57,940 nt of DNA from Neoechinorhynchus agilis. Lineage: Eukaryota > Animalia > Acanthocephala. Made by a program: the position numbers and the translations under genes. Positions 1 to 57,940 of the stretch are shown here, one piece after another. Position 1 is the stretch's first letter. The number at the start of each line of letters is the position of its first letter. The notes under the pieces are model-generated. The model made no database searches. It was given only the letters and a program-made list of their open reading frames with translations, and was not told where the DNA came from. The stretch spans positions 1 through 57,940 of the forward strand of contig JBMGUZ010000014.1 of the NCBI GenBank assembly GCA_051530055.1, written 5' to 3'.

Positions 1-1
1 T

Positions 2-3000
2 ATTCCTCAACACAACGACATCGTAAATCAACAGCATTTTCAACAGCAAATCGAAATTGACTACAACGTTGACCCTGACGTACCTCAAAACAATCGTCAA
101 CACCTTGAAATCAATGAAGCGCATTATAAGTCAACAAATGGAAAGAATTTACAGTCAAATGAAGGTTTGGCCAGTACTGAACAACTGCAAGCACCGAACA
201 CAAACTGCGACGCAATCAATACAAACTTTCCATCGTCGAAATCCATCATACTAAACTACGTCGCGCGCTCAGATTCTCCCTTGGAATGTGGCTTATGCTT
301 TGCTTGGTTTGTTGGTAACTCGAGAGTAAAATCGCTCGAACAACATTTGATCTCTTCCCATGGAATCGACGCAATTACTTGGCGATGTCCTCTCTGCTTA
401 AAATACGAACACAAAGAAACGCGAAGTATCGGAACGCACGTCAGATCTTGTTCAAAGAAATTTCCGGCTAGATATCGTGAGTTAAGCAGCAATTCCTCTC
501 CTTCAGCCGCTTCAAAAGATTTTCGATCTGTCTCCGTTGGACGCTTTGCGTACTGCGGAATTGATGAAGATTTTGTATCGTGCGATGTCTGTGGTCTGAA
601 GATCTACGGTTTGGGTCTTTGCAAGGCAATGGTCGACCACCTGAAGAAGGATCATAAATCGTCGGTTGTGGAAATAAAATGCGGCTTGTGCGATAACAGA
701 TATACTGACGTCGTGTCCGCTCGCAGTCACGTCAACCAATGCAGAAAAAAAGATGCCCTGAATAAAATGAACATAAATGCCGAGAAAATTACATCAAAAA
801 ATGCTAGCTCAAGAGATGCGACGTCAGAAGATACTACCTCAAAAGGTATTACCTCAGAAGCTACTACCTCAAAAGATTCTACCTCAAAAGATTCTACCTC
901 AAAAGATTCTACCTCAAAAGATACTACCTCAGTTTTACCTCGGACCGCAGAGGGTACAATCAAAGGTGACGACGCTGGCTGTATCAGCCGGATAATTCTC
1001 GAATCTGAATCAAGTTGCGGAAGTGTTCAGGCTTTTAATGCCGAAAACTACAACCCTTCGAGCCTCTTGTTTAATGATTATGGATCGGGAGTCGGCGATG
1101 TCTCGTTTCATAGTGGAAATGTTGCAACTTCGCAATCTTATCCGCCCCATGACATAAAAGTATGTACCGCGTTGCAGCAAACATCTTTTGCGGAAGAAGA
1201 AGTTGAATGCCAATCTGCATCTACCTTTACCGTCTCGGCGTGCTACGAATTCGTCCTTAATGTACTGGAGGAACGTGCTTTGCACCCACGGTATCAAAAC
1301 TTTCTTCGTGGTCTAGCAGCAGAACTACGAGACCATCCTGAACCAGTAACACAAGAGCTTATGGACTCTATTGCCGGGAAATACGAAGCTTACCTAAGAT
1401 GCGGCCGAACGCTAATGACCAATCATTCCAGATCAACGAAAGCAAAGAATATGGGCCTTCGGATTGTTAAACTGAAAGTCGGACCTCAAATGGTACTAAA
1501 CGCAATTGCCTTCCATGTTTTCGACAATCCCGCGCAGGCGCATATTGTACTCCGGCGGATCTTGGACAACATAGGACAAAACACTGAGTACTATTCTGCT
1601 ATCATGACGCGCGTAGACGATGCCAATGTTAGTTTACAGTGTATCGTAGACAACCTTAAGAAGGGTCGGATATTGTCTCCTATATTCTGCATGTGGGCAG
1701 CGGCCTCAACTTTTAATTGCGATTTTCAAATTTTGACGCCATATGCCACGAAAATGAATGTTATTCGATCACGAACCGTCGCATCGAAGTCTTTTAATGT
1801 CTGGATGGAGGACTCGAAGCAATTCCCGTGCGTTAGGTGCAGGTTCTTGAATATTTCTCAACGACGTGCCATGAACAAGAAAAGAAATAGAGCTCTATAT
1901 TTCGCCAACACTACTCAACTTGCGAAGGAAACATTTGAAAATGTCTCATTGAACAGCTGCAAAATCCCCGCAAAAATGATAACCGACCATTTTGCCGGAC
2001 TGTTTCAAAGCATTGATACTTGCAAACAAAGTGAAGTCAACAGAAATAATGAACTCGCCAAATCAAACTGGAAGTGGATTGATGCAGAGGAAATCAAGAC
2101 CGCCCAAAGGAACATAAAGACATCCAGCGCACTTGGACCAGACAAGATAAGTTGTCGGCAGGTAATGGCTTTTGACCCTCACGTTGTTGGTCTCGTCTTG
2201 ATTTACAATATGGCCATGGAGGTAGGTGGACCACCTAAGGCATGGAAAGAAAATCGAACAATATTGATACCAAAAAATGGTGCGGACGAGAAGGCACTAA
2301 AGTGTGTTAACGGTTGGCGGCCTATTACGATTTCATCTGTGCTCATGAGAATCATGCACAGAATCTTGCTTGCACGTCTCCGGCAGGAGATAGACCTTGA
2401 TGTCAGTCAAACGTGCTTTGATGTGGAAGCCTGCCACTCAAACTTACTTACGATTCGAGCGCTACTTCGGCAATCCAGAGCTGTTAAAAGATCAATTGCC
2501 ATGGCCATCCTTGATGTAAAGTCAGCGTTTGACACCATCTCACACGATTCACTAAGAAATGCGTTATGCCGAACAATTAAGGATGCAGCGACAAAAGAGT
2601 ATATATTAAATGCATTTTCGAGCAGCCACACTAAAATTTATACTTCTACTGGTCCTCCCTCGGAGCCCATACACTTCAACCGAGGCGTGAAGCAAGGAGA
2701 TCCACTTTCGCCATTTCTCTTCGCCCTATGCATTGACGAAGTTCTGCGAAAGGTCCGAGAAAGTAGAGCAGGTTACGTCGAGGGCGCCACGTATATTCCT
2801 GCAATTGTATACGCGGACGACATATTGTTAATCGGAAACGATCAAGAAGAGCTGCAGTCTATGATTAACGTTGTCTCAGAGGAATTAAAGCACAAAGGTC
2901 TGCTTCTGTCGCCAAAAAAATGTCGAACCTACATTCAGAACTATCAGCGTGGGAAGTTGTCTGAGGAGGTAACGGCTTCTGTCAAATTAGAAGGCACTTT

Positions 3001-4213
3001 GTTGGAATGCATAACCGAAGGAGACACAATTCAATACCTTGGAGGTACACCATGGGCAAAATGTTCAAAAGAGTCCATATGTCAAATGATTGACGAACTT
3101 GCGTTTCGCACAAAACAGGCCCAATTAAACCCAACGCAAGCGGTCCACTTATTAAATGACTATGGAATTCCTCGTGTAATCGCGCAGCTGCAAAATGCCC
3201 ATGACCTTTCGACAACGTGCTTAAGTCAAATCGACCAGTATTGGCGCAAGACGATTAAAAAGATTCTATTCTTGCCAGCTTACATAAACAATGGAGCCTT
3301 TCATCTTCCTCTCAATCAAGGCGGTATGGGATTTAGAGGAATCGAACACGAGGTTTTGAGCAGCAGGAAAAAGGCTCACTCAACGGTTACTGGAAAGTAC
3401 CCCGAACTAAACCACCACATCAAAGGAGGCGAGAATATTTCGACATATGAGAGTTCGGCTGAGCGAGGTGCTAACTTGAAGAAGGCCTGGGAAGGGGCCG
3501 CGACTCAATCTCTAGGTGCTCAACACTTCTGGGATGGAAACTTCGATCGCCGCCTGATCAGTTTCAGGTATCGTCAAAGCCGCCACAAGGAATACGTCGA
3601 AAACGTAAAGATGCGATACCAGCTTCTAGAGGTTGGTACAGTGCTTTCCAAGCTGGACAAAAATAGAACGAGGAAATGCCGACATTGTTGCGCAGCAGAT
3701 GAATCGTGCCTTCACGTGCTTAATGAATGCAACTACATCACGAGGGCAATGATATCACGTCATGATGCAGTGCAAAAGCGTCTCGTTTGGGCGATTAAAA
3801 GACGAAATCCTGCTTTTGAAGTCATGACCGAAAACAGAATACATGATCCTGGGGGAAATCTACACAAACCCGACCTCATCATTGTTGATCGGGAAAATGG
3901 CAGGATAACAATTGCCGACATCGCAATCTACTACGAAACGAACATCAATCGTGGAGAGGAAATAACAAAACAAAAAGAAGAAAAGTACCTCCCCATTTGC
4001 GATGTAGTAGCTGCGCAATACAACGTAGAGGAACGCAACGTAGAAACGCTAGGCATTGCAGTCGGCTCAAGAGGTAGCTTTTCAAAAACATTATTAAAAA
4101 GACTGCGTTCACTCAATTTAAACACTGGGTGCGCAATAAATATGTGCCGCACCGCTGCCGAAAAGAGTCTTCAAGTGTATCATACATTTATGGGACGAAA
4201 GCAAACCAAGTAA
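2..4213 (+). CDS. R2-like polyprotein (>=1403 aa): 4 zinc fingers, OTU-like domain, RT, CCHC knuckle, restriction-like endonuclease
   Basis: The track ORF 167-4213 frame is also open from base 2, so the true start is upstream. Motifs: CGLC..H....H, CPLC..H...C, CDVC..H....H, CGLC..H...C; WRPITISS; LDVKSAFD; QGDPLSP; YADD; YLG; CRHC..H....C; RHD; KPDLII..ADIAI; KEEKY. Confidence 0.95.
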   Translation: MPQHNDIVNQQHFQQQIEIDYNVDPDVPQNNRQHLEINEAHYKSTNGKNLQSNEGLASTEQLQAPNTNCDAINTNFPSSKSIILNYVARSDSPLECGLCFAWFVGNSRVKSLEQHLISSHGIDAITWRCPLCLKYEHKETRSIGTHVRSCSKKFPARYRELSSNSSPSAASKDFRSVSVGRFAYCGIDEDFVSCDVCGLKIYGLGLCKAMVDHLKKDHKSSVVEIKCGLCDNRYTDVVSARSHVNQCRKKDALNKMNINAEKITSKNASSRDATSEDTTSKGITSEATTSKDSTSKDSTSKDSTSKDTTSVLPRTAEGTIKGDDAGCISRIILESESSCGSVQAFNAENYNPSSLLFNDYGSGVGDVSFHSGNVATSQSYPPHDIKVCTALQQTSFAEEEVECQSASTFTVSACYEFVLNVLEERALHPRYQNFLRGLAAELRDHPEPVTQELMDSIAGKYEAYLRCGRTLMTNHSRSTKAKNMGLRIVKLKVGPQMVLNAIAFHVFDNPAQAHIVLRRILDNIGQNTEYYSAIMTRVDDANVSLQCIVDNLKKGRILSPIFCMWAAASTFNCDFQILTPYATKMNVIRSRTVASKSFNVWMEDSKQFPCVRCRFLNISQRRAMNKKRNRALYFANTTQLAKETFENVSLNSCKIPAKMITDHFAGLFQSIDTCKQSEVNRNNELAKSNWKWIDAEEIKTAQRNIKTSSALGPDKISCRQVMAFDPHVVGLVLIYNMAMEVGGPPKAWKENRTILIPKNGADEKALKCVNGWRPITISSVLMRIMHRILLARLRQEIDLDVSQTCFDVEACHSNLLTIRALLRQSRAVKRSIAMAILDVKSAFDTISHDSLRNALCRTIKDAATKEYILNAFSSSHTKIYTSTGPPSEPIHFNRGVKQGDPLSPFLFALCIDEVLRKVRESRAGYVEGATYIPAIVYADDILLIGNDQEELQSMINVVSEELKHKGLLLSPKKCRTYIQNYQRGKLSEEVTASVKLEGTLLECITEGDTIQYLGGTPWAKCSKESICQMIDELAFRTKQAQLNPTQAVHLLNDYGIPRVIAQLQNAHDLSTTCLSQIDQYWRKTIKKILFLPAYINNGAFHLPLNQGGMGFRGIEHEVLSSRKKAHSTVTGKYPELNHHIKGGENISTYESSAERGANLKKAWEGAATQSLGAQHFWDGNFDRRLISFRYRQSRHKEYVENVKMRYQLLEVGTVLSKLDKNRTRKCRHCCAADESCLHVLNECNYITRAMISRHDAVQKRLVWAIKRRNPAFEVMTENRIHDPGGNLHKPDLIIVDRENGRITIADIAIYYETNINRGEEITKQKEEKYLPICDVVAAQYNVEERNVETLGIAVGSRGSFSKTLLKRLRSLNLNTGCAINMCRTAAEKSLQVYHTFMGRKQTK
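800..930 (+). repeat. 15-bp coding minisatellite (ACCTCAAAAGATTCT; TSKDS repeats) in the Ser/Thr-rich linker
   Basis: Tandem acctcaaaagattct units visible; protein reads TSKDSTSKDSTSKDTTS. Confidence 0.9.
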
Positions 4214-4315
4214 CAGAATATACAAACTAAGATTGAACAAAAAGAAGGACTATAAAGTATAAAATTGATACAATTTTGAATGCTGAGTGATTTATTTTAC
4301 TAATAAATTTGTGAC

Positions 4316-4430
4316 GCCAAATGCCTCGTCATCTAATTAGTGACGTGCATGAATGAATTAATGAGATTCCTACTGTCCCTGTCTGTAGCCTAGCGAAACT
4401 ACAGCCAAGGGTTCGGGCTTGGAGAGTAAC

Positions 4431-4468
<38 letters not shown>

Positions 4469-4548
4469 AGTCTGTGAAGAAACATGATGGGCGTAGAATA
4501 GGTGGGAGGCCGCTCCGGTGAAATACCACTACCATCATTGTTTCTTTA
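4316..4548 (+). rRNA. 28S: 28S rRNA fragment (~233 bp) starting at the R2 site
   Basis: GCCAAATGCCTCGTCATCTAATTAGTGACG...GAAGACCCTGTTGAGCTTGACTCTAG...GGTGAAATACCACTAC; breaks after TTTCTTTA. Confidence 0.95.
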
Positions 4549-6055
4549 TAAATAGTAATGTAAATTCAGTCAATTTTAACGATTTCAATAGCTTCAGTTT
4601 TATTGGCATTCTCGAAGGAGAAAGTAAATGGCTTGCATCGTTTATGAGAGATCTAGGCAAAAGCGGCGTTAACGCAGAGTACGAAAAAAAATGGGCGGAG
4701 GCAAAAACACAGGCAAACGGATATCAGGCCTTTACCAACGGATTCGCAGACCCAAATGCTATCATTCAGATACAGACAGGGCCATCACAGGCAATACACG
4801 GAATTGATAAAAATGCGAGCTGACTTAGAGGTTGGTGCCGTTATGGCAAGGATCTCAAACAATAGGACAAAAGCCTGTCGCCATTGCGCCCATCAAACAG
4901 AACGTGCTTGCACGTAATTAATCAGTGTGACTTCTCGACGGAAGCAATGATTAAAAGACACGACGACGTCGTGAGTCTTTATAGGCGCACTAAATGCAGT
5001 TGAAGCAAAATCCGCCAAAAGAGATTCAATCCGAGGCATCAGTTACACTGTCGATAGAAAAAATCACATTATGGACGACGGCGGCAACTTACACAAGTCC
5101 GACCTCATTGTGAGGACAAACATAAATGATCACAGATAGTGGTGATGTGGCGGTCTACTACGAGACCTCATTGGAACAAGCAGCAGTTATGGCGAAGATC
5201 ATATTTTGTTAGTCAGTAAGTGATAAGGCCGACTTTAACAAGCTCGATGTTGCGGTTACAGAATTGCGAAGTATCGGATTGTCCTTCAATCCAGCAAAAT
5301 GCGTTTCGTACAGCCACAGATTTTGTCAAGGCTCCAAGTCTCGGCCTCAAAATTATAAAGCTAAAGAAAAATTCAACAATGGTACTGGTGACCGCCGCCT
5401 TTCTCGTCCTCGAGAAACCTAGACAAAGGAGGAGAGTAAAAGACCGCAGCTTGGACCCTGTTTCACTTCATATAGTAAAAATGATTCTTGATGCTAATCT
5501 AACAGTAAATGAGACACTGGATGCTACTAAAAATTACAACGAACTATCAGTTCACTTCATCTTGAGGGCCGCAGCGACTGCCTATCAATGCGATTTTGTC
5601 GGGCAAACTCCAAGCGACGGTGTTCCTCTTCGAATTCGATCTCGCACAGCCACAAATTCATCATTTGGATTAATGAGTCAGGTACTTATCCCTGCGAAAG
5701 TTCTCGAGACCTCAAATCAAAGCAGTGACACGACCCTATTAAAAGACGTTAACCTTCTAAACGACTATGCAATTCCATCCTTAATGGTTAAGCTCGAAGC
5801 CTCATGCGACATCGCCCCGCTAATCTCAGACGTAAAGACGAGCAATGGAGGTGCAGACTAAAGAAGATTCTTAAACTTACAAGGAACTTAGGGGAAGGAG
5901 CTTTCGATGAGTGTGAGCTGAGTCTAATCTCGCCAAGTAATGCTTTAGTGTGGTAGATGAATAAAGCGAAAATAACTTCCATTCAAGGTACAGATGCTTT
6001 CTGGAGACGGAGAGCGATATCCTCCATCGATCAGAAGGCTCCATTGATAGGGAAA
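4549..6055 (+). pseudogene. Scrambled R2-like cassette (family D), copy 1
   Basis: Fragments in the order linker-CCHC-RLE, RT motifs 5-7, OTU-like, thumb (LLNDYAIP), HPRY-type helix; frameshifted. Confidence 0.85.
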
Positions 6056-6625
6056 AATACGTTTCCAACAAATTACTTACGTTCACAGTCGCTCAAAGAT
6101 GCCTTCATAAGCCCATAGCTGCAAAATCGCTCATTTCATAGGCGAACAAAAAAGAACGATACAGGAACATGGATGCAGCTATAGGAAACAGGCAGCAATT
6201 TATAATGTGCAGAAAACGAAAGAATTATTGTTTGCGTAATCATTTGGCGCGCGTTTAAATTTTTATCACTGTTTTTTAATCGAAAAATAATTTATGAGGA
6301 GTAACCATGTAATGTGCTTTTCGAAAGTCTTTTTAAATCAACTGCGATTTTAATCGTCTTCTTAAGTGCTTTTTAATGTTCATTGTTGAATTGACGGAAA
6401 GTTTTAAGTTTCTCAAATGAAAATTTACAATCGATTTTTAAAGCTGGTAGAATATAAAATTCAATCAGATGAATCGATTAGTGCCGTAATTAGATACGTT
6501 AAAAACCACTACGTTTTGAAAATGGATACAGCATCCAAAAATTTGCAACCTATCTTTGCCGTGGAGAATGACAAGCGGCCACCTTATCTTAAAAAGGTTC
6601 ACTTAATCTCGGAGAAGAGATCCCA
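6055..6625 (+). repeat. Dispersed AT-rich repeat X, copy 1
   Basis: Near-identical at 23790-24430 (-) and 50940-51640 (+); diverged paralogs at 19390-19930 (+) and 10445-11020 (-). Confidence 0.75.
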
Positions 6626-7049
6626 GTAAGGGCTAGGCATAGCATATGAGCTACGACGTGAATGAGTGCTTATAAATGACGTCAGTCGAAGCTCTCGGAA
6701 CCCGCTAAGAATTGATGACTAGATTTGTTGTCGACGTTTCGTGAAATTAACTACATCATTGAAAGTTAAAAAGTGCTGAACATTAGCTGATTGAACGTGT
6801 TTTGTTTCGATTGAATTGTATCATAAAAAGAGCCTTGTGACGCTAGCAAAATTACATTGCAGCACGATGTCAAAAACCTGCTGGGCATACATCAGAAAAA
6901 CAATTTAAGGGTTAGGCATAGTATATAAGCTATGACGCGCGGAAGGCTTGTTGATAACTTCAAGTAAAGCTCTCTTAGCGGGCAGAGAAGCTTTTAAAAC
7001 GTTCAATGATCCAATAACTTGAAAAATGAGCAACGTCCGCCGTTTATCC

Positions 7050-8345
7050 GTCATCAGTTTAAAAATAAGAACACGTACTCATGCAATATCTTCCAATTTT
7101 GGGAAAATAATAAACAGCAATACAGAAATCGACAGCAGCTTTTTATTCTTGCTTTAGTCTTTTCGTTGTTTTTAACAAAAACATGACGTCATCAGTTCAA
7201 AAATTAAAACACGTGATCATGCAATGTCTTCTGATTTTGAGAAAATGACAAACAGAAAAACATAAATCCACCGAAGTTTTTCAGTGCTGCTTCCTTTTCG
7301 TAGTTTATGTCGAAAGCATTACGTCATCAGTTTAAATATAGAACACATGATCATGCAATATTTTCATATTTATTGCAAATAACATGCAAGAAAACAGAGA
7401 TCGACTGCGGTGTTTTATTGGTGCTTTAGTTTTTTTCGTTTTTTACATCGAGAACATGACTCGATCGGCAAGAGAAACACGCCAATATCTTTTCTCATTT
7501 TGAGCAAATAACATACAGGAAAACAAAATTGAGCGCAGTATATTATTGCTCCTTTACTTTTCTCGTTGTTTACATCGAAACCAAGTTACCTCCGCTGTTT
7601 GCTCGTTGCAAAAAACGTCATCTGTTTAAAAATTGAAAAGGTGCTCATCCAATATCTTCTGATTTATAGCAAATAACATACAGGAAAACAGAAATCGACG
7701 GCAGTGTTTTATTGGTTTATTTTTTCGTTGTTTGTGTCGAAAACTTGACGTCATCTGCTTAAAAATTAGAACCTATGCTCATGAGATATCTACTGATTTT
7801 GAGCAAATAACACAAAGGAAAACAGAATTCGACTGCGGTATTTTGTTGCTGCATTTTTGGTTGTTTGTATTGAAAACACGTTGAATCATAAATGGTTCAC
7901 CATTAAGGCAGCATTAGTTACGTCTGCCGCTTACTCGTATAAAAAAACGTAAAAAGTTCAAAAATTAACACACGTGCTCAAGCAATATCTTCTCATTTCC
8001 AGCAAACAACATAAAGGAAAACAGAAATCGACTGCAGCTTTTATTGTGCTTTAGTCTATTCGTTTTTATATCGAAAACATGACGTCATCAGCTTTAAAAT
8101 TAGAACACGTGCTCATGCAATATCTTCCGATTTCGAGCAAATGAGCAAATAACATACAGAAAATAATCCACTTAATCCACTGCAGTGTTTTATTTGTGGC
8201 TTTAGTTTTTTAGCTCTTTAAATCGTAAATATGACGTCATTAGCTTAAAAATTCGAATATGTGCTCATGACACATGATATATCCTCTGATCATGATCAAA
8301 TAACATACAGGAAAACAGAAATCGACTGCAGTGTTTTATTGCTAT
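7050..8345. repeat. Degenerate ~130-135 bp tandem array (~10 units)
   Basis: Recurrent GACGTCATCAG-TTTAAAAATTAGAACACGTG-CTCATGCAATATCTTC...GGAAAACAGAAATCGAC at ~7052, 7185, 7321, 7615, 7747, 8080, 8232. Confidence 0.85.
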
Positions 8346-9539
8346 GCGAACATAAAATCATCAAAGAAAAGCTTAAGATCTTTATGGAGCCGATTGGAAA
8401 GTGCAACAAAATATACTGTGTTTTGGATAGGCTTAGGGATAAGCTGATTTTAGGTAAAGATAAAATCAGATATTCAACACATTGTTTGATTCGGAGTTTC
8501 ATCTTAGCCACCCTGTTGGTTTTAATTACAAAAGTTATGTGGAATTATTGTTTAGGTCTACACCCGGTAAATGATTACTTATTAACGACGTTTCCAACCT
8601 CGTCGGCTTCATCTTCCGTTTGTTTGTTAACATGTCAGTGATGCATTAATTTTAAAATTTTGTGTTAGGTATTGGGAAGGCAGTAGATATAAAATAGGCG
8701 AAAGCGGCGAACACTGCGGTACTCCAGTAAGAGGATATTATAACGTTTTTGAGGTGGCATGGTCGTAATAGAAAGATTTCGTGAATTAACCCGGATGGGT
8801 ATGCTTGAGTTAAAAACTGCAATAAAAATAGGTTAGTACTGCGAATGAAGGTTATTGGAATAATTAACAGATCTTCTGCCGTTTTTAACCAGAAAAAGTC
8901 CGTGTCGATATATTGCATCCCTCTAAGCAAAGGGATAGCAATTGAGCACCAGTTTTGCAAAAAGTAACAGAATCCTGCGCCAGAAGACGAAAAAATTTGG
9001 GTGCCAGTGATGCTATTTGAAGAGGATAATTTTTGATTATCGGTCATACTCTTTTAGATGTCATTAAGAATCCGATCAGACGGATTGCTATTAGCCTGCG
9101 AAAACTATGGATGGCCTATTGCATTTAGCACAACTTAGTAAGTGAAATTCAAATACTGTACCAAGAATATTATCTAACGTGACGGATTTTTGACAGTTTG
9201 AAAGTTTCGGATTCTAGTTGGTGAAATTTGTCTTAGATAAAACGTTTCACAACCTAGGGGAAAAGTTTTTCACGGTTTCTAAAAAGCACTTTCATGTCTT
9301 TGTTGCTACCTGCATCTAGCAGTCCAGTGGCGTTTCTGGAAGGAACTTTATTGAGGAGAACGTCGTTACCCTGTTTAGCGAAGTATATTTATCACCTCAG
9401 AATACAAAAGGATCTGCTTTCACACGATCTAAAGTAGACATGTTCTGGTTTATAGGGATAGATGTTAGGCAGTCCTATGAATAAAGTTATTAATAAGAGG
9501 AGAACACACTTAAGATTAACCTGAGAAAAATTGAAGAGA

Positions 9540-10445
9540 TGTCCAGTGTTAGCTTATACGCAATGAGTCATTGGGTAGGCAGGACGATGGTGCAACGTCG
9601 TGTCTAGAAAGCTCAACAAAAATACTTGACTTTTGACTCGAAGTAAGAATATAATACCTCCTATGCACGAAGAGATCTATGAATGAATGAGTGTTGTTTG
9701 TGACCAATTAAAAAGAGAGATTCAGTGTTATCGTAAAGTCGAGATTTCTTACTGCGTTAACTATTGGTTTAATCGATTTAAGTGAGGGATCATTAAAATC
9801 TCCAACTATAACATCGATGTTAGATTTGAGAAGCCACTTAAGCTTATTTTTAGTGGAGGGACGCTGCGTAAAATCGGGTCTTATGTATAAGTTCACGATG
9901 GTAAATTGCTGCTTATTGAATAAAAAAATTAAAGAGGGAGTAACGAATGAAGAGATAACATTTGCATTGAGCGACAACTCAAAAATTGAAATGAGACCTG
10001 CCTGCCTTCTAGGCTCATACTCGGCTAAAGTCCTTTGGTGAGAAATTGAGCTCTTTGTTAAGTTGTGGAGACTGAAAATCTAATTGGGGAGCTTGGAATT
10101 TAGGAAGTCGCGAGAAAGGGAGAGCCATTTTTGGATTGTTAAATAGAACTTCATTCATTGCTCCACCTAAATGATTCGACGATTTGATGCTTTTTACGGG
10201 CTGGTTTTTGAATGAACGAACAAACGGGGTAACGGTCTAATATAACATTGATTGTTTATGCATTACCGGATTGAACTGGATAGTTAATACGTGTGATAAT
10301 CTTTTAATGGGATAGGAAAAAACAGGCATTCCGATTTACGTTTGAAAATGTCTATTGTGTAGGAGGTCCTTTGAGTTGGACATCCTTTTCAAGGAGCTGA
10401 TTTCTGTATTCGAATTGAGGAGAACGAGCAATTGCATTCTCTACT
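9540..10445 (-). pseudogene. APE endonuclease fragment of a LINE
   Basis: NLYIRPD...VIVGDFND and a downstream PSF...FID motif; aligns with the N-terminus of ORF 27419-29761. Confidence 0.75.
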
Positions 10446-11019
10446 CCGGGATTAAGTGAACCTTTTTAAGATAAGGTGTTCGTTTGTCATCGTCCGCTGC
10501 AAAGTTAGCTTGAATTTTTTTTGAAACTAAGTCCTTCTTCACCAAATCGTTACATCTGATTGAAAACATATTTTATATGCTGCAAGCTTTACAAATCGAT
10601 TATAAATTTTCATTCGGAGAAACTTAAAACTGCACTTTAATTCAATAATGAACATTTTTCACGCGATACCTTAAAAAGAATAAAATCCATGATAATTTAA
10701 AGACTTCGAGCAAGCAAACTACATTACTAATTGTCACAAATTATTTCGATTAAAAAATGATGATAAAAATTTAAATGTGCGCCAAATAATTTCACGAACT
10801 ATATTTCTTTCGTTTTTTGTACATTGTAAATAGGCATCTGTTTCCTTTCGCTGTTTGTACGTTCCGCGCATCGTTCTGTTTTGTTCGCTGATGAACTGAG
10901 CGATTTTGGAGCTGAAGGTTACTTTTAAACTTTGTACCGCGAACCTATGAAGGCATCTTAGAGCCTCAATGAACGTGAGTAATTCTTTGAAAATTATTGG
11001 AAACGTATTTTGCTTTATC

Positions 11020-11925
11020 AATGGAGCATTCCGATCGACGGAGAATATCTCTCTAAATCTCAAGAAAACTTCTGTATCTTGGATGGCGATTATTGTTGCT
11101 TAGCTCATCCGCCACGCTCTCATACGCCTCGATTACCGCAAGCACAGTCGACCGGATAAAATTGATACCCCTTCACACCTGCGTTTTGACTGTGCCGCAT
11201 GATTCATAGACAAGAACTGGCTCTGCACTTCCCTGGCACCTACGAAAGTAGGTAACGATACAGAAGGTAGGGGGTTGCAGCACTCTCCCATGCCTTCAGT
11301 TTTATCCATCGTTCGATCGAACTCGTACTTTTGAACCGATTCGCATCCTCTTATGTCATTGACGAGTTCGGGGTGTGTTCAAGCGACGGTTGTCATGGCC
11401 TTCTTCCTGTTGCTCATGACTTCGTGCTCGATTCCCCTTATCCCCATTCCGCCTTGATTGCGAGGGAGATTAAGCGCGCCATTATTGATGTAAGCCGGTA
11501 AAAATATAATCTTTTTAATGGCCTTCTGCCAATATCGGTCAATTGGGTTGAGGTCTGTTATCGACATGTCATGGGCACTTTGTAGCTTCGGGATTACATG
11601 AAGGGAATTCCGTAGTCATTCAATAGGTCGATCGCTTGCGTTGAGCGTGTTTTGTGCAAAACGTGAGGTCTTCAATAATACGGCATACGGGGGATTATTG
11701 CGATAGCAGTTGAGGACGTAGTGATACACTGCGGCTCTGCCATTGGTTGCGTTTTCTTTAATACATCCTTTTCCTGACATTGGTTCACATGGCTGCGTGC
11801 AGATACGACATCGTTATATTTTTTATGACACGAGCCGCATTTAATCGCGACGATCGATCATTGGTGGTTCGTCTTTAAGCGGTCGACAATTGCACTGCAG
11901 GCGACGCGTTAGTGCATTGGTTAAC
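11020..11925 (-). pseudogene. Deleted R2-like remnants (ZF3-4, thumb, HPRY helix); mirror of 18480-19390
   Basis: ORF 11379-11567 is close to the family A thumb (IKKIIFLPAYINNGAL.LP.NQGGMG.RGIEHEV). Confidence 0.8.
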
Positions 11926-11929
11926 GTTC

Positions 11930-14900
11930 ATCGTGAACCAACCGCTAGACCTAACGTACTAACTTGAAATCCGTCGACTTTGTATTCAGCTGCTACAATG
12001 GGAATTAAGGCCTTATACTTATCTTCTTTTGCCTTCATGACTTCCTCTGTACGATCAATTCCGGACTCATAGTAAACCGCAATATAGGTAAACCACAATG
12101 TCCGCAATAAATATTTATTTGCTTCTCGTATTTTCGATTATTTAGTCTGGTTTGAATAAGTTTCTTGCTTTATCATAATATCGGTAATTTTGGCGACTAA
12201 TCATGCTTCCTTCGTGTTTTCTGCTAGGCTGCCATACTAGTCTTCGTTGAACTGTATCGTGGAATTTAGTCATTGAGTTGGATGAGTGCTCGCACACTTT
12301 TAACACGTGAGCGCAAGTTTCGAGCGGAGCCGTGCAATGGTGGCATTGGTTCGTTCGATTCTTGTCAAAACGATTTAGCACCGATCCGACTTCAAGCAGC
12401 TGAAATCTGAGTTTTACTTGTTCTACATGGCCAGTGTGCCTGCCTTGTCGTTTGCGAATGGATAAAAGACGCCGGTCTACGTTTCCGCTTGAAACCGTCG
12501 ATTCCCAAGATTTGTGTACCTACAGCTTTCTACTTTTCAATTAGAAATTTGTTCAACGCGTTCTTCCGGTTCTCGCTGGTATTTCCAGGATTGTCCCGAA
12601 TGATCTTCAAGTATTCATTAACCTGGCCAATTTCCTTTGCAACGTCAACGCATGGCTGAAATTTGCTAAGTACACAACTCACTGATATATTTCGTGGTAA
12701 AATGAACGGAAACCAAGAGCGCCCAATGAAAGCGGTAGAAGAAAAGCCTTCATCTGAGGCATTATTCGGTATCTGAAGTCTCTTTAGTTTGGTTCTCCAC
12801 TTGACATCGATGCGGACAAGATCAGAGAGCGGTATGTTTCAGGCCGCTGCCAGTTTCGCCAAGAATATGGGCGCGGCGTAGTCATTTGTAAGATGTGCGG
12901 TTTGGGAGCGGTGGAGTCGCGCGCTTTTCATTTCCTTGAAAAAACCTGCCTACTTCGCCCATTGCTTCAGTCAACGATGTGCCTCGCCACGGTTTTGTTG
13001 TCAACGTATCTGTAGGCATAATAGTAGCACTTTTCGCTTGATAGCGCTAATCCTTTTCCATTAAGACCATCAGTCATTGCATTGATTATAATTTGTAAGT
13101 TTTTATCATTGTCGGCCATGAAAGGCACGTCATCTGCATAGACCAAGTGCGAAAATGAGAAATCGTTCTTCAAGTGGCACCCAAGATTGATTTCTTTTAT
13201 GGCAACAAGTGTATCGTCAAGGCACATGGCAAAAGGAAAGTGAGAGGTGACCCCTTTGCTCGAACCTTTTGAACTTTATCGGGTTAGACAACGTTATTGT
13301 TCATCCTTAACCTTGTGTGAATTGACCGGTACAGCGCCATAATGTAATTGCGAATGTACTTCAGGCAGTTTTTATTTCGAAGGGCTGCATCTAAAGCACT
13401 ATGGGAAATGGAGTCGAACGCCGACGTTATATCCAATACTGCAATTGATAATGGTCGCCTATTTGATCGGCACTGTCTCAGGACCGCTCTCAGGGTCAAC
13501 AGATTGCTAGAGCAGGCAGACGAGTCAAATGCCGTCTGACCTAGATCAAGGCTGTAAATGTCCCGTAATCGTTTTAGGAGAACCAGATGAAAAATGCGCA
13601 ACAATATAGAGGAAATCGTTATCGGCCTCCAACCGCTGAGTGACCTTAATTTGTTGTTGGACGCATTTGCCTTTGGAATAAGAATCGTTTTAGATTCATT
13701 AAGAACTTCGGGAGGGCTTCCGGTTTGCAAAACTGTGTTTAGTAGGACCGTTATACCACAGAGGGTCGGATCGAAGGATCTGATTTGACGTATTGTTATC
13801 TTATCGGGACCTGAAGCGGAGGATGGTTTTATTCCTTTGATTGCGTCGTCGACTTCATTGTGCGTCATTAACGGTATGGCATTGGTGCAGATTTGTTCTT
13901 CATATATATTGGTTGCAGGGTTATCCGAAGGACCTTGAAAAAGGGCATAATAATGCTGAAAAACCTCATTAGGATTAAGACTGCATTCTTTTCGTTGCGC
14001 ACCTTTGAATGTTTCGTTTGCCAGCCCAAGTGTACTTCATTGAAATACAGCGCCTTGTTTCTTTTCTCATTGAGAGAACGTGCATGGCTCCAGATGCCCA
14101 AGCTTCTTACGCATGGAAATATACCGTTCTCATCCTCCCACAGAGTAAACACATTTGATGCGGTCCCGGCGCACATGATTCTCTTTGGACGCAGGCATTT
14201 GTTGCTGTAGATTACAAAATCGCAGGTGAACACAGCAGAAGCGGCGTACAAAATAAGCCAATTCGATAGGGCCTGATCCCTATGTAAATACTGAAAACAC
14301 GCTTCCAACGAGGAATTTGCATCGGGCACGTTAAGGGCAACCTTTTCGTAGTAACTCCAGTTATTTATGAACTCTGTCTTGACTTTATTGAGTACACCGC
14401 GCCACGATGCAGGACAGCCACAAGTGTGGAAGGCAATTGAATTGAATATAAGCTTAGAACCTTGTCGCAATTTCACGATTTTTAGGCCTAATTGTCGCGC
14501 GAACGAGACTGGCGAGCTGGTTGTATTCTTACCACAATGTAAATGCGAGCTGTAACGCTCAGCCGCTTCGTTTAACCAATCCTGGTTAAAATCTGTTTGA
14601 AATCTTAGTAAATGCATTCCTTTTTCAAGAAATGCTTTATATCGAGGGTGCAACGACTTTGCTTTTAGGCTGTCGACAATCGTCTCGTATGCAAATTCCG
14701 GGGTAAAGATTGCAGATATGCTGGATGGTTTTTCTGCGTGTTCGGAATAGTTGCAAGGTTCGTGACTTAGACAGTTGGCATTCATTTCCGGTGCATCATC
14801 TGCTTCCTCGACTAGGCTGATAGCGGCTCGGTTACATCTTCTTCAGGTATGGCATCCATAACATTTGCATGGTTGAACGAGGTAGATGATTTGGTTGATG

Positions 14901-15138
14901 AGGTAGACCGAAAGATGAGAAGAGATTCAATTTGAACATTAACGCAAGCTGAGGTAGGTGATCCAAATTGAACGTCAACGCAAGATGAGGTAGGTGATAA
15001 AATTGGAACACCAACGCATTCAGTTGCAACATCGCAATCAGCCATGTACGAATTCATAAGAGCGCTGTTCTGCCTTGATCGAATCGGTTCATGGCGCTCA
15101 GCGCTCCCAAGATTATCCCGATTGCTGCAACCCAGAGC
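11930..15138 (-). mobile_element. R2-like family B, inverted mirror copy (degenerate)
   Basis: ORFs 12142-12381, 12967-13227, 13284-13868 and 13868-14785 duplicate 15253-18475 on the opposite strand. Confidence 0.9.
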
Positions 15139-18100
15139 TGCGCCTCTTGCAACAGTGAAAAACTTGCCTCTATTGTATCAGCACGCGCTCACTACACACA
15201 TTGCTCCCGACGCCTCACAAAAGTCAAGGATGGAGTTTCTAATGTGGACAACGCTCTGGGTTGCAGCAATCGGGATAATCTTGGGAGCGCTGAGCGGAAC
15301 CATGAACCGATTCGATCAAGGCAGAACAGCGCTCTTATGAATTCGTACATGGCTGATTGCGATGTTGCAACTGAATGCGTTGGTGTTCCAATTTTATCAC
15401 CTACCTCATCTTGCGTTGACGTTCAATTTGGATCACCTACCTCACCTTGCGTTAATATTCAAATTGGATCACCTACCTCATCTTTCCGGTCTACCTCATC
15501 AACCAAATCATCTACCTCGTCCAACCATGCAAATGTTATGGATGCCATACCTGAAGAAGATGTAACCGAAGCCGCTATCAGCCTAGTCGAGGAAGCAGAT
15601 GATGCACCGGGAATGAATGCCAACTGTCTAAGTCACGAACCTTGCAACTATTCCGAACACGCAGAAAAACCATCCAGCATATCTGCAATCTTTACCCCGG
15701 AATTTGCATACGAGACGATTGTCGACAGCCTAAAAGCAAAGTCGTTGCACCCTCGATATAAAGCATTTCTTGAAAAAGGAATGCATTTACTAAGATTTCA
15801 AACAGATTTTAACCAGGATTGGTTAAACGAAGCGGCTGAGCGTTACAGCTCGCATTTACATTGTGGTAAGAATACAACCAGCTCGCCAGTCTCGTTCGCG
15901 CGACAATTAGGCCTAAAAATCGTGAAATTGCGACAAGGTTCTAAGCTTATATTCAATTCAATTGCCTTCCACACTTGTGGCTGTCCTGCATCGTGGCGCG
16001 GTGTACTCAATAAAGTCAAGACAGAGTTCATAAATAACTGGAGTTACTACGAAAAGGTTGCCCTTAACGTGCCCGATGCAAATTCCTCGTCGGAAGCGTG
16101 TTTTCAGTATTTACATAGGGATCAGGCCCTATCGAATTGGCTTATTTTGTACGCCGCTTCTGCTGTGTTCACCTGCGATTTTGTAATCTACAGCAACAAA
16201 TGCCTGCGTCCAAAGAGAATCATGTGCGCCGGGACCGCATCAAATGTGTTTACTCTGTGGGAGGATGAGAACGGTATATTTCCATGCGTAAGAAGCTTGG
16301 GCATCACAAGGAGCCATGCACGTTCTCTCAATGAGAAAAGAAACAAGGCGCTGTATTTCAATGATACCTCCAGGCTGGCAAACGAAACATTCAAAGGTGC
16401 GCAACGAAAAGAATGCAGTCTTAATCCTAATGAGGTTTTTCAGCATTATTATGCCCTTTTTCAAGGTCCTTCGGATAACCCAGCAACCACTATATATGAA
16501 GAACAAATCTGCACCAATGCCATACCGTTAATGACGCACAATGAAGTCGACGACGCAATCAAAGGAATAAAACCATCCTCCGCTTCAGGTCCCGATAAGA
16601 TAACAATACGTCAAATCAGATCCTTCGATCCGACCCTCTGTGGTATAACGGTCCTACTAAACACAGTTTTGCAAACCGGAAGCCCTCCCGAAGTTCTTAA
16701 TGAATCTAAAACGATTCTTATTCCAAAGGCAAATGCGTCCAACAACAAATTAAGGTCACTCAGCGGTTGGAGGCCGATAACGATTTCCTCTATATTGTTG
16801 CGCATTTTTCATCGGGTTCTCCTAAAACGATTACGGGACATTTACAGCCTTGATCTAGGTCAGACGGCATTTGACTCGTCTGCCTGCTCTAGCAATCTGT
16901 TGACCCTGAGAGCGGTCCTGAGACAGTGCCGATCAAATAGGCGACCATTATCAATTGCAGTATTGGATATAACGTCGGCGTTCGACTCCATTTCCCATAG
17001 TGCTTTAGATGCAGCCCTTCGAAATAAAAACTGCCTGAAGTACATTCGCAATTACATTATGGCGCTGTACCGGTCAATTCACACAAGGTTAAGGATGAAC
17101 AACCAACCGTTGTCTAACCCGATAAAGTTCAAAAGAGTTCGACAAGGGGGTCACCTCTCCCCTTTCCTTTTTGCCATGTGCCTTGACGATACACTTGTTG
17201 CCATAAAAGAAATCAATCTTGGGTGCCACTTGAAGAACGATTTCTCATTTTCGCACTTGGTCTATGCAGATGACGTGCCTTTCATGGCCGACAATGATAA
17301 AAACTTACAAATTATAATCAATGCAATGACTGATGGTCTTAATGGAAAAGGATTAGCGCTATCAAGCGAAAAGTGCTACTATTATGCCTACAGATACGTT
17401 GACAACAAAACCGTGGCGAGGCACATCGTTGACTGAAGCAATGGGCGAAGTAGGCAGGTTTTTTCAAGGAAATGAAAAGCGCGCGACTCCACCGCTCCCA
17501 AACCGCACATCTTATAAATGACTACGCCGCGCCCATATTCTTGGCGAAACTGGCAGCGGCCTGAAACATACCGCTCTCTGATCTTGTCCGCATCGATGTC
17601 AAGTGGAGAACCAAACTAAAGAGACTTCAGATACCGAATAATGCCTCAGATGAAGGCTTTTCTTCTACCGCTTTCATTGGGCGCTCTTAGTTTCCGTTCA
17701 TTTTACCACGAAATATATCAGTGAGTTGTGTACTTAGCAAATTTCAGCCATGCGTTGACGTTGCAAAGGAAATTGGCCAGGTTAATGAATACTTGAAGAT
17801 CATTCGGGACAATCCTGGAAATACCAGCGAGAACCGGAAGAACGCGTTGAACAAATTTCTAATTGAAAAGTAGAAAGCTGTAGGTACACAAATCTTGGGA
17901 ATCGACGGTTTCAAGCGGAAACGTAGACCGGCGCCTTTTATCCATTCGCAAACGACAAGGCAGGCACACTGGCCATGTAGAACAAGTAAAACTCAGATTT
18001 CAGCTGCTTGAAGTCGGATCGGTGCTAAATCGTTTTGACAAGAATCGAACGAACCAATGCCACCATTGCACGGCTCCGCTCGAAACTTGCGCTCACGTGT

Positions 18101-18475
18101 TAAAAGTGTGCGAGCACTCATCCAACTCAATGACTAAATTCCACGATACAGTTCAACGAAGATCATATGGCAGCCTAGCAGAAAACACGAAGGAAGCATG
18201 ATTAGTCGCCAAAATTACTGATATTATGATAAAGCAAGAAACTTATTCAAACCAGACTAAATAATCGAAAATACGAGAAGCAAATAAATATTTATTGCGG
18301 ACATTGTGGCTTACCTATATTGCGGTTTACTATGAGTCCGGAATTGATCGTACAGAGGAAGTCATGAAGGCAAAAGAAGATAAGTATAAGGCCTTAAGTC
18401 CCATTGTAGCAGCTGAATACAAAGTCGACGGATTTCAAGTTAGTACGTTAGGTCTAGCGGTTGGTTCACGATGAA
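15139..18475 (+). mobile_element. R2-like family B, 5'-truncated at the fold-back and degenerate after the RT
   Basis: ZF4 (CASC..H...C), LHPRY, OTU-like, WRPITISS, LDITSAFD, YADD; degenerate QGGHLSP; frameshifted thumb; CHHC..H..KVC; ends TLGLAVGSR. No 28S junction. Confidence 0.9.
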
Positions 18476-18479
18476 CGTT

Positions 18480-19390
18480 AACCAATGCACTAACGCGTCG
18501 CCTGCAGTGCAATTGTCGACCGCTTAAAGACGAACCACCAATGATCGATCGTCGCGATTAAATGCGGCTCGTGTCATAAAAAATATAACGATGTCGTATC
18601 TGCACGCAGCCATGTGAACCAATGTCAGGAAAAGGATGTATTAAAGAAAACGCAACCAATGGCAGAGCCGCAGTGTATCACTACGTCCTCAACTGCTATC
18701 GCAATAATCCCCCGTATGCCGTATTATTGAAGACCTCACGTTTTGCACAAAACACGCTCAACGCAAGCGATCGACCTATTGAATGACTACGGAATTCCCT
18801 TCATGTAATCCCGAAGCTACAAAGTGCCCATGACATGTCGATAACAGACCTCAACCCAATTGACCGATATTGGCAGAAGGTCGTCGCCAAAAAGATTATA
18901 TTTTACCGGCTTACATCAATAATGGCGCGCTTAATTCCTCGCAATCAAGGCGGAATGGGGATAAGGGGAATCGAGCACGAAGTCATGAGCAACAGGAAGA
19001 AGGCCATGACAACCGTCGCTTGAACACACCCCGAACTCGTCAATGACATAAGAGGATGCGAATCGGTTCAAAAGTACGAGTTCGATCGAACGATGGATAA
19101 AACCGAAGGCATGGGAGAGTGCTGCAACCCCCTACCTTCTGTATCGTTACCTACTTTCGTAGGTGCCAGGGAAGTGCAGAGCCAGTTCTTGTCTATGAAT
19201 CATGCGGCACAGTCAAAACGCAGGTGTGAAGGGGTATCAATTTTATCCGGTCGACTGTGCTTGCGGTAATCGAGGCGTATGAGAGCGTGGCGGATGAGCT
19301 AAGCAACAATAATCGCCATCCAAGATACAGAAGTTTTCTTGAGATTTAGAGAGATATTCTCCGTCGATCGGAATGCTCCATTGATAAAGC
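18480..19390 (+). pseudogene. Deleted R2-like remnants: ZF3-4, thumb, linker, HPRY helix
   Basis: Manual translation: IKCGSCHKKYNDVVSARSHVNQC (cf. family A IKCGLCDNRYTDVVSARSHVNQC); LLNDYG; KAWESAAT; EAYESVADELSNNNRHPRYRSFLE. Confidence 0.8.
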
Positions 19391-19929
19391 AAAATACGTT
19401 TCCAATAATTTTCAAAGAATTACTCACGTTCATTGAGGCTCTAAGATGCCTTCATAGGTTCGCGGTACAAAGTTTAAAAGTAACCTTCAGCTCCAAAATC
19501 GCTCAATTCATCAGCGAACAAAGCAGAACGATGCACGGAACGTACAAACAGCGATAGGAAACAGACGGCGATTTGCAATGTACAAAAGACGGAAGAAATA
19601 GTCCGTGAAATTATTTGGCGCACGTTTAAATTTTTATCATTGCTTTTTTATCTAAATAATTTGTGAAAATTAGCAATTGTAATCTTTCGTTTTTTAAAGT
19701 ATTCCAATAAAAAGTGTTAATTATTGAATTAAAGCGCAGTTTTTAAGTTTCTTCCAATGAAAATTTATAATCGCTTTTTAAAGCTATCAGCATATAAAAT
19801 ATGTTTTTTTCAATCAGATGGGTCGATTGGTGAAAAAGGACTTAGTTTCAAAAAATTTGCAAGCTAACTTTGCAGCGGATGATGACAACGGGCAACTTTA
19901 TCTTGTAAAGGTTCACTTAATCTTGGAGC

Positions 19930-20830
19930 ATAGAATGTAATTGCTCGCTCTCCTTTATTCGGTATAGAAACTCAGCTCCTTTAAAAAGATGTCGAACTCA
20001 AAGGACCTCCTACCTAGTCGACATCTTCAAACGTAAATCGGAAGGCTTTTTTTGCCCATCCTACTAATAGATTGCAACACTTGTTAACTATCCAGTTCAA
20101 TTCAGTCAAGCCTAAACAATCAATGTATGGTTCAATGGTTACCCCGTTGATTGGTTCATTCAGAAACCATGGCGTAAAAAGTATCAATCATCTAACCTAT
20201 TAGGGTGGAACAATGAAGTTCTACTTAAAAATCCAGAAATGGATCTCCCTTTCTCGTGACTTCCTAAATTCCAGGCTCCCCAATTAGATCTTCAGTCTCG
20301 ACAACAGAACAAAGAGCTCAATTCCTCACCAACGGACTTTAGCCGAGTATGAGCCAAGAAGGCAGGCAGATCTCATTTCAATTTTTGAGTTACCACTCAA
20401 TGCAAATGTTATCTCTTCATTCGTTTCGAATGAATTGCCCTACTCCCTCTTTATTTTTTTATTCAATTAGTAGCAATTTACCATTGTGAACTTATACATA
20501 AGACCCGATTTTACGCATCGTCCCTCCACTGAAAATAGGCTTAAGTGGCTTCTCAAATCTTACATCGATTTTATAATTGGAGATTTTAATGATCCCTCAC
20601 TTAAATCGATTAAACCAATAGTTTACGCAGTAAGATTTCTCGACTTTACGATGCTACTGACTCCCTCTTTTTATTTGGTCACAAACAACACTCATTCATT
20701 CATAGATCTCTTCGTGCATAGGAGGAGTATTATATTCTTACTTCGAGTCAAAAGTCAGTATTTTTGTTTGACTTTGCTAGACACGACGTTGCACCATCGT
20801 CCTGCCTACCCAATGACTCATTGCGTATAA
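19930..20830 (+). pseudogene. APE endonuclease fragment of a LINE (right arm)
   Basis: ORF 20486-20830 has GDFND and PSFYLVTNNTHSFID. Confidence 0.75.
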
Positions 20831-22039
20831 GCTAACACTGGACATCTCTTCAATTTTCTCAGGTTAATCTTAAGTGTGTTCTCCTCTTATTAATAACTTT
20901 ATTCATAGGACTGCTAACATCTATCCCTATAAACCAGAACATGTCTACTTTAGATCGTGTGAAAGCAGATCCTTTTGTATTCTGAGGTGATAAATATACT
21001 TCGCTAAACAGGGTAACGACGTTCTCCTCAATAAAGTTCCTTCGAAACGCCACTGGACTGCTAGATGCAGGTAGCAACAAAGACATGAAAGTGCTTTTTT
21101 AGAAACCGTGAAAAACTTTTCCCCTAGGTTGTGAAACGTTTTATCTAAGACAAATTTCACCAACTAGAAGCCGAAACTTTCAAACTGTCAAAAATCCGTC
21201 ACGTTAGATAATATTCTTGGTACAGTATTTGAATTTCACTTACTAAGTTGTGCTAAATGCAATAGGCCATCCATAGTTTTTCGCAGGCTAATAGCAATCC
21301 GTTCTGATCGGATTCTTAATGACATCCTAAAAGTATGACCGATAAATCAAAAATTATCCTCTTCAAATAGCATCACTGGCACCAAATTTTTTAATCTTCT
21401 GGCGCAGGATTCTATTTACTTTTTGCAAAACTGGTGCTCAATTGCTATCCCTTTGCTTAGAGGGATGCAATATATCGACACGGACTTTTTCTGGTTAAAA
21501 ACGGCAGAAGATCTGTTAATTATTCCAATAACCTTCGTTACTTAGTACTAACCTATTTTTATTGCAGTTTTAGTAACTCAAGCATACCCATCCGGGTTAA
21601 TTCACGAAATCTTTCTATTGCGACCATGCCACCTCAAAAACGTTATAATATCCTCCTACTGGAGTACCGCAGTGTTCGCCGCTTTCGCCTATTTTATATC
21701 TACTGCCTTCCCAATACCTAACACAAAATTTTAAAATTAATGCATCACTGACATGTTAACAAACAAACGGAAGATGAAGCCGGCGAGGTTCGAAACGTCT
21801 CTAATAAATAATCATTTATCGAGTGTAGACCTAAACAATAATTCCACATAACTTTTGTAATTAAAATCCAAAGGGAAGCTAAGGTGAAACTCCTAATCAA
21901 ACAATGTGTTGAATATCTGATTCCATCTTTACCTAAAATCAGCTTATCCCTAAGCCTATCCAAAACACAGTATATTTTATTGAACTTTCCAATCGGCTCC
22001 ATAAAGATCTTCTTAAGCTTTTCTTTGATGATTTTATGT

Positions 22040-23350
22040 CCGCACAGCAATAAAAACACTGCAGTCGATTTCTGTTTTCCTGTATGTTATTTGATCATAA
22101 TCAGAAGATATATCATGTGCCATGAGCACATATTCGAATTTTTAAGCTAATGACGTCATATTTACGATTTAAGGAGCTAAAAAACTAAAGCACAAATAAA
22201 ACACTGCAGTGGATTAAGTGGATTATTTTCCTGTATGTTATTTGCTCGAAATCGGAAGATATTGCATGAGCACGTGTTCTAATTTTAAAGCTGATGACGT
22301 CATGTTTTCGATATAAAAACGAATAGACTAAAGCACAATATAAACTGCAGTCGATTTCTGTTTTCCTTTATGTTGTTTGCTGGAAATGAGAAGATATTGC
22401 TTGAGCACGTGTGTTAATTTTTGAACTTTTTACGTTTTTTTTATACGAGTAAGCGGCAGACGTAACTAATGCTGCCTTAATGGTGAACCATTTATGATTC
22501 AACGTGTTTTCAATACAAACAACCAAAAATGCAGCAACAAAATACCGCAGTCGAATTCTGTTTTCCTTTATGTTATTTGCTCAAAATCAGGAGACATCTC
22601 ATGAGCATAGGTTCTAATTTTTAAGCAGATGACGTCAAGTTTTCGACACAAACAACGAAAAAATAAAGCAATAAAACACTGCCGTCGATCTCTGTTTTCC
22701 TGTATGTTATTTGCTATAAATCAGAAGATATTGAATGAGTACCTTTTTCAATTTTTAAACTGATGACGTTTTTGCAACGAGCAAACAGCGGATGTAACTT
22801 GTTTTCGATATAAATAACGAGAAAAGTAAAGGAGCAATAATATACTGCGCTCAATTTTGTTTTCCTGTATGTTATTTGCTCAAAATGAGAAGATATTGCA
22901 TGGCACGTGTTCTAATCTTTAGGCCGATCGAGTCATGTTCTCGATGTAAAAAACGAAAAAACTAAAGCACCAATAAAACACCGCAGTCGATCTCTGTTTT
23001 CTTGCATGTTATTTGCAATAAATATGAAAATATTGCATGATCATGTGTTCTATATTTAAACTGATGACGTAATGCTTTCGACATAAACTACGAAAAGGAA
23101 GCAGCACTGAAAAACTTCGGTGGATTTATGTTTTTCTGTTTGTCATTTTCTCAAAATCAGAAGACATTGCATGATCACGTGTTTTAATTTTTGAACTGAT
23201 GACGCCATGCTTTTGTTAAAAACAACGAAAAGACTAAAGCAAGAATAAAACGCTGCTGTCGATTTCTGTATTTCTGTTTATTATTTTCCCAAAATTGGAA
23301 GATATTGCATGAGTACGTGTTCTTATTTTTAAACTGATGACGGATAAACG
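22040..23350. repeat. ~133-bp degenerate tandem array, inverted copy
   Basis: Reverse complement of 7050-8345. Confidence 0.85.
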
Positions 23351-24429
23351 GCGGACGTTGCTCATTTTTCAAGTCATTGGATCATTGAACGTTTTAAAAG
23401 CTTCTCTGCCCGCTAAGAGAGCTTTACTTGAAGTTATCAACAAGCCTTCCTCGCGTCATAGCTTATATACTATGCCTAACCCTTAAATTGGTTTCCTGGA
23501 GAGGGGGTACTCTATGTATGCCCGGCAGGTTTTTGACATCGTGCTGCAATGTAATTTTGCTAGCGTCACAAGGCTCTTTTTATGATACAATTCAATCGAA
23601 ACAAAACACGTTCAATCAGCTAATGTTCAGAACTTTTTAACTTTCAATCATGTAGTTAATTTCACGAAACGTCGACAACAAATCTAGTCATCAATTCTTA
23701 GCGGGTTCCGAGAGCTTCGACTGACGTCATTTATAAGCACTCATTCACGTCGTAGCTCATATGCTATGCCTAGCCCTTACTGGGATCTCTTCTCCGAGAT
23801 TAAGTGAACCTTTTTAAGATAAGGTGGCCGCTTGTCATTCTCCACGGCAAAGATAGGTTGCAAATTTTTGGATGCTGCATCCTTTTTCAAAACGTAGTGG
23901 TTTTTAACGTATCTAATTACGGCACTAATCGATTCATCTGAGTGAATTTTTTATTCTACCAGCTTTAAAAATCGATTGTAAATTTTCATTTGAGAAACTT
24001 AAAACTTTCCGTCAATTCAATAATGAACATTAAAAAGCACTTGGGAGGTGGTGAATGTAAAGAAAAGTAACCCAATTAGTAAATGGCGTGAAAAATAAAC
24101 ACGAGGAATACGTGGAAAAAAAAAGAAGACGATTAAAATCGCAGTTGATTTAAGACTTTCGAAAAGCACATTACATGGTTACTCCTCATAAATTATTTTT
24201 CGATTAAAAAACAGTAGTAAAAATTTAAACGCGCGCCAAATGATTACGCAAACCAATAATTCTTTCGTTTTCTGCACATTATAAATTGCTGCCTGTTTCC
24301 TATAGCTGCCTCCATGTTCCTGTATCGTTCTTTGTTCGCCTATGAAATGAGCGATTTTGGAGCTATGGGCTTATGAAGGCATCTTTGAGCGTCTGTGAAC
24401 GTAAGTAATTTGTTGGAAACGTATTTTCC

Positions 24430-25941
24430 CTATCAATGGAGCCTTCTGATCGATGGAGGGTATCGCTCTCCGTCTCCAGAAAGCATCTGTACCTTGAATG
24501 GTAGTTATTTTTGCTTTATTCATCTACCACACTAAAGCATTGCTTGGAGAGATTAGACTCAGCTCACACTCATCGAAAGCTCCCTCGCCTAAGTTCCTTG
24601 TAAGTTTAAGAATCTTCTTTAGTCTGCACCTCCATTGCTCGTCTTTACGTCTGAGATTAGCGGGACGATGTCGCATGAGGCTTCGAGCTTAACCATTAAG
24701 GATGGAATTGCATAGTCGTTTAGAAGGTTAACGTCTTTTAATAGGGTCGTGTGACTGCTTTGATTTGAGGCCTCGAGAACTTTCGCAGGATAAGTACCTG
24801 ACTCATTAATCCAAACGATGAATTCGTGGCTGTGCGAGATCGAATTCGAAGAGGAACATCGTCGCTTGGAGTTTGCCCGACAAAATTGCATTGATAGGCA
24901 GTCGCTGCGGCCCTCAAGTTGAAGTGAACTGATAGTTCGTTGTAATTTTTAGTAGCATCCAGTGTGTCATTTAATGTGAGATTTGCATCAAGAATCATTT
25001 TTACTATATGAAGTGAAACAGGGTCCAAGATGCGGTCCTTTACTCTCCTCCATTGTGTAGGTTTCTCGAGGACGACAAAGGCGGCGGTCACCAGTACCAT
25101 TGTTGAATTTTTCTTTAGCTTTATAATTTTGAGGCCGAGACTTGAAGCCTTGACAAAATCTGTGGCTGTACGAAACGCATTTTGCTGGATTGAAGGACAA
25201 TCCAATGCTTCGCAATTCTGTAACCGCAACATCGAGCTTATTCTGAAGTCCGGCCTTATCCTTACTGACCAACAAAATATCATCTTCGCCATAACTGCTG
25301 CCCGTTCCAATGAGGTCTCATAGTAGACCGCCACGTCTACTATATAAACTCGATCATTTATGTTTGTCCTCACAATGAGGTCGGGCTTGTGTAAGTTGCC
25401 GCCGTCGTCCATAATGTGATTTTTTCTATCGACGGTATAACTGATGCCTCGGATTGAATCTCTTTTGGCGGATTTTGCTTCTTCTGCATTTAATGCGTCT
25501 ATAAAGACTTTCTCGACGTCGTCGTGTCTTTTAATCATTGCTTCCGTCGAGAAGTCACACTGATTAATTACGTGCAAGCACGTTTCTGTTTGATGGGCGC
25601 AATGGCGACAGGCTTTTGTCCTATTGTTTGAGATCCTTGCCATAAGGGCACCAACCTCTAGAAGTTCATCTCGCATTTTTATCAATTCCGTGTATTGCCT
25701 GTGATGTCCCTGTCTGTATCTGAATGATAACATTTTTGGGTCTGCGAATCCGTTGGTAAAGGCCTGATATCCGTTTGCCTGTGTTTTTGCCTCCGCCCAT
25801 TTTTTTCGTACTCTGCGTTAACGCCGCTTTTGCCTAGATCTCTCATAAACGATGCAAGCCATTTACTTTCTCATTCGAGAATGCCAATAAAACTGAAGCT
25901 ATTGAAATCGTTAAAATTGACTGAATTTACATTACTATTTA
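24430..25941 (-). pseudogene. Scrambled R2-like cassette (family D), copy 2
   Basis: ORF 24738-25733 runs CRHC..H....C, RHD, KPDLIV..VDVAVYYE, then OTU-like sequence. Confidence 0.88.
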
Positions 25942-26021
25942 TAAAGAAACAATGATGGTAGTGGTATTTCACCGGCGCGGCTTCCCACCTGTTCTACGCC
26001 CATCATGTTTCTTCACAGACT

Positions 26022-26059
<38 letters not shown>

Positions 26060-26176
26060 GTTACTCTCCTAGCCCGTTCCCTTTTGGCTGTGGTTTCGCT
26101 AGGCTGCAGACAGGGACAGTAGGAATCTCAATAATCCAGTCATGCACGTCACTAATTAGATGACGAGGCATTTGGC
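25942..26176 (-). rRNA. 28S: 28S rRNA fragment starting at the R2 site
   Basis: Reverse complement of GCCAAATGCC...TTTCTTTA; same breakpoint as 4548. Confidence 0.95.
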
Positions 26177-26178
26177 AA

Positions 26179-27256
26179 AGACGCACTTTATTTGGATTTC
26201 TCTCTCTCGCGAGTTTAGTACTCTTGATCCTTTTCTTAAGATTTTTTTGAAGTTGCTTCTTCCTCTTTTTTTAAGTTGTATTTAATACTTGTGATTTTAA
26301 AGATGATTCGTCCTTGGGCTTCTGCTCATGAAAACGTGGAACGTCTTAAGGGTTTTTTCCCCTGCCGTGGAAGCCATGTTTAGTGCGGTCCCTGTAGATA
26401 GACCAATGGTGTTGAGCCGTTTTGTTATTCCTTTTGAATATGTGCCTCTTGAGCCGACGGCGTGGCCCATTGTCGATACGCGGTGAGGAGCAAATCCCAG
26501 CTTTATGGCTACCTCTTCTTTAATTGCCTTATATTTGTCCTCTTTCGCATTCATTATTTCCTCTGCCCGTTCATTGTTAGTTTCATAGTAGACGGCAAAG
26601 TCCGTTATGATTGCTTTTTGCGCGTTTCTATCGACCAATATGGCATCCGGTTTGTACAGCTGCCCTCCAGGATCGTGGATACGATTCTCGGTTAGTACTT
26701 CATACCGAGAACCCCATCTCTTGTTTAGAGCCCATATGAATCGATTTTGTATGGTATCACGGCGCTCTATCATCATGCCCGTACTGTAGGGGCAGCTGTT
26801 TAGCACATGCATTTGTGTTTCAGCTTCGGCTGAACAATGTCGACATTTCCTCGTCCAGTCGTGGTCGATTGTTGCCAAATTCGCGCCTACTTCGAGCAAT
26901 TGGAATCGCATCTTTACCAATTCCGTGTAATGTTTGTTGATGTCTTGTCTATATCGGAATGATAAAGATTTTCGTTCGAAGTTTCCATTTGTGAACGATT
27001 CAATTCCTTGCGATTGCGTCTTCGCTTTCGTCCACTTATTGATGGTGCTCGAAATGTGCAGTGCCTTAGCGCGCGCGGTATCAGTAATTTCTTCAGTCGA
27101 GCCAAGTCCTTCGAAATATTTTTGGACAGTTTTTTATATTCAGATAAAATTTCGAGTTCGGAGCAACGTTTCTTTGCGTTTATGTATATTTTTAGTCGCA
27201 TATCCATGACTGATTGTTTAATAGATTTGTATCCTAGACCACCTTTGTTCAGGGGC
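26179..27256 (-). mobile_element. 5'-truncated R2-like element, family E (thumb end, CCHC, RLE, 3' UTR)
   Basis: PLNKGGLGY; CRHC..H....C; KPDAIL..TDFAVYYE; KEDKY; 3' end AATAAAGTGCGTCT then TTGCCAAATG. Confidence 0.9.
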
Positions 27257-27418
27257 ATTATTATTATTATTTCACGCCTCATACAACATACACACAATCA
27301 ATCTCTTAATTCCTCTTTCTTGCTTGATCTAATATGTCTCGGGCCCAAGATGGCTGTGAGTTGTGGGACGATCTCTTAAATCCCCTCACAGCAGCCTCGA
27401 AAACCCTTCTTTTAATTC

Positions 27419-29761
27419 TTAAGTAATAATCCTTTTCTTGTCCTGATCCTGTAAAAAAGAGAATAACATGAGAAAATCACTTACCTCATTCCTGTTAAGT
27501 ATATTAGTTTGATTAATGGGTAGAAAACTAGATGGTTTATTGAAAAAGATTCTAAGAATTGAGGAGTTGTAATTAAAATATTTACAGCTAGAATAACAAT
27601 AAGAATAAAACCAAATTTTAGACAAAAAAAATCTTGTTAAAAAGGAAAAAAGGGGTTCCGTATCAATATTATTTTTAATAAGAATACTGCTAAGCTTATT
27701 CAGCATAGTAAGATAAAATGATAGTCTGTTTTCTGGGGGCCGGCCTCGTACGAAAAAGCATATTGAACCCCCTAGAAATATTTTTAACACTTTAGAAATA
27801 AAAGGTGGGGAAATTGATAACCTTTTGGCTCTTTTGATAAAAATATCTGTTTTTGTCAGAAGACTTTTAAAGGAAGAGTTTATAAAAATTCTGTGATTTT
27901 TACAGGGGAAATCAACACCTAAAATCTTGGAATGCGATCTAAAATAGATATTAGGGAAATTTAAATTAGAAGATAATTCATTAATTAGAAGCTTCCTCGA
28001 AGCCAAAGTTTTAGTCAGTGGAATAAAAAAAGTTTTGTTATTGTTTGTAACTAAATTGGCTTTCCTAAGTTCCGACGACAAAGATTGCATAAAATTGGCT
28101 ATATTATTCGTTAGAATAGAAGATGTTCTAGCTTTACAAAATAAGAATATATCATCCGCATAAACTAAAGGAAATATGGAAGATGATTTCTTTAAATTTT
28201 TGAAAATATATATAAGGGCAATTGAAAATAAGGTGGGCGAGAGTGGAGATCCTTGAGGAACACCATATCTAGAGAAAAAATTAGTGTGAGAAGGGTCCAC
28301 CTCATAGTAAAAGGACTTTGATTCCATAAGATAGTTGGTTTTGTAGATAAGATTAAGAGGAACTTTAAGATTAACTAAAGCCTCATAAAGAAAGCCACGA
28401 TCCAAGGCATCAAAAGCCTTATTAATATCCAGCTGAATGAGAAGTTTTTGTACATTAATAGCTTCATTCATAGAATTAAGAGAGGATAAAAGCGATGTGA
28501 TACCTTTACCTCTAATGAAGCCATGGAAAAAGTCGGGGATTAGCTTTCTACATACTAGAAAGTCATACAGTTTCCCGTTCACCGCTCTTTCTAAGCAAGA
28601 GACGATTGGGTTCTGTATGGAAATTACTCTGATGTGGGATGCGTTTAATATACGTCCTTTCGTTTTGGGAATAAAAATTTTCTTAACAATATTTATATTA
28701 AGTAGATCATTAAAATCAATTTTCGATAAACGAAATCTACTAAAAAAGATAGATTTTACCTTATCAGAAATAGAACTAAAAATTATGGGTGAAGTGCCAT
28801 TTATATTATACGCTTTAGAGGGGTTAGATTTACAGGCCTTCAGAAAAACTTCAACTTCAAAATTCCACGAAAAGGACTTTTTATTAAAGATGGGAAGTGG
28901 AGGAGAAGAACATGCACTAAGAGTATGTGCCATCAAAATAGACTCAATTACTGCGGGATAAGATATAGACCCTATCCAGTTAGATGCTTTTGCCTTCCAA
29001 CAGACCGGTCTTCTTTTCAAAATACAGGACCAAAAGTCTTTACCAAAGGACTTAAGAGAGATCAGCTTCTTTTTGTCCAACGAAACTTGATGATAAAACT
29101 TAGCTGTGTAAAATTTTTTCATAAATAAGTTTTTAAGGGGAGCGTTACCATACAAGTCAGCTATAACAGCATTTTTATAAAATATGTTGGCTTCATGACA
29201 AACAGGAGGTCGCTTGATCACAGACTTAGTAATTAAATTTTTATGTACAGAGGATAAAATGGCATTGTTAAAGTCAGATAACGAGGATGAAGTGGAAGAG
29301 TTCATAAAAGAAAGGAGATCATTATTAAATTTTGAAAAGCTTTGAGGATTAAAAACGAAAGTGTCCTTAAGAGCGATGCCATTAGATTTAAAAAGGATAA
29401 GGTCATGCCCTAACAATCTCTGTGACTGAAGTTGGGAAGCAGGATAAAATAAAATAGGAATTGACTTTTTAATAATTGCACCATCCAAGAAGGTATGTCT
29501 ATTAGATTTAACATTATGAAAAGAAGGAAATTTGGGGAGCAAAAAATTGTGTAACTTAAAAAAGGGCCTAAAAGCATTTAAAAAATTACTATTGAAGTCG
29601 CCTACGATAAAGTCAGGATTCCAGTAACGGAGGATATGCATAAAAGATTTAGTAAATATACCCACATGTCTGGGTTGAATATACAAGTTGCAAAGGATAA
29701 GAGTAGGAGAGAAAAGGGATGAGGTTCCATATAAGGGATTATTAAAAGAAATAATTTGCAT
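27419..29761 (-). CDS. LINE ORF2 (APE C-terminal part plus RT), 780 aa; N-terminus frameshifted
   Basis: APE and RT motifs as above; no RNase H motif seen. Confidence 0.85.
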   Translation of the reverse strand: MQIISFNNPLYGTSSLFSPTLILCNLYIQPRHVGIFTKSFMHILRYWNPDFIVGDFNSNFLNAFRPFFKLHNFLLPKFPSFHNVKSNRHTFLDGAIIKKSIPILFYPASQLQSQRLLGHDLILFKSNGIALKDTFVFNPQSFSKFNNDLLSFMNSSTSSSLSDFNNAILSSVHKNLITKSVIKRPPVCHEANIFYKNAVIADLYGNAPLKNLFMKKFYTAKFYHQVSLDKKKLISLKSFGKDFWSCILKRRPVCWKAKASNWIGSISYPAVIESILMAHTLSACSSPPLPIFNKKSFSWNFEVEVFLKACKSNPSKAYNINGTSPIIFSSISDKVKSIFFSRFRLSKIDFNDLLNINIVKKIFIPKTKGRILNASHIRVISIQNPIVSCLERAVNGKLYDFLVCRKLIPDFFHGFIRGKGITSLLSSLNSMNEAINVQKLLIQLDINKAFDALDRGFLYEALVNLKVPLNLIYKTNYLMESKSFYYEVDPSHTNFFSRYGVPQGSPLSPTLFSIALIYIFKNLKKSSSIFPLVYADDIFLFCKARTSSILTNNIANFMQSLSSELRKANLVTNNNKTFFIPLTKTLASRKLLINELSSNLNFPNIYFRSHSKILGVDFPCKNHRIFINSSFKSLLTKTDIFIKRAKRLSISPPFISKVLKIFLGGSICFFVRGRPPENRLSFYLTMLNKLSSILIKNNIDTEPLFSFLTRFFLSKIWFYSYCYSSCKYFNYNSSILRIFFNKPSSFLPINQTNILNRNEVSDFLMLFSFLQDQDKKRIIT

Positions 29762-29824
29762 TGCAAAAGAAATATTTTTAGTTTGAAATAAAATTTTAGA
29801 AGAGTGAGATTTAAGAATAAATGT

Positions 29825-30777
29825 TTAAAGTCCTCCAGAAAATCCAATGTGCTGATTGGTTGATGTGGAGCGAGGGAGAAGAACATGAGAATCATAATTT
29901 TCGAAGAGAAGCATTTTAGAAAAGCCGGTTTCTTGAAAACACAGCATGTTAACATAGTTATCAACTACACAAGGAGTAAGAAAATTAGGAAGCTGCTTCG
30001 ATGGTATGGAATCGTCAAAATATTTTTGCGCGAATTTGCAAGAACGTGCAAAGGCCGGATGATTCTTGCCACAGTTTGCACAGGTAGCAGCATCAGAATT
30101 GGAGCAAGATGATTTGTGATGAGGACCTGCACAAAAGATGCATCTGGAGGGGAAGACACAGTCAGATTCGTGGTGCCCCCATCTCGAACACCTCTGACAT
30201 ATCGTCAAATTATAATCATAGATAGAGTCCCTGTATCGGTCAAAAGTGACCCAGTATGAGAAAAACCCCTGCCGGAGTTAGCTAGACTCTCGGCGACATT
30301 GATAGTAGCTGAACATAGGATGGCGTAGGCTGAACTAGCGTTGGGTCTAAACAGATATTTGACCAGTTTTATACCTAACTCATCCTCAATTTTGCGAAAA
30401 TCAGTAGTATCCAAGTCTTGAGGAGGATTCCTCATTAGAAAGGTGACTCTACGAGATAGGTCAACAGATTGGATGCTTAACTCCCCTAGCATCTTAGAAA
30501 AGAGGTCTTTACCGGCCGCATCGAAAAAAATAAAAAGGATGTGAAATTTGGTCACAGAGAACCTCTTTATCAAAAAATTCATATGTTTCTCACGACCATT
30601 CGGCAGTAAATACTTCTCGAAGAAATAACGCGAGAAATAGGAGGGGGAGTTAGTGCCCATGGCTTCTTTGGGAATTTTGATAACGAAATCCTCTTTCCTA
30701 ACAGGACGCTTAAACTTTGATGCGTCGATAGAATGTTCCATCTGATCCCCTATGGAAACTTGTGCACAATCATTCAA
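29825..30777 (-). pseudogene. LINE ORF1 (gag-like), frameshifted at ~30206 and running into the APE N-terminus
   Basis: ORF 30205-30777 followed by ORF 29825-30208, which holds three zinc knuckles and then MLCFQET. Confidence 0.75.
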
Positions 30778-31104
30778 AACTTCACAATCACTCGGAGGGG
30801 GAGGGGGATAGTAGGAACAAACCTTAATCTAGACATGTCGGAAATAGGGTTTATCTGATCGTCTCACCGGCAACAAAATACATTTCTAGAGAATATATTT
30901 AGATTTCGGGCAACATTAGGCTTTAAACGGCAGAAATTAAAATACAGCTATGCTTGCATTCTCAGATGCAATCATTCAAAATAAATGGCATTTACACTAT
31001 TGTACAAAAAGGAACACGGTAGGCCAAAACAAATTTCATTTTTTTTTATTTTTTCACAACTGCGAGTATATGTCGATATATGAGGTAACAGGGTATATGA
31101 TTAG

Positions 31105-31240
31105 AACTATTGTTTAGGTCTTCATCCGCGCCAGTTTGTTGGTTATTAATAGACGCTCATCCACTGATGACAAACCCGACGAGGTTCGAAACGCTTTTAG
31201 TAAAAAATATTTACCCGGTAAAAAACCCAAACAATAATCC
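31105..31240 (+). ncRNA. Hammerhead-like core inside an imperfect inverted repeat (possible Penelope-like terminal repeat)
   Basis: CTGATGA (31164-31170), AACC/GGTT stem, CGAAAC; flanks TATTGTTTAGGT / ACCCAAACAATA. Stems I and III could not be completed. Confidence 0.4.
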
Positions 31241-31297
31241 TTCGGCGAGTATAAATATATTTGCTTTGTTCTGTTTCAAAATATATTTTTATATCTC

Positions 31298-31744
31298 TTA
31301 AAAGGAAACTGCATTACTTTTTGTCATATGTCGTCGTTTAGCTTTCCGAAAGCTATTTATAGTTGCCCTTGTATATTCGTCGCAATTTCGATCAAAGTTT
31401 AGCCTTATTTCTGGAATGATTCGTGTTTGGATATCGGAAAGTCCCTTTTTGATAATATCGTCAATGGATGTAGATCGCAGAGTTTCCGCCGAATTAATAA
31501 CCGTCTTTTTATTATTAAACGGTTCCAATGAATGTACCATATTTGTCGGTGAAGATGGAAGACGAAAATTGAATTTGTGCTGGCGATTGCTAGAAATGAC
31601 ATGATCAAACCGAATTTCTGAAATGTGATCGGCGCTTAAATTTTCTAGTTCCTGGTCCGCGGTCTCCTCTTCTAGCTCGTAAATACGATGAGCATTATTC
31701 CGAGGGTCGTATCGAATCATTCTGTATAAAGCGGAAATTTTCAC
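31298..31744 (-). CDS. Hypothetical 148-aa ORF, no recognisable family
   Basis: Open frame of normal composition in AT-rich DNA; GTG start; no motif recognised. Confidence 0.3.
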   Translation of the reverse strand: MKISALYRMIRYDPRNNAHRIYELEEETADQELENLSADHISEIRFDHVISSNRQHKFNFRLPSSPTNMVHSLEPFNNKKTVINSAETLRSTSIDDIIKKGLSDIQTRIIPEIRLNFDRNCDEYTRATINSFRKAKRRHMTKSNAVSF

Positions 31745-33599
31745 TTGTACTTAAAAATAAAGACTGTAGTGAATCTTGCAATGAGAATTGGAAATAGTAA
31801 AGCAAAAGCTGCCAATAGAAATCAGAAAATGCCAAATGGTCAGTTGATTGAGTGAACGTGGGTGGAGAGACGAAAGGATGCCACAGAGAAATTTTCTTAG
31901 AAGTTTAGAAGACAGCGTGGTTTAAAAATAAAGTAAAAAGGAGTTTAAATTAATACATATAAGAAAAAGTTGATAAGTAGAAATGGAGCAAAAATAAAGA
32001 AAATTTACAGAGAAAGTGGCATAAGATACCGCAAAGTCCGACAAAGATATTGATACCATGAAAATGCTAATAAAGCGAATAAGTAACATTATGCGGAGCG
32101 CTTAGGTTTTTCATCAGTACAATGAAGAAGCAAAAACATGTGAGCAAAAATCTGTTGTTTTTGGACATTTTTTTAATTTCTTTTCGACTCTGCAAAGCAA
32201 CCCTCGGTATTGATCATTTCGTTCTCTTCAAATCCCATTACGCGCAGTTAACAGGTATCGATTACACGTAATTATATTCCCATCTTCCCTTCTCTGCTTT
32301 TCGCAAGAACAAAAGACGACGTTCCCTTCTAATTTAAATCTTTCAAGTAATTTTCCTTTCATTCTACCGGAAATTTGTGAATAACGTTGCCTTCGTGTGA
32401 CATATAAAGTCAAGTGGCATCTTAAATCAATTTTTAAATCATAAATTTAAGCCCTTTAAAAGCGCAGAACACGTTGCAGATTGCAAAGGTTTCTATTATT
32501 TGCTATCTTGCGTCTATTTTTACTTACATCGTCGAAAGTGTTCAGAGAACTGTAGGGAAAGCATTGAAAATCAATAAGTGTTGCTTTACAGGCGTAAAGT
32601 CGTTTTAGGGTACAATAATTTTCACTGATTTTACAAAAGATTTGCAAAGACGGCAATTTGAGCTTACAAAAAAGTGCAGTGCTTACTTTCCCTTGTGTTG
32701 AGCGTTTTACAATAACGTCAGAAACGAAATCTCACCATTGTCATTTTCGCTCTCTCCTGACTATTTACTGTATGTGTTTATTTTGAATGTTCAATGCTGC
32801 ATTTCGTGAGTCGTTGTATTTGCTTGAATCAGTCAGAATGAATACATCATCCGCGTGACGCACCCAGCGTGAATCTCGCCTTCAACAACGCATTGTACGA
32901 GACCGTACGTCGCACGCATCAGAGAAACAACAATAGGGCACCGCACTCGTTCATCATCCAATATAACGAAAATGTTCGTCGCGAGCACCAGAGAAACTTC
33001 AAAAACGTAACAACTGCGTTCATCAACGTAGAAACGAGACCAAACGTCACAAGCGGTAGAGAAAAGCTACAACAACGCAGCGATTGCGTTCATAAACAAC
33101 GGAGGGGACGATACCCGATGTTGCGAGCATCAGAAAGGCAACAATGTAGCGAGCGCGTACAAAGGCACAGAGGGGACGAGACCCAACGTCGCGCGTGTAA
33201 GAGAAACAACGACAGCGCGAAGCTTGCATTCATCAACGGAAGAACGAGACCGTACGTCGCAAGCGGCAGAGAAAAGAAGCTACAACAACGCAGTGATCGC
33301 CGTTCATAAAAAACGCGGGGATCGATACTGGATGCAGCGAGCATGATGATTTATTTTTTATTTCGCGCTCTGTATGTACATACAATTCGCTTGTTCCAAT
33401 TCTTTATTATCATCATCATCATCATCATCGTTGTATGTTGCTTCCTTCCCGATTTCAATTTGGCGATCTCTGAGCCTCCAGATCAGGCCCGAAGTAACTT
33501 AGCAGCCAAAAACAAAAAACTTATTGAGGAGTACATAATATATATACGGAATATATATGGTTACACAACAAAAATATTCAATAACAAATAAATGGCTCT

Positions 33600-35050
33600 T
33601 AATAGTATATTTAATTTTATACATATATCTTAATTGTATATCCTAGTATTTGATTGTCGCCTCGTTTCCCATGATTTAATCGTTCCAATATGTCACAGTA
33701 CACCCATTTATCCCTCATTGAACATCCTCTCAAGTCATCGAAAGCCAGAAGCCTCTTCAAAATCGCTAGCGGGTTACATATCATAAAACCAAGCCAATGA
33801 ATCCTTTTTACGATGGATGCGACTTCAGATGAAAATTGATCCCTAGCACTAGAACATTTGGTAACTTTCATCAGTTGTGTGCGAGAATCTTCTAAAAATT
33901 TAACAAACATCAGCTTACGAGCCGAGTTTGAATTCGTCAGAGGGACCAGTGTTGTCTTCCTCCTATTAGTGCTGAGATTAGCATTCCTTAGACAAACAGC
34001 CAGTTCGCATAGCACTGAATCCACTAAATTGCATAAAAATTCTCTTTTCTTATGATAAATAAAAAAGAAAATATCATCTGCATAAAATAAAACTTTCACA
34101 CTGGATAACGTTTTCAGTTTATTGTGAATACCGATCATACAAATTAAAAATAAAGTAAGGGACAACGGCGAACCCGGCGGTACCCCTAAGTTCGAATAAA
34201 AATGGCCTTTTAAAGGATCAACCTCCAAAAAATACGCCTCCGATTCCATAAAGAACTGAATACTACATAGAAGCTTATTAGGCAGCTTCAAGTCGAAAAA
34301 TGTCTTATAGATAAAATTTCTGCTAAAAGCATTGAACGCCTTATTTACGTCCACTTGTAGTAAAATTTTGTTAACTCTCAGCACCGATTTCTGGAGGTCC
34401 CATAACTCATTTATTAACGTCCCCACTCCCTTCTCAATCGCAAAACCATGAAGCATTTAGGGATAAGATTTTTTTCTACTTAGAATCCCCAACAATTCGT
34501 CATTTATTACTTTCTCCATGAGAGAAATGATAGGATTTTGAATCGATATGAACCTGACATCACTCGGGGCTTTATCTTTTCTTCGACTTTACTTATGATG
34601 ACCTTCCTCTATACATTGACCTTGCATAAGTCATCAACGGTCAGACGTTCCGGCATACGGTATAGTATCTTAATTTTCACATCCTCACAAATCAAGTCAA
34701 AAATCTTAGGATAAACTGACAGTCAATTGGAAGCTAATTTCTAATTCCCCAATCGCATCGAGGGGAATAGTTATCCAAAGGAATAAAAGAAAGGTTCACG
34801 GATAAATCAAAACGATGATTCGATAAAATTTGTTCCATCACTGTGGGATATGAGACTGATGCTTTTAATTTTCCGAACCGTTCTCTTTCTATTTAGTACT
34901 GCACTCCAAAAATTCTTCGAAAAGGCTCTAGACTCGCCTAATCTTAATCTGCCCCTTCTGATACTTTCGTAAAACACTTCTTTATAAAAACGAATCATTT
35001 ACAAATCCTGCAAATCCGCAATTATCGCACAGCGATAAAGTAAACGTGCC
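33600..35050 (-). pseudogene. Degenerate RT region of a second LINE related to 27419-29761
   Basis: VDVNKAFN, GVPPGSPLS, FYADDIFF; upstream FSKNFWSAVL and ISIQNPII match FGKDFWSCIL and ISIQNPIV of the other LINE. Confidence 0.85.
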
Positions 35051-35280
35051 ATTTTCTACGGTCTATTGCGCCTTTCATGCGCAGAAGTCACTAAATGACT
35101 AGAAGTCGCTGCAGAAATCATCCTATTCAGCTCTTCCATCCTGAGTATGAAATATTTACATATGTCGGCTCGCATGCAGTCATTAAAATAAACTAACCTC
35201 ACCGCGTCATTCCATACAACTCTTGATTTAATATTCATCAATCCAAACTGGAATATAATCATGCCCCATCCTAGGCTGCT

Positions 35281-35519
35281 ACCGTAGCCCCAAAAGAGTG
35301 TAAAAACCGTACAATTCAACCACAATACACTTCTTTTATAATATACACCACCCTGCTATAGCCGCCGTCCAAATCTACGTAATAAAACAACCTTAATAGG
35401 ACACCCGAGACCACTTGCACCCCATAAACAACACCTAAAATAGAACCAAAATTATAACTCGCATTCAAATTTGTCGGGGTTGGTAAATTTAACAAACTAA
35501 GCTTAACTATCTTAACCAC
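35281..35519 (-). pseudogene. cob: Cytochrome b 5' fragment (mitochondrial origin)
   Basis: LPTPTNLNASYNFGSILG...Q..SG; TGA read as Trp gives GWIVRFLHSFGAT, including the heme-ligating His. Confidence 0.95.
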
Positions 35520-35571
35520 CCATCAAAAATCTTAGACCCCCAAAGCCCATATTTAAATAAACTTTTTGATG
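35520..35571 (-). tRNA. trnP: mt tRNA-Pro (UGG), T-armless
   Basis: Acceptor CATCAAA/TTTGATG; D stem GTTT/AAAT; anticodon arm TGGGC-TTTGGGG-GTCTA. Confidence 0.85.
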
Positions 35572-35625
35572 TAAACAACAGATATTTGAAACTTAAATCC
35601 AACTCATCCCATCTGACATTTGTTT
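35572..35625 (-). tRNA. trnL2: mt tRNA-Leu2 (UAA), T-armless
   Basis: Acceptor AAACAA/TTGTTT; anticodon arm TTGGA-TTTAAGT-TTCAA. Confidence 0.85.
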
Positions 35626-35636
35626 AATTAACACAT

Positions 35637-36114
35637 CTAAGGCCATAAAACAAATAAAACTACCATAACAAGCCCACTTGCAAATAGACAAAAAAACATG
35701 ATTCACCGGTACCACATCATAATAACCCCATAAAACCCCCTGATAATAAGATTCAAACCCCTTATCATAACCCTAGAATCTAAACCGCTAAACACCCGAA
35801 TAAACACCCAAACAACTAAGTCTATAAACACGTAGTATAAGCCCCCTAATATGCTTAATAAAGAATTCCTATTCACCGTAGCCCCGAACACTGCAACTGC
35901 AACTATAAACACCTAAAAAATAATAATTCTGGTGGGGTTAACAACACCCGACCACGCATTTAAAAATCACCTCTCTACCACTAACCAACCTGAAACAGAT
36001 ATCACAGCCAAAACATACATTATACAATACAAACCAGACACCCCGGCCACACCTGCGCTGGGGCTGATACCAACCCTTATCGCACCCTTAACCACTTTTA
36101 AAGAATAAATAAGA
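35637..36114 (-). pseudogene. nad5: Probable nad5 3' fragment with one frameshift near 35915
   Basis: Hydrophobic frame in the mitochondrial code starting YSLKVV and ending TAG at 35637; the nad5 call rests mainly on its position before trnL2-trnP-cob. Confidence 0.6.
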
Positions 36115-46009: not shown

Positions 46010-48315
46010 AAAGATCTTCGCCGGACTTAAAATCTTAAGCGGCAAGTAAGTGAAGTGCTTTTGATAGAGCGTCACGTGGTTATCTTACTCGACGGGGTCT
46101 GAGCTCTTCTGTCTACGTCGTTCGCAGAGCACAGCCCTTTTAACCCGTGCCAATTCACGCTCCCAAATGTTATCTTTATTTTTAATTTAAAGTCGCTCCT
46201 GGGGGTTATTGACACCCCTAAACACGTTTTTTTAAGTCTCCGCGAGATTTGCTTCGTCTTTCAGCGAGACGCAGTTTTTTCGACGCTTCTTCCGTGTTTC
46301 TGTGACGTGATTTAGAAATTTTATTTACGTATTTTATCAATTTAATAGGGTCTCCGATAGGAATTTCTCGTAGATTTTAGATAATTAATAACAGTTTTAT
46401 TTTCTTTTAAGCTTTTATCCAGTTCTTATGAGTTCCTCAATAGACCGCCAGACTCCTGCTCTCTCGATGATCGAAGATGGTTATCCGATCACGGCCGAAA
46501 ATAACTTAGAATGTATTCTGTGCAATTTTCAGGCTATGGGCAGAACGAGGCACAGTCTCTTTCTTGAGCATATGAAAGAAAGTCATGCGCGAGGGCCAAT
46601 CTCATGGGTGTGTAAAATCTGCAACAATTTTCGGAGCGCAGCCCCAGGAAGCGTTGGAGCGCATACTCGCCAATGCAAGATTCTTAATGTCTCTGCATAT
46701 AGAGAGATCTTGAGAAAAATTGAGGAGGGTAACAAAACCTTTCCAGTGCTCAATGAGGCCGCAATTACCTACGCAGGGGGAACTTCACCAGCCGTCTGCC
46801 CGAGCTGCGATGAAAAAATTTTGGGTCGTGGGCAGTACAATTCTCTGGAAAACCACCTTAGAGTATGCCATTTGGCGAAGAGTATCACGTATATTTGCGC
46901 CCTCTGTAACACCCACTCCACTGCTTCGATTTACTCCGCCAGAGCGCATTATTCACAGTGCTTTAAGCGAGTTAAGGTAAAAGACGCGGACACTGGGGTA
47001 ACAACAAGTGAAGCCCAAGAAAGGAAAGACGGTTTATTTTGCGATAGGACCACTTACTGTGTCAGTGAGCACGCGGAAAGACCGGATATTTATGCCCCCG
47101 AAGAGGATGCCGTTGTCTCTCGTAGTGCAAGCCTCCCCAGCACGGAAAAAACACATTTATTCGGGGACGGGACTCATTTGTCTGACGGTCGCGACCCCAG
47201 TACACATGCGCGCGATGCTGCTGAGCAGGGTGTGGAGAGCCGTGAGCTGTCCTGCCCGCCGGTCGGCTTTGTGCCGTCTGCAGGTCACCTTCGTGAGTTC
47301 GTAGAGGTGCTGCAAGGTCCTACTTCCACTTCGCCACGCGAGTCGCGGAATATCTCGAGTCGACTTTTCGATTCTGTCGCGTCTGCAGCGCACATTTGGC
47401 TTGAAAACAGTGACGAGTTGTCGACTCCTTGGGTGCGACGTCCCGATTCTTTGGCGTCCAGTTTTTCGACAGGCGGTACGCTAATTGAACATGGAGAGAG
47501 AAATGAATCACAATTTAGTATCGAAGAGGCTTATGAGGGCGTCGTGAAGTCTCTTAAAAAGAATGGCCTTCACCCCCGATATAGGTTCTATCTGGAAACG
47601 GAGCGCAACGTCTTACGCCATTCAGAAGGACCGATCGATAAAGGCTTTGTCGAGATGGCTGCTACACGGTATGAAGATTACCTAAGATGCGGACGCAGTA
47701 AGGTGAGTCCCGAAGTCTCGAAAGCCAGACAAGCCGGCCTTAGAATAATCAAATTGAGAAGAGTTGCAACACAATCGCTTTGCGCGATCGCGTACCATGT
47801 CTACCGAAACCCAGCACGATGGAAGAAAGTCTCTGAAAAATTGGTCAGTGAGATTAACAGTAACATAGGATACTATCGTTTGATAGCTAATAATGTAGCT
47901 TAAGGATGATTCTAACTGGAGGCCCATAACCATATCTTCGCTGTTAATGAGAATTCTTCATCGCGTGATCTTAGCTAGGCTTAAGAAACAGGTCAGTCTC
48001 CACAAATCTCAGACAGGATCGGAAAATACAGCATGCATTTCAAACATACTCGTTCTGCGCGACATGCTGAAACAAAAGAGGGCACAACAAAAACCAATGG
48101 CAGTAGCCATGCTGGATATCAGGGCCGCTTTTGATACAGTATGTCACAAAACAATCGAAAAGGCGTTGAGAGATCACAACTGTTCGAACTATTTAAGCCG
48201 ACATTTGATGAACGTTTTCACCTCATCCTATACGCGAATCCATCTTCCAGGATCAAGCCCTTCGCAGCCTATTAGGTTTGACCAAGGCGTCAAGCAAGGA
48301 GATCCGCTTTCGCCG
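46010..48315 (+). mobile_element. R2-like family C 5' part (putative 5' UTR, 4 ZF, HPRY helix, partial OTU-like) plus an RT motif 2-4 fragment
   Basis: ORF 46428-47903 stops inside the OTU-like domain; then NWRPITISS...LDIRAAFD...QGDPLSP (47905-48315). Confidence 0.88.
46428..47903 (+). CDS. N-terminal 491 aa of an R2-like protein (truncated)
   Basis: CILC..H....H, CKIC..H...C, CPSC..H....H, CALC..H...C; LHPRY; GLRIIKL..AIAYHVY. Confidence 0.85.
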   Translation: MSSSIDRQTPALSMIEDGYPITAENNLECILCNFQAMGRTRHSLFLEHMKESHARGPISWVCKICNNFRSAAPGSVGAHTRQCKILNVSAYREILRKIEEGNKTFPVLNEAAITYAGGTSPAVCPSCDEKILGRGQYNSLENHLRVCHLAKSITYICALCNTHSTASIYSARAHYSQCFKRVKVKDADTGVTTSEAQERKDGLFCDRTTYCVSEHAERPDIYAPEEDAVVSRSASLPSTEKTHLFGDGTHLSDGRDPSTHARDAAEQGVESRELSCPPVGFVPSAGHLREFVEVLQGPTSTSPRESRNISSRLFDSVASAAHIWLENSDELSTPWVRRPDSLASSFSTGGTLIEHGERNESQFSIEEAYEGVVKSLKKNGLHPRYRFYLETERNVLRHSEGPIDKGFVEMAATRYEDYLRCGRSKVSPEVSKARQAGLRIIKLRRVATQSLCAIAYHVYRNPARWKKVSEKLVSEINSNIGYYRLIANNVA

Positions 48316-49189
48316 TGCGAGGTGCTAACTTGAAGAAGGCCTGGGAAGGGGCCGCGACTCAATCTCTAGGTGCTCAACACTTCTGGGATGGAAACTTTGA
48401 TCGCCGCCTGATCAGTTTCAGGTATCGTCAAAGCCGCCACAAGGAATACGTCGAAAACGTTAAGATGCGATATCAGCTTCTAGAGGTTGGTACAGTGCTT
48501 TCCAAGCTGGACAAAAATAGAACGAGGAAATGCCGACATTGTTGCGTAGCAGATGAATCGTGCCTTCACGTGCTTAATGAATGCAACTACATCACGAGGG
48601 CAATGATATCACGTCATGATGCAGTGCAAAAGCGTCTCGTTTGGTCGATTAAAAGACGAAATCCTGCTTTTGAAGTCATGACCGAAAACAGAATACATGA
48701 TCCTGGGGGAAATCTACACAAACCCGACCTCATCATTGTTGATCGGGAAAATGGCAGGATAACAATTGCCGACATCGCAATCTACTACGAAACGAACATC
48801 AATCGTGGAGAGGAAATAACAAAACAAAAAGAAGAAAAGTACCTCCCAATTTGTGATGTAGTAGCTGCGCAATACAACGTAGAGGAACGCAACGTAGAAA
48901 CGCTAGGCATTGCAGTCGGCTCAAGAGGGAGCTTTTCAAAAACACTATTAAGAAGACTGCGTTCACTCAATTTAAATACTGGGTGCGCAATAAATATGGC
49001 GCAAACGGCTGCTGCGAAGTCCATAGAAATTTTCCACATCTTCATGAACCGCACGCAACACAAATGAAGTAAACACACAAAGATTAGTATTCTTATGATA
49101 AACAACAACCTTATTAGAAAAATCTCTACTAAAACGTTCGATGTAAAATAACTATAAGAGCGCTGACGTTACTCTAATAAATTTGTGAC
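48316..49189 (+). mobile_element. Family A 3' part (CCHC plus RLE) with an alternative C-terminus and 3' UTR (A')
   Basis: Near-identical to 3463-4144 up to 48998, then unrelated except for the terminal CTAATAAATTTGTGAC|TAGCC. Confidence 0.92.
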
Positions 49190-49221
<32 letters not shown>

Positions 49222-49265
49222 TGCATGAATGGATTATTGAGATTCCTACTGTCCCTGTCTGCAGC

Positions 49266-49299
<34 letters not shown>

Positions 49300-49306
49300 G
49301 AGTAAC

Positions 49307-49344
<38 letters not shown>

Positions 49345-49426
49345 AGTCTCTGTGAAGAAACATGATGGGCGTAGAATAGGTGGGAGGCCGCGCCGGTGAA
49401 ATACCACTACCATCATTGTTTCTTTA
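49190..49426 (+). rRNA. 28S: 28S rRNA fragment starting at the R2 site
   Basis: TAGCCAAATGCC...TTTCTTTA; same breakpoint as the other two short fragments. Confidence 0.95.
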
Positions 49427-50940
49427 TAAATAGTAATGTAATTTCAGTCAATTTTAACGATTTCAATAGCTTCAGTTTTATTGGCATTCTCGAAGGAGAA
49501 AGTGGCTTGCATCGTTTATGAGAGATCTAGGCAAAAGCGGCGTTAACGCAGAGTACGAAAAAAAATGGCGGAGGCAAAAACACAGGCAAACGGATATCAG
49601 GCCTTTACCAACGGATTCGCAGACCCAAAAATGTTATCATTCAGATACAGACAGGGCCATCACAGGCAATACACGGAATTGATAAAAATGCGAGCTGAAC
49701 TTCTAGAGGTTGGTGCCGTTATGGCAAGGATCTCAAACAATAGGACAAAAGCCTGTCGCCATTGCGCCCATCAAACAGAAACGTGCTTGCACGTAATTAA
49801 TCAGTGTGACTTCTCGACGGAAGCAATGATTAAAAGACACGACGACGTCGTGAAAGTCTTTATAGGCGCACTAAATGCAGTTGAAGCAAAATCCGCCAAA
49901 AGAGATTCAATCCGAGGCATCAGTTACACCGTCGATAGAAAAAATCACATTATGGACGACGGCGGCAACTTACACAAGTCCGACCTCATTGTGAGGACAA
50001 ACATAAATGATCGGGTTTATATAGTAGATGTGGCGGTCTACTATGAGACCTCATTGGAACGGGCAGCAGTTATGGCGAAGATGATATTTTGTTAGTCAGT
50101 AAGGATAAGGCCGGACTTCAGAATAAGCTCGATGTTGCGGTTACAGAATTGCGAAGCATCGGATTGTCCTTCAATCCAGCAAAATGCGTTTCGTACAGCC
50201 ACAGATTTTGTCAAGGCTTCAAGTCTCGGCCTCAAAATTATAAAGCTAAAGAAAAATTCAACAATGGTACTGGTGACCGCCGCCTTTCTCGTCCTCGAGA
50301 AACCTACACAATGGAGGAGAGTAAAGGACCGCAGCTTGGACCCTGTTTCACTTCATATAGTAAAAATGATTCTTGATGCAAATCTCACATTAAATGACAC
50401 ACTGGATGCTACTAAAAATTACAACGAACTATCAGTTCACTTCATCTTGAGGGCCGCAGCGACTGCCTATCAATGCAATTTTGTCGGGCAAACTCCAAGC
50501 GACGATGTTCCTCTTCGAATTCGATCTCGCACAGCCACGAATTCATCGTTTGGATTAATGAGTCAGGTACTTATCCCTGCGAAAGTTCTCGAGGCCTCAA
50601 ATCAAAGCAGTCACACGACCCTATTAAAAGACGTTAACCTTCTAAACGACTATGCAATTCCATCCTTAATGGTTAAGCTCGAAGCCTCATGCGACATCGT
50701 CCCGCTAATCTCAGACGTAAAGACGAGCAATGGAGGTGCAGACTAAAGAAGATTCTTAAACTTACAAGGAACTTAGGCGAAGGAGCTTTCGATGAGTGTG
50801 AGCTGAGTCTAATCTCTCCAAGCAATGCTTTAGTGTGGTAGATGAATAAAGCAAAAATAACTTCCATTCAAGGTACAGATGCTTTCTGGAGACGGAGAGC
50901 GATATCCTCCATCGATCAGAAGGCTCCATTGATAGGGAAA
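49427..50940 (+). pseudogene. Scrambled R2-like cassette (family D), copy 3
   Basis: ORFs 49565-50095 (CCHC/RLE), 50089-50376 (RT 5-7) and 50132-50746 (OTU-like, thumb). Confidence 0.88.
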
Positions 50941-52069
50941 ATACGTTTCCAACAAATTACTTACGTTCACAGACGCTCAAAGATGCCTTCATAAGCCCAT
51001 AGCTCCAAAATCGCTCATTTCATAGGCGAACAAAAAAGAACGATACAGGAACATGGAGGCAGCTATAGGAAACAGGCAGCAATTTATAATGTGCAGAAAA
51101 CGAAAGAATTATTGTTTGCGTAATCACTATTTTATACACTGTTTTTTAATCGAAAAATAATTTATGAGGAGTAATCCATGAAATAATGACTTAAACATGC
51201 AGATAGCTCTGAAAATGAACATAAGGAATGTGGTCAGTTTTCATTTGTTACTTTTCACATTCACCACCCCCAAACACCCCCACACACCACACCACCCACA
51301 ACAAACCTCGAGTCTAGGTTCTCCTCCAATTTTCAAACATATGTAATGTGCTTTTCAAATTTTAAATCAATCATATCGTCTTCTTAAGTGCTTTTTAATG
51401 TTCATTATTGAATTGACGGAAAGTTTTAAGTTTCTCAAATGAAAATTTACAATCGATTTTTAAAGCTGGTAGAATAAAAAATTCAATCAGATGAATCGAT
51501 TAGTGCCGTAATTAGATACGTTAAAAACCACTACGTTTTGAAAAAGGATGCAGCATCCAAAAATTTGCAACCTATCTTTGCCGTGGAGAATGACAAGCGG
51601 CCACCTTATCTTAAAAAGGTTCACTTAATCTCGGAGAAGAGATCCCAGTAAGGGCTAGGCATAGCATATGAGCTACGACGTGAATGAGTGCTTATAAATG
51701 ACGTCAGTCGAAGCTCTCGGAACCCGCTAAGAATTGATGACTAGATTTGTTGTCGACGTTTCGTGAAATTAACTACATCATTGAAAGTTAAAAAGTGCTG
51801 AACATTAGCTGATTGAACGTGTTTTGTTTCGATTGAATTGTATCATAAAAAGAGCCTTGTGACGCTAGCAAAATTACATTGCAGCACGATGTCAAAAACC
51901 TGGGCATACATCAGGAAACCAATGTAAGGGTTAGGTTTAGTATATAAGCTATGACGAGAGGAAGGCTTGTTGATAACTTCAAGTAAAGCTCTCTTAGCGG
52001 GCAGAGAAGCTTTTAAAACGTTCAATGATCCAATAACTTGAAAAATGAGCAACGTCCGCCGTTTATCCG

Positions 52070-53700
52070 TCATCAGTTTAAAAATAAGAACACGTACTCA
52101 TGCAATATCTTCCAATTTTGGGAAAATAATAAACAGCAATACAGAAATCGACAGCAGCTTTTTATTCTTGCTTTAGTCTTTTCGTTGTTTTTAACAAAAG
52201 CATGACGTCATCAGTTCAAAAATTAAAACACGTGATCATGCAATGTCTTCTGATTTTGAGAAAATGACAAACAGAAAAACATAAATCCACCGAAGTTTTT
52301 CAGTGCTGCTTCCTTTTCGTAGTTTATGTCGAAAGCATTACGTCATCAGTTTAAATATAGAACACATGATCATGCAATATTTTCATATTTATTGCAAATA
52401 ACATGCAAGAAAACAGAGATCGACTGCGGTGTTTTATTGGTGCTTTAGTTTTTTCGTTTTTTACATCGAGAACATGACTCGATCGGCCTAAAGATTAGAA
52501 CACGTGCCATGCAATATCTTCTCATTTTGAGCAAATAACATACAGGAAAACAAAATTGAGCGCAGTATATTATTGCTCCTTTACTTTTCTCGTTGTTTAT
52601 ATCGAAAACAAGTTACCTCCGCTGTTTGCTCGTTGCAAAAACGTCATCAGTTTAAAAATTGAAAAAGGTGCTCATTCAATATCTTCTGATTTATAGCAAA
52701 TAACATACAGGAAAACAGAGATCGACGGCAGTGTTTTATTGCTTTATTTTTTCGTTGTTTGTGTCGAAAACTTGACGTCATCTGCTTAAAAATTAGAACC
52801 TATGCTCATGAGATATCTCCTGATTTTGAGCAAATAACATAAAGGAAAACAGAATTCGACTGCGGTATTTTGTTGCTTCATTTTTGGTTGTTTGTATTGA
52901 AAACACGTTGAATCATAAATGGTTCACCATTAAGGCAGCATTAGTTACGTCTGCCGCTTACTCGTATAAAAACGTAAAAAGTTCAAAAATTAACACACGT
53001 GCTCAAGCAATATCTTCTCATTTCCAGCAAACAACATACAGGAAAACAGAGATCGACGGCAGTATTCATTTTATTTTTTCGTTGTTTGTGTCGAAAACAT
53101 GACGTCATCTGCTTAAAAATTAGAACCTATGCTCATGACTCCTGATTTTGAGCAAATAACATAAAGGAAACAGAATTCGACTGCGGTATTTTGTTGCTTC
53201 ATTTTTGGTTGTTTGTATTGAAAACACGTTGAATCATAAATGGTTCACCATTAAGGCAGCATTAGTTACGTCTGCCGCTTACTCGTATAATCGTATAAAA
53301 AACGTAAAAAGTTCAAAAATTAACACACGTGCTCAAGCAATATCTTCTCATTTCCAGCAAACAACATACAGGAAAACAGAGATCGATGGCAGTGTTTTAT
53401 TGCTTTATTTTTTCGTTGTTTGTGTCGAAAACATGACGTCATCAGCTTTAAAATTAGAACACGTGCTCATGCAATATCTTCCGATTTCGAGCAAATAACA
53501 TACAGGAAAAAACCACTAATCCACTTAATCCACTGCAGTGTTTTATTTGTGCTTTAGTTTTTTAGCTCTTTAAATCGTAAATATGACGTCATTAGCTTAA
53601 AAATTCGAATATGTGCTCATGACACATGATATATCCTCTGATTATGATCAAATAACATACAGGAAAACAGAAATCGACTGCAGTGTTTTTATTGCTGTGC
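52070..53700. repeat. ~133-bp degenerate tandem array, third copy with an internal ~320-bp duplication
   Basis: Matches 7050-8345; ORF starts 52884 and 53205 (MVVCIENTLNHK) mark the duplication. Confidence 0.85.
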
Positions 53701-54495
53701 GGACATAAAATCATCAAAGAAAAGCTTAAGAAGATCTTTATGGAGCCGATTGGAAAGTTCAATAAAATATACTGTGTTTTGGATAGGCTTAGGGATAAGC
53801 TGATTTTAGGTAAAGATAAAATCAGATATTCAACACATTGTTTGATTAGGAGTTTCATCTTAGCCACCCTGTGGGTTTTAATTACAAAAGTTATGTGGAA
53901 TTATTGTTTAGGTTTAAACCCGGTAAATGATTACTTATTAACGACGTTTCCAACCTCGTCGGCTTCATCTTCCGTTTGTTTGTTAACATGTCAGTGATGC
54001 ATTAATTTTAAAATTTTGTGTTAGGTATTGGGGAGGCAGTAGATATAAAATAGGATAAAGCGGCGAACACTGCGGTACGCCATTCAGAAGATATTATAAC
54101 GTTTTTGAGGTGGCATGGTCGTAATAGAAAGGCACCAGTTTTGCAAAAAGTAAATAGAATCCTGCGACAGAAGATTAAAAAATTTGGTGCCAGTGATGCT
54201 ATTAGAAGAGGATAATTTTTGATTCATCGGCCATACTTTTAGGATGTCATTAAGAATCCGATCAGAACGGATTGCTATTAGCCTGCGAAAAACTATGGAT
54301 GGCCTATTGCACTTAGCACAACTTATTGAGTGAAATTCAAATACTGTTCCAAGAATATTATCTAACGTGATGGATTTTTGACAGTTTGAAAGTTTCGGCT
54401 TCCAGTTGGTGAAATTTATCTTAGATAAAACGTTTCACCACCTAGGGGAAAAGTTCACGGTTTCTAAAAAAGCACTTTCATGTCTTTGTTGCTAC

Positions 54496-57400
54496 ACTTA
54501 GTTTTAGGATTGAAGTTCATAAAAGAACCCTGAATAAAATCTGTTGTGCTCGAAAGTTGTTACGAAATAATAAAACATTTTGAGGATGTCTAATGCGCGG
54601 ATTTCAATGGCGTTATCTAATTTGAATGAATCTATCAAATTTAAATATCTTTCAGTCTTGTGAATATTGACCATATATTCTAATGCGATATCCGATGCGA
54701 ATATTACAGCTGTAGTGTACGGAATCAGTTAATTTAGTACATCTTTACACGCTGATTCCAAACCTGTATCCAGGTTTGCGATAGCTTTAATGGTTCGTAA
54801 GTTATTCGTTGTTAAATTTTTAGACAAACTACCTTGATTATTGATATTAAAACGTCAATAAATTTAAGATCAAATTAGCTTTTCTAGATCTACTTTTGAC
54901 GCTGAATTCACATGCAATAGCAGTTTGATGTGGCTTTTTAAACTTTTACACTCAGTTTAAGGATTGAAGTTCATAAAAGACACCTGAATTAAATCTTTGG
55001 TACTCGTAAATTTTTACGAAATGATATAACATTTGAAGCATATCTAATGCGCTGATTTCAATGGTGTTATCTAATTTAAATGAATCTTGCAAATTTAGTG
55101 ATCTTTCACTCCTTTGACTATTGACAAAATATAATAATGCGATTTCCGATTCGAATATTGCAGCTGTAGTTTACAAAGTGAAATAATTTAGCACATTTTA
55201 ACGCGCTGATTCCAAATCTGTATCCAAATTTGCAATAGCTTTAATGGTTCTTGAGTTATTCGTTGTTAAATTTTGGGAAAAACTACCTTGATTATTGATA
55301 TAAAAACGTCAACGAATTTAAGATCAAATTAACTTTTCTAGATCTACTTTTGACGCTGAGTTCACCTGCAATAACAATTTTATGTTGCTTTTTAAACTTT
55401 TACACTTAGTTTTAGGATTGAAGTTCATAAAAGACATCTGAATTAAATCTGTGGTACTTGTAAGTTGTTACGAAATGATACAACATTTTGGGCATATCTA
55501 ATGCGCTGAAATCAATGGTGTTATCTTATTTTAAAAAATCTTGCAAATTTAGTGATCTTTCAATCTTGTGACTATTGACCAAATATGATAATGCGATTTC
55601 CGATTCGAATATTGCAGTTGTAGTTAAGGATGTCAGTTAATTTAGTACACCCTAATGCGCTGATTCAAAATCTGTATCCAAATTTGCGATGGCTTTAATG
55701 GTTCTTGAGTTAATCGTTGTTAAATTTTGAGACAAACTACATTGATTATTGATATTAAAACGCCAATCAATTTAAGATCAAATTAACTTTTCTAGATCTA
55801 CTTTTGACGCATAATTCACCTCCAATAACACTTTGATGATGCTTTTTAAACTTTTACACTTAGTTTAAGGATATAAGTTCATAAAAGACACCTGAATTAA
55901 ATCTATGGTACTCGTAAGTTGTTACGAAATGATAAAACATTTTGAGCATATCTAAATCGCTGATTTCAATGGTGTTGACCAATTTTAATTAACCTTGCAA
56001 ATTTTGTGATCTTTCACTCTTGTGAATATTGGCAAAATATAACAATGCGATTTCCGATGCGAATATTACAGCTGTCGTGTAAGGAATCAGCTAATTTAGT
56101 ACATCTTAACGCGCTAATTCCAAATCTGTTTTCGGATTTTCGATAGCTGTCATTGTTCTTGAGTTATTCGTTGTTGGATTCTAAGACAAACTACCTTGAT
56201 TATTGATATAAAAACATCAATCAATTTAAGATCAAATTAACTTTTCTGTATCTACTTTTTACGCTGGATTCACCTGCAACAACAGTAATATGTTACTTTT
56301 AAAATTTTGACACTTAGTTTAACGATTGAAGTTCATAAAAGACTCCTGAATTAAACCTGATATGCTCGAAAGTTGTGACGAAATGAAAAAACATTTTGAG
56401 CATAAATGATGCGCCGATTTCAATGGTGTTATCTAATTTTAATGAATCTTGCAAATTTAGTCATCTTTCACTCTTGTTAATATTGGCAAAATATGATAAT
56501 GCGATTTTCGATGCGAATATTACATCTGTAGTATAAGGAATCAGTTAGTTTAGTACATCTTAACGCGCTTATTCCAAATCTGTTTTTAAGTTTGCGATAG
56601 CTGTCATGGTTCTTGAGCAGGTTGTTAGATTTTGAGACCAGCTACCTTGATTATTGATATTAAAACATCAATCAATTTAAGATCAAATTAACTTTTCTAG
56701 ATCTACTTTTGACGCTGAATTCACCTGCAACAACAGTTTGATGTTACTTGTTAAATTTTGACACTTAGTATAAGGATTGAAGTTCATAACAGACTCCTGA
56801 ATTAAACCTGTGGTGCTCGAAAGTTGCTACGAAATGAAAAAACATTTGGAGCATATCTGATATGCTGATTTCAATGGTGTTATCTAATTTTAATGAATCT
56901 TGCAAATTTAGTTATCTTCCACTCTTATGAATATTTGCAAAATATGATAATGCGATTTCCGATGCGAATATTACAGCTGTAGTGTAAGGAATCAGCCAGT
57001 TTAGTACATTTTAACGCGCTGATTCCAAATCTGAATTCGTATTTGCGATAGCTATCATGGTTCTTGAGTCATTGGTTGTTAGATTTTGAGACAAACTACC
57101 ATGATTATTGATATTAAAACATCAATCAATTTAAGATCAAATAAACTTTTCTATATCTACTTTTGACGCTGAATTCACCTGCAACAACAGTTTGATGTTA
57201 CTTCTAAAATTTTAACACTTAGTTTAACGATCGAAGTTCATAAAAGACTCCTGAATTAAACCTGATGTGCTCGAAAGTTGTGACGAAATGAAAAAACATT
57301 TTGAGCATATCTGATGCGCCGATTTTAATAATGTTATCTAATTTTAATGAATCTTGCAAATTTAGTTATTTTTCACTCTTGTGAATATTGGCAAAATATG

Positions 57401-57940
57401 ATAATGCGATTTCCGATGCGAATATTACATCTGTAGTATAAGGAATCAGTCAGTTTAGTACATCTTAACGCGCTAATTCCAAATCTGTTTTCGGATTTTC
57501 GATAGCTGTCATGGTTCTTGAGTTATAGGTTGTTAGATTTTGAAACAAACTACCTTGATTATTGATATAAAAACATCAATCAATTTAAGACAAAATTAAC
57601 TTTTTGTATATCTAATTTTGACGCTGAATTCACCTGTAACAAACGGTTTGATGTTACTTGTTAAATTTTAACACTGAGTTTAAGGATTGAAGTTCATAAA
57701 AGACTCCATAATTAAACCTGTGGTGCTCGAAAGTTGTTACAAAATGAAAAAACATTTTGAGCATATCTGAAGCGCATATTTCAATGGTGTTATCTACTTG
57801 TAACGAATCTTGCAAATTTTTTGATCGTTCACTCTTGTGAATATTAGCAAAATATTATAATGCGATTTCCGATGCGAATATTACAGCTGTAGTGTAAGGA
57901 ATCAGTTACTTTAGTACATCGTAACTCGCTGATTCCAAAT
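54496..57940. repeat. AT-rich satellite, ~454-bp unit, ~7.6 copies, running off the window
   Basis: ACT(T/C/G)AGT...GAAGTTCATAAAAGA units start at 54496, 54950, 55404, 55858, 56312, 56763, 57217 and 57673. Confidence 0.95.

What the first reader, a model, noticed from the sequence alone, without database searches (positions are those of the whole stretch)
1..4315. Apparently intact R2-site retrotransposon with non-canonical DNA-binding architecture (2x CCHH-CCHC, no Myb)
Seen: an uninterrupted ORF of >=1403 aa with intact RT and RLE motifs, joined at the R2 site (TA of TAGCC missing). Families A and C both have four fingers as a duplicated CCHH-CCHC pair, and I see no Myb-type Trp-spaced domain. 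Established: described R2 clades have 1-3 fingers plus a Myb domain that contributes to target recognition. Inference: either a highly derived R2 lineage or another RLE clade that converged on the same 28S site. It is a candidate active enzyme with a different recognition mode, relevant to R2-based gene insertion.
Basis: partly seen in the sequence, partly recalled or inferred. Interest (0 to 1): 0.88.

Follow-up and report, generated by a model that had tools for sequence, protein, structure and literature searches.

The report
Myb-less R2 retrotransposon, near-complete copy
This is an almost complete, still-open copy of a jumping gene from a thorny-headed worm that hits the classic R2 spot in ribosomal DNA, yet it lacks the finger-plus-Myb unit thought to aim all R2 elements and instead carries a doubled finger pair and a dead OTU-type domain.

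Summary
Window 2-4210 is one open frame of 1403 codons. It has four fingers (CCHH-CCHC twice), intact RT, zinc-knuckle and RLE motifs, and a 3' end joined to 28S at the R2 site, with TA missing in this copy only.

The host is the acanthocephalan Neoechinorhynchus agilis, and the contig starts at or within a few bases of the element's 5' end.

- **Fingers:** both pairs are homologues of the ZnF3:2 module of lineage-A R2 (hhalign 98.3%).
- **Missing parts:** ZnF1 and Myb are absent by every test I could run.
- **In their place:** a three-helix bundle and an OTU fold (Z 16.7) without the catalytic Cys or His.
- **Phylogeny:** the RT/RLE belongs to a monophyletic, long-stemmed clade. It holds seven N. 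agilis families and four proteins from unidentified samples. It sits inside the R2 radiation, nested in neither lineage A nor D.
- **Recent activity:** probable. Conserved sites are kept, differences from a sister copy are 9 synonymous to 3 non-synonymous, probable poly(A) RNA runs hold identical full-length contigs, and unassembled 5'-truncated copies abut 28S.

The scan reached the same reading on other DNA of this genome (s1-037770, s1-037762). I found no publication describing it. No Utopia or NeSL references were available.

The parts
1..4315 (+). R2-site non-LTR retrotransposon, 'family A'. It is cut at, or within a few bases of, its 5' end by the contig start (window = G000:C14:1-57940).
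   Evidence: Run contigs extend only 11-29 nt upstream of base 1.
2..4213 (+). Single ORF of 1403 codons plus the stop codon. No ATG is visible. The frame would be continuous with the 28S-borne ATG if base 1 is the last T of ...ACTATGACT (inference).
287..451 (+). Finger pair 1: CCHH (287-361) plus CCHC (386-451), a homologue of the lineage-A ZnF3:2 module.
   Evidence: (hhalign 98.3%, E 1.6e-14).
581..742 (+). Finger pair 2: CCHH (581-655) plus CCHC (680-742). This pair-2 type is the only pair kept in the single-pair families.
790..932 (+). Tandem repeat encoding a Ser/Thr-rich (TSKD-type) linker. It lies within a poorly conserved stretch, residues about 250-400.
   Evidence: 790-857 vs 865-932, 82%. 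The alignment is gap-rich here.
1214..1411 (+). Conserved three-helix bundle (residues 405-470) with a near-invariant HPRY motif. It sits where a Myb would, but shows no detectable relation to Myb.
   Evidence: pLDDT 73-90; only generic helical matches, Z 5-6.
1418..1843 (+). OTU-fold domain (residues about 473-614) without the catalytic Cys or His, so a pseudo-deubiquitinase.
   Evidence: OTUD5, E 8e-4; pLDDT 85-97; OTUD3, E 5.5e-6, TMt 0.81; Z 16.7.
1874..3343 (+). RT N-terminal extension, RT fingers/palm and thumb (residues 625-1114). Pfam RVT_1 covers 756-1014, with YADD at nt 2810-2821.
3677..3988 (+). C-terminal CCHC zinc knuckle (3677-3730) and restriction-like endonuclease motifs: KPD at 3866, IADIA at 3911, KEEKY at 3974.
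   Evidence: (aligned to the R2Tg RLE, residues 1159-1399).
4214..4315 (+). 3' UTR of 102 nt with no poly(A) tail. It ends in AATAAAT plus 9 nt, a motif shared by all families and by the other-sample relatives.
4316..4548 (+). 28S rDNA fragment starting at the R2 site, with TA of TAGCC missing. It is about 233 bp, about 95% identical to the window's long 28S 3' piece, and is followed by other R2-like debris.
48281..49191 (+). Second, internally deleted family-A copy (element 2679-2712 joined to 3463 onward). It is 98% identical over 3463-4145, has a divergent C-terminal tail and 3' UTR, and has an intact |TAGCC junction at 49190.
   Evidence: The joint is seen in reads.

Best explanation
Window 1-4315 is an essentially full-length, recently active copy of a distinct lineage of the R2 superclade, found here in the acanthocephalan Neoechinorhynchus agilis.

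Shown:
- It is a single-ORF, RLE-type non-LTR element.
- Its 3' end is joined to 28S at the canonical R2 bottom-strand nick (...AAGG|TAGCC).
- In relatives, and in 5'-truncated family-A copies, the upstream 28S always ends at ...AACTATGACT. That is 9 bp upstream of the nick, so insertion removes up to 9 bp.
- The protein keeps the R2 core: N-terminal extension, RT, thumb, CCHC knuckle and RLE.
- Its N-terminus has two copies of the CCHH+CCHC module homologous to lineage-A ZnF3:2.
- It has no ZnF1 and no recognisable Myb.
- A three-helix bundle plus a catalytically dead OTU fold lies before the RT.

Inferred mechanism: it inserts by ordinary target-primed reverse transcription.
- The ZnF3:2-type module reads the DNA next to the nick and holds the 3' UTR RNA. 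In solved lineage-A complexes, ZnF2 reads DNA beside the nick and ZnF3 holds the RNA.
- The high-affinity upstream anchoring normally given by ZnF1-Myb is supplied by the second finger pair, the three-helix/OTU module, or both.
- One pair is enough for site choice, because single-pair families use the same site.
- The shifted 5' junction would reflect a second-strand cut about 9 bp upstream instead of 2 bp.
For: Identity and site:
- R2Tg E 1.4e-81 against R2Bm 3.7e-39.
- 3' junctions at |TAGCC in five N. agilis families and at |TAGCG in the other-sample loci L060 and L064.
- 5' junctions at AACTATGACT| in L050, L054, L057, L058 and L064.
- Raw WGS reads join that same 28S end to family-A positions 2615 and 2740.

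Architecture:
- Fingers.
- Finger pairs against lineage-A ZnF3:2: hhalign 98.3%, E 1.6e-14. The best PDB hit is R2 protein 9nl2 residues 10-67.
- Myb tests negative.
- OTU fold Z 16.7, Foldseek E 5.5e-6, profile hit to OTUD5 E 8e-4, with the Cys position filled by M/L/Q/A and no conserved His.

Clade:
- In an exhaustive search, only P0001, P0121-P0124, P0174 and P0175 match the region upstream of about residue 617. There is then a drop from E 1e-123 to 1e-74 for ordinary R2s.
- The clade of 11 has 100% support and lies inside the R2 radiation.

Activity:
- winA departs from the clade at only 6 of 163 highly conserved columns, the second-lowest count of 11 members.
- 9 synonymous to 3 non-synonymous differences against copy 2.
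- Contigs of four runs from four samples, very probably the poly(A) mRNA-seq of PMC12690905, hold 99-100% of the stretch's sampled words. In the two that I laid, the contigs show zero differences.
- Read depth rises about six-fold from 5' to 3', as expected from 5'-truncated copies.

Roles of ZnF3:2, ZnF1 and Myb are taken from PMC12180492 and PMC11204384.
Against: - The copy lies in a graveyard of R2 and rDNA fragments, next to a 233-bp degenerate 28S piece, not in an intact rDNA unit.
- Its junction lacks TA.
- It is about single-copy. The 5' depth is about 20x, where about 33x would be expected for unique DNA if all reads were worm.
- No start codon or 5' junction is in the window.
- The 'RNA' label of runs X1-X4 is a guess by the tool, and DNA carry-over is possible.
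- No HDV-like ribozyme was detected.
- The three-helix bundle could be a Myb remnant diverged beyond detection.
- No Utopia, NeSL, R4, HERO or CRE references were in the tree, so 'inside R2' rests on APE-LINE outgroups and two unidentified long branches.
- Placement relative to lineages A and D is unresolved (AU p 0.37 for a union with A).
- DNA binding by any domain is untested.
Confidence: 0.78

Rival explanations
1. It belongs to, or descends from, a Utopia/NeSL-type RLE lineage. Such elements are Myb-less with N-terminal finger pairs. On this reading it independently acquired the R2 site in 28S, so its resemblance to R2 in target is convergent.
For: - There is no ZnF1-Myb.
- Hassan et al. 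classify Myb-less relatives as Utopia, and report ZnF3:2-like co-folded pairs in Porifera Utopia (PMC13188248, PMC13580325).
- Protease-fold domains before the RT are known in NeSL and Utopia-1_TSP (Ulp1 type, PMC4640811).
- The clade has a long stem (0.84) and is nested in neither lineage A nor D.
Against: - The nearest non-clade proteins, among 1.8 billion representatives, are ordinary finger-plus-Myb R2s at E 1e-74.
- The clade falls among them when rooted on APE LINEs.
- The nick position is the same to the base.
- The core scores strongly against R2Tg.
Confidence: 0.12
2. The copy is a dead relic. The open frame survives only because the insertion or segmental duplication is young. The family is no longer mobile, and the transcripts are read-through from neighbouring DNA.
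For: - The context is a graveyard of fragments.
- TA is missing at the junction.
- Only about one full-length copy exists.
- Copies 1 and 2 share the same downstream flank, so they may stem from one duplicated unit.
- The copy is present with only two near-fixed differences in another individual, so it is a stable locus.
Against: - The 9:3 synonymous to non-synonymous ratio is not neutral decay.
- Conserved sites are the second-best kept of 11 members.
- 5'-truncated family-A copies joined to 28S appear in reads but not in the assembly.
- The full length is present in all four probable RNA runs.
Confidence: 0.25
3. A Myb is present after all. On this reading the conserved three-helix unit at residues 405-470 is a Myb with its tryptophans replaced, so the architecture is ZnF3:2-ZnF3:2-(Myb)-OTU and only ZnF1 is lost.
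For: - It has the same position relative to the RT, and a similar size (about 55-60 residues, three helices), as the R2 Myb.
- Aromatic residues (F409, Y431, Y461) recur at intervals.
Against: - hhalign probability is 0.2% against a 23-sequence R2 Myb profile.
- 0 of 18 members touch any Pfam Myb/SANT model, while controls do.
- Structure matches are generic long helical bundles at Z 5-6, with no Myb or homeodomain listed.
- The aromatic spacing (22 and 30) does not fit a Myb repeat.
Confidence: 0.15

Closest known systems
R2 lineage A (R2Tg/TaGu, PlaMe; PDB 9dou, 9nl2-9nl4)
   Same: - Same 28S nick site.
- Same single-ORF core: N-terminal extension, RT, thumb, CCHC knuckle and RLE (E 1e-81).
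- A CCHH+CCHC finger module homologous to ZnF3:2.
- No poly(A) tail.
- 5'-truncated copies.
   Different: - No ZnF1 and no Myb.
- The ZnF3:2 module is duplicated.
- A three-helix unit plus a dead OTU fold is inserted before the RT.
- The 5' junction is 9 bp rather than 2 bp upstream of the nick.
- The RT is not nested in lineage A.
Utopia non-LTR elements, including the Porifera Utopia of Hassan et al. 2026
   Same: - Myb-less RLE elements with N-terminal finger pairs.
- Some pairs are predicted to co-fold like ZnF3:2.
   Different: - Utopia targets U2 snRNA genes or is weakly specific, and none is reported in 28S at the R2 site.
- No OTU domain is reported.
- The phylogenetic relation was not testable here.
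NeSL-1 and Utopia-1_TSP (nematodes)
   Same: A cysteine-protease-fold domain sits N-terminal to the RT of an RLE-type element.
   Different: - Theirs is a Ulp1 (C48) domain at the N-terminus, presumed active.
- Here it is an OTU fold, without catalytic residues, placed between the fingers and the RT.
- The targets differ.
R9 of bdelloid rotifers (Gladyshev and Arkhipova 2009), the only R2-type element reported from Syndermata
   Same: An R2-superclade element in 28S of the same animal group.
   Different: As cited in PMC5035012 and PMC13580325, R9 uses another 28S site. From my own recollection of the paper's abstract, not checked here, it makes a 126-bp duplication and is described as structurally like other R2s. 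The present clade uses the canonical site with a small deletion.

Membership tests
R2 (site-specific 28S RLE non-LTR retrotransposon) | Insertion at the conserved 28S site ...AAGG|TAGCC | tested here: met
   The 3' junction is at 4315/4316, with TA lacking. |TAGCC is intact in the sister copy at 49190 and in L050, L052, L054 and L055. Truncated family-A copies abut the upstream half-site.
R2 (site-specific 28S RLE non-LTR retrotransposon) | Single ORF with RT, C-terminal CCHC knuckle and PD-(D/E)xK-type RLE | tested here: met
R2 (site-specific 28S RLE non-LTR retrotransposon) | N-terminal ZnF1 followed by a Myb domain (called the 'hallmark' in PMC13188248 and PMC13580325) | tested here: not met
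   The last finger before the linker is CCHC, not CCHH. Myb tests were negative. Full-length relatives have no Myb upstream of the fingers either.
R2 (site-specific 28S RLE non-LTR retrotransposon) | RT groups with R2 to the exclusion of other RLE clades | tested here: inconclusive
   The clade lies inside the R2 radiation against APE-LINE outgroups. No Utopia, NeSL, R4, HERO or CRE references were obtainable.
R2 (site-specific 28S RLE non-LTR retrotransposon) | 5' HDV-like self-cleaving ribozyme | tested here: inconclusive
   No Rfam match at E<=10 in window 1-600 or across the L058 junction. Such ribozymes are hard to detect by sequence.
R2 lineage A | ZnF3 (CCHH) and ZnF2 (CCHC) forming one co-folded unit | tested here: inconclusive
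   Sequence homology is strong. The co-fold itself was not modelled, because the single-sequence model of residues 67-733 failed (pLDDT 35).
R2 lineage A | RT nested within lineage A | tested here: not met
   The ML tree places the clade outside the 29-row lineage-A group. A sister relation is not rejected (AU p 0.37).
Utopia/NeSL | Target in U2 snRNA or spliced-leader genes | tested here: not met
   All junctions found are in 28S.
Utopia/NeSL | RT groups with Utopia/NeSL references | not testable with these tools
OTU deubiquitinases | OTU alpha/beta fold | tested here: met
   OTUD3 Z 16.7, rmsd 3.6 over 137 residues. Foldseek E 5.5e-6. OTUD5 profile hit E 8e-4.
OTU deubiquitinases | Catalytic Cys (Cys box) and His | tested here: not met
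   The Cys position is M in this copy and M/L/Q/A in all 21 aligned members. There is no conserved His in the domain. The only invariant polar residue is the Cys of a P-C pair in the last strand.

The most novel reading that the evidence does not exclude
ZnF3:2-type finger pairs, helped by a three-helix/dead-OTU module, are sufficient to aim an R2 enzyme at the canonical 28S site without ZnF1-Myb. If so, this syndermatan clade is a living example of the 'ZnF3:2 donor' state. Hassan et al. postulated that state for the origin of lineage A, and so far it is known only from sponge Utopia elements that do not target rDNA.
Probability: 0.35. Interest if true: 0.85.

Novelty: new variant of a known kind. 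Interest (0 to 1): 0.74.

Why it matters
R2 proteins are being developed for site-specific gene insertion. The current picture is that ZnF1 is universal, that Myb is the hallmark, and that the two together give high-affinity target binding (PMC11204384, PMC13188248, PMC13580325).

A natural, apparently functional enzyme that reaches the same nick site without either would show a second way to read that site. It would also offer a compact ZnF3:2-only recognition module to test.

It bears on an open question stated in those papers, namely where the ZnF3:2 module of lineage A came from. Until now the only other carriers were sponge Utopia elements that are not in rDNA.

An OTU fold stripped of its catalytic residues and kept across species is, as far as I could find, unreported in non-LTR elements. 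It suggests a captured host domain reused for binding.

Tried and rejected
- **Single-sequence AlphaFold of residues 67-733:** it failed (pLDDT 35).
- **Rfam on ten loci at once:** it failed internally. I mapped rDNA flanks by BLAST against the window's own rDNA instead.
- **Word-indexed protein search on residues 400-625:** it found nothing. The exhaustive search did find relatives, so that blank is a limit of the method.
- **Organism behind GCA_028748445.1, GCA_028748465.1, SRR6291331 and SRR19136356:** no paper in the library names these accessions. I did not search for SRR34340284.
- **Uninserted 28S R2 site:** none is in the assembly, even with 3 mismatches. The 9-bp deletion is therefore inferred from the universal 28S sequence, not from this worm's empty site.
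- **'Three-helix unit = Myb':** considered and not supported.
- **'Nested in lineage A':** considered. It is not found in the tree, but a sister relation is not rejected.
- **HDV-like ribozyme search:** negative.
- **Complex prediction:** none was run, because I claim no protein-protein binding.

Full report
**What is there**

The window is the first 57,940 bases of contig C14 of a 46-Mb assembly. The best protein hit is annotated Neoechinorhynchus agilis, and earlier notes of the scan name the same acanthocephalan.

From base 2 an open frame runs 1403 codons to a stop at 4211-4213. It is followed by a 102-nt 3' UTR. At 4316 comes 28S rDNA beginning GCCAAATGCC, the R2 site with TA of TAGCC missing.

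The 28S piece is only about 233 bp long and about 95% identical to the window's long 28S 3' piece. Behind it lie fragments of other R2-like elements. The whole window is a graveyard of rDNA pieces and at least three R2-like families.

**Is it R2-like?**

Against solved structures, the RT (residues 625-1114) and the RLE region (1159-1399) match zebra-finch R2Tg at E 1.4e-81, and Bombyx R2Bm at 3.7e-39. Pfam finds RVT_1. The catalytic motifs of the RT, the CCHC knuckle and the RLE are all present.

**The junctions**

Related families elsewhere in the genome end at ...|TAGCCAAATGCC: L050, L052, L054 and L055. So does the second family-A copy at 49190.

Their upstream 28S always stops at ...GGACGTAACTATGACT, 9 bp before the nick. 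It is sometimes followed by a few T/C-rich bases.

The same two junctions occur in a relative from another organism: L064 reads ...AACTATGACT| and |TAGCGAAATGCC.

Raw WGS reads from another worm join that same upstream half-site directly to family-A positions 2615 and 2740. This gives family A's own 5' junction type, and it shows 5'-truncated copies that the assembly lacks at 95% identity or more.

No uninterrupted site exists in the assembly, although 23 upstream half-sites do.

**N-terminus**

The four fingers are real, and they recur in families L050, L051, L058/P0001 and the window's family C. Families L052 and L053, and protein P0121, have one pair only.

A profile of 17 such pairs matches a profile of lineage-A ZnF3-ZnF2 at 98.3% probability, E 1.6e-14. 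Its best hit in the PDB is residues 10-67 of R2 protein 9nl2, which is that protein's ZnF3:2.

The two pairs are about 25% identical. In a small tree the N. agilis pair-2 sequences form a supported group (98/99) that includes the single-pair families. The pair-1 sequences group at 89/79. The duplication therefore predates the families.

**No ZnF1, no Myb**

- After the last CCHC comes a Ser/Thr-rich, unconserved linker.
- Pfam finds no Myb in the ORF at E<=1.
- The conserved unit at residues 405-470 scores 0.2% against a 23-sequence R2 Myb profile.
- That unit hits no Myb/SANT model in 18 clade members. Control R2 Myb segments hit PF00249 in 7 and PF13921 in 3 of 23.
- Full-length relatives whose ORF starts at the 28S junction have only low-complexity sequence before the fingers. 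A Myb upstream of base 1 is therefore very unlikely.

**What sits there instead**

With a 21-sequence alignment, AlphaFold gives a confident model (mean pLDDT 75, core above 90). It shows three helices at model residues 17-71 and an alpha/beta domain at 79-220.

The alpha/beta domain is an OTU fold:
- OTUD3 at Z 16.7, rmsd 3.6 over 137 residues
- Foldseek E 5.5e-6, TMt 0.81
- a sequence-profile hit to OTUD5 at E 8e-4
- nearest Atlas clusters are OTU proteins, commonest in rotifers

In the profile alignment the catalytic Cys of OTUD5 faces M in this copy and M/L/Q/A in all members. No His is conserved in the domain. It is a dead OTU fold.

The three-helix unit matches only generic helical bundles.

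**The clade**

An exhaustive HMMER search with residues 390-1403 found proteins whose match extends upstream of about residue 617:
- P0001 and P0175, both annotated N. agilis
- P0121, P0122 and P0123, each matching from the three-helix unit onward
- the fragment P0174, of unknown source, which matches only from the second half of the OTU fold

P0124 groups with these by score (E 1.1e-122) and by its cluster-mate P0262, but its own match starts only at about residue 627. Scores then fall from E 1e-123 to 1e-74 for ordinary R2 proteins, whose matches start at about residue 617-630.

The non-Neoechinorhynchus members come from two NCBI assemblies and three SRA runs that I could not name. P0262 and P0122 also have CCHH-CCHC twice.

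In an 84-row tree of the RT-to-RLE region, rooted on APE-type LINEs:
- The 11 clade members are monophyletic (100) on a long stem.
- They lie within the radiation of finger-plus-Myb R2s.
- They lie beside the lineage-D-type group, not inside the 29-row lineage-A group.
- Forcing them together with lineage A costs 5.5 log-likelihood units and is not rejected (AU p 0.37).

No Utopia, NeSL, R4, HERO or CRE reference could be obtained. This is the main gap.

**Is this copy functional?**

For:
- It differs from the clade at only 6 of 163 highly conserved columns, the second-best of 11 members.
- Over 683 nt shared with copy 2, the differences are 9 synonymous to 3 non-synonymous.
- Four runs from four samples of one study hold 99-100% of the stretch's sampled words. 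Their contig sets of 16-19 Mb fit the per-worm poly(A) mRNA-seq described in PMC12690905.
- In the two runs that I laid, the contigs show zero differences.
- Depth in WGS reads climbs from about 20 to about 140 towards the 3' end.

Against:
- The RNA label is the tool's guess.
- The locus is about single-copy.
- It sits in junk DNA.
- It lacks TA at the junction.
- It is shared, with two near-fixed differences, by another individual.

**The 5' end (inference)**

- Run contigs extend at most 29 nt beyond base 1.
- A 31-mer unitig would stop there if unique sequence began at base 2.
- In L050 and L058 the ORF is in frame with the ATG inside the 28S half-site (ACT ATG ACT). NCBI's model P0001 starts at that ATG.
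- The window's frame fits the same arrangement if base 1 is the last T of GACT.
- If so, the element is 4314-4315 bp long with no 5' UTR.

**Mechanism**

This is inferred from the solved lineage-A complexes (PMC12180492). There, ZnF3:2 sits next to the first-strand nick. ZnF2 reads bases, ZnF3 holds the 3' UTR pseudoknot, and the module influences where the second strand is cut. ZnF1-Myb give high-affinity binding (PMC11204384).

Here I propose that a ZnF3:2-type pair does the nick-proximal reading. The upstream anchoring would fall to the second pair, the three-helix/OTU module, or both.

Single-pair families using the same site show that one pair suffices.

**Comparison with the literature**

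- Hassan et al. 2026 surveyed 300 species, with no Syndermata among the phyla they list. They treat Myb as the R2 hallmark and found ZnF3:2-like pairs without Myb only in sponge Utopia elements outside rDNA (PMC13188248).
- The October 2026 review repeats this (PMC13580325).
- My full-text search for OTU together with non-LTR or RLE terms found no report of such a domain in these elements.
- The scan itself reached the same reading on other DNA of this genome (s1-037770, s1-037762).

Noticed in passing
window 4300-4315; 49175-49190; L050, L052, L054, L055, L060, L064 3' ends: Every family, and the relatives from other samples, ends with AATAAAT followed by 7-9 bases and then the 28S junction, with no poly(A) tail. 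It may be a poly(A) signal placed to cut near the junction, or a motif read by the RT.
   Followed up: partly
L050 (G000:C1:242000-251999, minus strand) and L058 (G000:C2:250000-258000) 5' junctions: The ORFs run straight from the 28S junction, with no 5' UTR, and are in frame with the ATG inside the 28S half-site ACTATGACT. NCBI's protein model P0001 starts at that ATG. The relative L064 is not in frame and has about 390 nt before its called start.
   Followed up: partly
whole assembly G000: There are 23 copies of the upstream half-site GGACGTAACTATGACT but no uninterrupted R2 site, even with 3 mismatches. Every assembled 28S copy carrying this site is interrupted, or the true rDNA array is unassembled.
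   Followed up: partly
window 36116-36122 (minus strand): The 28S half-site ...ACTATGACT is joined here to sequence that is not R2. Another note of the scan calls it mitochondrial DNA. The break is at the same base as the R2 5' junctions, which fits a second-strand cut at that position.
   Followed up: no
window 36567-39740 (minus strand): The Rfam hits for 18S (37872-39740) and for 28S positions 665-1888 (36567-37909) overlap, with no ITS or 5.8S between them. This is a rearranged rDNA unit.
   Followed up: no
window 48281-49191: Copy 2 of family A is a mosaic. It has an internal deletion (2712 joined to 3463 with GT filler, also seen in reads of another worm). It is 98% identical up to 4145, and then has a clearly different C-terminal tail and 3' UTR.
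   Followed up: partly
L053 (G000:C1:19298000-19307999) and L055 (G000:C1:124000-133000): In these two families the upstream 28S stops about 110 bp earlier (...AAAACAAAGCATT). This is a second class of 5' junction or a larger target deletion.
   Followed up: no
L056 (G000:C1:353000-362000), ORF 2326-5388: One open frame of 1021 aa carries eight fingers, which is two four-finger N-termini in series. It is probably a chimera of two elements.
   Followed up: no
window 4316-4400 and all 28S flanks: The 28S next to the site differs from the near-universal sequence at several C-to-T positions (GACGTGCATG, GGATTATTGAGA, CCTACTG). I could not tell whether this is the worm's functional rRNA or decay of inserted units.
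   Followed up: no
window position 4010 and 4201 (reads of run X8): Six and eight reads join family-A sequence at these points to unrelated DNA (a C-rich TAAACTCAACCCCC... stretch and an AT-rich stretch). These are further truncated copies outside 28S, or rearrangements.
   Followed up: no

What the first reader, a model, noticed from the sequence alone, without database searches (positions are those of the whole stretch)
1459..1850. OTU-protease-like pseudo-domain inserted in the N-terminal extension of R2-site retrotransposons
Seen: between the LHPRY...YLRCG helix and the pre-RT segment, families A, B, C and D all carry a ~130-aa block. Family A reads GLRIVKL..PQMVLNAIAFHVFD..IVLRRILDNI.QN.EYY...CMWAAASTFNCDFQI...FNVWMEDSKQFPCVR. 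By eye this aligns with the OTU consensus GL.I..V.GDGNCLFRAIA.QLYG...VR..V.YI..N.E.F...WGG..EI.A.S..Y...I.VY...I.L.Y...HY.SV. The catalytic Cys position is M, L, Q and M in the four families, and the His is absent where the domain end is preserved (A, B). Established: canonical R2 proteins have no such domain, and the RLE element NeSL-1 carries a different protease (Ulp1). Inference: a captured, catalytically dead OTU fold retained across old lineages, perhaps binding ubiquitin, chromatin or RNA. I cannot confirm it is undescribed.
Basis: partly seen in the sequence, partly recalled or inferred. Interest (0 to 1): 0.9.

Follow-up and report, generated by a model that had tools for sequence, protein, structure and literature searches.

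The report
Dead OTU domain inside R2 retrotransposons
The ribosomal-DNA jumping genes (R2 elements) of a thorny-headed worm carry, just before their reverse transcriptase, a well-conserved domain with the fold of an OTU deubiquitinase that has lost every catalytic residue; I found this R2 architecture in no paper I could search.

Summary
Window 1412-1843 (residues 416-559 of ORF 167-4213) is a roughly 140-aa block that recurs in four R2-site families in the window and at 108 or more places in the genome.

The OTU reading also holds.
- Two template-free AlphaFold models hit only OTU domains. The best is OTUD3, at Z 17.5 with 139 of 141 residues aligned, and all top 25 chains of an exhaustive search are OTU.
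- A sequence profile has OTUD5 as its best PDB hit (E 0.003).
- Language-model features point to PF02338.

Sequence membership in Pfam OTU is not met: no member reaches the cut-off.

The catalytic positions are replaced in all 15 lineages compared. Cys is M, L, Q or A. His is never present. The Asp/Asn position is an invariant Pro. No conserved Cys/His pair exists anywhere in the block.

The domain is under coding constraint. Codon-position identity is 0.51/0.59/0.30, against 0.32/0.37/0.27 in the neighbouring linker. It marks one fully supported clade of R2-like elements. That clade includes Neoechinorhynchus agilis, Pomphorhynchus laevis and five samples whose organism I could not name.

These elements have two ZF3:ZF2-type finger pairs and no detectable Myb. 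R2 homology starts right after the OTU domain.

Function is untested; I favour a non-catalytic scaffold or binding role. The same scan reported this domain earlier on other pieces of this genome.

The parts
167..4213 (+). Full-length R2-type ORF (family A), 1348 aa. The frame is open upstream to the window start.
   Evidence: RVT_1 covers residues 701-959. R2Tg matches at E 1e-81 from residue 570 on.
281..457 (+). Zinc-finger pair 1 (C2H2 + CCHC), of the ZF3:ZF2 type of A-lineage R2.
   Evidence: hhalign to the canonical R2 N-termini, probability 96.4%. Internal duplication with pair 2, E 1e-6.
575..748 (+). Zinc-finger pair 2 (C2H2 + CCHC), a duplicate of pair 1.
   Evidence: hhalign probability 95.6% to the same template columns.
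785..1162 (+). Ser/Thr-rich low-complexity linker, not conserved between families.
   Evidence: 16% identity with 53% of positions aligned. Codon-position identity 0.32/0.37/0.27.
1232..1399 (+). Three conserved helices before the OTU domain, with an LHPRY motif and an RY..YL.CG motif. The fold class is unassigned.
   Evidence: AF2 pLDDT 81-86. Alignment A7. No PDB, Pfam, atlas or R2-Myb match.
1412..1843 (+). OTU-fold domain, catalytically inactive (residues 416-559).
1490..1492 (+). Codon at the catalytic-Cys position, Met442 here. It sits at the N-terminus of the first long helix.
   Evidence: HMMER alignment to OTUD5. The helix starts here in both models. The column reads M/L/Q/A.
1820..1831 (+). 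Last beta-strand, where the His and Asp/Asn of OTUs lie. It reads Q-F-P-C here. The Cys is invariant and the Pro nearly so (14 of 15), and no family has a His.
   Evidence: Hairpin in model 2. OTUD3 aligned range. Column table.
1874..2266 (+). RT N-terminal extension, where homology to canonical R2 begins.
   Evidence: R2Tg 9dou and LINE-1 ORF2p match this part.
2267..3043 (+). Reverse transcriptase (RVT_1).
3617..4210 (+). CCHC knuckle and restriction-like endonuclease region.
   Evidence: Weak zf-RVT hit. Motifs read in the translation. 50% identity among families.
4214..4313 (+). 3' UTR, ending at the junction with 28S rDNA at the classical R2 site.
15895..16305 (+). OTU block of a second family (ORF 15091-17436). 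Leu sits at the Cys position.
14093..14503 (-). OTU block of the inverted near-duplicate of that family.
5328..5725 (+). OTU block of a third family, in an internally deleted copy. The last strand is frameshifted at about 5657. Met sits at the Cys position.
50213..50634 (+). A second copy of the third family, with the same frameshift.
24807..25151 (-). A third copy of the third family.
47733..47900 (+). N-terminal 56-59 residues of the OTU block of a fourth family, truncated. Gln sits at the Cys position.

Best explanation
**What it is (shown).** The block is a genuine OTU-fold domain. It is nearest to the OTUD1/3/5/6 type and is built into the single ORF of a lineage of R2 retrotransposons of thorny-headed worms. 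The genome is Neoechinorhynchus agilis. The order of parts is:
1. Two ZF3:ZF2-type finger pairs.
2. A low-complexity linker.
3. Three conserved helices.
4. The OTU domain.
5. The RT N-terminal extension, RT, thumb, CCHC knuckle and restriction-like endonuclease.

The elements sit at the classical R2 site of 28S rDNA.

**Inactive (shown from sequence).** The catalytic Cys, the His and the third triad residue are all replaced, and there is no other conserved Cys/His pair. So it cannot work as a papain-type deubiquitinase.

**Origin and selection (shown).** All bearers form one clade, so it was probably acquired once. It has been kept by purifying selection over a time long enough to saturate synonymous sites.

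**How it works (inferred).** It is a non-catalytic module of the R2 ribonucleoprotein.
- About 0.4: it is a rigid scaffold and binding surface. It takes the place of the ZF1-Myb-spacer segment of ordinary R2 proteins, sets the finger pairs relative to the RT core, and contacts target DNA or template RNA.
- About 0.3: it binds ubiquitin, a ubiquitin-like protein or an E2 without cleaving.
For: **Fold.**
- AF2 model 1 (7 sequences, core pLDDT 81-94): the Foldseek top 50 are all OTU, led by OTUD5 (E 1e-5) and OTUD3 (TM 0.69).
- AF2 model 2 (12 sequences; all five models have mean pLDDT 69-73, with 84-94 in the OTU part): an exhaustive comparison with 48,161 chains gives OTUD3 at Z 17.5, rmsd 3.4 and 139 of 141 residues aligned. 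OTUD1 scores 15.3, Otu2 14.8 and nairovirus OTUs 12.5-14.1, and ranks 1-25 are all OTU.
- The atlas fold search agrees.

**Sequence.**
- A profile of the block has OTUD5 as its best PDB sequence, E 0.003. The alignment places the catalytic Cys on the M/L/Q column.
- Language-model neighbours are 62% OTU, score 0.92.

**Inactivity.** Column table over 15 lineages.

**Selection.**
- 38% identity with 99% of positions aligned, against 16% and 53% in the linker.
- Codon-position identity 0.51/0.59/0.30, close to the RT extension (0.52/0.62/0.31). The linker gives 0.32/0.37/0.27.
- Seven intact ORFs of 1068-1403 aa.

**One clade.** SH-aLRT 100 and branch length 0.96, on a tree built without the OTU columns.

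**R2 identity and site.**

**No Myb.** The finger pairs align at 96% probability to canonical R2 fingers, yet nothing aligns to the Myb columns.

**Charge.** The core is net +2 to +7 in 14 of 15 lineages. The host's active OTU1 is -9.
Against: **Weak sequence membership.**
- No member reaches the Pfam OTU cut-off. Only 1 of 15 gives E 0.055, among noise of the same strength.
- hhalign against a thin 5-sequence OTU1 alignment gave 1.8% probability.

**Limits of the fold evidence.**
- The fold rests on predicted models. In the first run only one of five models was confident.
- The exact residue at the His position is uncertain by one place (Q552 or F553), because I had no coordinates to superpose.

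**Function.**
- No experiment or successful prediction bears on function.
- The charge argument is weak, since one lineage (P0130) is -1.
- An invariant Cys (C555) next to the former active site is unexplained.
Confidence: 0.85

Rival explanations
1. Ubiquitin-system decoy or reader. The dead OTU keeps a ubiquitin, ubiquitin-like or E2-binding surface. It would act without catalysis, for instance by shielding the R2 protein, reading ubiquitylated nucleolar chromatin, or damping ubiquitin signalling at the break the element makes. This rivals only the functional part of the best explanation.
For: - The fold is closest to ubiquitin-binding OTUD enzymes, several of them solved with ubiquitin.
- Catalysis-independent OTU function is known from OTUB1 acting on UBC13 (my own knowledge; OTUB1/E2 complexes are among the structural hits).
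- OTU domains recur in transposable elements: Helentrons and Ginger1 (PMC2836005; PMC4067079), and plant MULE clusters.
Against: - The catalytic positions are all replaced and no other Cys/His pair is conserved. The positions conserved in at least 80% of rows are mostly hydrophobic, Pro, Ala or Ser, which I read as core residues without mapping them onto the model. I could not show that a ubiquitin-binding surface is kept.
- The domain has turned basic, whereas the host OTU1 is acidic.
Confidence: 0.3
2. The block is just the ordinary, fast-evolving R2 N-terminal spacer, and the OTU likeness is chance or a modelling artefact.
For: Pfam does not recognise it. hhalign to an OTU1 alignment was insignificant. 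Four of the five models in the first AF2 run were poor.
Against: - Two separate models from different alignments give only OTU hits, up to Z 17.5 over a whole domain.
- A sequence profile independently ranks OTUD5 first among 177,635 PDB sequences, with a register that matches the fold.
- Language-model features agree.
- Canonical R2 proteins have no homologous stretch.
Confidence: 0.03
3. It is still an enzyme with a relocated active site, for example one using the invariant Cys555 as nucleophile.
For: Cys555 is invariant in all 15 lineages and lies in the strand that carries the catalytic His in OTUs.
Against: No His, and no other conserved general base, exists anywhere in the block. Cys555 is the only column with C or H in at least 60% of rows. 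Its position within the last beta-strand and the nearly invariant Pro before it suggest to me a structural role; I could not check whether it is buried.
Confidence: 0.04
4. It is a neutral relic of an old capture with no present function.
For: All catalytic residues are lost.
Against: - Synonymous sites are saturated, while first and second codon positions stay 51% and 59% identical.
- There are no indels across seven families.
- The adjoining linker shows what neutral decay looks like in the same ORFs.
- The domain is kept in at least two acanthocephalan classes.
Confidence: 0.05

Closest known systems
A-lineage R2 retrotransposons (e.g. R2Tg, PDB 9dou; also 9nl2 and 9nl3)
   Same: - A single ORF with N-terminal zinc fingers, an RT with an N-terminal extension, a thumb, a CCHC knuckle and a restriction-like endonuclease.
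- The same 28S insertion site.
- phmmer E 1e-81 from residue 570 onward.
- Finger pairs homologous to ZF3:ZF2.
   Different: - There is no detectable ZF1-Myb module.
- The ZF3:ZF2-type pair is duplicated.
- A three-helix region plus an OTU-fold domain lies directly before the RT extension.
- On the RT tree the clade sits on a long branch apart from all 43 other R2-like proteins sampled.
OTUD-type deubiquitinases (OTUD3, OTUD1, OTUD5, Otu2/OTUD6; Pfam PF02338, MEROPS C85)
   Same: The same fold over the whole domain: Z 14.8-17.5 and 137-139 aligned residues for OTUD3, OTUD1 and Otu2, and Z 11.1 with 120 aligned for OTUD5. The sequence motifs keep the same order: a GL.I..L strand, then the helix that normally starts with Cys, then an AAA..y..dF helix and strand, then a terminal hairpin.
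   Different: - Cys, His and Asp/Asn are all replaced.
- Identity is only 6-16%.
- It scores below the Pfam cut-off.
- It is basic rather than acidic.
- It is fused inside a retrotransposon protein.
Non-LTR ORF2p-like proteins with N-terminal DUB domains (OTU in Symbiodinium necroappetens, Josephin in Haematococcus Dualen/RandI elements), PMC13405545
   Same: A deubiquitinase-fold domain lies N-terminal to a non-LTR reverse transcriptase.
   Different: Those are algal or dinoflagellate elements of other clades, set off by 2A-like peptides and described as DUB domains. Here the domain is fused in frame within an animal R2, with no 2A peptide noted, and is inactive. I did not compare the sequences.
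NeSL-1 (C. elegans), a restriction-like-endonuclease element with a Ulp1 protease domain
   Same: A site-specific RLE non-LTR element carrying a cysteine-protease-fold domain of the ubiquitin or SUMO system (my own knowledge; for Ulp1 and OTU in other transposons see PMC2836005).
   Different: It has a different fold family (Ulp1, C48), described as a protease domain, in a different clade with a different target.
OTU domains of DNA transposons (Helentron ORFs, Ginger1 transposases, plant MULE-OTU proteins)
   Same: An OTU fold recruited by mobile elements.
   Different: In Helentrons the catalytic residues are reported conserved (PMC4067079). Those are DNA transposons.
Pseudo-deubiquitinases (FAM105A/OTULINL; the Jab1/MPN domain of Prp8)
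   Same: These are DUB folds without catalysis, used as binding or scaffold modules. FAM105A is among the structural hits (6drm, Z 8.8). From my own knowledge, Prp8 joins an RT-like domain, an RLE-like domain and an inactive MPN domain in one protein.
   Different: FAM105A is a stand-alone host protein. The Prp8 domain has another fold (MPN) and is C-terminal. No homology is implied; these are analogies for mechanism only.

Membership tests
OTU (Pfam PF02338 / MEROPS C85) | OTU alpha/beta fold over the whole domain. | tested here: met
   On predicted models only. OTUD3 gives Z 17.5, rmsd 3.4 and 139 of 141 residues aligned, and ranks 1-25 are all OTU. The Foldseek top 50 are all OTU. Atlas TM 0.71-0.77.
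OTU (Pfam PF02338 / MEROPS C85) | Score over the Pfam gathering cut-off (23.3 bits). | tested here: not met
   No hit for family A. Of 15 lineages, one reaches E 0.055. The host OTU1 does pass at 36 bits.
OTU (Pfam PF02338 / MEROPS C85) | Profile-level sequence similarity to known OTUs. | tested here: inconclusive
   A profile of the block has OTUD5 as its best PDB sequence, E 0.003. hhalign against a thin 5-sequence OTU1 alignment gave only 1.8% probability.
OTU (Pfam PF02338 / MEROPS C85) | Catalytic Cys at the N-terminus of the first long helix. | tested here: not met
   The column reads M/L/Q/A in 15 lineages, with no Cys within 2 residues.
OTU (Pfam PF02338 / MEROPS C85) | Catalytic His in the last beta-strand, plus an Asp/Asn two residues on. 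| tested here: not met
   No His at positions 550-556 in any lineage. Pro554 is nearly invariant (14 of 15) and Cys555 invariant. The register is uncertain by one residue.
OTU (Pfam PF02338 / MEROPS C85) | Deubiquitinase activity or ubiquitin binding. | not testable with these tools
   The complex prediction with host ubiquitin gave no verdict and counts neither way.
R2 retrotransposons | A single ORF with an RT, and a C-terminal CCHC knuckle plus restriction-like endonuclease. | tested here: met
   RVT_1 E 1e-31. R2Tg E 1e-81 and R2Bm E 3e-39. The CCHC and PD..D..K motifs can be read in the translation.
R2 retrotransposons | Insertion at the conserved R2 site of 28S rDNA. | tested here: met
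   The 3' junction lies at about 4313/4314, next to the R2-site sequence. The same holds for 8 other full or partial copies in the genome and for locus L003 from another assembly.
R2 retrotransposons | N-terminal zinc finger(s). | tested here: met
   Two C2H2+CCHC pairs, hhalign probability 96% and 95.6% to canonical ZF3:ZF2.
R2 retrotransposons | A Myb domain after ZF1. | tested here: not met
   In the hhalign run that recognises the fingers, nothing aligns to the Myb columns (W...E...L..L) of 46 canonical R2 N-termini. The pre-OTU helices give 0.3% probability. Pfam cannot see the Myb even in canonical R2, so its silence is uninformative. The fold of the three helices was not searched alone.

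The most novel reading that the evidence does not exclude
The dead OTU domain is a catalysis-independent effector on the host ubiquitin system. It would bind an E2~ubiquitin conjugate or ubiquitylated nucleolar chromatin, as OTUB1 does with UBC13. In that way it would suppress, or exploit, ubiquitin-dependent DNA-damage signalling at the rDNA nick that the element itself makes. The duplicated finger pairs alone would provide 28S site recognition without any Myb.
Probability: 0.12. Interest if true: 0.85.

Novelty: new variant of a known kind. Interest (0 to 1): 0.6.

Why it matters
R2 elements are the best-understood site-specific non-LTR retrotransposons, and they are being engineered for transgene insertion. 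Their N-terminal ZF1-Myb module is treated as the core of target recognition.

A whole clade here still lands at the same 28S site yet has no detectable Myb. It has duplicated ZF3:ZF2-type fingers, and a conserved inactive deubiquitinase fold in front of the RT. So the R2 target-recognition architecture is more plastic than the current A-D scheme allows. The clade also offers a natural test of what the segment between the fingers and the RT does.

It would also be a rare example of a pseudo-enzyme of the ubiquitin system kept by selection inside a retrotransposon protein. I found no mention of it in full-text searches, including:
- the broadest recent R2 survey (PMC12247875), whose main text mentions no OTU and no acanthocephalan or rotifer;
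- the N. agilis genome paper (PMC12690905), which does not mention OTU, rDNA or reverse transcriptase.

The same scan had already noted this domain on other pieces of this genome. This window therefore adds copies and tests rather than a first sighting.

Tried and rejected
- **Word-indexed protein search of the block.** Blank. The exhaustive HMMER search was needed.
- **Single-sequence Pfam and a PDB search with the narrow 7-sequence profile.** Nothing.
- **hhalign of the block against an OTU1 alignment.** Probability 1.8%. The search meant to supply OTU sequences returned only 5 proteins, so the template was thin. I count this as inconclusive.
- **Complex prediction of the OTU domain with the host's ubiquitin.** No verdict (score 0.01, controls not run). 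This is not evidence either way.
- **Expression.** The look-up of sequencing runs found four runs of one study holding 99% of the element's sampled words, but their RNA label is only a guess.
- **Read laying.** Two pattern searches overlapping them were made before it.
- **Myb by Pfam.** Rejected as a test, because eight canonical R2 N-termini also give no Myb hit.
- **The three pre-OTU helices.** No match in PDB sequences, Pfam or the atlas.
- **Naming the organisms.** Searches for assemblies GCA_028748445, GCA_028748465 and GCA_028748485 and for runs SRR34340284 and SRR6291331 found no paper.
- **dN/dS between close copies.** Not possible for family A, which is single-copy at the DNA level. 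I used codon-position identities across families instead.
Full report
**Setting.**
The window is rDNA-rich eukaryotic DNA. It holds a complete SSU rRNA gene and several 28S pieces, and it is packed with full and broken copies of R2-like elements.

The genome (46.2 Mb, 102 contigs) is that of the acanthocephalan Neoechinorhynchus agilis.
- Its contig lengths (19,375,080, 16,375,937 and 137,866 bases) are those of the NCBI records that name this species.
- Its OTU1 gene product is 100% identical to a named N. agilis protein.

**The observation.**
ORF 167-4213 (+) encodes 1348 aa, with RVT_1 at residues 701-959.
- 15895-16305 (+) and its inverted near-duplicate at 14093-14503 (-);
- three copies of a third family at 5328-5681 (+), 50213-50557 (+) and 24807-25151 (-);
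- a truncated copy of a fourth family at 47733-47900 (+).

Identity between families is 34-39%, with E-values down to 1e-40. In the whole genome a profile of the block matches at least 108 places, many inside open frames of 1000-1400 aa.

One detail differs. The third-family copies still hold the last strand of the block, in another reading frame.

**Is it an OTU fold?**
Sequence methods on single sequences see nothing. Five other tests agree, although some share a model or a resource.
- (i) AlphaFold2 without templates, on the 7-sequence alignment, gave one confident model (core pLDDT 81-94). Its order of elements is a strand, five helices and a four-stranded sheet. Foldseek against the PDB returned OTU domains in all 50 top rows: OTUD5 at E 1e-5, OTUD3 at TM 0.69, then OTUD1 and nairovirus OTUs.
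- (ii) A second model covers residues 333-700, from a 12-sequence alignment of deeper lineages. It was consistent across all five runs (mean pLDDT 69-73, and 84-94 in the OTU part). VIA-align against all 48,161 PDB representatives, which does not use Foldseek, gave OTUD3 at Z 17.5 (rmsd 3.4, 139 of 141 residues), OTUD1 at 15.3, yeast Otu2 at 14.8 and viral OTUs at 12.5-14.1. Ranks 1-25 were all OTU-family chains. The aligned range is model 84-227, which is residues 416-559.
- (iii) The ESM Atlas fold search again gave OTU clusters, TM 0.71-0.77.
- (iv) A profile of 16 block sequences, searched against all PDB sequences, ranks OTUD5 first (E 0.003) over 100 residues, in a register that fits the fold.
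- (v) Language-model features give 62 of 100 neighbours in PF02338 clusters, score 0.92.

Against this:
- no member reaches the Pfam cut-off;
- hhalign against a thin OTU1 alignment was insignificant.

I conclude that the fold and distant homology are well supported. Formal sequence membership in Pfam OTU is not met.

**Is it dead?**
The OTUD5 alignment puts the catalytic Cys on the residue that starts the first long helix in both models. That column is M, L, Q or A in 15 lineages, and no Cys lies within two residues.

The terminal hairpin reads KSFNVWME / KQFPCVR in family A. It corresponds to the strand pair that carries the His and the Asp/Asn of OTUs (with the OTUD3 range).
- The His position is Q552 or F553; the register is uncertain by one. 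It never holds a His.
- The next position is a nearly invariant Pro (14 of 15).
- This is followed by an invariant Cys.

Cys555 is the only column in the block with Cys or His in at least 60% of rows, so there is no alternative Cys/His pair. A papain-type mechanism is excluded on sequence grounds. The role of the invariant Cys is unexplained.

**Is it kept by selection?**
The genome holds at least seven intact full-length families, only 35-53% identical to each other.

Mean pairwise amino-acid identity by region:

| Region | Identity | Share of positions aligned |
|---|---|---|
| Low-complexity linker | 16% | 53% |
| Pre-OTU helices | 32% | 93% |
| OTU block | 38% | 99% |
| RT extension | 42% | 97% |
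| RT | 48% | 100% |
| Endonuclease region | 50% | 90% |

Nucleotide identity by codon position:

| Region | Position 1 | Position 2 | Position 3 |
|---|---|---|---|
| OTU block | 0.51 | 0.59 | 0.30 |
| RT extension | 0.52 | 0.62 | 0.31 |
| Low-complexity linker | 0.32 | 0.37 | 0.27 |

Synonymous sites are saturated while the protein is conserved. That is the signature of long purifying selection.

**Distribution and origin.**
The exhaustive HMMER search of 1.84 billion representatives found only 14 proteins.
- The named ones come from N. agilis and Pomphorhynchus laevis, two acanthocephalan classes.
- All hits that are long enough have the finger or RT context, and none is a Pfam OTU.

Weaker members turned up among the closest RT relatives, which come from one more assembly of the same accession series and from two sequencing runs, all without an organism name:
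- P0001 and P0002;
- the contig of P0003, where the block lies frameshifted upstream of the called gene.

Among the 120 RT relatives, only P0004, P0001, P0053 and P0002 matched the block HMM at E 0.001 or better; the best of the rest scored E 0.42.

A tree of 53 proteins was built on the region downstream of the OTU. It puts the ten OTU-bearing rows on one side of a branch with SH-aLRT 100 and length 0.96. That fits a single acquisition, though the root is not inferred.

The nearest enzymes by structure are the OTUD1/3/5/6 group. I could not identify a donor.

**Architecture and R2 identity.**
Element A ends about 100 bases after its stop codon, at the classical R2 site of 28S. Eight other copies in the genome, and the element of another assembly (L003), have the same site sequence after their 3' ends.

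Homology to solved R2 proteins begins at residue 570 for R2Tg, 9nl3 and 9nl2 (E 1e-81 to 1e-75), and at residue 627 for R2Bm. That is directly after the OTU domain. The structural search aligns R2Tg and LINE-1 ORF2p only to that later part.

The N-terminus holds two tandem C2H2+CCHC finger pairs.
- They are related to each other (E 1e-6).
- Both are homologous to the ZF3:ZF2 pair of canonical R2 proteins, at 96% and 95.6% hhalign probability.
- In that same comparison nothing aligns to the canonical Myb columns. The three conserved helices before the OTU give no match.

So these elements reach the R2 site without a detectable ZF1-Myb module. The helices plus the OTU domain occupy the segment that holds Myb and spacer in other R2 proteins. 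The fold of the three helices was not tested alone.

**How it probably works.**
What is shown: an OTU fold, without catalytic residues, under selection, at a fixed place between the DNA-binding fingers and the RT core. The rest is inference.

I favour a non-catalytic structural and binding module of the ribonucleoprotein (about 0.4).
- It sits where Myb and spacer sit in canonical R2.
- The positions conserved in at least 80% of rows are mostly hydrophobic, Pro, Ala or Ser, which look like core residues. I did not map them onto the model.
- Its core is net +2 to +7 in 14 of 15 lineages, against -9 for the host's active OTU1. Its flanks are more basic still.

The main alternative (about 0.3) is binding of ubiquitin, a ubiquitin-like protein or an E2 without cleavage. 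OTUB1 is a precedent (my own knowledge). My only test of this, a complex prediction with host ubiquitin, returned no verdict.

**What is known.**
OTU domains are known in Helentrons, Ginger1 transposases and plant MULEs. A 2026 preprint notes an OTU and Josephin DUB domains N-terminal to ORF2p-like proteins of a dinoflagellate and a green alga (PMC13405545). NeSL-1 carries a Ulp1 domain (my own knowledge).

Full-text searches for OTU with R2, non-LTR or restriction-like endonuclease found no report of an OTU domain in R2.
- The main text of the broadest recent R2 survey mentions no OTU, deubiquitinase, Acanthocephala or rotifer (PMC12247875).
- The N. agilis genome paper does not mention OTU, rDNA or reverse transcriptase (PMC12690905).

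The library lacks most subscription journals and Repbase, so prior description cannot be excluded.

Earlier agents of this scan reported the same dead OTU domain, and the missing Myb, on other pieces of this genome. I reached the OTU result before reading those notes, and I tested the Myb claim myself.

**Limits.**
- All structures are predictions.
- The His register is uncertain by one residue.
- There is no expression evidence.
- Five source organisms are unnamed.
- Function is untested.

**Verdict.**
This is a real and apparently undescribed variant of the R2 architecture. Interest is 0.6.

Noticed in passing
window 36060-44978 (-): The rDNA unit here is aberrant. On the minus strand the SSU (39740-37872) runs straight into 28S model position 665 (37909-36567). 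ITS1, 5.8S, ITS2 and the first 660 or so positions of 28S are therefore missing. The 28S then breaks between model positions 2345 and 2390, the region of the R2 site. This may be a deleted unit or an assembly artefact.
   Followed up: no
window 11322-19080: Two copies of the second family face each other as a large inverted repeat around about 15.2 kb: 11322-14773 on the minus strand and 15625-19080 on the plus strand. Each is followed by the same short fragments of other R2 pieces.
   Followed up: no
window 27419-29761 (-) and 33617-34456 (-): Two further reverse-transcriptase ORFs (780 and 279 aa, RVT_1 E 7e-28 and 8e-18). They are only about 32% identical to family A over a short stretch, and the OTU block profile does not match them. 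They appear to belong to a different retroelement family living in the same rDNA region.
   Followed up: partly
G000:C1:296155-297282 (-): The host polyubiquitin gene (five 76-aa repeats) lies inside the R2-rich, rDNA-like first 360 kb of contig 1, between R2 copies at about 248 kb and 315 kb. This is probably coincidence, but it is curious next to elements that carry a ubiquitin-system fold.
   Followed up: no
G000:C1:4751786-4919943 and C1:11692421-11722900: Partial, stop-ridden R2 fragments with the OTU block lie far from the rDNA clusters. There are five copies spaced 20-60 kb apart, and three copies spaced about 15 kb apart. The latter (L019) still carry the 28S R2-site sequence, so pieces of inserted rDNA seem to have been dispersed or tandemly amplified.
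   Followed up: partly
G000, loci L006, L009, L012-L015 and window 167-4213: At least seven intact R2 families, only 35-53% identical, coexist in one 46-Mb genome. Family A is single-copy at the DNA level. The R2-site sequence follows the ORF in four of the six fetched families (L006, L012, L014, L015), and with two mismatches in family A. No exact match was found in the L009 and L013 loci. This is an unusually rich set of ancient paralogous R2 lineages.
   Followed up: partly
window 167-4213, residue 555 (1829-1831) and homologues: An invariant Cys, preceded by a nearly invariant Pro (14 of 15 lineages), sits in the strand that carries the catalytic His in active OTUs. It is the only conserved Cys or His in the domain. 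Its role is unexplained.
   Followed up: partly
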